From: Octopus sinensis | Taxonomy: Eukaryota | Direction of reading: 5' to 3' | DNA: 64,000 nucleotides | Assembly (NCBI RefSeq): GCF_006345805.1 | Contig: NC_043010.1 | Span: forward strand, 26,102,001-26,166,000 | Shown here: positions 1 through 64,000 of the stretch, in pieces | Numbering within the stretch: position 1 is the first letter of the stretch | Layout of the letters: each line of letters begins with the position of its first letter | Notes under the pieces: generated by a model | The model's input: the letters and a program-made list of their open reading frames with translations, nothing else | The model's database searches: none | What the model was told of the DNA's origin: nothing | Position numbers and translations under genes: made by a program

Positions 1-35
1 TCCCATATATATATTTTTAAATACACACATGTATA

Positions 36-98
<63 letters not shown>

Positions 99-112
99 TA
101 TATATATATATC

Positions 113-155
<43 letters not shown>

Positions 156-214
156 TATACATGTGTATATTTAAAAATCAACCACAGATTTTAGTCATTC
201 CATGGTGGCCATTC

Positions 215-264
<50 letters not shown>

Positions 265-471
265 TACATATATATATTATAATATATAATATATATATAT
301 TATATATATAATATATATAATATATATATATATATATATACATACATACATATATATATACATATTACATATATATGTGTGTGTGTGTTTATATGTCATT
401 TCATGTGTGTGTTATACACACACATAAAAATACATATACATATGCACATGTATATATATATATATAATATA

Positions 472-535
<64 letters not shown>

Positions 536-734
536 ATATGTATGTATATACACATGTACATGTGTATATACTTTTATGTGTGCATGTGTGTGTGTGTGTG
601 CATACACACACATGAAATGACATATAAACACACATATATGTACACAGTTATATATATACACATATATGGATATTTTCTCTATTATCACTGAACAAGGGTC
701 AATATCTGCAATCGTGTCTGCCAATTTTCACATT

Positions 735-814
<80 letters not shown>

Positions 815-1050
815 CTAAGTATATTTTCTTATACTGAATCAGCATAAAAGAACATTATGAACCCAAGACTAGATCTCGCACACACGCACATAATTACACA
901 CAGATATTGTAGATTCTTTAATTATATAATTCCCTACAATCTCTGGAAACTGTTTATAAAGAATTACCATTAAAAGTTTCCTAAACCTTTTTGGATTGTT
1001 TGTTGTTTTCATTTATTTATTCACTTATTAATTAGCTTTCTATGATATAA

Positions 1051-1260
1051 TACAAGGGAGTGTTGTAAAGTTCCTGGCTTTAAGGGTATCACGAAAGGCC
1101 TTTTTGGAGGCCCAACCCTCCGAGTTCTTTTACAGGGCTTAAAAAACTAAAAGACTGCTGCAATAAGCGTGTGAATTTGAGGGGGGGAAATGTTGAATAA
1201 AATCATAATTAACTGATCCTCCTGTATTTTCGTTTACCCAAAGCCAAGAACTTTTAGCCA
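1051..1260. mobile_element. Mariner-like MITE (second copy at 58348-58550)
   Basis: Two similar copies with aagttcct(g/a)gc...aaagcc(a)ggaactt ends and a shared internal ataaaatcataattaactgatcctcc. Confidence 0.65.
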
Positions 1261-1659
1261 AAGTTAGCAGCCACCTCATATGCAAGTACACCACTGGTTT
1301 TTCAATATTCTGGGCTCCAAAGTCTTGACAATTTAACCATTTTGCCAGACAAGCCTTACTTAATGATAATGTAACACATGTCTAACCAACAAATTATTCA
1401 TTCTAAGTGCCATCATTTATGTTTTATCTTGTTCTTATTTCAGTTGTTAGACTGCAGCCATTTTAAGGCACCACCTCAAAGAACTTTTAGTCAAATATAT
1501 CAACCCCAGGACTTCTTTAAGCCTGATACTTATTCTATCAATCTCTCTTGTTGAACTGCAAAGTTACAGGGACATAAACACACCAACACCTACCGTCAAG
1601 TGGTGGTGGGGGACAAAAACAGACACATGCACAGATATATACACATATATATACATGTG

Positions 1660-2000
1660 CCAGCGTCATCTTACTGGCACAGCAGCACGTAAATAACAAC
1701 ATTCGAGTGTGGTCGTTGCCAGTGTTGCCAGACTGGCTCCTGTGCAGGTGGCACGTAAAAAACACATTTTGAGCGTGGTCATTGCCAGTACCACCTGATT
1801 GGCCCTCATGTTGGTGGCACATAAAAGCACCCACTACACTCTCAGAGTTGGTGGGTGTTAGGAAGGGCATCCAGCTGTTGAAACTTTGCCAGATCACATT
1901 GGAGCCTGGTGCAGTCTTCTGCTCACCAGTCCTCAGTCAAACTGTCAACTCATGCCAGCATGGAAAGCGGATGTTAAATGACAATGATGGTGATGATGAT
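1660..2000 (+). mobile_element. RTE 3' UTR fragment nested in the internal microsatellite of a SINE
   Basis: GGTGGCAC(G/A)TAAAA motifs, ttaggaagggcatccag and a (GAT)n tail; opposite orientation to the 4007-6284 copy. Confidence 0.75.
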
Positions 2001-2001
2001 G

Positions 2002-2051
<50 letters not shown>

Positions 2052-2587
2052 TGGGCTTCTTTCAGTTTCTGTCTACCAAATCCACCCACAAGGCTTTGGC
2101 TGGCCCAAGGCTATAGTAGAAGACAATTGCCCAAAGTTCCATGCAGTGGGACTGAACCCAGAATCATCTGATTGGGAAGAAAACCTCCTACCACACAGCC
2201 ATGTCTGCACCCATGAAAAGTTTTGTTTTATCTGTTTACTGTGTTCAGTTCACTGAGGATCTGGCCAGGTTGACGGCTTGTGTCAGTTGACCATATGTCC
2301 CATAGTTGCAGCACATGAGGAGTTATCTCGCAGAGATGGGGACCACCCAAGACTCTGCTAGACAGATCACCTGAAAGCACTGCAACAGCACATGTGCCAC
2401 ACCCACACCATCTGATCTACTCTGATATGGATTGATGTTTATGTCTGATGTTAACATTAACGCCTTCAGGTTTTCTACCTGTAGAAGTCATACCTTAGAT
2501 TGACTTCACACCAAGTACGCAGAGAATTTCTCAAAATTTTGGTATCACTACTAACAACAGCCTAATAATTAATGCACAACATTAGGT

Positions 2588-2745
2588 GCAGGAGTGGCTG
2601 TGTGGTAAGTAGCTTGCTTACCAACCACATGGTTCCAGGTTCAGTCCTACTGCATGGCACCTTGGACATGTGTCTTCTACTATAGCCTCGGGCTGACCAA
2701 AGCCTTGTGAGTGGATTTGGTAGACGGAAACTGAAAGAAGCCCAT

Positions 2746-2800
<55 letters not shown>

Positions 2801-3012
2801 GTGTGTGTGTGTGTGTTTGTGTGTCTGTTTGTCCCCGCCAACATCGGTTGACAACCAATGCTGATGTGTTTATGTCCCATTAACTTAGCGGTTCGATAAA
2901 AGAGACTGATAGAATAAGTACTAGGCTTACAAAGAACAAGTCCTGGAGTCAATTTGCTTGACTAAAGGCGATGCCCCAGCATGGCCACAGTCAAATGACT
3001 GAAACATGTAAA
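2588..3012 (+). mobile_element. SINE with head, internal microsatellite and tail (other copies 1440-2212 minus, 8350-8672 minus, 15245-15405 minus, 30690-30850 minus, 63318-63635 plus)
   Basis: Head GGAGTGGCTGTGTGGTAAG...GGTTCAGTCC...CCTTGG(G/A)CA(A/T)GTGTCTTCT and tail GATAGAATAAGTAC...GACTGAAAC recur across the window. Confidence 0.8.
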
Positions 3013-3735
3013 ATAGTAACACCAACTGTGGCTGTGCCATAAACTAGACTATCAGTGAAGGGTGTTTTAAGTTCCTCTTTGTGATTTATCCAGATTAGAG
3101 GGGCAGAACCAATAGTTACCAGAAAATAAATGGTGTGCCTCTGTGTGTGTGTGTGTGAGTAAATAACAACAGATAGATTGCAGTTCTTTACAACTGTTTT
3201 ACCTGCATTTTTATTGATGAACAGCAGTGTTATATAATGCAAAAAAAAAGTTTTCATCAGGTCAGTACAGGTAAGAATTAACAATTAGAAGTTCTCAAGA
3301 AAATGTGCCAGATGACTCAACCAGCCTAAATTCAGCCCAGTACTTTTTGGTTATCTCACCCCCATTACAAGAAATATCGGCACTTTTGGTCATCTCCCTT
3401 AACTAAAGTAAATTGTTTAACCCTCAATAAAACGAAAAGAAAATTGAGAAAATTAATAAACAGGAAAAGTGAGAAAAAGAAACATCGTTTTGAATCTGAT
3501 AACATTTTTATAACCAATCCTACCATTCCTATCGAGGAAGCCAAAAGTCAACAATGTGTTGAAGTACTGAATCAAAAGGATCCAACCCTTTTAATCCAAT
3601 CTCTTGTCGCCATGTTAACTTTATTTTTTAGTGGGGAGAGAAACCAATTTTTTAATGACAATTTTTTAATGCCGGTGTGATAACCAAAAAGTACCTTTGG
3701 CCCTCTATATATATATAATGTATGTATGTATATAT

Positions 3736-3790
<55 letters not shown>

Positions 3791-4006
3791 GTATGTATAA
3801 AAATACAAACTGGGACAAGAACACAAAACATTTTTATGACGACACAAAAAACACGGACGCGACATTCGAAGCCTTCAATCTTCAGTTGTCATCAAAATGT
3901 TTTGCGTTCTTGTCCCAGGTTGTATTTTTTATACATATATATATTGCAGCATACGTACCCTCTCTCTTATATGTAATTGTATATATATATATATCTATAT
4001 AAATAT

Positions 4007-6284
4007 ATCATCATCATCATCATCATCATCATCATCGTCATCATCATTTAGCGTCCGCTTTCAATGCTAGCATCAGGCATCAGGCCCAGTCTAATCTGGC
4101 AGTTATTCTACGGCTGGATGCCCTTCCTAACGCCAACCACTCCGTGAGTGTAGACGGTGCTTTTTACGGGCAACCCGCTCAGGTGCCAGACGGGGCTGGC
4201 AAACGGCCACGAACGGATGGTGCTTTTACGTGCCACCGGCACGGGGGTCAGGCGAGGCTGGCAATGGCCACAATCGGATGGTGCTTTTTATGTGCCACCG
4301 GCACGGGGGCCAGGCGAAGCTGGCAACGGCCACGAATGGATGGTGCTTTTTACGTGCCACCGGCACGGAAGCCAATCGGGGCGGCAATTTCCATTGATGT
4401 TGATCGACTTCGATTTTGGTTCTGCTTTCTGATATCTGATTTGATTTGGTTTGATTTTGATTTTGATTTTGATTTTCACTTGCCTCAACGGGTCTTCACA
4501 AGTGGAGTTTTGTGTCCCAACAAGGAAAGGTATGTATAAGTCGACTGGCTACATACCAGGTAGAGGCCACGGGTTATGGTCTCACTAGTCCTGCCGGGTC
4601 TTCTCATGCACAGCATACTTCCATAGTGTCGGTCTCTAGTCATTTCCTTGGTGAGACCTAAAGTTTGAAGTTCATGCTTCACCACCTCGTCCCAGGTTTT
4701 CCTGGGTCTACCTCTTCCACAGGTTCCCTCAACTGCTAGGGTGTGGCACTTTTGCACACAACTATCTTCAGCCATTCTCGTCACATGACCATACCAGCGC
4801 AAACGTCTCTCTTGCACACCACAACTGATGCTTCTTAGGTCCAACTTTTCTCTTAAGGTACTTACACTCTGTCGAGTATGAACACTGACATTACACATCC
4901 ATCGGAGCATACTGGCTTCATTTCTTGCGAGCTTACGCATATCCTCAGCAGTCACAGCCCATGTTTCACTACCATGTAGCATGGCTGTACGTACACATGC
5001 ATCATACAGTCTGCCTTTTACTCTGAGCGAGAGGCCTTTTGTCACCAGCAGGGGTAAGAGCTCTCTAAACTTTGCCCAGGCAATTCTTACTCTAGCAGTT
5101 ACACTTACAGCACACCCACCCCCGTTACTGATTTGGTCACCTAGGTAGCGGAAGCTATCAACTACTTCTAGTTTTTCTCCCTGGAACGTGGTAGAAGTTG
5201 GTCTCTGCACATTTTCAGCGTTCATTGCTCCTGAGCATCTGCCACAGACAAAAACTATTTTCTTAGTTAGCCTTCCTTTGACATTGCTGCACCTCTTATG
5301 TGTCCATAGCTTACACTTGGTGCACCTTATAGAGTTTCTACCTACACCTTTTTTACAGATCGAGCAGGGCCATCTACCTGAAGGCGTTTGTGATTGGTCT
5401 ACCTTCCTACTTATTAGGACTTTGCTTTTGGCTAGGTTGATTCTAAGGCCCTTCGATTCTAAACCTTGCTTCCACACCTGAAACTTCTCCTCCAGTTCTG
5501 ATAGTGACTCAGCAATTAGAGCGAGGTCATCAGCATAGAGGAGCTCCCAGGGGCATCCTGTCTTGAATTCCTCCGTTATTGCCTGGAGGACTATGATAAA
5601 TAGGAGGGGACTGAGGACTGAACCTTGGTGGACACCAACGTCTACCCGGAATTCTTCACTGTACTTGTTGCCAACCCTCACCTTACTAGCAGCGTCTCTG
5701 TACATGGCTCGCACAGCTCTCACTAACCATTTATCTATCCCTAGTTTCCTCATTGACCACCAGATAAGGGATCGGGGGACCCTGTCAAAGGCTTTCTCCA
5801 TGTCAACAAAAGCCAGGTACAGGGGCTTATCTTTGGCTAGGTATTTCTCCTGCAGCTGTCTTACCAGGAATATAGCATCAGTAGTACTTTTCCCTGGCAC
5901 GAACCCAAACTGCATCTCATCTAAGCTAACTCTCTCTCTAATTAGTTGGGCTATAATCCTCTCCGTAACCTTCATTACCTGATCCAGCAGCTTGATACCC
6001 CTGTAGTTATTTGTATCTAGGGCGTCACCTTTACCTTTGTAGCAGTTGACTATTATGCTGCTACACCAGTCATTGGGATTGACTCCTTCGTGTATCACCT
6101 GGTTAACTATACGGGTGACTAGGCCATAGCCGACACTACCAGATATTTTGAGCATCTCTGCAGCAATTCCTGATGGGCCTGGGGCTTTCCCTGTTTTCAT
6201 GCTTGTAATTGCCTTAACTACTAAGGAACTGTCAACTCGGATTGGTGGTCCATCTGTTGGGTCAATATTCGGCAGACTCTCTTT
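4007..6284 (-). mobile_element. 5'-truncated RTE-clade LINE with RT ORF, 3' UTR and (TGA)n tail, inserted in (TA)n
   Basis: RT motifs QFGF, AFVDMEKAFD, QGSVLSPLLF and YADD; C-terminus GRGRPRKTW; (CAT)n at 4007-4048 on the plus strand; TA repeats on both sides; no endonuclease domain. Confidence 0.93.
4585..6284 (-). pseudogene. RTE reverse transcriptase ORF (about 550 open codons) with a PHD-like Cys/His finger and a frameshift near the C-terminus
   Basis: Track ORF 4485..6200, open upstream to about 6284. The normal end WKYAVHEKTRQD* (stop 4587-4585) is in another frame, as shown by the intact end in the copy at 27945-28305. Confidence 0.88.
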
Positions 6285-6300
6285 ATTTATGTATATATAT

Positions 6301-6334
<34 letters not shown>

Positions 6335-7005
6335 GGAAAAAAGCAACAAGAATGGATTAAAATCTCGGTACGATCGTTTCATACGAGGACATCTTTAATA
6401 AGCTACAAAAAATGCAGTGAATACAGATGGCTCGTACTCGTCAGCCGAAAAAATATCAGAGAATTCCCAAACATCAAAAGGGGTAGATACAAAAGAGGTT
6501 GTAAGATTAACTGCATTGAAGAAAGTTCGATTCATGGAGATCCGATGAAAGGTTTTAAACCTATAGAATTTATGCATGTCTACATATAGCTCATATTGGA
6601 TATTTGATCAAGTTGTATGAAGAAGTTTTCGGATACAGTCATGCAAAATTTCTGAAAATCCGAGTAAGAGGCAAAGTGACTGCCACATCATGTAGAGGAA
6701 AGTCTGAGTAAAAACATAGTGACTGTCATATCGTGTAGAGGAACAGATTGTTATTGAAATTTACAAGAATCGCAGATAAGTTCGATTTTTTGGAGATCTG
6801 ATGAAAAAGTCTTGAACTTACAAAATTTGTGTATGTCCTTATAGTTCGTAATCCAGTTTTGTGGAGAGATTTAGGGTACAATCATGCGAAAATATCAGGG
6901 AGTCCGAATGAGAAGCAAAAATGACAGTCTTATATTGTAGTGGTTCAGGTTGTTAATATATATATATATATGCATATATATGTGTGTGTGTATATATATA
7001 CATAC

Positions 7006-7067
<62 letters not shown>

Positions 7068-7167
7068 AAGTCAATCCAAACAAGAAAACACAAAAAAACA
7101 CAACAACGCGAGGACGTGGAACAAATATAGTATTATTGGACGCTCGGGAAAGAAGGAAAAAAGGAGG

Positions 7168-7202
7168 GTTTAACGTTTCGAGTGGAGCTCTTCGTCGGAA
7201 AC
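7168..7202 (-). ncRNA. Minimal hammerhead-ribozyme-like motif in a Penelope-type terminal fragment
   Basis: Minus strand GUUU-CCGACGA-A-GAG cucca CUC-GAAACGUU-AAAC: 4-bp stem I, 3-bp stem II, palindromic stem III. The core reads CCGA instead of CUGA. Confidence 0.45.
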
Positions 7203-7283
7203 ATAGGAGAAGGAAGGATCCAGAGAAGGGAAGACAGAGGGAAAAAAATCGTCAACGGTACACACGAGGTCACATTTTGAGGT

Positions 7284-7346
<63 letters not shown>

Positions 7347-7353
7347 TATATAT

Positions 7354-8345
7354 AGCAGGGTAGGCTGGTTTATGGGGTTACCCTGGGTTTCTCACTCATA
7401 ATGGGTTTAGCCTTATGGCTTATTTTCAGACCGTAAACACAGCTGGCCTGACACCTCTTTAAAATATGGAGTGGGGAACAACCTATTTTTAAGGGTAAAA
7501 CCCTAGGTAATTATCTCCCTTTGCTATTGTCCATCGGTCTTCAGCCACACTGCCAACTTGTGGTCACCAAAGCATTACAAAGGTAAACGATTGTCTCCCT
7601 TCAATCTTGGATATTGGTCTTTGGCTGTAGGGCTGCCATGCGGATTCTAAAAAGCCAGCTGGAGTTTTCTAAAATGCAGGCATGGTCCGAAAATCTCTGT
7701 GCTAGAGTTCAGAATACTTCCTGGCATGAGTGAATCTTTAAGGGTCCTCATGCGTTCGGCAATGCATAACTTGCACCATTTGGTCCCGTTGATGTAGGGG
7801 CTTGGATTCTCGGGTATTTTCCATGTGAGTGAGTATGGAATATCTTCGTCTCGTAATTGCAAGAAATAGCTGGCCAGCAATGTCACTTATCTCTTTTCCA
7901 GGCGACACCACAGCCAGAAACTAATAGCCAAGGCCGAAGGGAGACAATCGTTTACCTTCGTGGTGCTTTGGTGACCGCAAGATGGCAGAGCGGCCGAAAA
8001 CCGATGGACAATAGTGAAGGGAGATAATCACCTAAGGTTTTACCCTTAAAAACGAGGTTTTTCTTCCTCCATATTTTATAGAGGCCTCAGGTTAACAGTG
8101 TTTGGGGTCTGAATATACAACGTAAGGCTAAACCCGTTATGAGCAGGTTTATAAACCCATAAACTGGCCTACCCCTCTATAACTTAACTGCTCTACATCT
8201 TAGAGTGTACTTCTCCGGATTTATGTATTTCTACAAACGATGTGTGTGCGCGCGCGCGTGCCTATCTGCCTAGATTTTACCCTTAAAAACGAGGTTTTTC
8301 TCCCTCCATATTTTAAAGAGGCCTCGGGTCGACAGTGTTTGGGGT
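7354..8345 (-). mobile_element. Penelope-like element fragment: GIY-YIG endonuclease C-terminus between inverted arms
   Basis: 7647-7886 encodes LASYFLQLRDEDIPYSLTWKI...CKLCIAER...LNSSTEIFGPCLH, typical of the end of a Penelope endonuclease. Diverged inverted arms at 7354-7630 and 7908-8178, plus a partial direct copy at 8275-8345. Confidence 0.78.
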
Positions 8346-9045
8346 CTGTTTCAGTCATCTAACTGCGACCATACTGGAGCAATACCAAGATTTTTAATCG
8401 AAGAAATGAACCCCAGGACTTATTCTTTGTAAGCCCAGTACTTATTCTATCGGCTCTGTTACGGTTGTCAAGCGATAGCAGACGCGCGCGCACACACACA
8501 CTCTTAAACGATGGGTTTCTTTCAGTTTCCATTTACTTTACCCACTCACAAGGCTTTGGTCGGCCCAAGGCTATAGTAGAAGACATTTGCTCCAGGTGCC
8601 ACGTAGTGGGACCGAACCCGGTACCATGTGGTTGGGAGCAAGGCTCTAACCACACAGCCACGCCTGTGCCTTCTTACCACATAGACATATGTGTATATAT
8701 TTTATTAGTATGTTTGAGTAAGTCTGTCTGTCTATTTGTACAAGTATGATCGCTTAGATTAAAACATCTTCATGGCAGCCAAGAATGTTATTTGATCCTA
8801 TTCAATCGGTCTCCAAGCTGGTACTTTAACTTTGACGACATATATGAGTCTTGAACCAAATGATTTCGAACTAATTTGTAATAACATCATAAACATCCGG
8901 TTGCTCCTCCTCGTCTTGTGGTCATAACGAATTGTTACACCATCCACTTGGATTAATGCCATGTTGACGTTATTTAGGCGACCAGCCAGATAATTCCCTG
9001 TATCATTTACTTAATCAGTTCTGCTGGTGCCATTATATAGAAACT

Positions 9046-9645
9046 GGGGGTGGCGAGCTGACAGAATCGTTAGCACGCCGGGCGAAGTACCTTACGTTCT
9101 GAGTTCAAATTCCGCCGAAGAAGACTTTGCCTTTCATCCTTTCGGGGTCGATTAAATAAGTACTAGTTATGCACTGGGGTCGATATAATCGACTTAATCC
9201 GTTTGTCTGTCCTTGTTTGTCCTTTCTGTGTTTAGCCCCTTGTGGGTAGTAAAGAAATAGGTATTTCGTCTGTCTTTATGTTCTGAGTTCAAATTCCGCC
9301 GAGGTCGACTTTGCCTTTCATCCTTCCGGGGTCGATAAATTAAGTACCAACTACGCACTGGGGTCGATGTAATCGATTTAATCCCTTTATCTGTCCTTGT
9401 TTGTTCCCTCTATGTTTAGCCCCTTGTGGATAATAAAGAAATAAGAAACGTTAGCACCCCGAGCGAAATGCCTAGCGGTATTTCGTCTGTCTTTGTGCTC
9501 TGAGTTCAAATTCCGCCGAGGGCGACTTTGCCTTTCATCCTTTCGGGATCTATTGAATAAGTACTAGTTACACAGTAGGGTCGATGTGATTGACTATCCC
9601 CCCACGTCCAAATTTCAGGCATTGTGCCTATAGTAGAAATTATTA
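9046..9645 (+). mobile_element. Three head-to-tail units of a tRNA-derived SINE
   Basis: A-box-like head GGCGAGCTGACAGAATCG, B box GAGTTCAAATTCC, and body GACTTTGCCTTTCATCCTTTCGGGGTCGAT present three times. Confidence 0.85.
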
Positions 9646-9651
9646 TTTAGT

Positions 9652-9950
9652 AACTGGCACTCCGTCGGTTACAACAGCGATTGTTCCAGTCGATCCGATC
9701 AACGGAACAACCTGCTCATGACGTTTACATGCAAATAGTTGAGCACTCCACAGACACTGGCACCCTTAACGTAGTCCTCAGGGAGGTTCAGCATGACACA
9801 GAATGTGACAAGGTTGACCCTTTTGTAATTACAGGTACAACTCATTTTTGCAGCCGAATGGACTGGGGTAACATTAAATAAAGTGTCTTGCTCACGGCCA
9901 TACCACCGTGAGCCAAATATTCTAACCACTCAGCCACGCGCCTTCCCATT
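9652..9950 (+). mobile_element. Dispersed SINE-like repeat (other copies at 62530-62840 plus and 35460-35760 minus)
   Basis: Shared actggcactccgtc...gagcactccacagacac...gtgacaaggctg sequence in three places. Confidence 0.75.
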
Positions 9951-10071
9951 CATAATACACCTCGCTAAATCCTCATCATTATCAATGTCTATAGACATGA
10001 TGTGTCCTTAGTCATCACAAGTTGATGGAACAATTATAAACCATGGAATAAACTCTACTCTTCACAAATTT

Positions 10072-10600
10072 TACGAGGTGGTATCAAAAAGTTCCTGCAC
10101 TGGTTCTTTAGCTCGCCAACAGGTGGCAGCACAAAGTTGCGTGCTCAGTGAGAGCTAGTTGCGACTTTCCTGAGACAGTGTGCCGAATGTGATCGCTGTC
10201 TACGTCGCCCGTGGTGAAATTTGTGGTCTTGTGATCACGTGTATGCTGAAGTCTATGATTTTTGTTATAGACAGGAACAAAGAACCAACGGGAAAGTCTG
10301 CTACATTGAGCAAGCTTGTGGCGTCGTCGAGGCAATGGGTTGTACGCAACGTTTCGAGTGGCACGGGTGCCTCAAAAGCGGAAGAACGTCCCTGGAAGAC
10401 GATGAGCGATCTGGAAGACCAGTCACGAGCGTCACTTCCGGAAACGGGGTATTGTGCATCGTGGATGCTTCCCCCAGGGCCAGACCCTCAACCGAAAGTT
10501 CTACTGCGAAATTTTGAAGCGTTTGAGCGGGGGGCACACTCGGATCTGTGAAGCGCGATGAATTGGATTCTTCACGACGACAATGCCTCTGTCACCGAGC
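10072..10600 (+). mobile_element. Degenerate mariner transposase relic
   Basis: Fragments FEWH..LKSGRTSLEDDERSGRP and WILHDDNA; TIR-like start tacgaggtggtatcaaaaagttcc. Confidence 0.7.
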
Positions 10601-12982
10601 ACTTCTCATTCGTGGTAGATTCGAACGTGAATATGCTGACCGCTGTTGCTTTTCATCATCGGAGAACACCTCCTCCCGATAGACCGTGCCTGTTCATAAC
10701 ACGTACGATTCTCCAGTGTAAGGAGACTTCGGGACACTCTGTTTCGACGTTATTGTGTGTCCCTTCATTCAAAGCTACACTGTCGGGTCAATAAATCTAG
10801 CATGAGTACGAACTTGAATTATTACCTATGTGGTAGACGTCAGCATGCATAGCAAATTAATTGTTTGCTGAATTTTAGAAACAAGAGGCCGTGCTCTTGT
10901 TAGATTCGTAGCCCCGGTGGGGTTAACTTTCACAAAAGAAACAACATCACTGATCAGATATTCACATTCGAAGATGCTAGAACGTATTGAGAATGGACAC
11001 GTTAAAGCAAAAAAAAATGGCATAGGGGTTACAACTCAGACGTCACGTCCGATTTTTTGCGTCCCCTTGTATGAAAGACGACTGAAAAAATTAAATATGT
11101 ATTTTCTTTATTTCTATCTTCCCTTCTAATTTAGATAATTTAAAATATTTGCTACTTTTTGACTAATTTAAAATGTTCAATCCTTATACCAGCCTACATG
11201 AATCTATGAGTCTTAGTCCATGAATTTACCACTAAAAATATTTTTTCCTTTACTGAGAGAATATTAGAAATGAATATCTAGTTTCCCAGCATGCGAAACA
11301 GATACGGCCGTTTTGCAGAGGTTGTTGCAAACCGAACCGGACCTATTAGGGGACCACAACTGGATGGATAATCATAAAAGACTTATTTAGCCCGTTTTCA
11401 AAAACGTATTGAATGCGTTTGCTCTTACAAACACGAGAAAAAGTACTCAATACCAGAAGTAGATTGAAATAATTTATTATAATTAAAACTTTACAATAAC
11501 GTTTCTTGGTTTCTCATATAATTATAATATGTGTTATTAATAAGCAGGTTGATTTTTCACAGAAGCATTTGAAAGCAGTCCATCGATCTTATTCGTTGGT
11601 CGGAATAACGAAATAGTTGCCGCGTAACTATTGTTAGTGGTTACAGATCTTAAAAGATCAACTTATAAGAATATATTGCAAGTTAATAAACTATCAACAA
11701 TTAAAGTGTATATAAATATTAAGAGTCAAAACTACTTATTTACAGCCGCTGCAACAAACAAGGGAAAGGAAGTTCTTCGTTTTCCCTCAGAAAATTTTTT
11801 TATAGATTCAAGTTGTAAATTTGTAAAAATGAACTGGGATTTGTACCAACAAAACAAAACCATTTCTGATTTATGATGTTTTCATTTTGGAAAAGACCGG
11901 TATTTTCCCCAGATAAGAAAAGCCGGCACACATCCCTCCATTGCTTGGTAGACCCTGACAAACTCAAGAATTTCTTATATTATACAAAAATTAAAGTTTC
12001 TGGATTTTTAAATACCAAATATACTTCGACAAAGTTGTGGGCGATTTTTTTACCTGGAGTATAATTGAAATTTTTCAGTTGGTTAATATATCAATTTGAA
12101 GAGGATCACATTAGAACAATTTTAGGCGATTCTATCTTTGTTGACATCTTATAACATAAAAGTTATAGTTATGAATAAAATTTTGATATTTTATGCCTAT
12201 GAATGTTAGTTCCGGAGAATTCTTGATTCTTGAGATTATCTTCCCATCTTATTCGGAGTTGGTTGCAGTCGTAACCAAGTGTTTATCATCTCTCGAAGTG
12301 AAGATAACTTCAATAAATCAAGAATTTATCCTGATTTATTGAAATTTATCCCGTAGCTGATGTCTCAATGCACGAGGATGTCTTACAGTAGCCATGATAA
12401 GGGAGACTACTTATGCATACCTTGTTCCGATGTGCAGAAGTAGGCTCCCTTAAAACAGTGAGATTTATGGATGTATCAGTAAAACGTTATCTTGTGATAC
12501 ACACAGGTTCATTTATATACATTCAAACATATATATACACACACAATACAACTGACAGGAGATATCTTAGGGATGCATTCTACACACATATTCCAAATAC
12601 GTAATATACTGAGTTAAAAAAAAAACCTTTTGAACAACTCAGATTATCCAAGCAGTTACTACATAAAAACTCCCTCAAGTCAAATTTTAAAGCTATGGTT
12701 AGCTTTAAAATCAAGGGAGGCTACCTTTATATTGTTCAAAATTTTTAATCAACTAATACTACGGCGGTTATTTCTCTTACCGATTTATGTCAGCTTTCGG
12801 GTTTTAAGGTCCCTCAGAGCAAGGGTCTCCAACTACAAGACCGTAGACCAATACTGGCCATGGATTATTTGGTATTGGGCGTCACAGAGTCTGCGAGGCG
12901 TTTTTGTATTATATATGTAATAATTAAATTATATATTACGCAGTTTATTATTTTCTTCTGCGCGTGTTCTCCCGTTCCGTAG

Positions 12983-13083
12983 AAAACTTGTTTTGCATGA
13001 AACCGGTCTGTAATGCAAAGATGATTGAGGAGCTCTGCCCTGGAGTTACGATTGAGCAGGCCTGTGAATCACAGAGAGACTAA
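12983..13083 (+). other. Candidate terminal coding exon of an unidentified plus-strand gene: NLFCMKPVCNAKMIEELCPGVTIEQACESQRD*
   Basis: Pyrimidine-rich acceptor ttttcttctgcgcgtgttctcccgttccgtag, then a GC-richer open frame to TAA. No family recognised and no partner exon identified. Confidence 0.3.
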
Positions 13084-13992
13084 TGGTGACCCACAGGCCA
13101 TCTCCGCTCTTCTTTGTTGACGACGACCACCACCACTTTACGTTGTATCATAAAGTGGCGAATCAACCATACTCAGTGTTGTGGAACAATCTGGACACTA
13201 AGGGGGAATGACAGGCAAATATATGTGTGCTAATCACTTATTTATTTACATGGATATTTATATGAACCTCTCTATTTTCCCTAGGGGATATCATTCTCAA
13301 ACTCCTAATTCAATAGTACCCTTTGGCATTTATCCTTGTATTTCGATTGCTTATATATATGTATGTGTATATATATATTTGTATGTGTATGTATATATAT
13401 CCACTACGTTATCGTATTTTTCTTTATATTTTTTTACTGATATTATACTTATACTTATTTACTCTTTTATGTTTATAATTGTGTGCGTGCATATGTACGT
13501 GTGCATTTTTGCTAACATTGGTGTTTTTTTTTTTAATCCTCTCTAACTTCTCCACTGTTTTGGTTCTTATTATCTTATATTTATATCCTTTTTATGTACT
13601 CCTCTACTCCAAATTCTTATAAAGTGTTGTACATTATCATCATTATTTTTTACATTTTTGGATTTTTCACTCCTTGCATATTTTCCAAATTATATTATTT
13701 TCATCCTGATGCTATAGGAAAATGTATATATATATACATATACAGTGTATATATACATATATGTATGAGTGGATGTATACTTATAGTTTTCTTTTTTGTG
13801 TATACTTCATATTCTATGTAACTTAGCATTTATCCTTGTGTCAAGTGTTCATATATATGCGTGTATATATATTTATATATTAAACATAGACATGTGTAAA
13901 TATACGTTTGTGTGTATATATATATATATATGAGTTCATGTGTGTGTGTGTATTGGTTCATCCATAGGTGTATAGATATAATTATGTGTATA

Positions 13993-14024
<32 letters not shown>

Positions 14025-14860
14025 GTGGCAGTGTGTGTGCATGTATACTTGTTTGGGTGCATAAGGGCATGCTTGTGTGTGAATTGTTTGTGTGTTAGTA
14101 TTTGTCATCAGAAGCGATCCCATTCTGGTGGTCCGTCATCGTTTGATGCTAATCATTTCATCTCCACTTTCCTACAATCATAGTCTTCTACCTACGATTC
14201 TTCTTTTCTCTTATCTTCCTCTAAAGCTTTATATCTTGCCAACCTTTATCTCTCTGCTATTCTCTGACACTTTATCTCTCACCATCTACTTATTACAAAT
14301 AATTTAGTGTAGCTTCGCCTGCTGAAGGGTTTATGACCCTCACCCATATCTCGTTATGCTTCTGTACAAATTCGCTCTCTTACTTTTTGCCAAAACGAAA
14401 GACAACACACATTCCATATCTTGATATGCTTTCTGAACTGAGCTTTAAATTTCAAGTTTTAATTCACCCGAAGGAAACGGTTCTTTTTAATCAGTTTGAC
14501 CATCAATAAAAAAAACCAGGTCTGAAACAGCTGGAGTGAACTTCAAGTCATTTGTGTTTTATCTTTATATAAACACCAAACCTGGAACTTTCCTATGTTG
14601 GATCTGGAACTCACAGCGGATCATGAAACTGCATGTGCGCGTGTGCATAATTCCGCATACATGTCTATTTATATAGATGTGTATGTTGATTTGTTTGTGC
14701 GCATGGATATGTAAACATTAGGGCACTTGCATATATGCATGAGTGTCCATATACGAGATACACAGATTTGCTAGGCTCAACCCTGGTTTCATGCCCTGAT
14801 TATTAAAATACATTGAAACCTACAATTGTGTGTGTGTAATATATATTTATTTATATATTA

Positions 14861-14903
<43 letters not shown>

Positions 14904-15776
14904 CACACACACACACATACTCATTTATTTTTAGGTATGCACATATTGTACTGATATATACACCAAAGGTTTGAGTTCTTGTATGAGTTAATATATATAT
15001 ATAGAGAGAGAAAGAGAGAGGAGGAGGGGAGAGAGAGAGGTGTATCTCAGTTTGTGTAATGCTATATAACATTACAATTCCCTGATATGTCTTACCTTCA
15101 TTTTACTAGTAAGTGGACATTATATAAATATATATATATATATATACACACACACATATGCACAAACAGACACACACATACACATGCACAAACAGACACA
15201 CACTTACACATGCACAAATAGACACACACACGCGCATAATAAACTCCTTTCAGTTTCTGCCTACCAAACCCACTCAGAAGGCTTTGGTCAGTCTGAAGCA
15301 ACAGTAGAAAACATTTGGCCCTAAGGTGCCATGGAGTGGGACTGAACCCGAAGCCATGCAGTTTGCTGCAAAGCAAACTTCTGAGTCCCACATAACCATG
15401 CCCTTTGTTTCGTCTTGTATTTTTCTTTTTCTTTTTTAATTTCTCTTCAATTAAATAGCAGAATACTTTACCAGATACAAGACATGAGAGCGAGAGAAAA
15501 AGAGAGAGGGAGGGCAAGAGAGACAGAGATATAGAGAGATAAAGAGGAAGGGAATGAGAGAATGAGGGATTTAAGGAATAAAGGAACAAGAATAGTGGGA
15601 ACATAAATTATTAAAAGAAGGAAAATGAAAAATGTTTCCTTCTTAAGAATTTTTTCTTTTTTTCTTTGGAATTATACATAAAACAAAAAGGGAAATCGTT
15701 TGTACAAAGTGGGGTAGCCGAAAATAACATAAAACAAAGAAAGAGAAAGAAAAACAAACAAACTAAAGTAGTAATG

Positions 15777-15811
<35 letters not shown>

Positions 15812-16388
15812 GAAAACACTCAATCTTGGTCCTGATTTTATTCTTCTTTTACAAAAAGGACAACAAAATAATAATAATATAGTAGTAGTAGTAGGAACTG
15901 TAGTAATAATAATAAAGATAATAATAAAAATAGTAATGATAATAATGATAATAATAATAATGATAATCTGGCTTAAAAATCAATGTTTCTTCTTTTTAAA
16001 CTTCAGTTACAAAGAAATGCCCAAAAAAGGTTTTTAATTCTTTAATATTTATTTTTCAAACAATGTTTATAGGATTTATGGGTGAGGGTTGGGGGTCAAG
16101 GGCATAGAAAATCAAAAGAAGGCAGTCGATATATAATATGTATGTGTTCGTGTGTGTGTGAGCGTGTGCACATGTGTAGTGGTATAAGCAGGAGGGGGAG
16201 TAGGAACAGAGAGGGTTGTTATATATGGCTACTACAAGTAAAAGTACGCAAGTTCTCAATACTAAGGTGAAATACACACACTTGTGTATATATGCATACA
16301 TACACATACACACACACACATATATATATATATGCATGTATACATACATACATATATGTGTGTGTGTGTATATACATACATATATCTT

Positions 16389-16436
<48 letters not shown>

Positions 16437-18105
16437 TATATATATATATTATATATATATATATACATACATACATACATACATACATACATACATACAT
16501 ACGTGTGTTTGTGTGTATGCATGTATACATATGTATATGCATGTCTGCATGTATATAAAATCAACTACATAAAGTTGTCATTACTGTGTTCCAAGGTAGC
16601 TAGAAACAACTGATGTGTGTCATTTTCCATCAAAGGGAGACAAACAGACATAATAAACTTAGATTTATACCAGAGAAAAAGAGTGGTTGGGGGATGCAGG
16701 AGGGGATGAATGGGATTGAACCAATGCTTTTGGTTTCTTTTTGCTCTTTTCTTTCCACTCCCTCCCAACTAAGGGCATTCATTAGCTTGCACACACATAC
16801 ACACACACACATATGGCTAAAGATAGTCACAACAATACCAGTTGGAAATAAAAAGAGTGAATTAAAAGCAAAACAAGAACACCACATTATACTTTTAACT
16901 TATATATTTATTTTGTTATTTCGGGTCTGAAAACCCCTTGTCAACAGCAAAATACAGATTAAGTTAGATTTGTTCTGCACAGATCAGAAATAATGAAGCA
17001 CTTATTTTCCAAATGCAAACATTGTGTGGATACTGTGACAAACTTTTAAAACCACAGAAAAGAATATTGGAAATTTACAGATTAAAGATCCTTACTAATG
17101 AAGTAAAACTATCAATCAGATCTGATAATTGGCTGCTTTAACACTTACCAACATCCATTTTGTGCATGTCACAATGCACATCGCTATAAGCATCTTGAAA
17201 AAGTAAATAATAACTGCTTTGTTATTTCTGAGCTTTACAGAACAGAGCTGTCTCAACTCCCAGTTTTTCTTGATAAGGGGTTTCTAAACCAGAAATACTG
17301 AACTATAATTTGCAAATGAAAATCATTGTTGTTGCTTTACTTTATTTCACTCTTTTAGATCCAACTTGCCTTATTGCAGTGGTTATCTTAAACACTATTA
17401 AATATAACCTGCAATATATATATATCATCATCATCATCATCATCATCATCGTTTAGCGTCCGTTTGATGATGATGATGATGATATAATATATATATACAT
17501 ACACACACACTCTTTGCAGTGTTCTGTATAATAAGAAAGATGGGGAGAGAGTGAGACAGAGAGAAGCAAAGTAAAAATATGCTTGAGAGGAAGTATAGTT
17601 GATTGAATTGGACCTGGTTATATTACTGGTACTAGTCTAATTTATCAAATCCCTCATCCAACACAGAGGAGCAAAAGGCAAAAAACAAAGTCAATTTGAA
17701 CCACTGGTGCCACTTCCACCACCACCCACCCATGCATCCCAAACTCCCCCCACAGCCCCCACCCACTTTCTGAATTGAATTCAAACATAGAAATGTATGC
17801 AAATGGACAAGTTCACCAATGCCCTATTATTTTTTTTCCTCCCTTTAACTTACTGGAACTGAAAGTAATAAAAAAATAAATAAAAACACCAAAACCCTGC
17901 AAAATACACCCACACACACAGACACACACATTGGTGGAATTTGAACTCAGGATGTGAAGTGCAAAACTACAATACATTATACACTGTACTGCATAATGTA
18001 TATTAAGACATTTTAGTCCCTGTATTGTTTAAACTGTTCTGATAAATTACTACCCTTGTAATACATACAAATACATATATACATGCATACACACACACAC
18101 ACACA

Positions 18106-18139
<34 letters not shown>

Positions 18140-18768
18140 TATCATATACATATATTTTTGTATCTATGTTTATGTATGTATATATGCATATAGTATTTGT
18201 GTAATGGGGGTGTATAGTGCACGACATATAACCAAAGTTCAGAATATGACCATATATTCGTATATACTCATTTCTCATTTTTGAACCCCTCTATCTTCAA
18301 CAAACTCCATAAAGAGGAAGAAGGACAAAAAATTGAACGCTTGGTGAATGGGAACAGATTTGAGTTCTCAGAATCTAAGATGGATTTGGAAAGGAACACT
18401 GCAAAGTAAATGGGGGTTTATTTCTTGGTAGGTGCTCAACCATTTCTTTTTGGGGTGAACTCGTTATATGGAGAGAGAAAAAAATTTTTTTTTAAATGGT
18501 GGAGGTGGAGGGGAGCAATTATCCAGTTATTAATATTAACATCCAGAAATGATAAATAGTTGAAAACAGCATATAAAAAAGAGAGGGCAGAAGGAAAGGG
18601 GTGGAGCATGAGGTGGGGAAATAGATAGAGATATAAATTGTAGTAGAGGTGGGCATGGGAAGTAAGTATAATATTTAAAACAACTGTACAAAATAATGTG
18701 TGTAGGTAGGTAGATACACACACACACAATGATATATATATTCATATATATATAGAATGATATATATA

Positions 18769-18809
<41 letters not shown>

Positions 18810-18899
18810 TATATTTACAGATATATATATACAGATATATGTATACATATATGTAATCATCTATGCATCTATATGTGTATTTATATATATGTATGCATG

Positions 18900-18941
<42 letters not shown>

Positions 18942-20334
18942 CACATATGTATATTTATATATATATATGCTTATATGTGTGTGTGTGTGTGTGTATGCTT
19001 GTATGTATGTGTGTATGTATGAATGTGTGTATGTATGTATGTATGTATGTATGAATGTATGTGTATATGTATGTATAGTGAATTAGTTCCAAGTTGTGCT
19101 ACCTGATGGCAACAATTGCTGGACAACCATAACAATGAAATATAGGCAATATACCAAGTAACAAGGAAGAGGAAAAAAAAATATACAAAAAAACGATTGT
19201 GCTTCAAGCAGCTCGACCGATGTAATTAGTATAAGTTATATATATTCTATATTATTTAGTTAATTAAAGACTAATTACTTAACTAAACTAATAAAACGGT
19301 ACAAAAGTTTATTTGTCTTTTTTTTCTCTTCTACATTCTTGCAAGACACTAATCAAAAACCTTCAATGCAAAAAACAAAAACATTTTTTTTTTTTAATTT
19401 ACAAGACAGAATTTCAACTTCAAAATAAAAAAAAAATTCTTTTCAATTTAAAAAAAAAAGACATGTGAACAAAAAAATCCTTCTGTTGCAGCAGCAGAAG
19501 TAGTAGTAGTAGTAGTGGTAGTAGTAGTAGAAGAAGAAGAAGAAGAAGAAGAGCAACAACAAGTTGAAGATGAACAAGAAAAACACAATATAAGAATTAT
19601 TATTATTATTATTATTGTTATATGCACTCATTTGAAATGGTAGAAGGGAAACAGTAATGAATAGCGTGGTCATCCTGCAAGCAACAGGTACAAGGGTTCA
19701 AATCCTATTGCTCTTCCCTGCCTCTCTTAAACATATGTCTTTTACTGGTCTTTGAGAATGGTTTTTCTTTCATCTTTTATTTCAGTTCTTTAGAGTTCTG
19801 CTTTTTTTGTTTTCTTTTTGGTCTTATGCCTTAGAGGAAAGCTGTGTTCATGAGCCATTTTAAAAATTTTTCGATTTTTTTTTTTTTATCTTTGTCAGGG
19901 CCTCCTGAATTGGTGAAGGATCAGGAGTTAAAAACCCGGTAAATTATAGACTGTTGCTAATCGCCACAGCATTCAATGCTAGAAAGCAGCCCAGCATGAG
20001 GCAAATAGCTATAGGTGGAAGCCTGCTTGCCTGCCTGCCAATATATATATATATATATAGGGTGCTCATCCAATCAAGGGTGAGTCCTAAATAGCAGCAG
20101 ACCTTAGCTGAACGGAGAACCCTCTTCCACCTGTGTCCTGTAATTAAACAGTAGCACTAGACAATGGCCCAGTAAGGAAACAGCACAGCAAAGATATCAA
20201 GCTATCCATAGACGAGATGCTTAATTTAATATCATTTTAACTCAAAATATTTAATGTTATTTTTCTAACAAGGCTAGAGGAAATAAAATGCAAAAGTTTT
20301 TTTTTTTTGTTTCCTGACAATAAAAGAAAGAGAA

Positions 20335-20418
<84 letters not shown>

Positions 20419-23269
20419 TGTACAAAAAATCTTTTAAATAGAGCCCGCTGTGCCAAGATTCAGTTTCAAATTATTACATTTTTTTAGTAAATCCTTGACT
20501 TTCAGCAACTGAAAGTCGCACATTTTTATCAAAATCTTAATTGCTTTAAAGAAATTAGCAAAAGAAAAGAGAATAAAAAACCCCAAAAAAGCCTTTCTCA
20601 TAAAGGAATTTATAATTGAAAGAGGGATAAAATAAAAGGGAAAGCACATACGCAAGTGTGTGTGTGTGTGTGGATGGGTATTATGTGAAGGTGTTTTAAT
20701 GACAATTGATACCTTGATACAAATTGGAAAAAAAAACAAATGATCAAAAGGTAATTGGTGGGGTCAAAGGTTTTAGGGAAACAGTAGCAAGCATAAAGCC
20801 AGACATGAAAAACAACGAAGCTCTATACTTAATATACATGTGTGAGCGTGCATGTGTGTGTGTGTACATATACATACAGACATACACACACAAACACATA
20901 TATATATATATATATACGTATATATAATTAGGCACACACAAATACAAATACCTATACACACACACCCACACATTTATACACGCGTAAGTGTATGCATGTA
21001 TGTGTGGTCCTTATATATGTAACAGCACAGAAAAAAATGTATTTCCAGTAATAATCTTAAAAAAGTTGAATACATTAAGAATTATCCTATTAATGATAAT
21101 AATTATAATATATATATATATATACACACACACATATGTATATATATATACACACAGACACACACACACACACACACATACACATATATGTATTATGTAT
21201 GTATGTATGTATGTGTGAGTGTGTGTGTGTATGTATGTGTGTGTGTATGTATGTATGTATGTATGTATGTGTGTGTGTACGTGTGTGTATGTGTATGTGT
21301 GAGTGTGTGTATGCATCTAAATGTGTTTGTATACACATATGAAATCTCCATTTTATTATTGTATTGGTTATGGGTTTTTATCTTTTTGCAACACTGAAAT
21401 TAGTCTTGTTTTTCTTTTTTTAATTTTTTTTATTATAATGTGTAATACTTGAATAGAAAACAAAATAAAAAAAACATCTGAAATCTAGCAATATTAGTAT
21501 TATTTAGTAGTAGGAGTAGTAGTAGTAGTAGTAGTAGTAGTAATAGTAGTAATAGTTGTAGAAGAATCTGTAAAAAGGCTATGGGCTACACATGTACCAT
21601 TAGATAGAGGTGGGGAATATTTATAAGAACATGGAGGGACTTAAAAGAAAACAATGGAGAAAATATCTTTGCTGGTCAATGGCCAAGGTTGAATGAGTAT
21701 GTAGTGCTGCTGTAGAACGGGCAAAAGATTTTGGTACCTTATTAATATCACCATCATTATCATGGCTTAGTGGTTAGGGGTGTTGGACTTATAATCGTAA
21801 GATTGTGGTTTCAGTTCTTGGACCAGGCTGTGTGTGTCATGTTCTTGAGCAAGATACTTCATTTCGCATGTGAGGGACCATGGAAACTGGGACACTGGTC
21901 CTTACCATTCTGTATGACTCAACAAGGAACTTCACATTTTTACTACAGTACTATTATTATTATTATTGTTGTTACTACTACTACTACTACTACTATAGTA
22001 GTAATAGTATTGTGAGGGCAAGGGCACAGCACTCACAATCATGAAATCATGGTCTTGGTTCCCAAATTGAATGGTGTATCAGGTTCTTGAGTAAAACACT
22101 CCATGTCTCAATGCCCGTTGTGATCCCTTTGACGTCTGTCCTGTAGCACATCATGCACCAGTACAGGTGATGTCAGTTTGATGGAGGCCATGCTTAAACA
22201 GAGCACCAACATTTGATCACTAACTAACAAATCATCTGAGCACAGGTTGTTCAGCAAGAAACTGTGGAGCCCTCATCTATATCCTACAACAGGAGCAGGG
22301 GTCCACAATTATTATAATTATTGTGCAATTAGAGGAATGCAATATGTAATAATACGATACAGATGGACTCTGTTTATTGAACATTATGCCTGCTTGTCTT
22401 TCTCAGTTTCAGAAATAAGACAAGAATAATGAAGATAAACATATTTGTCAGTTATTCACCTCCTGCCCTGGGTGGGTGGGGGAGGGGTCAATGAGCAAAA
22501 TGACAGGAGAGTTCCATCAGATTTATACAAAACCTTTTAACAGTTCTCTCCCTCTTTTAGCCCCCCACTCTCCACTTGTTTTAACCAGTTATGAACAAGC
22601 AAAAACCTTGTCATTAGAGTTGTTTTCCATATATTTTCCTTTTTCCTTTCAACATTATTCTTGCCTTATTTTGAACCTGAAGAAGGCAGATTGTCCTGGT
22701 GAAATATTGTTTAGTTCAATAAATAAAGTCAATCTATTTCTTTTTTATACACATTCTAGTCTTCTGTGTTTTTGCCATTAGGAAGAGTCGCATCAACCTT
22801 CATAAACCATTATCATTATGATTGAACCTATTATTATTATTATTATTATTATTACTACTACTATTAACTATAACAAACATGATACAAGGACCGTCTCTGT
22901 GAAGCTTCTGTTTAAGAAACAAATGTGAGATGAATATGAATATTCTCCAAGCTTCTGTCCGCTCCATCTCCTCTAAAGTGGTACAAAGTAGTGTTAATTA
23001 TAAAGAGAGAGAGAGAATAAAAGAGAGACAGACAGACCAGTGGGCAGGATAGGTGGGCACAGCTGATGCAGAGCGAAGCTAATTTTTCTTCTTCTCTCTG
23101 TGTGTATATTTAGTACGTATGTGTTTGTGTTTGTGAGATCATGTATGTCTGTATATGTGTGTAGCCATGTAAACATACTTATCGGTGTCTATGAGAGTGT
23201 GTGTGTGTGTGTGTCTATGAAAAGCGCATATTAAGGGTCTGAGAAAATGTGTACATATGTGAGAGAGAT

Positions 23270-23271
23270 TT

Positions 23272-23302
<31 letters not shown>

Positions 23303-23303
23303 T

Positions 23304-23401
<98 letters not shown>

Positions 23402-23936
23402 TGTATTTTATATATATATATATGTATATATATATATAATATATATATGTAATATTATATATATATATATATTATATATATATTAATGTATATAATATAT
23501 GTATATATATATATGTATATATATATATGTAATATATATATATATTATATATATATATATATATGTATATTAATATATATATGTATATATATATATACAT
23601 ATGTATATATGTAATATAATATATGTATATAATGTGTATATATATATGTATATATTGTATATAGGTATATATATATGTGTATATATGTAAATTATATATG
23701 TGTATATATGTTATATATAATATATTGTATATATATGTATATATATATTATATAATGTATATATATTGTTATAATATATGTATATATATGTATATATATG
23801 TATATATATATGTATATATATGTATATTATATATATGTATTATATAGGTATATATATATGTATATATATGTATATATATATATGTATATATGTATATATA
23901 TATTATATGTTGTATATATATATGTATGTATATATA

Positions 23937-23968
<32 letters not shown>

Positions 23969-24002
23969 GTATTATATATATGTATATATATATACTATAT
24001 GT

Positions 24003-24052
<50 letters not shown>

Positions 24053-24138
24053 TATGTTATTATATATATATATATCTATATATATTCTATATATATTATA
24101 TATATATATAATTCTATATATCTATAATAATATATATA

Positions 24139-24172
<34 letters not shown>

Positions 24173-24451
24173 TATATATATATATATGTATATATATTCA
24201 TATATATATATATGTATATATATTCATAAATATATATTCATATATATATATATATGTATATATATTCATATATATATAATATATATGTATATATATTCAT
24301 ATATATGATATTCATATATGTATATATATTCATATATATATACATACATATATTCATATATATATATACATACATATATATGTATGTATGTATATACATG
24401 TGTATGTGTATATATATATATACACACACATGTATATATATGTGCACATGC

Positions 24452-24482
<31 letters not shown>

Positions 24483-24549
24483 TACATATGTATACATATA
24501 TATACACATGTATACATATATACACATGTATACATATATACACATATAT

Positions 24550-24589
<40 letters not shown>

Positions 24590-24593
24590 AAAA

Positions 24594-24632
<39 letters not shown>

Positions 24633-24680
24633 TATATACATATATATATGTATTATATATATATACATACACACACACAT
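23270..24680. repeat. 1.4-kb compound (TA)n/(TATG)n microsatellite starting about 170 nt past the NDRG stop codon
   Basis: Directly visible. It is the longest of many such tracts (for example 30-830, 33390-33570, 54350-54640, 59320-59610). Confidence 0.95.
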
Positions 24681-24846
24681 ATGTCTGTCAGAAATGTGCC
24701 ACAACAGTCTTGAGAAAAAAACATGAAGGATTCTGAAGAAGAACAAAAAAGAAATTCTTTACCATTTTTTCTTTTGCTTTTTTCTTTTTTTTTTTGGAAT
24801 AAAATAGAAAGTAATAATAAAAAAAAACCAAACAATCAAAAACAAG

Positions 24847-24992
24847 TTAGTGCTGTGCCACTCTTGGAGGGCTTGTTGAATAGATGCCTCGAGGTTGATC
24901 TGCTTCTTCCATTGACATACTACGGTTACGGTGCTGAATTGGACCGTCTTGGGAGGCAGAACGTTGAACACGGGGCATCGGAACACCACCCA
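24847..24992 (-). CDS. NDRG: NDRG-family terminal coding exon: (M)GGVPMPRVQRSASQDGPIQHRNRSMSMEEADQPRGIYSTSPPRVAQH*
   Basis: cgtgtttacag|TGGGTGGT...CAC TAA. Phase 1 entry, stop at 24849-24847. RSMSMEEADxPR matches the recalled ZK1073.1-type C-terminus. Confidence 0.9.
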
Positions 24993-25175
24993 CTGTAAAC
25001 ACGAAAAAACAAGAAAATTACTAATTCAATGAACACAGACAGAGTACTTAGAGTACTTAGAGTACTTGTTAAATGTGACCTGACCCCTTCAGTTGCCATA
25101 TTCCTGTAGAAATACTCTGCGATTGTTTCAGTTAATTTTGAAAATTAAGAAGAATTTATCAAATTAAATAGAATC

Positions 25176-25610
25176 TTTTCTACTCTAGGTACAAGTCCTG
25201 AAACTTTTGGCAAGTGGGGCCAGTCGATTACATCGACCCCAGTACACAACTGGTACTTAATTCATAGACCCCAAAAGGATGAAAAGCAAAGTTGACTTGG
25301 CAGAATTTGAACTCAGAATGTAAAGACAGGCGAAATACCGCTAAACATTTCGCCTGGTGTGCTAACGTTTCTTATTTCTTTATTGCCCACAAGGGGCTAA
25401 ACATAGAGAGGACAAACAAGGACAGACAAACTGATTAAGTCAATTACATCGAACCCCAGTGCATAGCTGGTACTTAATTTACCAACCCCGAAAGGATGAA
25501 TGGCAAAGTCGACCTCAGCAGAATTTGAACTCAGAACGTAATGGCAGACAAAATACCACCAAGCATTTCACCTGGCATGCTAACGTTTCTGCCTGCTCAC
25601 CGCCTTCGAT
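25176..25610 (-). mobile_element. Dimer of the same tRNA-derived SINE
   Basis: Reverse complement of the two-tail architecture at 9258-9645, with the same junction. Confidence 0.85.
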
Positions 25611-26550
25611 GACAGAAGATGTGAGGGAGTGTTTCTGGCATCAGTCTATGAACTATGGCCAAGCTGGATGCCTTTGAAGGATTTAGTTGATTATATATAT
25701 TGATTCCAAAACTACTGACCTTCAAGCAAAATGAAAAACAAAAGTCAATTGTGCAGAAAGGGATACTGATACAGAGAGAACAGACGGAAACTGAAAGAAG
25801 CCCGTCGTATATATATATATATGTGTGTGTGTTTGTGTGTCTGTCCCCCCAACATCGCTTGACAACCGATGCTGGTGTGTTTACATCCCCGTAACTTAGC
25901 AGTTCGGCAAAACAAGTAAAAGAGTATACAGCATGTCCATAAATTACCTTTACAATTTGAAAAAATTCAGAATAAATCAATGAAGCCCATCTAGAAAAGT
26001 TTAAAAGTTTCTAATGAAACTTTATTTGTTTGCCTACATTTTCCAATAAACTCTGCTCACTTACCCTTGTTTCTTTTATATATGAAGGGGAACCCCAAAG
26101 AAACTGGAATTTTGCAATATTTTATTCACTTAGTTTTACATGTTTAGACTTTTATCACCTTCAAAGTATTCTCCATTTGAAGCAATGCATCAATCCAGAT
26201 ATACCATATGGCAGTACGACTTCAATCGATATCACCAGTCGGCAGACTGATGCATCAAGTGGCTTCTAGCAGCAGGGAGAACGTTTCTGCTTACTTTTGG
26301 GTCCCCCCTTGTATACGCGTGTATGTTTATATTACCATCCAATACATACTGCAGTTTTCATTCTTCAAATTTCACTACCAACATTTTGTTCAAACTGAGG
26401 CTTATGATGACTCACTTTCCTAAAATACCTTGGAAAGAACTACATAAGCACACAGCCATGCTTGCATGGAATTCCAGAGAATGGTAAAGTACAACTAATC
26501 AACTAATTTTGTTTGAAAACTTCAAAAATAATCAAAGAAAACCAACTTAC

Positions 26551-26602
26551 TCATTCCTAGTCCTTGTACCATATACAAGAAACTTTCAGCGAATTCTTCA
26601 GG
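26551..26602 (-). CDS. NDRG: NDRG-family coding exon: PEEFAESFLYMVQGLGM
   Basis: tttccatttctcttccag|CCTGAAG...GGAATGA|gtaagt. 52 nt, phase 0 to 1. Equivalent to NDRG1 PAKLAEAFKYFVQGMGY. Confidence 0.92.
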
Positions 26603-27409
26603 CTGGAAGAGAAATGGAAATGGTTTGTGACAGGTGTTTTCTATAAATTCATTGTTTTTTCATCAACATAACCAACTTCCTTTAAGATATGTGTACAATG
26701 CTGACATGGGTTGGATGGATTTGTTGCACAGTACATCAGTACAGTCAACCACTGCAATCAGAATTACACCAAGTTTTTGCATGTGTCAAAAATACTACAA
26801 GCCAGCATATTTGAAAAAAAATAAGTGAAGCATCTTCCATAACAACAAGAACAAGATGTGACCTGGATGAGTTTAGAAGAGTGAGAGGGAAATGAAAGAT
26901 AAAAAATCCAAGACTTACAAGGATTTACTGAACACAAAACAGAGACAGTGTAAAGTAGAGAGGGTTGTTTAGACTTGCAGTGAATAAAGCAACCCCTCTA
27001 GTGCTGGTGCTTTCATAAATACATTCACCCCACTCTGTAACATGGCTGATGTTGGGAAGGGCATCATTACATATTTCTTTGCATCCCAGGTGCCAGTTCA
27101 TCTTCCTTTGTGTCCCAGTGTCACCTTGATGGTATACACTGCTCTCTCACTCAATAATAATAATAATAATAATAATAATGGTTTCAAATTTTTCCACAAG
27201 GACAGCAATTTGTGGGGGAGGGGGTGAGTCAATTACATTGACCCCAGTGTTTCACTGGTACTTAATTTATTGACCCCTAAAGGATGAAAGGTAAAGTTGA
27301 CCTCAGCAGAATTTGAACTCTGAACATAGCAACAAACGAAGTGCTGCTAAGCATTTCATCCAGCATGCTAACAATTCTGCTAGCTCACTGCCTTGATAAT
27401 AATAATAAT

Positions 27410-27411
<2 letters not shown>

Positions 27412-27440
<29 letters not shown>

Positions 27441-28305
27441 GTTTAACGTCCGTTCTCCATGCTAGCATGGGTTGAACGGTTCGACCGGGGATCTGGGAAG
27501 CCAGAAGGCTGCACCAGGCTCCAGTCTTATCTGGCAATGTTTCTACAGCTGGATGCCCTTCCTAACGCCAACCACTCTGTGAGTGTAGTGGGTGCTTTTT
27601 ACATGCCACCCGCACAGGTGCCAGGCGAGGCTGTCAACGGCCACGGTCTGATTGGTGCAATTTACGTGCCACCGGCACGGAAGCCAGTCGAGGCGGCGCT
27701 GGCATCGGCCACGATTCGGATAGTGCATTTTACGTACCACCAGTCCAGGGGTCCTGGCATCTGCCGGATGCCAGTCATAGGATTGGTTCAATTTCGATTT
27801 CGATTTCACTTGCCCCAACATGTCTTCGCAAGCAAAGGGGGTTGGCATCGGTGCCTGTCGTCGGATGAGGTTCGATATCGACTTGGCTTGCATCAACAGG
27901 TCTTTGTGTCCAAGGGAGGAAAGGCATGCATAAGTGGGCTGGGCTCACTTGTCCTGCCTGGTCTTCTCACGTACAGCATATTTCCAAAGGTCTCGGTCGC
28001 TGGTCATTTCCTCAGTGAGGCCTAAAGTTCGAAGGTCGTGCTTCACCACCTCGTCCCAGGTTTTCCTGGGTCTACCTCTTCCACAGGTTCCCTCAACTGC
28101 TAGGGATTGGCACTTTTTCACACACCTATCTTCATCCATTCTCGCCACATGACCATACCAGCGCAATCGTCTTTCTTGCACACCACAACTGATGCTTCTT
28201 AGGTACAACATTTCTCTCAAGGTACTAACGCTCTGTCGAGTATGTACACTGACATTACACATCCATCGAAGCATACTGGCTTCATTCCTCGCGAGCTTAC
28301 GCATG
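27412..28305 (-). mobile_element. 3' fragment of the same RTE family
   Basis: Encodes MRKLARNEASMLRWMCNV...EKTRQDK*, followed by the 3' UTR and (TGA)n tail; closely similar to 4007-4940. Confidence 0.9.
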
Positions 28306-28352
<47 letters not shown>

Positions 28353-28587
28353 CCATTCTACTAAAGGCACAAGGTCAGAAATTTGAGGGGAGAGGACTAG
28401 TGGATTACATTGACCCCAATGTTTCACTAGTACTTAATTTATCAACCCCAAAAGGATGAAAGGTTGAAAATGACCTCAGCAGAATTTGAACTCAGAATGT
28501 AGTGATGGGCAAAATACTGCCAAGCATTTCGTCCAATGTGCTAACGATTCTGCTAGTTCGCTGCCTTAACAACAACAATAACAACAA

Positions 28588-28619
<32 letters not shown>

Positions 28620-28866
28620 ACAACAACAACAACAACAACAGCAACAACAACAACAACAGATATGTTAACCTCTACACCAAAGTGACACAATTTTTTACCA
28701 TCGTAATTAATAGAATAAATTTAGCTATAATGACATATTGGTGACGAGTCAACAAGGGTCTCAGTCCAAGAAGTATTCAGTGTGACTGACTACTTTAGTC
28801 ACCTTGAATAATGTGTGAGATCGATAAAAGAATAAAGTATGAAGAATGGTAGTAAAGTATTCTTAC

Positions 28867-29014
28867 TTTCTCTGTTAAAACATTTGCAACTCCGTCGACC
28901 TCAAGAAGCTCCAGAGATTTTCTGTTGCTCACTTTGTTAACCATTGCTTGGTAGAGTGTGTGTACAGTACGATTGAATGAAGCCTTGGAGCCAGTCACCA
29001 ACAAACAAGGACAA
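28867..29014 (-). CDS. NDRG: NDRG-family coding exon: CPCLLVTGSKASFNRTVHTLYQAMVNKVSNRKSLELLEVDGVANVLTEK
   Basis: tcctttatctttgtag|TTGTCCT...GAGAAA|gtaaga. 148 nt, phase 2 to 0. LLVTGSKAS...TVHT matches the recalled ZK1073.1-type NDRG motif. Confidence 0.93.
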
Positions 29015-29338
29015 CTACAAAGATAAAGGAAAGGAAGTCAATGAACGAGTAAATAGTTGGCATGAATCACTGTCTGATATAGCTCTTTCTTTTCATCTTC
29101 TTATTTGTTTCAAGTCACCAGATAATGGCCATTCTGGGGCACTGCCTTGACGAATTTTCTAGTTGAATGAATTGATCCCAGTACTTGTTCTTTTTAACTA
29201 CGTGTACTTATTCTGTTGGTCTCTTTTGCCAAACCACTAAGTTACAAAGATGTAAGCATACCAACACCGGTTGTCAGATGGGGGGTGAAGAACATAGCCA
29301 AAGACTCACACACAAATGTATTTATTTATTTATTTTTA

Positions 29339-29387
<49 letters not shown>

Positions 29388-29479
29388 TCAGCAAAATTTA
29401 GATTCAGATGAATATGATACTTAAGTTAAAGGCACCAAAATTTGGTATGGTATTATCCATATAAATCAAATGGGGTGAT

Positions 29480-29801
29480 TATAATAAAATAAGCAACAAG
29501 GATATCCAAGGTAGTGTAGTACAATCTTTTCATGCTACTTCATTTTATGAAACACTGTAAGTATTACATCAGTTTTAAAATGTCAAGCAATCTTCAGCCA
29601 CATATAGAATTTTTTAATTAAACGGACAATGCACATTTTTATACTTAAAAATGTGCATTGTCCGTTTAATTAAAAAGTTCTATATGTGGCTGAAGATTGC
29701 TCAACATTTTAAAACCGATGTAATACTTACAGTGTTTAATAAATGAAGTAGCATGAAAGGATTGTACTACACTACCTTGGATATCCTTGTTGCTTATTTT
29801 G

Positions 29802-29807
<6 letters not shown>
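29480..29807. repeat. Inverted repeat with about 162-bp arms, about 95% identity and a 4-nt loop
   Basis: Arms 29480-29641 and 29646-29807, with roughly eight differences counted by eye. Confidence 0.93.
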
Positions 29808-29858
<51 letters not shown>

Positions 29859-30308
29859 GTCATCATCGACTTACGACCACAATTGGTTCCAGCTGACTAG
29901 TCATATGTCAATTTGGTCATAAGTCGGCCTATAAGCTTACATAGCCTTGTTTTATATTTTTACATTCTTAAGGTGCATTCTCAGGTAAAAGTCACACACA
30001 CCATTTTGTATTATACTATTATACTGGCGTTAGTCAAAAATTTCAGTCTTACAAACAAATATGAGGTTGCCTCGATGTCTCTATGACAAGATATTCATCC
30101 AACACTTGGGATAACCACAGTGGTGATCGATAACCAAAACTAGGGGAAGTATTTCTTATCCAATGTCATCTGTAGATGGGTTAATTTCTAAGAAATTAAA
30201 CCCATTAGATTTCAACTGGACTACTTATTGCTGCCAGGTGTGCCAATCATCGTAAGGTCAATCGGTGGTAAGTCAGTGACAACCTGTATATATATATATA
30301 TATATATA

Positions 30309-30680
30309 ATCATCATCATCATCATCATCGTTTAACATCTGTTTTCCATGCTAGCATGGGTTGGATGGTTCTACAGCTGGATGCCCTTCCTTATGCCAAC
30401 CACTCTGTGAGTGTAGTAGGTGCTTTTTACATGCCACTGGCACAGGGGCCAGAGAAGGCTGGCAATGTCCACAATTGGTTGGTGCTTTTTACGCGCCACC
30501 AGCACAGAAGCCAGTCAAGGTGGGGCTGGCATCAGCCACGTTCAGATGTTACTTGACTCAATAGGTCTCCTCAAGCACAGCATGTCGCCCTATGATCCAA
30601 GGTACTTTTGAATGGGCTGGGGCTGGTTATGCGAATCTGGTGTAGGATACAGCCGTGAACTCACTTTATTTGCCGGGTCT
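30309..30680 (-). mobile_element. RTE 3' UTR fragment
   Basis: (CAT)n followed by gtttaacatc...ggatgcccttcc...ggtgcttttt motifs shared with 4050-4400. Confidence 0.8.
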
Positions 30681-31005
30681 TATGTATGATGGGCTTCTTT
30701 CTTGTTTCTGTCTACCAAATTCACTCACAAGGCTTTGATCAGTTTGGGGCTGTAGAAGAAGACACTTGACCAAGGTGCCACACAGTGGAACTGAACCCAG
30801 AACCATGTAGTTGGGAAGTAAGCTTCTTACCATACAGCTACGCCTGTGCCATTTTTACCACCGTCACCCACCCACTTTTTGACAAATTCACGGGGACAGA
30901 GCACTTCCCTTTTCACCCTCAAGTTCCTTTCTAAGTAGAAATTAGAAAATTCGATGAAAGCTTGACCAGAAAGATAAAATATGTCTTCAGCTCCTTCAGT
31001 CTCGT

Positions 31006-31038
<33 letters not shown>

Positions 31039-31079
31039 ATAACAACAACAAAAGCAATAATATAAAAGACAGAACTTAC

Positions 31080-31115
31080 GATACTTTGCCAATAGTTTCA
31101 GCAATACTGGTTCGA
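31080..31115 (-). CDS. NDRG: NDRG-family 36-nt coding exon: (N)RTSIAETIGKV(S)
   Basis: tttttcacttcag|TCGAACC...AAAGTATC|gtaagt. Phase 2 to 2, and it bridges the flanking exons in frame. Confidence 0.88.
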
Positions 31116-31210
31116 CTGAAGTGAAAAACAGAAAGACAGAAAAAATGTGAGATATAGAGGAGATAAAGTGGTTCGTAAAGGAAGTAAGCTGTTATACAAG
31201 GAGAGATAAT

Positions 31211-31336
31211 ATTAAGCTATCCATAGACGAGATGTTTGATTTAATATCATTTTAACTCAAAATATTTAATGTTATTTTTCTAACAAGGCTAGAGGGAATA
31301 AAATGCAAAAGTTTTTTTTTTTTGTTTCCTGACAAC

Positions 31337-31374
<38 letters not shown>

Positions 31375-31513
31375 ACAAAAAAATCTTTTAAATAGAGCCT
31401 GCTGTGCCAAAATTCAGTTTCAAATTATTACATTTTTTTAGCAAATTCAAGACTTTCAGCAACTGAAAGTCACACATTTTTTATCAAAATCTTAATTGCT
31501 TCAAAGAAATTAG
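31211..31513 (+). repeat. Direct duplicate of 20196-20558 (about 90-95% identical outside the GA tract)
   Basis: Shared aagctatccatagacgagatg...(GA)n...tgctgtgcca...aaagaaattag. Confidence 0.93.
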
Positions 31514-32348
31514 TAAGTCCATAAAGGAAGTAAGCCATTATACAGGGGGAGATAATTCAAGTTAAGGGAGTTAAGTGAATATTGACTAATAAAATAACTA
31601 TTATAGGGAATTTTCTATTAGGGAGTGCTAAAGCAATCAACTTGACTTGCTCGAAATAACAACTAAATCCCACTTGATTTAGACCTATTTTGTAAATAGA
31701 AGAACACATGGATAGTAACTAGTCCAAAATATAGTTTAACTAAGAAAAAATATTCATTAGTCATAGTTTGGAACAATTTTGGTTACAGATCTGCATTACT
31801 TTCTTGAAACAAAGTTAACTTTTCTATCAAACAAAGGCCGCCCACCTTATTTTTTATTTGAAGCTGTGGTTCCTGTTGAGTTGTGCCATAATCCACTTAA
31901 TTATTTGGAATTTATGAAACTTTACTTCAAGTAAGGATCATATAAAATTGCAACAAAGCTGTGCAATCATTCTAATCAGGGTTGACAAATGAATGTTTGT
32001 GTTCATAAAATCTACTTTTGAATGTCAATTTAGTTACCCCAATATGTACTTTAAGTTCATCTCCATCAGTAGAAGGCATTTACTGAAGGTACTGTGCAGT
32101 GGCATCAATTTGAAGTAAATTCCTTGACAACACAACAATGCCAGTCAGAACTCATAACTTAGCAGAGAAAACCCATAATACACTAACATTTGTAAACTGA
32201 AAAAAATACTGGTTATAATAGGCAGCAGTTCTGAGAAATAACTTATATTTTTCATTGAAAAATAAATTTAAAAACCGGAAATATTTCTTAGAAAACAAAA
32301 ACAATAAAAAATTAAATTTTTAAAAATAAATGAAAATTGTTTCCTTAC

Positions 32349-32464
32349 TTCATGAATGCCTCGACAAATTTCTTCAAATTTTTTGCATTTATCTTTGAGC
32401 GCAAAGATTCCGTGAAAGTTTTGATAGCAAATTCAAGCTGTTCTTTATTTTCAGCTTTTTCAAA
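32349..32464 (-). CDS. NDRG: NDRG-family (ZK1073.1-like) coding exon, most upstream full exon found: FEKAENKEQLEFAIKTFTESLRSKINAKNLKKFVEAFM
   Basis: Minus strand reads tttttgtag|TTTGAA...TTCATGAA|gtaagg. 116 nt, phase 0 to 2. The peptide resembles the NDRG cap region (NPxNLxxFVxAF). Confidence 0.9.
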
Positions 32465-32569
32465 CTACAAAAACACAGGACCGAAACACAAAAAAAAAAA
32501 AAATGAAAAATAAAATTTTAAAATCTATCCATTTTGAAAATGTAATTATACTACAATCCCTTATATATA

Positions 32570-32632
<63 letters not shown>

Positions 32633-32959
32633 TATATTTACATTAAATAAATTTAGAGATTAGGAAAACTACACAAATCATATTTAGCTCATATTTCGTT
32701 CATCAAATCAGACAAAAATCAATAAAACTACAACATAGGAATTAGTTCAATATTTGAAATAATTACTATAATAAATATTTGTAAAATAATTAATATAACA
32801 CTGAAAACTTGTAATTAAATCTAATCAGCTGTAAACAACTGAAAGCACAAAGAAGAAAAACAAGAGAATACCCAAACATGTTTGCATAATTAAAAATATC
32901 AATCCTATGTCTGTCTTAAAATACAATTAATCACACACACACACGTATATGTACATTAC

Positions 32960-32995
<36 letters not shown>

Positions 32996-33223
32996 CACAC
33001 ACACACACACATATATAAAAATAAACAAATTTTTATACACTCATTGGTTTTACTCATAGAACTGTGGCTATGACGAGATAAGGGCAGATCACAATGACCC
33101 CCAGTTCATGATTGGTACTTGCTTTATCATTCTCAGGAAGCAAAGAGATTTAAACAAATACAAGTTATTTTGTTTAAGGCTTTACTGCTTTGTCAATTTC
33201 TGACATAACTTGGATTTCTGCAA

Positions 33224-33255
<32 letters not shown>

Positions 33256-33426
33256 AGAAATGAGGTACTCAGAAGATAGGATGGTTTATATTTACAGATC
33301 TTTATTTACAGATCTGTAAATATAAACCATCCGATCTTATGAGTTTCTTCTATATAATACCTGTACATCATCTCCAAACCTTCCAAAATATATATATATA
33401 TATAATATATATATATATTATATATT

Positions 33427-33470
<44 letters not shown>

Positions 33471-33509
33471 AATATATAATATATATATATATATATAATA
33501 TATATATAT

Positions 33510-33571
<62 letters not shown>

Positions 33572-33572
<1 letters not shown>

Positions 33573-33890
33573 GAGGTGCAATGGCACAGTGGTTAGGGCA
33601 GCGGACTCGCGGTTGTAGGATCGCGGTTTCGATTCTCAGACCGGGCGTTGTGAGTGTTTATTGAGTGAAAACACCTAAAGCTCCACGACACTCCGGCAGG
33701 TGGGTGGGGGGGGGGGGCGATTCCTGCTGTATTCTTTCGCCACAACTTTCTCTCACTCTTTCTTCTGTTGGCCTGCTCGCTTAGCCAGCGGGGTGGCATC
33801 ATTTCGAGGCTTAAACAATGTGAAGCACATTGTGACCAGCAATGTGTAGCAACATCTGATAGCCTGGTTGGTCACGGTGATCACAGTGAT
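33572..33890 (+). mobile_element. tRNA-derived SINE (same head at 39737-40040 and 63915-64000)
   Basis: GGAGG(T/C)(G/A)CAATGGC.CAGTGGTTAG A box and TTTC(G/A)ATTC B box followed by a shared body; the copies at 33572 and 39737 directly follow (TA)n. Confidence 0.8.
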
Positions 33891-33964
33891 ATATATATAT
33901 ACACACACACACATATATACATACATACATACATATATATACACATACACACACATATTGTATA

Positions 33965-35189
33965 TATCAGGTCATTAAGAACGAAATGTCCAATTTTCTT
34001 TTGCACCAAGTTTGGCATTTGTTAACTCTAATGTTTTATCCAGACAATTCTTTGTTTTACAACATTGAAATTACAACATTGAAGAGTTACATCATCACTT
34101 TTCAAAATGCAATTCGTGGTGTCTGATTATATTGTGAGTTTTCTCTTGTAAATCAATTTTTGTGAACCCATTGATAGATACCAATGCATCCCAGACAGCT
34201 CGAAACATCAATGAGGGCTTTCATGAAGATGTGGCCAATGAGCGCACTATACGCTAATGGTCTGAGAGGTTCCGGTCTGGTGATTTTACTCTTGAAAATC
34301 AGCCCCATGGTAGACCTGAGACCAAGGTGGATAATGAGGAGCTGGAAAGTAGTGGAAGCTGATACATCTCAAACTACATGTGAGTTAGCAGCAAGGTTTG
34401 ATGTTTTGATTCCACCTGCACTGGACCATCTTAAACAAATCGACAAGGTAAAGAAGCTGAACAAGTGGGTACCACATGAACTAAACAAGCATCAAATGTC
34501 ATATGGTCTTGAAACTTGCTATTCGTTGCTATCACAGCATAAAAACGAACCATTTTTGCATCACATTGTTATGTGTGATGAAAAATGGATTCTTTACAAC
34601 AATAGCGAGCGTTCTGCATGGTGGTTGGATAGAGATGAAGTGTCAAAACACAATCCAAAAAAGAGTATTCACCAAAAAATGCTAATGGTGTCTCTTTGGT
34701 GATCCAGTGCTGGTATCCTCCGCTACAGCTTCATGAAATCTGGTAAGTCAGTTACAGCGGATGTTTACATCAACCAACTGGATGAAATGATGAGTGAACT
34801 TGCAATTAAACAACCGAGATTGGTCAACAGAGACAGGCCAATTCTCTTGCAAGACAATGCTTGACCACATGTTGCACAAAGAACGCTACTCAAGTTACAG
34901 AAACTGAACTTGGAAATACTCTATCATCCACCATATTCACCAGACCTTGCAGCAACTGACTATCACATTTTCCAGGCATTAAACAACTTTTTGCAAGTGA
35001 AAAACTTCAAATCTGAAGAAGATGCAAAAACAGCCTTTCATAATATCATAACCTCTTGCTCTCCAGAATCCTTTGCTGCCAGCATAAATAAGCTACCGAT
35101 AAAATGGCAAAATTGAGATGATAATTTAAGTGCATACTTTGATCAACTGTATTGCTTTTTGTTGAAATTGGACATTTCATTCTTAATGA

Positions 35190-35196
<7 letters not shown>
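33965..35196 (+). mobile_element. Near full-length mariner (about 1.23 kb) with decayed transposase
   Basis: TIRs tatcaggtcattaagaacgaaatgtccaattt and aaattggacatttcattcttaatgatctgata, in a TA context. Motifs KWVPHEL, MCDEKW, LLQDNA and HPPYSPDLA are broken by stops and frameshifts. Confidence 0.92.
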
Positions 35197-35235
<39 letters not shown>

Positions 35236-36133
35236 TAATATACACACATACATATGTCTGTCACTCTTTTTCACTTCTGGAGCAATTTCGTTTCACCTAA
35301 CTTTGAGATATGCTGTTTTTCTAAATACAATACGTCTTTAAAGGGTTCTACCCTGGATGAAGTACAGCAGCTTCATAGTACTTAACCACACACAGACACA
35401 AAGCATGCCACATTGATAATATCTACACTATTTAAGTTGCTTCAAACAAAGAAATCAAAGTGCAGTTTAGTGGTTAGGGTATTTGGCTCATGATCTAAAG
35501 ATCATGGGTTCAATGCCCTACTGATATGTTGTGTCCAAGGGTAAGATACTGCTGCTTCAATGCACCCAGCTGGCAAAAATGAATTGTACCTGTAGTTCAA
35601 AGGGCCAGCCTTGTCATATTGAGTGTCATGATAACTCTCCTTGAGATCTACATTAAGGGAACACATGCATGTCTGTGGAGTGCTCAGCCACTTGCATATT
35701 AATTTCATGAGCAGCTTGTGCTCATTTGGAACCCTCATCATCATAGCCGACAGAGTGCCATTATGGTTATTATATGTATAATACACAAGGTATAAAACAT
35801 ATACAAACACACACATATACATACACACTAACATAGATGCAAGCACACATTTATATATCACCATTATTTCTAAGCATCACAATAATTTAATATTACATCT
35901 AATTCTTCTGATTTTCGTGATTTATACAAAAGTCAAAGTGAAAGGCAATGTATATAAAAACACAGACAGTCTAATTAGTTAATTAATGAGTGAAGTCCAC
36001 CGTACAGTCGTCGATACAGACTGTATATTTAGTACAATTGACCGTACAATCACCACAATTTCTCTAATATAAGTCAATCAGAAAAACTCTTTCAAATATT
36101 TTATAAAAAACCTCAAAAAACAATTATTTACAT

Positions 36134-36390
36134 CAATGTTTCTCAACCATTTTTTTTTTTTAACCTATGGACCCCGTCAATCCTTACTTTACATGGATGG
36201 ACCCTAAATATTATTAATAATTATATTTTTTAAAAATTGTCAAAATATTTTACATGCTATAAAAGTATAATCAATTTATTGATGGATTTTAACAAAACCT
36301 TATATGGATCCCCAAGGGTCGTGTGGACCCCTCCCCCCAAGGGCTATTTGGACTCCTAAGGACTACATGGACCCTGGTTGAGAAGCACTG
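36134..36390. mobile_element. hAT-type MITE
   Basis: Ends caatgtttctcaacc and ggttgagaagcactg, with a perfect 8-bp TSD ATTTACAT (36126-36133, 36391-36398). Confidence 0.88.
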
Positions 36391-38365
36391 ATTTACATTA
36401 ACTTAGACAAAAGTAGCAAAAAATTGAATAAAAGCATTAAGATCATTAAGTCATGATATGTTAATTTTATTAATGACATGTAAATTAAAGCTGTTATTTG
36501 TTTTTTCTTTATATTATTTTTATTATTACAACTAGATGGTTATTGGCTTCTAGGGTTATTAATCTAATTACTATCACCTATTAGTTTAATATTGTTAAAC
36601 ATATATGCTTTAGAAGCTTTTAATATTTTAATCTGTTTTTGGTGATTAAATTTTTGTTGTTGCTTTTTGTTGAATTATTTGTTAAAATTTTTAAAAGATT
36701 TCAAAAGAGAAATGTTTTTTTTTGTTGTTTTTTTTTACCCTGAAAGTTCAATCGATCTTTTACATTCCTGTTTATACAACACGGTCAATAATAATAGAAT
36801 GAAACAAAAGAAACAGCAATTAATAATAATAATAATAATAACAACAACAATAATAATAACAATGGTTTAAAATTTTGGCACAAGGCCAGCAATTTCAGAG
36901 GTGGGGGTTAAGTCGATTACATTGACCCCAGTGTTTCACTGATACTTATTTTATTGACCCCCGAAGGGATGAAAAGCAAAGTCAACTGTGGTGGAATTTG
37001 AACTCAGAATGTCAAGACAGACAAAATGCCGCTAAACATTTCATCTGGCATGCTAACAATTCTGTGATCTTGCCACCTTAGTAGTAATTATAATAATAAC
37101 GAAAATGATTATGATGAGTATTTTGTTTGCCAGAAGGGCAGGAGATGAAGAAACACAACATGAAACAGGTTATAGTGTCAGGGGTTGTTTATGGTGAAAA
37201 GAAATAAGAAAAATGAAAATTTAAGTGATAACCTACACACAGCATACAAAACTTTACAATCTCCCTAGAAATGCCTGAACATAATAATAATAAAACTATA
37301 TCAATGATCATAACCACTGAGCCATGAATGAAACACATCATCATCAGCAGATAGTCATCAAGGGGGACATAGCTCAATAGGGGCCACATACCTCCAAACA
37401 ATATCAATGAAAGGAGTTCAAACTCAGCTTGGTACTGGCAGTTTGACAATTCTAAGATTATAAGGACACAACCACCAAAGGACTTTGTGCTCATGCAGTG
37501 TTACCTAAAACTAACCAACTTGGCAGAGTCCACCTGTCTCTCATACACACACACACACACACACACATTCTCTTTCAAGTCTATGACCACAGGTGATGCT
37601 GCAAACTAATATATCTTACATCAACATAACAGTGCTAATTACAGTGAGTTGTCTCTCTACCCTGCAGCACTTATCTACCCATTTACAACTAGACGGACTG
37701 GGTCATCAGAGAATTGAAATGACTCGGTCAAGGACCCAGTGCAGTGCTGGTGACAAGATACAAACCATTGATGCCACACTTGAATGCCTGTTATCCTGTC
37801 AATGTCAAGTGAAAAAAAAAAGCAAAAAATAAAATTAATTCTTAATTAGTAAATTAATAATCTTACACAGACAACGGAAATCTTGTTAAAAATATATATA
37901 ATAAAATATGAACACACATGTTGACCTTTTGGTGCTGATCCATATGGATTGTGTGTGCTTTCAGTTCCGTTTATATTAATTGGTTTAAAGAGATCAAAAC
38001 AGCGAGAGAAAAAAACCTGCCCAGGGATAGGACACTAGTCTACTAGAGGTAACTCTTTCCCTCCAGGAAATTAGCCTTGTTACTTTGACGTTGACTGAAG
38101 CAATACTAAATAGACTTGTTATTCTTGAACCTCTGGACCCAAAATGAGATTCCTCTTCTTTTTCCTCATCCTCGGGACGAGCAAACTAATCATACTTTGT
38201 CAACTTTTTACACAATTTCCATGTATGTTGTGGTTGTTGCAGTAATTATTATTATTACTTTGGTTTGGCTCAGGTTTGGTCTTATTCCTGGTAGGAATTA
38301 TGTGGATATTGGGTTACTACTTGTAACCTTAGGTATCCACAAGTTTTCAACAGTCTTTCAAGTTT

Positions 38366-38574
38366 TCAAGTCCTTAGAACCCTTCTAATAATCCTTGCTC
38401 TCCCTAAGAGACAAACTTTCTGCAGACGCTCTACCAGACATTCTATTCCAACCTGCTCCAGCCATTTGTCTTTATCTTGGTTTACTCTTCCCAACACACC
38501 AATTATAAAAGGCATGACCTTTACTGATTGCATGCTCCAAATTCTTCCTATTTCAAATTTTAAGGGATTGTACT
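38366..38574 (-). mobile_element. 3' end of a restriction-like-endonuclease (R4/Dong-type) LINE
   Basis: Encodes KFEIGRIWSMQSVKVMPFIIGVLGRV...RLQKVCLLGRARIIRRVL*, typical of RLE C-termini. Confidence 0.75.
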
Positions 38575-38607
<33 letters not shown>

Positions 38608-38824
38608 ATTATTGGGTACTTGAGCCAACTCTGGTGGTTACCTCCCCGCCCCATTGGGGAACTTTCATTGTTACATACTTTTGTTAGATATCATTATTGT
38701 TTCAATAGTGTATTCATTGTTTCTGTGTAAAATCCCCACTGTCCATGACTGCTGTATCATCCCCTATATATCAACTCTAGTGGCTAATGAATGAAATAAT
38801 AATAATAATAATAATGACAATAAA

Positions 38825-38883
<59 letters not shown>

Positions 38884-38905
38884 CAATAATAATAATAATA
38901 ATGAC

Positions 38906-38949
<44 letters not shown>

Positions 38950-39004
38950 CAATAATGATAATAATAATAATAATAATAATAATTATTATTATTATTATTA
39001 TTAA

Positions 39005-39042
<38 letters not shown>

Positions 39043-39211
39043 GCTTCATCATCATTATTATCTTTACTACTAGTGACTGTGTAATTAATGACTTTATTTC
39101 CCAACTACATGGTTACAAGTTCAATTCCCACCTGGGGTACTTTGAGCAAGCATCTTCTACTGTTGCTGTGAGCCAAACAAATGAACAGATTTGATAGATG
39201 GAATATATATA

Positions 39212-39726
39212 TACCAGGTTGAGGAAAAAGTTTGTGCGGCGTGTTAAAATAATGATTTCTTATGCAAGAACTAATTCAAAAACAGCAGACCATCATTTTC
39301 CACAACCTTCTGCCAATGATCTGCAAGCTTTCAGATTTGGTCAAAGTACCAATCCTTTGGCTTTGAATTCAAAAATTCTTGACAGGCTTCTTCAACTTCA
39401 TTGAATGACACAAATTGGTAACCTCTCATAAAGTGCTGCATTGATCAGAAGAGACTATGGTCAGATGGAGCAATGTCTGGACTATAGGCTGGATGTGGCA
39501 GAACTTCTTCTACTGTGCAATTCTTCAATCCTATTGCTGGTTTTTCTGGCAGTATGTGGCTTTGCATTGTCTTGTTGAAACAAAGCGCATTTTCGATAAA
39601 CAAATCTTGGGTACTTTTCAACCAGCGCATCATAGACTCGATCAAGTTGCTCGCAGTAAAACTTGGCATTGATGGCACAACCATTCAGCACAAGTTCAGT
39701 GCACGAACTTTTTCCTCAACCTAATA
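39212..39726 (-). mobile_element. Internally deleted mariner (about 515 bp) with both TIRs
   Basis: TIRs caggttgaggaaaaagtttgtgc and gcacgaactttttcctcaaccta. Retains the C-terminal motifs INAKFYCEQL, FQQDNAKPH and PHPAYSPDIAPSD. Confidence 0.88.
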
Positions 39727-41075
39727 TATATATAGTGGAGGCACAATGGCCCAGTGGTTAGAGCAGCGGACTCAGTTGGAGGATCACGATTTCAATTCCC
39801 AGACCGGGCGTTGTGTGTGTTTATTGGGCGAAAACACCTAAAGTTCCACGAGGCTCCAGTAGGGGGTGGTGGCGACCCCTGTTGTACTCTTTCGCCCCAA
39901 CTTTCTCTCACTCTTTCTTCCTGTTTCTTGAGTAACGCTGCGATGGACTGGTGTCCCATCCAGCTGGGGGAAACACATACGCCATAGAAACTGGGAAACC
40001 GGACCCATGAGCCTGGCTAGGCTTGAAAAGGGTGCATAAGAATAATAATATATATATATATACATATACACATATATGTATATATGAGTGTGTGCATAAG
40101 TTTGTGTTTATCCCACGATGGTCGTAAAATGGTTGTCACTATCAAACAAATAGTGTCAGTCATTTCCAACGTTTTGCAAGAACAAGCCTGGCCATGAGGA
40201 AATATTAACGTGCATGGATTGGTTGAAGGCCAGGCAGGGCATCAGACCACAGAAAATCTGCGTCGATAAGCACCATCCAAGCTATGCAAGCGTGGAAGAA
40301 CATTACAACGATGATAATGCTGATGATGTTGTCACCATAGTTGTTTAACCCCAGGTAAGCCCTGACCAATCAATCCTATGATCAAAGCCTTTCCTTTCGT
40401 TCTCTTTTCTCTCACTTTCAGATAAGTGTCAATGACTATATTATCTTCTTTGTCCTATATTTTAGAATATGCTTTCATAGAGACTTAGCTGTTGTTTCTA
40501 ACAGAAAGAGTGACCATTTGCATAGAGACATCTTCCCATTAACTCACTGTTAATAGGAGTAAGTTACTAATCTTGGTGGTGGTCAGAACGGCATGCTAAC
40601 ATTTCCAACAGCATATACCTCCATCATTAAGTTAAATTTGAAAGCACAATAACTTATCATTCAGCCATTTCTGACTTCTTCCCTTTTTTTCTAGTTTTGT
40701 GTTTTTGTAGTTCTTTTCGGTTTTTTTTTTGTTATTTTTGCACAACTCACTCACCACCGTTCATAGTTACAAAGATCAGATTTACCTAACCATACTACCA
40801 TACATCAGTAGGGAAGGGCAAGGAAGGAGGGGTCCACCTAAAGTGACACATTTAACTCTTTAGCATTTAAACTGGTCATATCCAGTACAAATATTCAACC
40901 AGTTTTATGTTCAATCTGAACAGATCCAGTCTCTCACACATACCTTGCAATGCCATTCTAAAAACATAAGCAATCTCATCATCAAAAACTTGAAGCTGTG
41001 AAATAATACATGAGGATTCAAAAACAGTGTGAATAAATAAGCATTTCATTCGACAATGTATTCTAAATACTAAAG

Positions 41076-41258
41076 CAGTGCTTTTCAAACCCCAAGGAAA
41101 CATTCCACTGGCTCAAGGAACCCCTGTGCAATAATTTAATAGTCTTATGCACACATATCTGCACAGGAGAATTAAAAATTACTGCTGATTTTAGCAGTTT
41201 TGTAACTTCTTGCGGAACCCCTGGACTGTGCTGGCGGAACCCTGGTTGAAAACCACTG
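41076..41258. mobile_element. hAT-type MITE
   Basis: Ends cagtgcttttcaaacc and ggttgaaaaccactg, with a perfect 8-bp TSD TACTAAAG. Confidence 0.85.
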
Positions 41259-41987
41259 TACTAAAGGGTTAAGGAGCACTGCGTTGGGGGTCTGCTGTAT
41301 AAGCCTGCTTATTATAAGCTTGGGGAACCTGGCAGAGGGGCATTGCAAACACAAGGGCTGCCCTTTGTGGAACACATTAAAATTGCATCACTGCCACACA
41401 TTAATATAAACTATTCTTTGGTTTGTTACATCATCTTATTTCTTTTAGGGAAATGATGGAATGATTGTAATCTTGGAATGAAAATGACAGAAATTATTAA
41501 AAAGAGGGACAAGGAGAGAATGACATGAACTTTCCTGAAAAAGAAAAAAACAATAATCAAAAGAGAGACACATCAAACTTTTCTCTTTTTCTTTTTTTTT
41601 TTTTGCTTTGAATAAATTCTATTCAAGAGAAGAAGAAAAATAATAAACAGATTGTTGACTGTAAACAAAAAACAAGACAAAAAATATATTTCAAGAGGGA
41701 CAAAAAATCAAAACAAACTGCAAATCAATTTTTGGATGCAAACTACAATAGATAACAATACATATAAACCAAGCCACATTATATATATATATATATGACA
41801 TACATATATATGCATATGACATCATGCACCAAAACAACTTGCAACTAATACAGTAAATGAGAATGGAAACACAATTATTTATTTAGTATATGCATGTGAT
41901 GTTTTATGTTTGTACATATATAAACAATATCGAACATGCATACACAAGGTATGTATTGTGCCAGTTGGGGGGGGGGGCTAAGATTCA

Positions 41988-42227
41988 TAGGTGTAAAAGA
42001 ATATATTATCAATTCACCTGGTGTAAAAACACCTGGGAGACATAGACAAGCGAAATGAATAGCATCAGATCCTGTTACAGAAGCAATATCAAAAAGTCAC
42101 AAAAATGACAAAATATTAATGACAACTGCTCCTCTAATGGGACTTGATGTGAGTTATCTTACTTGTCTATGACTCCCAGGTCTTTTTACACCAGCCGCAT
42201 TGATAAGAATATATTCTATTACGCCTA
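41988..42227. mobile_element. MITE with about 63-bp imperfect TIRs
   Basis: taggtgtaaaagaatatatt...ctgggagacatagacaag versus cttgtctatgactcccagg...aatatattctattacgccta. Confidence 0.7.
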
Positions 42228-43161
42228 TAAGAGCAGCCTAGCCATGGACTAGCAAAACACATTCCTTATGTAGGTGCCTGTAATATTGTTATATTGTTTA
42301 TATCCCTCAGGTGAATTCTCATTCATATTTCAAGATATATGTATGTATGTATTTATGAATATATATATATAGGGAGACTTATGCATACACACATGTATAT
42401 CTGCATATATATATATATATATCTATCACACAACCCTGGCTGACGAAGATTGTATTCCTAGCTCCTTTACTAAAGGGGTTATGTGCCTCTGGCCTGCAGG
42501 TCTGATGGCTCACCTATTTCGCTAAGAGCAAAATAAGTACGAAACCAATGATGATTTCCTGTCTGGTCATAACAACAACTACTTTTATCATAAATGTGTG
42601 TGTGTTTGTGCTGTATTGAAAATAGTGTTTCCATTCCCAAAATTCACTGCAGCCACAAAAGCTGTTTTTTTTTTTTCTTCTTAATTTTCAAAGTCAAACG
42701 GACATACAGCTAGGCATGCAAATATTTTGGTCAGGTAAATCTTCGGGCTCCCAACTCTACTGACTGCAAAGTGCCAGCATTTCTCATACATATGTATAGA
42801 TAAAGACAATGTAGTTATATTGATTATATATATATATATATATTATATATATATATAATATATTATACACACGCATACATACACAGACACACACATGTAC
42901 ATACATACACATTCACACACACATATATAACATGATATATATATGAAGTCTACAACACATTTTCTTTTCCTTCTTCATTCAAACAGACAGACAGACAGAC
43001 ATACACACACACTATGCTTCAAACAAAAACACACTACGTGTTCACTACACATCTGACTTTAAAATTTGTACGTGTTAAAGTTGTGTATTGCAGTATAGGA
43101 AAAAACAGGTTATTTTCTCACACCTAAATATTTTATGCAATTTATGCATGTGTGTAAACCT

Positions 43162-43209
<48 letters not shown>

Positions 43210-43786
43210 AACCTGTGACATATCTTTGTCTCCTCCCAGAAACTTACAAAAATATAAAGTGAGGTGAGACATGCTTTTTATTCTTAATATTATTAATATC
43301 ATTTTAAATTGGTCTCTATTTCACTTTATCTCTGCATCTACAGCAGTACCAGTAGAAAGAGTGAGATAATTGAGAAAATATAAAGAGAGAGAAAGCAAAG
43401 AAAATAAAGGAAAAAAAAGAGTGAAATGTAATTCCTTACACACACACACACACACACACATTTTATTTGTGGGTTAACAAGGCTACCAATAGTTTCATTT
43501 AAAAAGAAATCTCTTAAAAATTTTCAAGCCTTCCATATGAGAACATTGGTACTAGTCTCTATTTTGGATATCCTTTTATACTTTTCCATTAGTTTCGGGC
43601 ATGATGCAGAAGCACTGCTTTTCAAGGCCTTTCTTGATCTCACTGGTACTTATTTTATTTTATCGATCTCTACTTATCGACTGGCTAAGTCACCTTCTGA
43701 AGTAAAGGGACGCAATACAACACTTCATTTTTCATCAGTTAACATTCTCACACTGATGCCCACAACATACACACACAATACACACA

Positions 43787-43839
<53 letters not shown>

Positions 43840-44280
43840 ACACACACAAAGCCACCTACATGTTATGAAAAAATATAAGGAAAGATTATGGATGGAAAAT
43901 TTTACATATATAACTTATGTCTTTTTATAAAAAGTGAGATATAAAAAATGTTCAAATTTAGGAAAATGCTGGTGCAATGGTGACACTGAGAAGAATTGAA
44001 AATATAAAGCATAAAAAATTTTATAATTTTTCAAAACATGCATTAAAATTTGGAATTAAGCTTAAATCATTAGACGTAATTGCTTTGTTTCCTCATGAGA
44101 CGAAAAACTAATTGCAATAGAGACTCTTTCGCAAACACACACACGCTCACATGTATGCATAGATGCATGCATGCAGGAAAACAATATACGCACATATATG
44201 AACTAAATGTTTATGATTGTGTATGTGTTTTTGTGTATATTCATCCATGTGCATGTGTGTGCACATTTATGTATGTTTGC

Positions 44281-44314
<34 letters not shown>

Positions 44315-44387
44315 CAATATACACATCCATATATACATATATTCTTAGACGCAAGTACACAAACACACACATGTTAATGTGTATATT

Positions 44388-44457
<70 letters not shown>

Positions 44458-46758
44458 TATATGTAAGTACCTGAATAAATTTATCTATAGAGAGAGATAG
44501 ATGTACATACACACACACACACACACCTATATGGAGAGTAAAAATAGGATTAAAGGTGAAATTGATCTTATGTGGATTTTGAACACAGAACATAATGTGT
44601 TGTAACTAAATGTTGTAAAACATTTGGTCCAGCACTCTACCAACTGAGCCAATGTATAGATAGGTCGACAGATAGAGGTTACAAGAGAGAGAAAAAGAGA
44701 AACAGGAGATGGGGCTGAACTTAATTGCTAACATTGCAACATATTTGCAATAATATGTTTTAATACATCAGCTAAGGTTTAGGATAATACAGTTAAAGAA
44801 GAGCATATATATATATCTTATGTATATCTGTGTTTACATGTATACACATGAGATTTATATCATACGTACATTATATGTATGTGTGTATACATGTGTGCAT
44901 GTATGTCTGATGTGTGCGTGTGTGTGTGTCAGACCACTGGTAAAATGTAATCCAGTAAACTTGACCTTGGTTGGGTTGTCGGTCACTACACCAGCAACCC
45001 TACAAAGCTTACTTGTTAAGGCGGGTGGTCTTTGTAGGACATCTTGCAGGATGAGAAAGAAAACCTGCCAAAGGATGGATGAACTCAGGATAGTCAAGGG
45101 CTGTCCAACAGCTGGAAATGGGAGACTCCAAGTCTTTGTTTAAATATCTCTCTAGGAGAAGGAAATTCCAAAATAACACCCAACACATAGCAAAGCCAGA
45201 GATCTTACTCTTACTTCTTTCAGAAATGGACTATCTGTCTTTGTAAGTGGTGGTGTGCAAGCTGATATTGTCTTTAAATTTCAGTACAGGAATTGCTGAC
45301 AACGATTGTCTTTAATTTTTAGGATAAGATAATTTGTTAGTTGTGGTCATACTTGTCTACAAATTGACAGACACCATGTATGGACATATTTCATTGTTTT
45401 TACGTTTGGTTATACATAAAAAGAATTTGACATTAACTTGAAGGGTAACTCAATACTTTTTGGTAGAGTGAATAGTTATTAATATCCAAAAGATGATTTC
45501 AAAGCGTCAGCTTGCTTTCATCACATGTCTATTAAAACTAGATAAGCCATTGGATCTTATCAAGAACACCCAATGAGATTTGTTTGGACTATTAAATAGA
45601 AGGAGAGAAAAACAAAAGAAATAAAAGGAAAAAGAAAAAAGGAGTAAAAGATTAAAATTCAAAACACTGGAATTGGATAAAAAATATTAAAAAATAATAA
45701 ATAATATTATTGAAAGAAAATAAAAAATAAAAATTGCAACATAAATATAAAAACATTGCTTTGTTTTAGTGTTTTGTCCTTGTGTTTCTTGCTTTGTATT
45801 GTTTTGTTATTTTTTATCATAGTTATTTGTGTAAATCCAAGCTTAACACGATTATCTTAAATTTTTGCACAAGGCCAGCAACGTTGATGGGCAGCACCAA
45901 GTTGTTTACATTGGCATAGTTGGTGGTGGTCATCGTTTGTTGATTATGTTGGTTCACCAGATGCCGCAGGTTGTTGTCTGTTGCTGGCTTTTGCTGAATG
46001 AAAATGTATTTCTAGGGCTGCCTGTAGAAGTAACATCTAACAGATTTATGAACGGATCATGTGTTTTCCATGTTGGTTATGGAACAAAAACTAATGGCAA
46101 CAATTACACACTGGGAGAGACATACTGCTGGGATTATGGCAATTTAATTGGTATATAGCAATCTATGGCTGATTCATCACAACTGGACAATAATTGTGCT
46201 TTATTCATGGTGACAAAATCTATTTACCATCAGCTGGTTGTGAATGAGAATACAAACGTCAAGCGGCTGTCTTGATATCCTGGGATTACAGCCAAAACCC
46301 ACCTTTATATAGGGCACAGTGAGAAAGTTCTAGGAAGTTCAAACATGTGATGGGTTTCACACAGCGTTGTCACACATTTGGCCAATCATGCGAAATCACT
46401 GCTGCTTTGTTGTAATGTCTATCAGTTTTGAATCAGCTACAACATCAGCCCATGAACTTGACTCATAATTTATTTTATCAACCCTGAAAGAATGAAATAT
46501 AGAGTTAACCAAGGGCAGGATTTGAACTCAAAGAGTAATGAGAAAATGCCATCAGGCATTATGTCCACAGCTCTGACAATTCTGCCAGCTTATCACTTTC
46601 CTGTAGCCTAAAATAATAAATTAAATAAAAGTCATACAACCATAATGTTGAGGATTACATCCAACTCTTCGAATGAGTGGTGTGAAAGATTTTCAAGACA
46701 TTGGACTTACAGCCATACTGGAGCAGAGCCTTCAAGGGGCTCTATCATTTATCTAACC

Positions 46759-47047
46759 CAGTGTTTCTCAACCAATTTTTTTTTTATCTATGGACGTCAT
46801 TGATCCCTATTTCACTCAGATGGACACTCCTATTTATTTGATGTTTAAAATATTGAATATTGATTCTCCCTTTTTATTCTTTACTCTTTTGATGTTTAAA
46901 GGATTGAATTATATTTTTAGTTTTAAATATTATTAAAAATTGCCCAAAAGAAATTTTTAAAATATTTTGTGCATTGTAGAAGTATGATCAATTTATTGCA
47001 CATAAATATTAACAAAATCTTATAGGGACCCCGGTTGAGAACTACTG
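46759..47047. mobile_element. hAT-type MITE, same family as 36134
   Basis: Ends cagtgtttctcaacc and ggttgagaactactg; 8-bp TSD atctaacc/atataacc (one mismatch). Confidence 0.82.
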
Positions 47048-47630
47048 ATATAACCTACACACACAAACTTCAACATATTCTTTATTTAATAAGCTAATAA
47101 AAGTTACCTCCCTTGGAAACTATCCCGAGTAGAGTTACGCCCCTTAATTAGTATCGTCTGCTTCTCTTCCAAAGTTTGAAACATCAAACACTCGCAACGA
47201 TCCCCGCTCGTAAACAAACGTCTTTCCCTTAATTTACATCAATAAGACATACGAATTGTTTGTTCTATTCTAATTCTAATACAGCTGCATGTAAATTAAA
47301 TCCGATAAACTACAGTGTATGCCACATTCTACTCTACAACGAAGGTTTGGCTGCCGAGGCTTGGTCGATTCCTAATGATTCCAGTGATTGATTGGATATT
47401 CTGTTTGATTGATCCCAGAATGATGAGAAACCCCTCGCACTAAAAATGAATCCACTAGCAGGATTTGAACTCATAATAAAGGTATGAAGCTAACTGTGAA
47501 CCCATTGATTTTTATCACCTTATAGCTTGGTGATACATATGTAAATATTCATGCATATATACATACATACATATATACATATATATATACATACATATAC
47601 ATACATATGTATATATATATATATATATAT

Positions 47631-48059
47631 AAAATAAATATAAGAGAGTGGTCACTATATGGCTCACTCTAGCACCAGTTAATCCAAAAGGTTTCAACCA
47701 CAAAAATACATGTTTCCCATGAAAGTCAGTACGATTGTTAGCTCACACGGACAGGGCAAATAAAAAATAACAAAAATACAGATTATTTTGGGACAATTGT
47801 TTCGCTATTAATGAATTAAATGTAATTTTACTTACAAAAAAATCCACTTTTTTTGTAAGTAAAATTACATTTAATTCATTAATAGCGAAACAATTGTCCC
47901 AAAATAATCTGTATTTTTGTTATTTTTTATTTGCCCTGTCCGTGTGAGCTAACAATCGTACTGACTTTCATGGGAAACATGTATTTTTGTGGTTGAAACC
48001 TTTTGGATTAACTGGTGCTAGAGTGAGCCATATAGTGACCACTCTCTTATATTTATTTT
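47631..48059. repeat. Perfect palindrome with 212-bp arms and a 5-nt loop
   Basis: 47631-47842 is the exact reverse complement of 47848-48059 (compared by eye); loop tccac. Confidence 0.95.
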
Positions 48060-48194
48060 GTAAAAATATTATAATATATTATAAAATATTATAATAATCC
48101 AGGTTTCTCGGAGCACTAGGCCACTTGGTGTTGAATAGATATACTATTAAATTAGTATCTAATTCTCTCACCCTTATTAATTAATTATATATAT

Positions 48195-48249
<55 letters not shown>

Positions 48250-48591
48250 GTATATATATATATATACACATACATATATATACATACATATGTATATATA
48301 TATACTCTTTTACTTGTTTCAGTCATTTGACTGCGGCCATGCTGGAGCAACACCTTTAATCTAGCAACTCGACCCCGGGACTTTATTCTTTGTAAGCCCA
48401 GTACTTATTCTATCGGTCTCTTTTGCCAAACCGCTGTACTTCGATCAACTGTACCTTCACCTTTCACATGATAAATATTTTTAGTTGCTTCCCACGGTGT
48501 TTATGACCCAGATCGAACGAGTAAAACATAAGTTCTCGAATCAGACTACAGTACTACTTAAGAACAATGTATATATATATACTTATGTATA

Positions 48592-48638
<47 letters not shown>

Positions 48639-48709
48639 TATATATATATATATAGTATATATATATATAGTATATATATATATATATGTATATTATATAT
48701 ATATATATA

Positions 48710-48770
<61 letters not shown>

Positions 48771-50906
48771 TGTATGTATGTGAATTATCACAACTGTCTG
48801 ATGAACAGCTATAGAAAACTTTGAGTAACAATTTGTAAGTCAAAACACACAAAGTGGTCTGAAGTTTTTCTAATTCTTTGGTTACTTAAATAACACTTTT
48901 TGTTTTTAACAGGATGTCATTTTTCCCACCTAGCTTACATTTAATACCTTTATGAATATATCTGTGTGTGTGTGTGTGTGTGTGTGTATACTGTATATGA
49001 AGCTATGGTATTGTGGATTTAAAACAAAAATGTAAAGGAGTTATTAAAAATTGAAAACCTATCATGACCTTTGGCCCACCATCATCATCATTTAACATCC
49101 ATGTTCCATGCTGGACATTAAATGATGATGGTGGTAGACCACAAGTCATGATAGGTTTTCAATATTCAATAACTCCTATATATATATATATATATATATA
49201 TATACTGTTATACTATACATAATACTTATTATAAGATACAGTGGAATCTAGTGTGATGGAAATTTTGATACCAAATGAAAAATGTTTAAGTGAAGTTAGC
49301 AGTTCTTGTGTGTTTCTGAATGGCTAATAGATCTCTTCCATGCTGCAATCATTTTAGTTTCAATAAACAGTCTCCGATCAAATCACTTGTCTGGCGAGTA
49401 CACCTCTGGAGTACATATTACATGTTTGTTATGTATATATTATACAAATTTAAAGATGTTTGAAATAGAAAGAAGGAGAAAAAAAAAGAGGAAAACAAGA
49501 ACAATATGTTGTGAAAGTGAAGGAAGTCAGTTTCTTTCCTTTGTTCTTTCTTTCTCACCAATAAAGCAAAAACAAATACAAAACTTGGAACAAAAAGCTG
49601 AAACATAAATTTAAATGAGCACGAGTGTGTGTGTGTGTGTGCCAATGTGTGCATGTGTCCATGAACAAGTGTGTGCATATATGTATGTAATAAAGATACA
49701 TATTTATATATATATGCATATACATATATAGATTCCTATATGTATACACAAGACGCATATACATATATATCTTATATAACTGAAATGAAGAGGAGAAAAA
49801 AAATTAAACACAAATACACTTGAAAGTGCAAGAGAAGAAGAGAGAGTCTCTGAATCTGTAAGAAAGAGACGGAGAGATAGATAGAAAGAGAGAGAGAGAG
49901 CGTGTGCATATTAATCTATACACAGATACATACAAATATACATGTATGGTGTATATATGAATTATACAAGAGAAACAGCTCCAGAATAAAATCTTTATGT
50001 ATATGACATACTTAAGATATGTGCACCATTGAAAAGCCAGAATCTGCAATCTCTCATCCAGGAAAAAAGTCCTTTTATAATCATATTTATAAAAAACACA
50101 AACACATCAAACACAAAGGATTTTTTGCCCCCCCGGATGAAAATGCTGCTTCTGGTTTATCAACTATACACATAAGTATATCATATGAAGATATACATAT
50201 ATATGTATAAATACATATATGTGTATATATAAATAAGGTGTGTGTAGGTGTGTGTTTTGTGTTTATCACAGAATTGGTTTAAGAGTCTAAGAAGAGCTAC
50301 TAGAGGACAACTACAAGGACTACTTATGATGAGTGAAATTAATTGACTACAAATAGTGATAGAAGTAGTAGTGGGCGTGGTAGTAGCAGTAGTACTAGTA
50401 GAAGTAGTAGAAGTGGTAGTAATACTAGTAGAAGGAAAAAAATACTAGTCGCAGTAGTAGAGGTAGTAATAGTAGTTGTTGTAGTAAGAAGAAAAAGTAG
50501 TGGTGTATTGGTGCTAGTTAAGTAGCAGTAGTACTAAAAATACTAACTGGAGGAAGAGAAAGAAGAAGAAAAAGTCTAACTAGCAACTAAGACTAAAAGG
50601 AAAAAAAAATCAAAAGTTAAGGCTTTGTTAGCGAGTAAAGTTACCAGCGATTAAGTGATAAAAAAAATACTAATTAAATAATAAATAATGAATATATGTA
50701 ATAAATAAAATATCACTTATGATGAAATTGATAAAAGTCGTAATAAAAGAAAATAATACAGGTGATAGAGATAATTAAAAAAATAGGGATAATAATAATG
50801 ATAATAATATTATTAATAATAATAATAATAATAAATATTTTATATATATATAAAAAGGCTGATGATTAAAAGTAAGTCAACTGGTGCGTTATTATGTTTA
50901 CGTTAC

Positions 50907-50918
50907 CTCTGGGTGGCT
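50907..50918 (-). CDS. Candidate 12-nt microexon (AGCCACCCAGAG; SHPE if phase 0) of the NDRG-family gene
   Basis: Minus strand: long pyrimidine tract, ttaac, more pyrimidines, ttgctgccgtttag|AGCCACCCAGAG|gtaacg. Frame-preserving and on the same strand as the host gene. No transcript evidence available. Confidence 0.55.
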
Positions 50919-51212
50919 CTAAACGGCAGCAAGTTTTGAAAATATGAAAAGAGAAAGGACCAACATCGTTAACAGAGAGAAAAGAACACTGGAAAAGAAT
51001 TTTGTACTTGGATTTTTATTTATCTATTTATTTATTGATTTAGGCTTTTGTTTATGATGTTTATTTTAATGTTTCTATTTTTACTTTATTTTATTTTTGA
51101 ATTTATATTTGATTTTTAATTTTAGTTTTTAATTTTGTTTAAATTGTGGCAGCAGGGCAAGTGGAGTTGATTCAAATATAGAAAGAGGACAACAACAATA
51201 ATTATGAAAATG

Positions 51213-51252
<40 letters not shown>

Positions 51253-51728
51253 GAATGATTTTTTTCACTAAACACAAGGGTTCACAATAGGATCGAGGAC
51301 AATACAAGATGACAAGGAATAATAATAATATTAATAATATTATTATTATAATAATAATAATGATAATCCTTTCTACTATAGGCACAAGGCCTGAAATTTT
51401 TGGGGAGGGAGCCAGTCGATTAGATCAACCCCAGTATGTAACTGGTACTTAGTTTATCAACCTCGAAAGGATGAAAGGCAAAGTCGACCTTTGAACTCAG
51501 AACATGGTGACAGGCGAATTACCACTATGCATTTTGCCCAAAGTGCTAACAATTCTGCCAGCTCTCCACCTTAATAATAAAAATAACAACAACAATAACA
51601 ACAATGATGATGATGATGAATGATGATGATGATGATGATAATAATAATAATAGCTGAAAAAGAAATCCTGAAAAAATTTTAAAAGGAAAAGAGACTAATT
51701 AGTCTGTGTGAGTGAGTGTGTGTGTATA

Positions 51729-51778
<50 letters not shown>

Positions 51779-53139
51779 TATGTGTGTGTGCATGTGTGTG
51801 TGTGTGTGTGTGTATAATATAATACAATATAAAGACTTAACCACTGTATATTTCATTTGCTGGTTGAGATACTCAACAACCTTCCCTTGCAATGTCCTAT
51901 TTTGTTCACAATCTGACACAAGATTTTGGTTCTAAGTATGTGACCTGTTGTTTTGTTTTTTTCCCTACCTAAGGAAAAAAATGATATTTTTGTTCCTTCT
52001 CCAAACCTGACACTTATACGACTTGTACTACTTTGTCAACATAACCCTTTTGTCCTCAGACCCACCTGAAACCATCCTCAGTTCTTTGATACAAACTGTG
52101 TAGTTTAAAGTGTTCTACATAAAAACCTTCCATTAAAAATTCATGTTAATTCAGGTTCCAAATCCCGGCTTAATAATGGTAAAATTATTTTACTAAATTT
52201 TTAATTTCTTTCACGATTAATTGAAACAAAAGTAGGGTATTTCAACAGAAATATGATAACAAAAGGGTTAATATAAATGTGGATAGGTTAATATTGGATG
52301 CTGTTAACCCTTTTGATACTAACCCACCCAAGACAGCACCTAGTTTTGTAATAGAAACCTCTTGTTTTAAAGTGGCCTAAATTAAAACCTTCCGGCAATA
52401 TGTCCTGTTTATCTACGCTCCAGTTTATTCATCGTTTTAGCTTTCAAATGATGTGATCTTGCTGTTTCAGTGAGCAGGCCAACATTCCCACTGATTGGAA
52501 AGCTAGTCTGTTGCAGGATTAACCATTTGGAGTTGAGTGGACTGGGGCAATGTGAAATGAAGTGTTTTGCTCAAGAACACAACATGCTGCCCAGTCCGAG
52601 AATCGAACCCATGATCTTGTGATCATGAGTTGAACACCGTAACCACTAGGCCATGCTCCTTCACCCACTTAACTAGTTATCAAAGTTATCACCCATGGCA
52701 GGACGAAGGGCAAGGTAATATATAAAAAAAGTGATTACAGCAAAGAACTTTGATGCAGTAAGGAATCAGCTAATCCATATTCCAGGCTGGAAATGTCTTT
52801 GAGAGGAGCTCGTTCGTGAACAGTCCATTTAAACAATCATTAGGGCTTTTATTTTATCAGCCTCAGAAAGATGAAAAGCAAAGCTGATCTTGACAGGATT
52901 TGAACCTAGAATATAAAGAGCTCTGACTATGCACTGCAAAGCATTTTGTCCAACGCTTTTATGATCTTGCTAGATTTCTTAACAGGGGCAGACAAAGCCA
53001 GAGATCTTAAAGGAGACAGTTGATCATTAAAATGTCTCTGGGATCCTACAACTTTTCTATAGATTTCTAAAACTGACACATAGCCAGGTTTTTGTAAAAA
53101 AAAAGGGGGGGGGGGCAACCGCAATTTGGAAAAATGAAA

Positions 53140-53640
53140 CTAATCACATATTTTGATAAAAACAAACAAGCCACATATTTTAGACAAAAAGGGGGCTAAC
53201 TCCATGTTTTGACAAAAGGGGGCTAACTCCATGTTTTGACAAAAAAGGGGTTAACCATATATTTTGACAAAAAAGGGGCTAACCATTTAACTTGGTGAAA
53301 AGGGTCTAACCACATAATTTGGTGAAAAGAGGCTGGCCATGTTTTGGCAAAAAGGAGCTAGCCACATATTTTGACAAAAAAGGGGCTAACCATTTAACTT
53401 GGTGGAAAGGGTCTAACCACATAATTTGATAAAAAGGGGTTAACCATGTTTTGACAAAAAGGGGTTAACCATGTTTTGACAAAGAGGGGCTAACCATGTT
53501 TTGACAAAAAGGAGTTAACCATATATTTTGACAAAGAAGGGGCTAACCATTTAACTTGGTAAAAGGGTCTAACCACATAATTTGGTAAAAAGGGGCTAAC
53601 CATATTTTGGCAAAAAGGGGCTAACCACACACTTAGATGA
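53140..53640. repeat. Minisatellite of about 20 units of 23-26 bp, consensus AAAAAGGGGCTAACCATGTTTTGAC
   Basis: Tandem units are directly visible. The variant pair aaccatttaacttggt...gggtctaaccacataatttg recurs three times. Confidence 0.9.
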
Positions 53641-54363
53641 AAAGAAGTTAGGCACTTATATAATGTAAGCACCAGTACCAGTTTTTGCTTTATTTTATTG
53701 ATAAAAGGCAAAGTCAACCTGAGCAGGATTTGAGCTCAGAACACAAACGAATACATCAAAGGCATTTTGTGCCAGTTGCTCTACCAATTCTGCCAATCCA
53801 CTACCTGTAACCGTTAGCATAATAATAATAGTTATGATGATAATAATAGTTATGATAATGATGATGATGATGATGATGATGATAATAATAATAATAATAA
53901 TAATAATAGCAGCAATAACAACAAAAATAAAATAATCATAAATGTAGAACATTTTGAAGAAAAATATTGGTTTCAAATTTTGCCACAAGGACAACAATTT
54001 TAGGGTTGGGAGTAAGTCGATTACATCGACCCCAGTATTCAACTGGTACTTATTTTATCAATCTTGAAAGGACGAAAGGCAAAGTTGACCTCAGTGGAAT
54101 TTGAACTCAGAATGTAAAGATGGATGAAATGCCGCTAAGCATTTTGCTCTGCATGCTAATGATTCTGCCAGCTCGCCACCTTAAATTTGAAGAAAAAAAT
54201 ACTGAATGAAAGAATGGAAAGTTCAAATGAGATTCAGATTTAATGAACATGTTTCGACATTAGATGCCATGTTTTAGCACCCGATTAATTTTTCCTGACC
54301 AAATGATGACAACTGAGCAACATGAAAAGATTATACAAATACAAACACACATATACATATGTA

Positions 54364-54412
<49 letters not shown>

Positions 54413-54453
54413 CATACATGTATATGTATACATATATGTATGTATATATATAT

Positions 54454-54505
<52 letters not shown>

Positions 54506-54562
54506 GTATATGTGTGTGTGTGTATATATATATATATACATATATATATGTGTATGTGTATG

Positions 54563-54634
<72 letters not shown>

Positions 54635-55524
54635 TGTATACATACATAGATAAGAGAAAACATTTAGACTGACTGATAATGACAAAATATCCCAAAAACA
54701 ACCAAAACCAATATATATAAAATGAACATCACGCATTCCACCATCAAAATTAAAACAATTGTATACTTCAATAATGACTTCATGCACAGCTCAAACAATG
54801 GAGATATGAATATTTCAAACAAACATTCCTATATATATATGTGTGTGTGTGTATATGTATATATATACACACACACACATGTATGTATACACACACAAAG
54901 ATATATTTTTGTTTGTTTTTACATGCGACAATAGGATGTACATATATATATTTTTTTCCACATTTATACATATATATATATATATATATATAATATATAT
55001 GTATATATATATGTATATATATGTATAATATACAATAGCAAGAAGCAACTTGGACTTCATTTCCATCTTTCTATGCCTGCCATCGAAGTGTAGAAAATTT
55101 CAAAAAATCTCAACTTCGAGTTTGAAGTTTGTATATTGTGATGATAATACCTAAATTTGAGTGAAATAATATTAATTTTCTAAATCTACTTAAATTGCTT
55201 ACTTCTCTAAAATATAATCATATAAATACATGTAGGTATAAGTGTGTATGTGTGTTTTGTGCTTGTGTGTGTATGTGTGTTTGTGTGCATGCGTGTGTGT
55301 GTGCATGTGTGTAAATTATAATCTAAGTAATATAACTATTAAGTGGACCTTAAGACTAACACTAGACTGCAGAATTTTGGTTTCACATATATATTTAAAA
55401 AAGAAATATTTTTTAAAAATAGCGTAAAGAATATTGAATCAAGATTCTCATTCCTGCTTGAAACTGACTCTTTTATTGAGTGTTTTCAACAAAAGTATGT
55501 CTGCCTGTCTATTTCTATCCATCC

Positions 55525-55567
<43 letters not shown>

Positions 55568-56985
55568 AATCTATCTATCTATCTATCTATCTATGTCTGT
55601 TTGTCTATTTCTATCTCTGTCTGTCTGTCTGTCTGTCTGTTTCTATCTATCAATATTCCAATAATTGTTTATGTATTTTATTTAGTTTTGTTTTTTACAT
55701 GATGAGGCTGAGAGTAGCAGCAGCAGGAATCTAAACAGATTAAGAAGTTAAAGCCAAGTTTTGGTCATCTTTTCTTAACCATTTTCACACCAACTCACTG
55801 AAGTTAATCCTGGTTCTATCATCTCAAAACTACCTATTTTAACCTGTTATATCTAAAATTAAAACTTCTGTCAATTTTCACACAAAAAACACTTTATAAG
55901 TTAAGAAGAAATTATCAGCTTAATAACAAAAATAGTGTTATTTTAATAAATCCCAGCAAATTTTAGATGATTTAATAACATAATCAAACAATGGCAGTAG
56001 TATTTCATTAGAGGTAAGGTCAGGAAAGAACTTCCAATAATCTTGGAATACTTGAGAATTTTAAAATAAGCATTTTGCTCTTTTATTTCTATTGTATTAT
56101 TTAATGTCATTTATTTCAGACAGGAATTGTTTTCCATTAATTCCAAACTAAAGAAATTAGGAGAGTTAAAAAGGTTTATCACTCCAAGATCTGAAAGCTA
56201 TTATGAAATTATTTGTTAACGTTCTTGAATCTTGTTAAATTTCTTTCAACCACTTGGGAGTATTTCAAATCTTCACCAGACTTCCCCTTCCCAGCAAATT
56301 TTCTAAACTGATGTAACTTCTTATTTACTAGAAAAAAAAAATAATGCAATTTTCATCATCACCATGCAAAAGTACATTTGAAAATAATCTGGTGAAATTG
56401 TGAAACACTTCAAGTGGTTGCAAGAAATTTAACAAGTTGCAAATTCTCTATTTGAATCGTATTGGATAAAGTAATAATATCTGCAGTGTATAGTCTGAGT
56501 TTAATATAAAAATTTCTTTCACTAGAAAGCCTTGCTCTTATACCACCGATGTATAAACCTGTTCATACATGGAGGCCTCAGGCACGTCAATTGGGTCACT
56601 GATACCCAGATTATAAATCTGATTATACACATACTATCAGTGACATTGCCAAATAGGCTCTAATTCTAGGCTTAGGCTAGTTTGTTTTGTGTATATATTA
56701 GAAGCTCTGTTTCTTTTCGATCTACTGAAGATCGTTCGTGTAACATGTGAAACCGTATGTGGAACTATTATTATTAGAAGCCTAAGATGACTATTTTTGA
56801 TTTACTATTAATACAATGTACCCCTTTATTGCACCGACCACTTAATTCAGAACATATATATTCTATTTATATATATATAACTGTGTTTTCTGTGTGAGGG
56901 TGTGTGCATGTGTGTGTGAGCATGTGCATGCATACACACACATTCATGGCAATGAGTAGTAAATAGTCTAGTATATATATGTATG

Positions 56986-57019
<34 letters not shown>

Positions 57020-57227
57020 CATATATACATAACATTTATATATGCATATATGTATATATTTATATGTGTGTCTGTGTTGGGTGGGCATGCATTTTTTGCA
57101 CGTTCATTTAACTTATAAAAGCATGGAAAATTTCATGCCATAATGATAATGATTATAATGATGATAATGATAATGATGTTGATGGATTTTATCCATGCAA
57201 TATTATGTTAAAAGAAAATAGTACTAA

Positions 57228-57288
<61 letters not shown>

Positions 57289-59398
57289 TTGATAACAAAA
57301 TAATATAAATAAATATAAATGTTGAAAATTTTATTGGTTTAACAAGAAACACCTATTTCCTAATCCTTAAGATTAAAGAACCTATTTCTTAATCCTTAAG
57401 ATTAAAGAGTAAGATTACAGATTTTTCATTTCTGCTTTCAAGATGTTTCTGTAGAAACCTATGACTGCAAGTCCTCTAGAGTATCAGAATCATCTAATGA
57501 GTTCCATACTGCCATTAAAACTGCCTACAGGTAAACTTTTGGCTGTGTTGCCTTGCTAGCTGATAACAAGTATTTCATACCCGCTATAAGGGAAAATATA
57601 CATAAAATATATAGGGGATAGTTTTCCAATGGTACAAAATTATATATTTAATTTATTTATTCATTGTTCTTCCATAACCCACTGGTTGTCATAGGAATAG
57701 TTCCTAAGACATAGAAGAACATGATGTTCCAAGCTGATAAGCAAAAGTGTTGTTACAGCATTGAAAACAGAGTTAATAATTAGCCATAACGGTATGCTGC
57801 TTTACTACAGTTACTGCCTAATTACAGTGAGATAAATTAAATGAGCCTGAATTCATTAGTTGGTTCAATGTCTCATCTCAGCCCCATATGGATGGAGCCA
57901 GCTCAGTGCCAGGGATTCTTTTATTCCTAAAGACTATTATCAATTCATCAATACAGCCATGAAAAAAATTATTCTTTCTTGCATGAGTTGTAAAATAAAC
58001 TTAATTTTATGAACTCAACATATGTCTGAAATTAAAAGCAATGATGTGAATTTTGTCATTTTATTTTTAATTATTTTTTCTTCATAAAACTTGGATTTTT
58101 GTTAATAAAATGTAAATTCAAAGAGCCATCTTTTTGGTGGATATATTCGCCAAAGTAAGTTTATTGTCACTTAAATCATAAAGAAATCATAATTTGACCA
58201 AATTGTTTTTGAATTTGGAATGGTTGATAAAAGAAACCTACGAGCAAATTAATGTAGTATTTTCTATTCTGTAAAAATATACACAGAGATCTGAATTCAT
58301 GTACCTATTTATCTATTTATCATAATATATGCATATATATTTATATATAAGAGGGTGCTGAAAAGTTCCTAGCCTTAAGTGTATTGCGAAAGGCCTGGTT
58401 GGAAAACCAAACTTCTGAGTTCTTTTATAGAGCTTAGAAAACTGAAGGACCGCTGCAATAAGTGTGTGAATCTGAGAAGGGAATTTGTTGAATAAAATCA
58501 TAATTAACTGATCCTCCTGTATTTTCTTTTACCCAAAGCCAGGAACTTTATAGTACTTCTTCATATGTATACTTACACACACACACACACACATATATAT
58601 ATACACACACAAATGTCTAGTGTATGTATATGTACATATGCATACATACATATAAATAACTTAATAAACGTATACATATATACATGTATGCAGATAATTG
58701 GTGAGAGCTGGATATACTCAGTAGAGAAAACACATAGCACCCAAATGAATTTGAACTTAGACTCCAAAGTCTTCATCCAGGATTAGGTGTGTGTGTGTGT
58801 ATATATATATGTATGTGAGTGAGAAAGTATATCTATATCTATAATATCATATTATATTACAATTCCCTAATGCATCATAATCTCCATTTCTTTTTTTATC
58901 AATCTTAATATAATTAGGTTTGCGTATTTTTTCTTTTCCTTTCTATGAGAGTCTCATAACTCTCAAGGAAATGAAATGAGGGGAAGGAAGAAGAAAGGAG
59001 GAAGAAAAGTGAGGATGAGGAAGAAGCAAGGAGGGGGATCAGGAGGAAGAGCAAGAAGAGGAAGACAGCGGCAGGAGGAGGAACAAGAGTGGGTAATTCA
59101 GGGAGAGGGATCAAAATACGCGTAACAGTATACAAATTAATGGATTAACATAACTAATATTATTAATACACCTAACAGATTAATATATCAAATACATTGA
59201 CATAACTCATAAACTCATTCTGTAGCAAAAATAAATGTTAGATAATTAAAGACTAAATTTTTGAAGCATTTTCCATGCCATTCCTCATTTCTCCATTTTT
59301 TCCCTTTCATTTTGGAATATATACATATATATATGCATATACATATATATATATGCATATACATATATATATACATATACATATACATATATATATAC

Positions 59399-59430
<32 letters not shown>

Positions 59431-59431
59431 A

Positions 59432-59464
<33 letters not shown>

Positions 59465-59516
59465 ACATATATACATATATATATATACATATATATATAT
59501 ACATATACATATATAC

Positions 59517-59554
<38 letters not shown>

Positions 59555-59567
59555 TATATATATATAG

Positions 59568-59606
<39 letters not shown>

Positions 59607-60296
59607 TACGAAAGAATCTATCAACAGAGATGCTACATTCTTTAACTGTGATAGTAGTAGTAATAGTAATAATAATAATAACGATATAATAATAATAGGA
59701 ATAATAATAAGAATAATAATGATAACAACAGTTTGTAGCGCTAGTAATAGTAGTGAAAGTAGTAGTAATAATAATAATAGTAGTAGTAGTAGTGGTAGTA
59801 GTAGTATCAATGGCAGCCAAGACTGTAGTCTGTGCCAGCAAGCAGAGGCAACAACAACAGGGAACTAAGAATGATGGACACCATTCCAGATGTAGGGGCA
59901 TAAAAGCAGGCAGTCAGCATCCTTAGCCAATACCATGCAGTTTGTCGGCTAAGATTCTTACATTGCTTTTTTTCTCTGAAGACTTTGTCTACAACGAGGA
60001 CAGAAATCAGTGTGAAGAAAAAAAAATTAAGTTGTCAATAACGATTCCGACAAAATAATCATAATAATATTAATAATAATTATAATATTAATAATAATAA
60101 TAATAATAATGTTAATGCCACAAAGGCATTAGATGGGGGGATATTACAGGGAAATGAAACGTTACAAAAAAGAAGTGAGGAGGAGTGTTAAAAATTAAAT
60201 CGAATGAAATGAAAACCAACACCATAATAACAATAATAATAACAATAATAACAATAATAATAATAATAATAATAATGATGATAATAATAATAATAA

Positions 60297-61790
60297 TTCT
60301 TTCTATTATTGGTACAAAGCCTGATATTTTTTCAGTGACAGAGCTAGTCGATTACATCAACCCCAGGGCTCAACTGGTACTTGTTTATCAACCCCAAAAG
60401 GACAAATGGCAAAGCCAACAGCAGCAGAACTTGAACTCAGAACAGAAGGACAGACAAAATGCCACTAAGCACTTTGCCCGCTGTGCTAACGGTTTGGCCA
60501 GTTCACCATCTGAATAATAACGATAATAATCCTCCCTATTATATAGGCACAAGGTCTGAATTTTGGGGAGAGGGGACTAATCAATAACATCAGTCCCAGT
60601 ACTCGAGTGGAACTTATTTTTGTTGACCCCAAAAGGATGAAAGGCAAAGTTGACCTTGGTGGAATTTGAAATCAGAACATAAAGACAGATGAAATGCCAC
60701 TAAGCATTTTGCCTGGTGTGCTAACCATTCTGTCAGCTCACCGTTTTAATAATAACAATAATAATAATACCTTTTATTATAGGCACAAGGCCTGAAATTT
60801 TGGGAGAGGAGATTAGTCAATTACAGCAACCTCAGTACCCAACAGGTACTTGTTTTATTGACTCCGAAAGGATGAAAAGCAAAGTTGACTTTGATGGAAT
60901 TTGAACTCAGAACATAAAGATGGATGAAATATCACTAAGCATTTTCTCCAATGTGCTAACCATTCTACCAGCTCACCACCTTAAAAATGGTTTCAAATTC
61001 TGGGACAAGGCCAGCAATCTTCATGGGTGGGGCAAGATGATTACATCAACCCTGGGGTACAACTGGTACTTCCTTTTATCAACCCTGAAAGGATGAAAAG
61101 CAAAGTCTACCTTGGCAGAATTTGAAATCAGAACATAGAGAGCCAGAAGAAATGCTGTTAAGTGTTTTGTTAATGATTCTGCCAACTCGCTGTCTTAATA
61201 ATAATAATGATAACAATCCTTCCTATTATAGGCACAAGGCATGAAGTATTGGGGAAAGGGGCTAATTTGATACACTAACCTCAGTGCTCAGCTGGTACTT
61301 ATTTTATCAAACCTGAAAGGATGATAGGCAAAAGTTGACCTTGGCAGAATTAGAACATCAAGTCAGAAAAAATGCCAAGCATTTTGTCCAATGTGCAAAC
61401 ATTTCTGCCAAGCCCAAGGTACACAATTACAATACAAATCCCTCTTGCAAACTTCATTCTTTCTCAAAACATAGCAGCTATCAACCATCCTAGTCCTAAT
61501 GTCCACTGGGACTTATAAAATGCTGTCTCTTGAGGTCACTGGGTGAGACCTGGACTCAGCTCATAAACACAAAGCAAAATCAAAACATCATAATAATAAG
61601 AATGGTTTCAAATTTTGGCACAGGGCCAGCAGTTTTTAAGGGAAGGGGGAAGTTGATTCTATCAACCCTAGTATTTGGCTGGTACATATTTTATTGATCC
61701 CCAAAAGGATGAAAGGCAATGTCAACCTCAGCAGAGTCTAAACTCAAAACATAAGACAAGCAACATGCTGCAAAGCACTTTGCCCGCTGT
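60297..61790 (-). mobile_element. Cluster of six co-oriented diverged copies of the same SINE, mostly separated by short (AAT)n
   Basis: Units start near 60297, 60530, 60768, 60986, 61215 and 61597; most carry aaggatga..gcaaag..gac and gaattt/cttgaa.tcagaac. Confidence 0.85.
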
Positions 61791-62392
61791 TTAGGCTGAT
61801 CATTGGTCACAGCAATGTCCATTATAGTTATACAGAGACAGACTGCCTGATACTGGAATACACTTTTCTTCTACAAGGGAAGCTGCTGTATTCAGTGAAG
61901 TTGCATGTGTGTGTGTTGTTGTTGTTTGGTTAATACTCTGCTGGTCGCTTTGATAGCTATGTATTGAAAATACAGGTGTGGCTGTGTGGTAAGAAGCTTA
62001 CTTCCCGTCCATGTGCTTTGGGGTTCATTCCTGCTGCACAGCACCTTGGGCAAGTGTCTTCCATTATAGCCTCGAGCCAACCAGAACGTTCTGGGGTTGA
62101 TTTCTTTTGTCTAAATTTCAAGGCAGTGCTACAGCATAGCAGCAATCCAAAGACTGAATTAAGTGAAAGCTAAAAGATATATACACACAGATATATACAA
62201 CAGACACACATATGCACACACATACATAAATATACAGGCATACATATAAATCTGTAAGACAGAATCAGAAGTGCATTGTGATCAGTAGTGTATAACAGCA
62301 TCTGGTGGTCTTTGTTGATACTGTGATATTTGTATGTAAACACATATGTGCATGTATGTTTATATATGTATGTGAGTATATCGATATATATG

Positions 62393-62442
<50 letters not shown>

Positions 62443-62868
62443 TGTATGTGTGCGTGTATATATATTCATACATACCATACACAAACTTAGAAAAATGTGT
62501 ATGTGTATATATATGTGTATGTATAGAAAACTGGCACTCCGTCAGTAATGACGACAAGGGTTCCAGTTCATCCGATCAACAGTGCTTGTGAAATTAATAT
62601 GCAAGTGGCTGAGCGCTCCACAGACACGTGTACCCTTAATGTAGTTCTCAGGGAGATTCAGTGTGACACTGAATATGACAAGGCTGGCCCTTTGAAATAC
62701 AGGTACTACTCATTTTTGCCAGCTGAATAGGACTGAAACAACGTGAAATAAAGTGTCTTGCTCAAGGACACAACGCATCACTGGGAATTGAACTCATGAC
62801 CTTATGATTTTGAGCTGAATACCCCTAACCACTAAACCAAACACCTTCACTGTATGTATATGTGTATA

Positions 62869-62912
<44 letters not shown>

Positions 62913-64000
62913 TAATAAAAAAATTATGAATAATAAGGACACAAAAATTGAAGACTTTGACCACCCTAGTGAAAACAACGATTAAAGAGTTTATCAAATA
63001 AACCAATGAAGGTAGAATAGTAACATGACCCTGTTTCTAGGCAGCAGATTCTTCCCTTGTCCAGTGGGGTTAAAAAGTCAGTTTTGAACTATTTTTAGAA
63101 CAACATCCAACACACAGTTAAACAAAAGAACTAAAAGCTTACCATTCAGTCAGAATAAATTCTCCATTTGGGAGAAGTTGAAAAAGTAGCAGCTAATACA
63201 CCCAGAAAAGGTCGTTGTTTTATAACATCATAATGCACTTTAAAGGAGCAAATATGGACAATTGCAATTTGCCAAAACGTAATGTAGGCAAAAAACATAA
63301 GAACTTATGGCAAGAGTTGCTATGTGGCAGGAAACTTGCCTTCCAACCACATGGTTCTAGGTTCAGTCCCACTGTGTGGCACCTTGAGCAAGTGTCTTCT
63401 ACTATAGCTTCAGGTTGACCAAAGCTTGTGAGTGGATTTGGTAGACAGAAACTGAAAGAAACCTGTCATACGTATGTATGTATTTGTGTGTCTGTGTTTG
63501 TCTCCCCATCATCATTTAACAACTGATACAATATGTACAAGGCTTATAAAGAATAAGTCCTGGGGTTGATTTGCTTGACTAAAGGTGGTGCTCTAGCATG
63601 GTCGCAGTCAAATAACTGAAACAAGTAAAAGAATATATATGTAATTTTTTATGGATCTTTTATTAAGCATATGTTCGACTCAGCCGTTTGTTTTTGAATT
63701 CCAATTATATCTCTTATTCCAATTAATTAATCTAATCTAATTAATTAATCTGGGACCATAAAGCTTTATATGATTCTCTATAATGATGTAATAAAATGCA
63801 AATATGTGAACATTTGGAATGTTATCTCTTCTCCCCCCCCCAATCCCCAGTCATTTACATATCATCTCTGCAACTCCCATTTTGATATTCAATATACATA
63901 TATAATAGGTATGTAGAGGTGCAATGGCCCAGTGGTTAGGGCAGCAGGCCCATGGTTGTAGGATTGCAGTTTCAATTCCCAGACAAGGCGTTGTGAGTGT

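What the first reader, a model, noticed from the sequence alone, without database searches (positions are those of the whole stretch)
50895..51000. Candidate 12-nt neural microexon with an SRRM/eMIC-type splice signature in the NDRG-family gene
The gene strand reads tcttttccagtgttcttttctctctgttaacgatgttggtcctttctcttttcatattttcaaaacttgctgccgtttag|AGCCACCCAGAG|gtaacg. It has an extended pyrimidine tract, a branch-point-like TTAAC, two UGC motifs within 13 nt of the AG and a frame-preserving length. This is the known architecture of microexons activated by SRRM3/4-type eMIC proteins in bilaterian neurons. I found no other exon between it and the phase-0 exon at 32464, so inclusion would insert SHPE just before FEKAENK in the NDRG cap region. 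The exon sits in non-repetitive sequence 18.4 kb into an intron of at least 31 kb, and standard annotation would likely miss it.
Basis: partly seen in the sequence, partly recalled or inferred. Interest (0 to 1): 0.75.

Follow-up and report, generated by a model that had tools for sequence, protein, structure and literature searches.

The report
Real, conserved 12-nt NDRG microexon
The 12-base candidate is a genuine, alternatively spliced microexon of an octopus NDRG-family gene, already present in an older public gene model and conserved across molluscs, but whether it is neuron-specific and SRRM/eMIC-dependent was not tested.

Summary
The sequence is as described. On the minus strand, AGCCACCCAGAG (window 50918..50907) lies between ...cttgctgccgtttag and gtaacg.

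It is a real cassette microexon, on three lines of evidence:
- In the 22.7-kb orthologous intron of Argonauta hians, the only strong non-repeat match to the window's intron is this exon and its flanks. The exon is 12/12 identical and both UGCs are kept (E 1.6e-14).
- The NCBI model XP_014768142.1 (Octopus bimaculoides, old isoform X2) reads HRFGS-SHPE-FEKAENK. It is otherwise identical to the skipping isoform.
- RNA-seq contigs from two decapodiform cephalopod species carry NQSE or NLSE at the same junction, alongside skipping forms that are otherwise identical.

Twelve-base exons at this junction also occur in Haliotis (STDE), Aplysia (ATPE), Mercenaria (SSMT) and crustaceans (RLIE/RLVE).

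An older public annotation did not miss the microexon.

The cis signature fits eMIC-type microexons: a 68-nt AG-free zone, UCUC tracts, two UGCs, and TTAAC at -51. Neural specificity and Srrm234 dependence remain untested. The gastropod and crab orthologues lack the UGCs.

The feature is real but already in public records. The breadth of its conservation is the interesting part.

The parts
50907..50918 (-). 12-nt cassette microexon AGCCACCCAGAG (Ser-His-Pro-Glu), phase 0 to phase 0
   Evidence: Sequence read. It is 12/12 identical in Argonauta L006 63413..63424. The peptide SHPE sits at this junction in O. bimaculoides XP_014768142.1 (P0283). The decapodiform transcript orthologue is AACCAATCAGAG.
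50919..50990 (-). Acceptor region. It holds the AG (50920-50919), the UGC pair (50931-50926), pyrimidine/UCUC tracts (about 50958-50938 and 50987-50974), branch-point-like TTAAC (50972-50968) and a 68-nt AG-free zone
   Evidence: The proximal ~45 nt, including both UGCs, are conserved in Argonauta (alignment A1). The TTAAC is not conserved there.
50901..50906 (-). Donor site GAG|gtaacg (C at +5). Argonauta has gtaaag and Haliotis has gtaaca
   Evidence: Under the simple PWM it scores as well as the gene's true donors.
50898..50965 (-). Block conserved with Argonauta hians, covering the exon and its flanks
   Evidence: blastn gives 82% identity over 74 nt, E 1.6e-14. This is the best intronic match in the whole intron.
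59962..59988 (-). Second alternative exon, 27 nt, ACAAAGTCTTCAGAGAAAAAAAGCAAT (TKSSEKKSN).
   Evidence: Found. It matches O. bimaculoides isoform X1 XP_014768141.1 (P0280) and TQTSEKKSN in cephalopod transcript L005/P0156. The Argonauta orthologue is a 30-nt exon at L006 51905..51934.
59934..59939 (-). TGCATG (Rbfox-type GCAUG) 22 nt downstream of the 27-nt exon's donor. It lies inside a block conserved with Argonauta
   Evidence: Its function is inferred from the motif only.
32349..32464 (-). Downstream constitutive exon A (FEKAENK...FVEAFM, ending AA|gtaagg in phase 2)
   Evidence: It is identical to the Octopus proteins.
31080..31115 (-). Exon B, 36 nt (N)RTSIAETIGKVS
   Evidence: It matches the Octopus proteins.
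28867..29014 (-). Exon C (CPCLLVTGSKA...NVLTEK)
26551..26602 (-). Exon D (PEEFAESFLYMVQGLGM)
24847..24992 (-). Coding part of the last coding exon (MGGVPMPRVQRSAS...PPRVAQH and the stop codon)

Best explanation
Window 50918..50907 (minus strand) is a genuine, evolutionarily conserved, alternatively included 12-nt cassette microexon. The gene is the Octopus NDRG-family gene that NCBI names 'ZK1073.1-like'.

Shown:
- When included, it is spliced between the exon ending ...LHRFGS (outside the window) and the exon starting FEKAENK (32464).
- It adds Ser-His-Pro-Glu to a flexible loop between two helices of the cap-like region of the alpha/beta-hydrolase fold.
- It is one of two alternative small exons in this junction. 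The other is the 27-nt exon at 59988..59962. Public models show three forms: neither exon, the 27-nt exon only, or the 12-nt exon only.

Inferred: an exon this short cannot be defined across itself. Its recognition probably relies on the conserved upstream intronic enhancer, which combines UCUC-rich pyrimidine tracts, a distal branch point, a long AG-free zone and a UGCUGC just before the AG. That is the arrangement through which the eMIC domain of Srrm234 (SRRM3/4 in vertebrates) recruits early spliceosome factors in neurons.

My confidence that the exon is real and alternative is about 0.95. My confidence that it is eMIC-dependent and neural-enriched is about 0.5.
For: - Conservation. The Argonauta hians intron (22.7 kb) and the window intron are almost unalignable, yet window 50965..50898 matches L006 63360..63433 at 82% identity, E 1.6e-14. 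The exon is 12/12 identical and the AG, both UGCs and gtaa are kept.
- Annotation. P0283 (XP_014768142.1, O. bimaculoides) equals P0282 plus SHPE at HRFGS|FEKAENK. The window's exons A-D are 100% identical to these proteins.
- Transcripts. Logan RNA contigs L008/L009 (SRR8281668, SRR9970006) read GGC TCG|AAC CAA TCA GAG|TTT GAA. P0277 (7 contigs) equals P0276 (27 contigs) plus NQSE. P0278 equals P0157 plus NLSE.
- Same-junction 12-nt exons elsewhere. Haliotis genomic TCGACTGATGAG (STDE, L001:444) matches annotated isoforms. Others are Aplysia ATPE, Mercenaria SSMT, Candidula VTAE (predicted), and the crab Portunus RLIE, which is a separate exon.
- Structure. The AlphaFold2 model of P0283 (pTM 0.80) places residues 178-181 in a loop with pLDDT below 50, between helices 164-175 and 188-204. 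This is inside the helical insertion between strands 129-135 and 235-240.
- Family. PDB matches are NDRG1/2/3, with E down to 1.7e-33.
- Cis code. It matches the features published for eMIC exons: long AG-exclusion zones, UGC near the 3' splice site, UCUC tracts and a CUAAY branch point (PMC8797185). It also matches the bipartite UCU_CUC[N1-50]_UGC enhancer (bioRxiv 10.1101/2024.09.17.613571).
Against: - I saw no transcript from the window's own individual or species. XP_014768142.1 is a computational Gnomon model whose read support I could not inspect, and here it survives only through the EukProt copy of an older release.
- No tissue information was available for any contig.
- The donor has C at +5, whereas all four neighbouring true donors are GTAAG.
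- The orthologous exons of Haliotis, Candidula and Portunus have no UGC within 22 nt of the AG, so the exon can exist without that motif.
- The TTAAC branch-point candidate is not conserved in Argonauta.
Confidence: 0.9

Rival explanations
1. The microexon is real, but it is not an eMIC/Srrm234 target or not neuron-specific. Inclusion is driven by other factors (for example Rbfox, Nova, PTBP or Elav-type regulators, or plain splice-site strength), or it occurs broadly at a low level.
For: - Orthologous 12-nt exons in abalone, a land snail and a crab lack UGC near the AG.
- Even among human SRRM3/4-dependent microexons, UGC is present in only 74-79% and is neither strictly necessary nor specific.
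- The inclusion and skipping forms are both common in decapodiform assemblies (7 vs 27 and 5 vs 2 contigs), and the tissue of origin is unknown.
- The neighbouring 27-nt exon carries a different signature, a downstream GCAUG.
Against: Both UGCs and the pyrimidine tract just upstream are conserved between Octopus and Argonauta, while the rest of the intron has diverged. The full set of features (AG-free zone, UCUC, UGC, distal branch point) matches the published eMIC code.
Confidence: 0.4
2. It is a chance pseudo-exon: an AG...GT pair in an intron that merely looks like an exon and is never spliced in.
For: Post hoc motif thresholds inflate its apparent rarity. The donor is GTAACG rather than GTAAG.
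Against: The exon is perfectly conserved with its splice sites in Argonauta. The exact SHPE insertion is in an NCBI Octopus model. Decapodiform transcripts carry an orthologous 12-nt insertion at the same junction.
Confidence: 0.02
3. The conserved 70-nt island is some other intronic element, such as an enhancer, a small RNA or a recursive splice site, and the SHPE isoform model is an annotation artefact.
For: XP_014768142.1 appears only in an older release. Conserved islands in long introns can be regulatory DNA.
Against: There is no Rfam match at E <= 1. Conservation is centred on AG|12 nt|GT. Independent RNA assemblies in other cephalopods contain the orthologous 12 nt as exon sequence. Same-position 12-nt exons are annotated in several molluscs.
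Confidence: 0.03

Closest known systems
O. bimaculoides RefSeq model XP_014768142.1 (ZK1073.1-like isoform X2, older release; P0283)
   Same: It is the same exon. The protein reads ...LHRFGS-SHPE-FEKAENK... and otherwise equals the skipping isoform XP_014768144.1. The window's exons A-D encode identical residues.
   Different: It is a computational model and nothing has been published on it. Here it is held only through EukProt, while XP_014768144.1 now carries the label 'X2'. That suggests it was dropped on re-annotation, which is my inference.
SRRM3/4- or Srrm234-eMIC-dependent neural microexons (vertebrates, Drosophila)
   Same: It is at most 27 nt and frame-preserving, it inserts a few residues into a surface loop, and it is highly conserved together with its flanks. 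It has a long AG-free zone, UCUC-rich pyrimidine tracts, UGC between the tract and the AG, and a distal branch point.
   Different: Neural specificity and eMIC dependence were not tested. The donor is weaker (+5 C) than the strong 5' splice sites described for mammalian microexons. Orthologues outside cephalopods lack the UGC.
Twelve-base exons at the same NDRG junction in other protostomes: Haliotis STDE, Aplysia ATPE, Mercenaria SSMT, Logan/JGI bivalve transcripts MDEE/LKEE/LHDT, Portunus RLIE, Hyalella RLVE, barnacle SLEE
   Same: The junction (HRFGx|FEKAENK-type helix) and the length (12 nt) are the same. Most end in GAG (Glu). They sit as separate tiny exons in a long intron (L001:444, L010:34422). 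They are alternative with a skipping form.
   Different: The peptides diverge, with only a loose x-x-[P/S/D/E]-E pattern. There is no UGC near the AG in the three non-cephalopod genomic copies examined. For arthropods, common origin versus recurrent gain is undecided.
Deeply conserved neural microexons of APBB1/2/3 and MADD (bioRxiv 10.64898/2026.09.05.749416)
   Same: These are very short in-frame exons kept over very long evolutionary distances in signalling or adaptor proteins.
   Different: Those two are reported as neural-specific in vertebrates, insects and outgroups. For the NDRG exon, tissue specificity is unknown. I saw no insertion at this junction in the human NDRG1 aligned here, nor in NDRG2-4 as I remember their sequences.
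Lineus longissimus (nemertean) ZK1073.1-like isoforms X1-X4
   Same: Two independent small cassette exons (33 nt DKCLPTIREKG and 15 nt DANAM) sit at exactly this junction. This parallels the 27-nt plus 12-nt pair in Octopus and Mercenaria.
   Different: The lengths and peptides differ. Both exons can be included together in Lineus. No mollusc model seen here includes both.

Membership tests
Microexon (cassette exon of 27 nt or less) | Length of 27 nt or less, bounded by AG and GT | tested here: met
   The exon is 12 nt, in the context ag|AGCCACCCAGAG|gt.
Microexon (cassette exon of 27 nt or less) | Present in mature mRNA in some transcripts and absent in others | tested here: met
   O. bimaculoides models exist with and without SHPE. 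Decapodiform RNA contigs exist with NQSE or NLSE, and identical ones without. I did not see reads from the window's own organism.
Microexon (cassette exon of 27 nt or less) | Preserves the reading frame | tested here: met
   The length is a multiple of 3 with no stop codon. It fits phase 0 between ...HRFGS and FEKAENK.
Microexon (cassette exon of 27 nt or less) | Exon and flanking intron conserved above the intron background | tested here: met
   It gives the best intronic blastn hit against Argonauta (E 1.6e-14, exon 12/12 identical). The other hits are SINE-like or low-complexity sequence.
eMIC (Srrm234 / SRRM3/4)-dependent neural microexon | UGC motif(s) between the pyrimidine tract and the 3' AG | tested here: met
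   There are two, at -13..-8, and both are conserved in Argonauta. They are absent in the Haliotis, Candidula and Portunus orthologues.
eMIC (Srrm234 / SRRM3/4)-dependent neural microexon | Long AG-exclusion zone, UCUC-rich pyrimidine tract, distal strong branch point | tested here: met
   The AG-free zone is 68 nt. There are 18 pyrimidines in the best 20-nt window. TTAAC lies at -51. The TTAAC itself is not conserved in Argonauta.
eMIC (Srrm234 / SRRM3/4)-dependent neural microexon | Inclusion enriched in neurons | not testable with these tools
   No tissue-resolved RNA-seq was available. A search for the run accessions in papers found nothing.
eMIC (Srrm234 / SRRM3/4)-dependent neural microexon | Inclusion requires the eMIC domain | not testable with these tools
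   This needs a knock-down, a knock-out or a minigene co-expression experiment.
NDRG family (Pfam Ndr, PF03096) | Sequence membership of the host gene | tested here: met
   PF03096 is recorded on the orthologues P0158 and P0002. The Octopus protein matches human NDRG1/3/2 structures with E 1.7e-33 to 8e-24.
NDRG family (Pfam Ndr, PF03096) | Insertion lies in the cap-like helical region | tested here: met
   In the AlphaFold2 model, SHPE is residues 178-181. They lie in the loop between helices 164-175 and 188-204, within the helical insertion between strands 129-135 and 235-240.

The most novel reading that the evidence does not exclude
The SHPE exon is the cephalopod copy of a very old alternative 12-nt microexon at the HRFGx|FEKAENK junction of NDRG (ZK1073.1-like) genes. 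It would be shared across Mollusca and perhaps inherited from the protostome ancestor, given crustacean RLIE/RLVE/SLEE and annelid SSSK. In molluscs it is paired with a second alternative exon of 27-30 nt that carries a different, Rbfox-type signature. In cephalopods it would have acquired, or retained, a UGC enhancer that puts it under neuronal Srrm234-eMIC control. If it is also neural in the other phyla, it would join the very few deeply conserved neural microexons known.
Probability: 0.3. Interest if true: 0.65.

Novelty: already known. Interest (0 to 1): 0.4.

Why it matters
For genome annotation, this case shows that a 12-nt exon deep in a 27-kb intron can be recovered from sequence alone. 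It also shows that gene models handle it inconsistently. It is present in one older Octopus release. It is absent from the Argonauta, Acanthosepion and O. sinensis models, and apparently from the current O. bimaculoides set.

For biology, one inter-helix loop in the cap-like region of NDRG proteins turns out to be a hotspot for tiny alternative exons in molluscs, a nemertean, an annelid and crustaceans. This suggests that the length or charge of the loop tunes an interaction of these non-catalytic hydrolase-fold proteins.

For the evolution of splicing, the exon offers a tractable test of whether a microexon older than its UGC enhancer was later brought under the eMIC programme in cephalopod neurons.

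Tried and rejected
- The first protein search with SHPE plus exon A (43 aa) returned only one genomic ORF, later recognised as Haliotis. The word index is patchy, so that near-empty result meant little.
- Exact look-ups of two window ORFs (50944..51057 plus strand, 28795..29004 minus strand) found nothing.
- My first reading of exon A's 3' end as phase 0 was wrong. The donor is AA|gtaagg. Correcting this revealed the 36-nt exon B.
- My own motif scan missed two real exons: the 27-nt exon and the Haliotis STDE exon. Their donors score low on the simple PWM. The chance statistics therefore cannot stand alone.
- The 9.9 kb of Mactra sequence upstream of exon A showed no convincing orthologue.
- The Acanthosepion pharaonis locus could not be fetched because the gene range exceeds 100 kb. 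UGC conservation in decapodiforms is therefore unknown.
- Literature: no paper links NDRG with a microexon at this site. The one preprint that analyses octopus neural exons has no supplements held. The run accessions are not mentioned in any held paper.
- Rfam found nothing in 50700..51200.
- The conserved island at 36982..36910 is a SINE-like repeat, not an orthologous element.
Full report
**What is in the sequence.**
- The exon AGCCACCCAGAG occupies 50918..50907.
- The acceptor AG is at 50920-50919 and the donor gtaacg at 50906..50901.
- Two UGC triplets sit at -13..-8 (50931-50926).
- The nearest upstream AG is 68 nt away.
- UCUC-rich pyrimidine runs lie at about -20..-40 and -56..-69.
- A TTAAC puts a candidate branch A at -51.

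**Gene context.** The gene is on the minus strand and belongs to the NDRG family. I mapped these exons:
- Exon A, 32464..32349 (FEKAENK...FVEAFM). It ends AA|gtaagg in phase 2, not phase 0 as I first read it.
- Exon B, 31115..31080, 36 nt.
- Exon C, 29014..28867.
- Exon D, 26602..26551.
- The last coding exon, from 24992.

Their translation is 100% identical to Octopus bimaculoides and O. sinensis 'ZK1073.1' proteins, so the window is from the genus Octopus. The protein matches human NDRG1, NDRG3 and NDRG2 structures with E from 1.7e-33 to 8e-24. Its orthologues carry Pfam PF03096.

No exon encoding the preceding ...NPTAESYLVLHRFGS segment lies in the window.

At 59988..59962 the sequence reads ...tgtcctcgttgtag|ACAAAGTCTTCAGAGAAAAAAAGCAAT|gtaaga, encoding TKSSEKKSN.
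- It is the insertion in O. bimaculoides isoform X1 (XP_014768141.1).
- It is TQTSEKKSN in a cephalopod transcript from a JGI metatranscriptome (P0156/L005).
- Argonauta has an orthologous 30-nt exon, LKSSSDKTTN, at L006 51905..51934, with a conserved downstream ACUGCAUGG.

The intron that hosts the 12-nt exon is therefore 59961..32465, or 27.5 kb.

**Chance.** I set thresholds at the candidate's own values: donor PWM, at least one UGC, a pyrimidine window, and an AG-free zone. With these it is the only hit in 128 kb. The product of the marginal frequencies predicts 0.17 in-frame hits per 64-kb strand, or 0.03 with two UGCs. The thresholds are post hoc. The same scan also missed two real small exons because their donors score low. 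I therefore treat this result only as 'unusual, not proof'.

**Conservation.** The NDRG locus of Argonauta hians, another octopod, was retrieved whole (L006).
- Its orthologous intron is 22.7 kb.
- blastn of the window's intron against it gives four intronic matches.
- The best is window 50965..50898 against L006 63360..63433, at 82% identity and E 1.6e-14.
- The others are a SINE-like repeat and low-complexity sequence.

The alignment (A1) reads ccaaaccttgctgctgtttag|AGCCACCCAGAG|gtaaagtaa. All 12 exon bases, the AG, both UGCs, about 45 nt of upstream flank and gtaaNgtaa are kept. Identity then decays on both sides.

**Transcript and annotation evidence.** The 90%-identity cluster of the Argonauta protein contains three O. 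bimaculoides models:
- XP_014768144.1 (342 aa): HRFGS|FEKAENK.
- XP_014768141.1 (351 aa): HRFGS|TKSSEKKSN|FEKAENK.
- XP_014768142.1 (346 aa): HRFGS|SHPE|FEKAENK.

The three are identical apart from these insertions. The SHPE model is held only through EukProt, under its old label 'isoform X2', and XP_014768144.1 now carries 'X2'. I infer that the SHPE model was dropped on re-annotation.

In decapodiform cephalopods, Logan RNA assemblies give two matched pairs:
- P0276 (27 contigs, no insert) and P0277 (7 contigs, +NQSE).
- In a second species, P0157 (no insert) and P0278 (+NLSE).

Each pair is identical but for the four residues. The nucleotide sequence GGC TCG|AAC CAA TCA GAG|TTT GAA (L008, L009) shares 9 of 12 bases with the octopus exon. 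An intron-retaining contig (P0200) confirms that the upstream exon ends at ...HRFGS.

**Wider distribution.** Four-residue insertions at the same junction occur in many protostome NDRG proteins:
- Haliotis STDE.
- Aplysia ATPE.
- An unnamed Logan transcript, TTPE.
- Mercenaria SSMT, whose isoforms also include a 27-nt alternative, KHLKDSNKR.
- Bivalve transcripts MDEE, LKEE and LHDT.
- An annelid, SSSK.
- Crustaceans RLIE, RLVE, SLEE, KLEE and NIEE.

Genomic copies confirm that they are separate 12-nt exons:
- Haliotis L001:444...ctttcttttcatgttttctttcatggctttag|TCGACTGATGAG|gtaaca.
- The crab Portunus L010:34422, CGCTTGATTGAG, in a 10.4-kb intron.
- A predicted, unannotated GTGACTGCTGAG (VTAE) 7.2 kb upstream of exon A in the snail Candidula.

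The nemertean Lineus has two independent cassette exons here, of 33 and 15 nt. Orthology within molluscs looks likely: same junction, same length, a terminal GAG, x-x-P-E peptides in Octopus and Aplysia, and similar flanks in abalone and octopus. For arthropods, common origin and recurrent gain cannot be separated with these data.

**Position in the protein.** In an AlphaFold2 model of the SHPE isoform (pTM 0.80), the four residues (178-181) lie in a loop with pLDDT below 50. The loop sits between helices 164-175 and 188-204. It is inside the helical insertion between strands 129-135 and 235-240, which is the cap-like region. The length of this linker varies among homologues, so it tolerates insertions.

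**How it probably works.** It is shown that the exon is alternative and conserved together with its proximal upstream intron. It is inferred that recognition of such a short exon depends on that intronic element.

The element has every cis feature reported for eMIC-dependent exons in flies and mammals: long AG-exclusion zones, UGC close to the 3' splice site, UCUC-rich tracts and a strong CUAAY-type branch point (PMC8797185). It also fits the bipartite UCU_CUC[N1-50]_UGC enhancer (bioRxiv 10.1101/2024.09.17.613571). The eMIC isoform of Srrm234 is described as neuronal in non-vertebrate bilaterians.

Against over-reading this:
- UGC is found in only 74-79% of human targets and is not strictly required.
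- The abalone, snail and crab orthologues lack it.
- No tissue data were available.

I put eMIC dependence and neural enrichment at about 0.5.

**Novelty.** The exon itself is already in a public gene model, and its orthologues are annotated in several molluscs, so the feature is known at database level. I found no paper that describes it. Its breadth appears to be undescribed, as does its pairing with a second small alternative exon that carries a GCAUG signature. A 2026 preprint reports only two microexons confidently ancestral to bilaterians, in APBB and MADD.

Noticed in passing
A conserved TGCATG (Rbfox-type) lies 22 nt downstream of its donor. The Argonauta orthologue is a 30-nt exon at L006 51905..51934, unannotated there.
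   Followed up: yes
L006 51950..52250: In Argonauta, the conserved ...ACTGCATGGTATTGGCT... sequence downstream of the 30-nt exon is followed by a tandem array of about 53 nt that repeats the GGTATTGGCT-type unit. A second TGCATG sits at about 52198.
   Followed up: no
L001 444..455 (Haliotis-like contig, Logan DRR299178): This is the genomic copy of the annotated abalone 12-nt exon STDE, 2.06 kb upstream of exon A. Its upstream flank (ctttcttttcatgttttc) and donor (gtaaca) resemble the octopus flank (ctttctcttttcatattttc, gtaacg), although the two classes diverged long ago.
   Followed up: partly
L002 2789..2800 (Candidula unifasciata): A predicted 12-nt exon GTGACTGCTGAG (VTAE) lies in the orthologous intron. 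Its acceptor is strong (84-nt AG-free zone, 19 of 20 pyrimidines). The partial snail gene model starts only at FEKAENK.
   Followed up: partly
L010 34422..34433 (Portunus trituberculatus): A separate 12-nt exon CGCTTGATTGAG (RLIE) sits in the homologous 10.4-kb intron of a crab NDRG gene. Hyalella isoforms X2 and X3 differ at this junction by RLVE, along with other differences at the N-terminus.
   Followed up: partly
Lineus longissimus proteins P0005, P0153-P0155: Four RefSeq isoforms differ only by two independent small exons (DKCLPTIREKG, 33 nt; DANAM, 15 nt) at the same HRFGS junction.
   Followed up: partly
window 4485..6200 (-): A 571-aa open reading frame with reverse-transcriptase-like sequence, i.e. 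a retrotransposon, downstream of the NDRG gene's 3' end. A degenerate related copy lies at about 27945..28427.
   Followed up: no
window 36910..36982, 54010..54078, about 60400..61200 and others: There are many copies of a SINE-like repeat whose translation reads ...AFHPFGVDK.... The repeat is shared with Argonauta, which explains the other blastn 'islands' in the intron.
   Followed up: partly
window 49003..49149 (-): This ORF (MTCGLPPSSFNVQH...) resembles the spurious first exon of the old Octopus model A0A0L8HYZ1 (P0284). That model joins such a sequence directly to FEKAENK, which is probably a mis-annotation built on a repeat.
   Followed up: no
window 50355..50486 (-): A serine-codon-rich low-complexity block about 430 nt downstream of the microexon aligns at 72% with Argonauta L006 65559..65699 and is collinear with the microexon. 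This may be compositional rather than functional.
   Followed up: no
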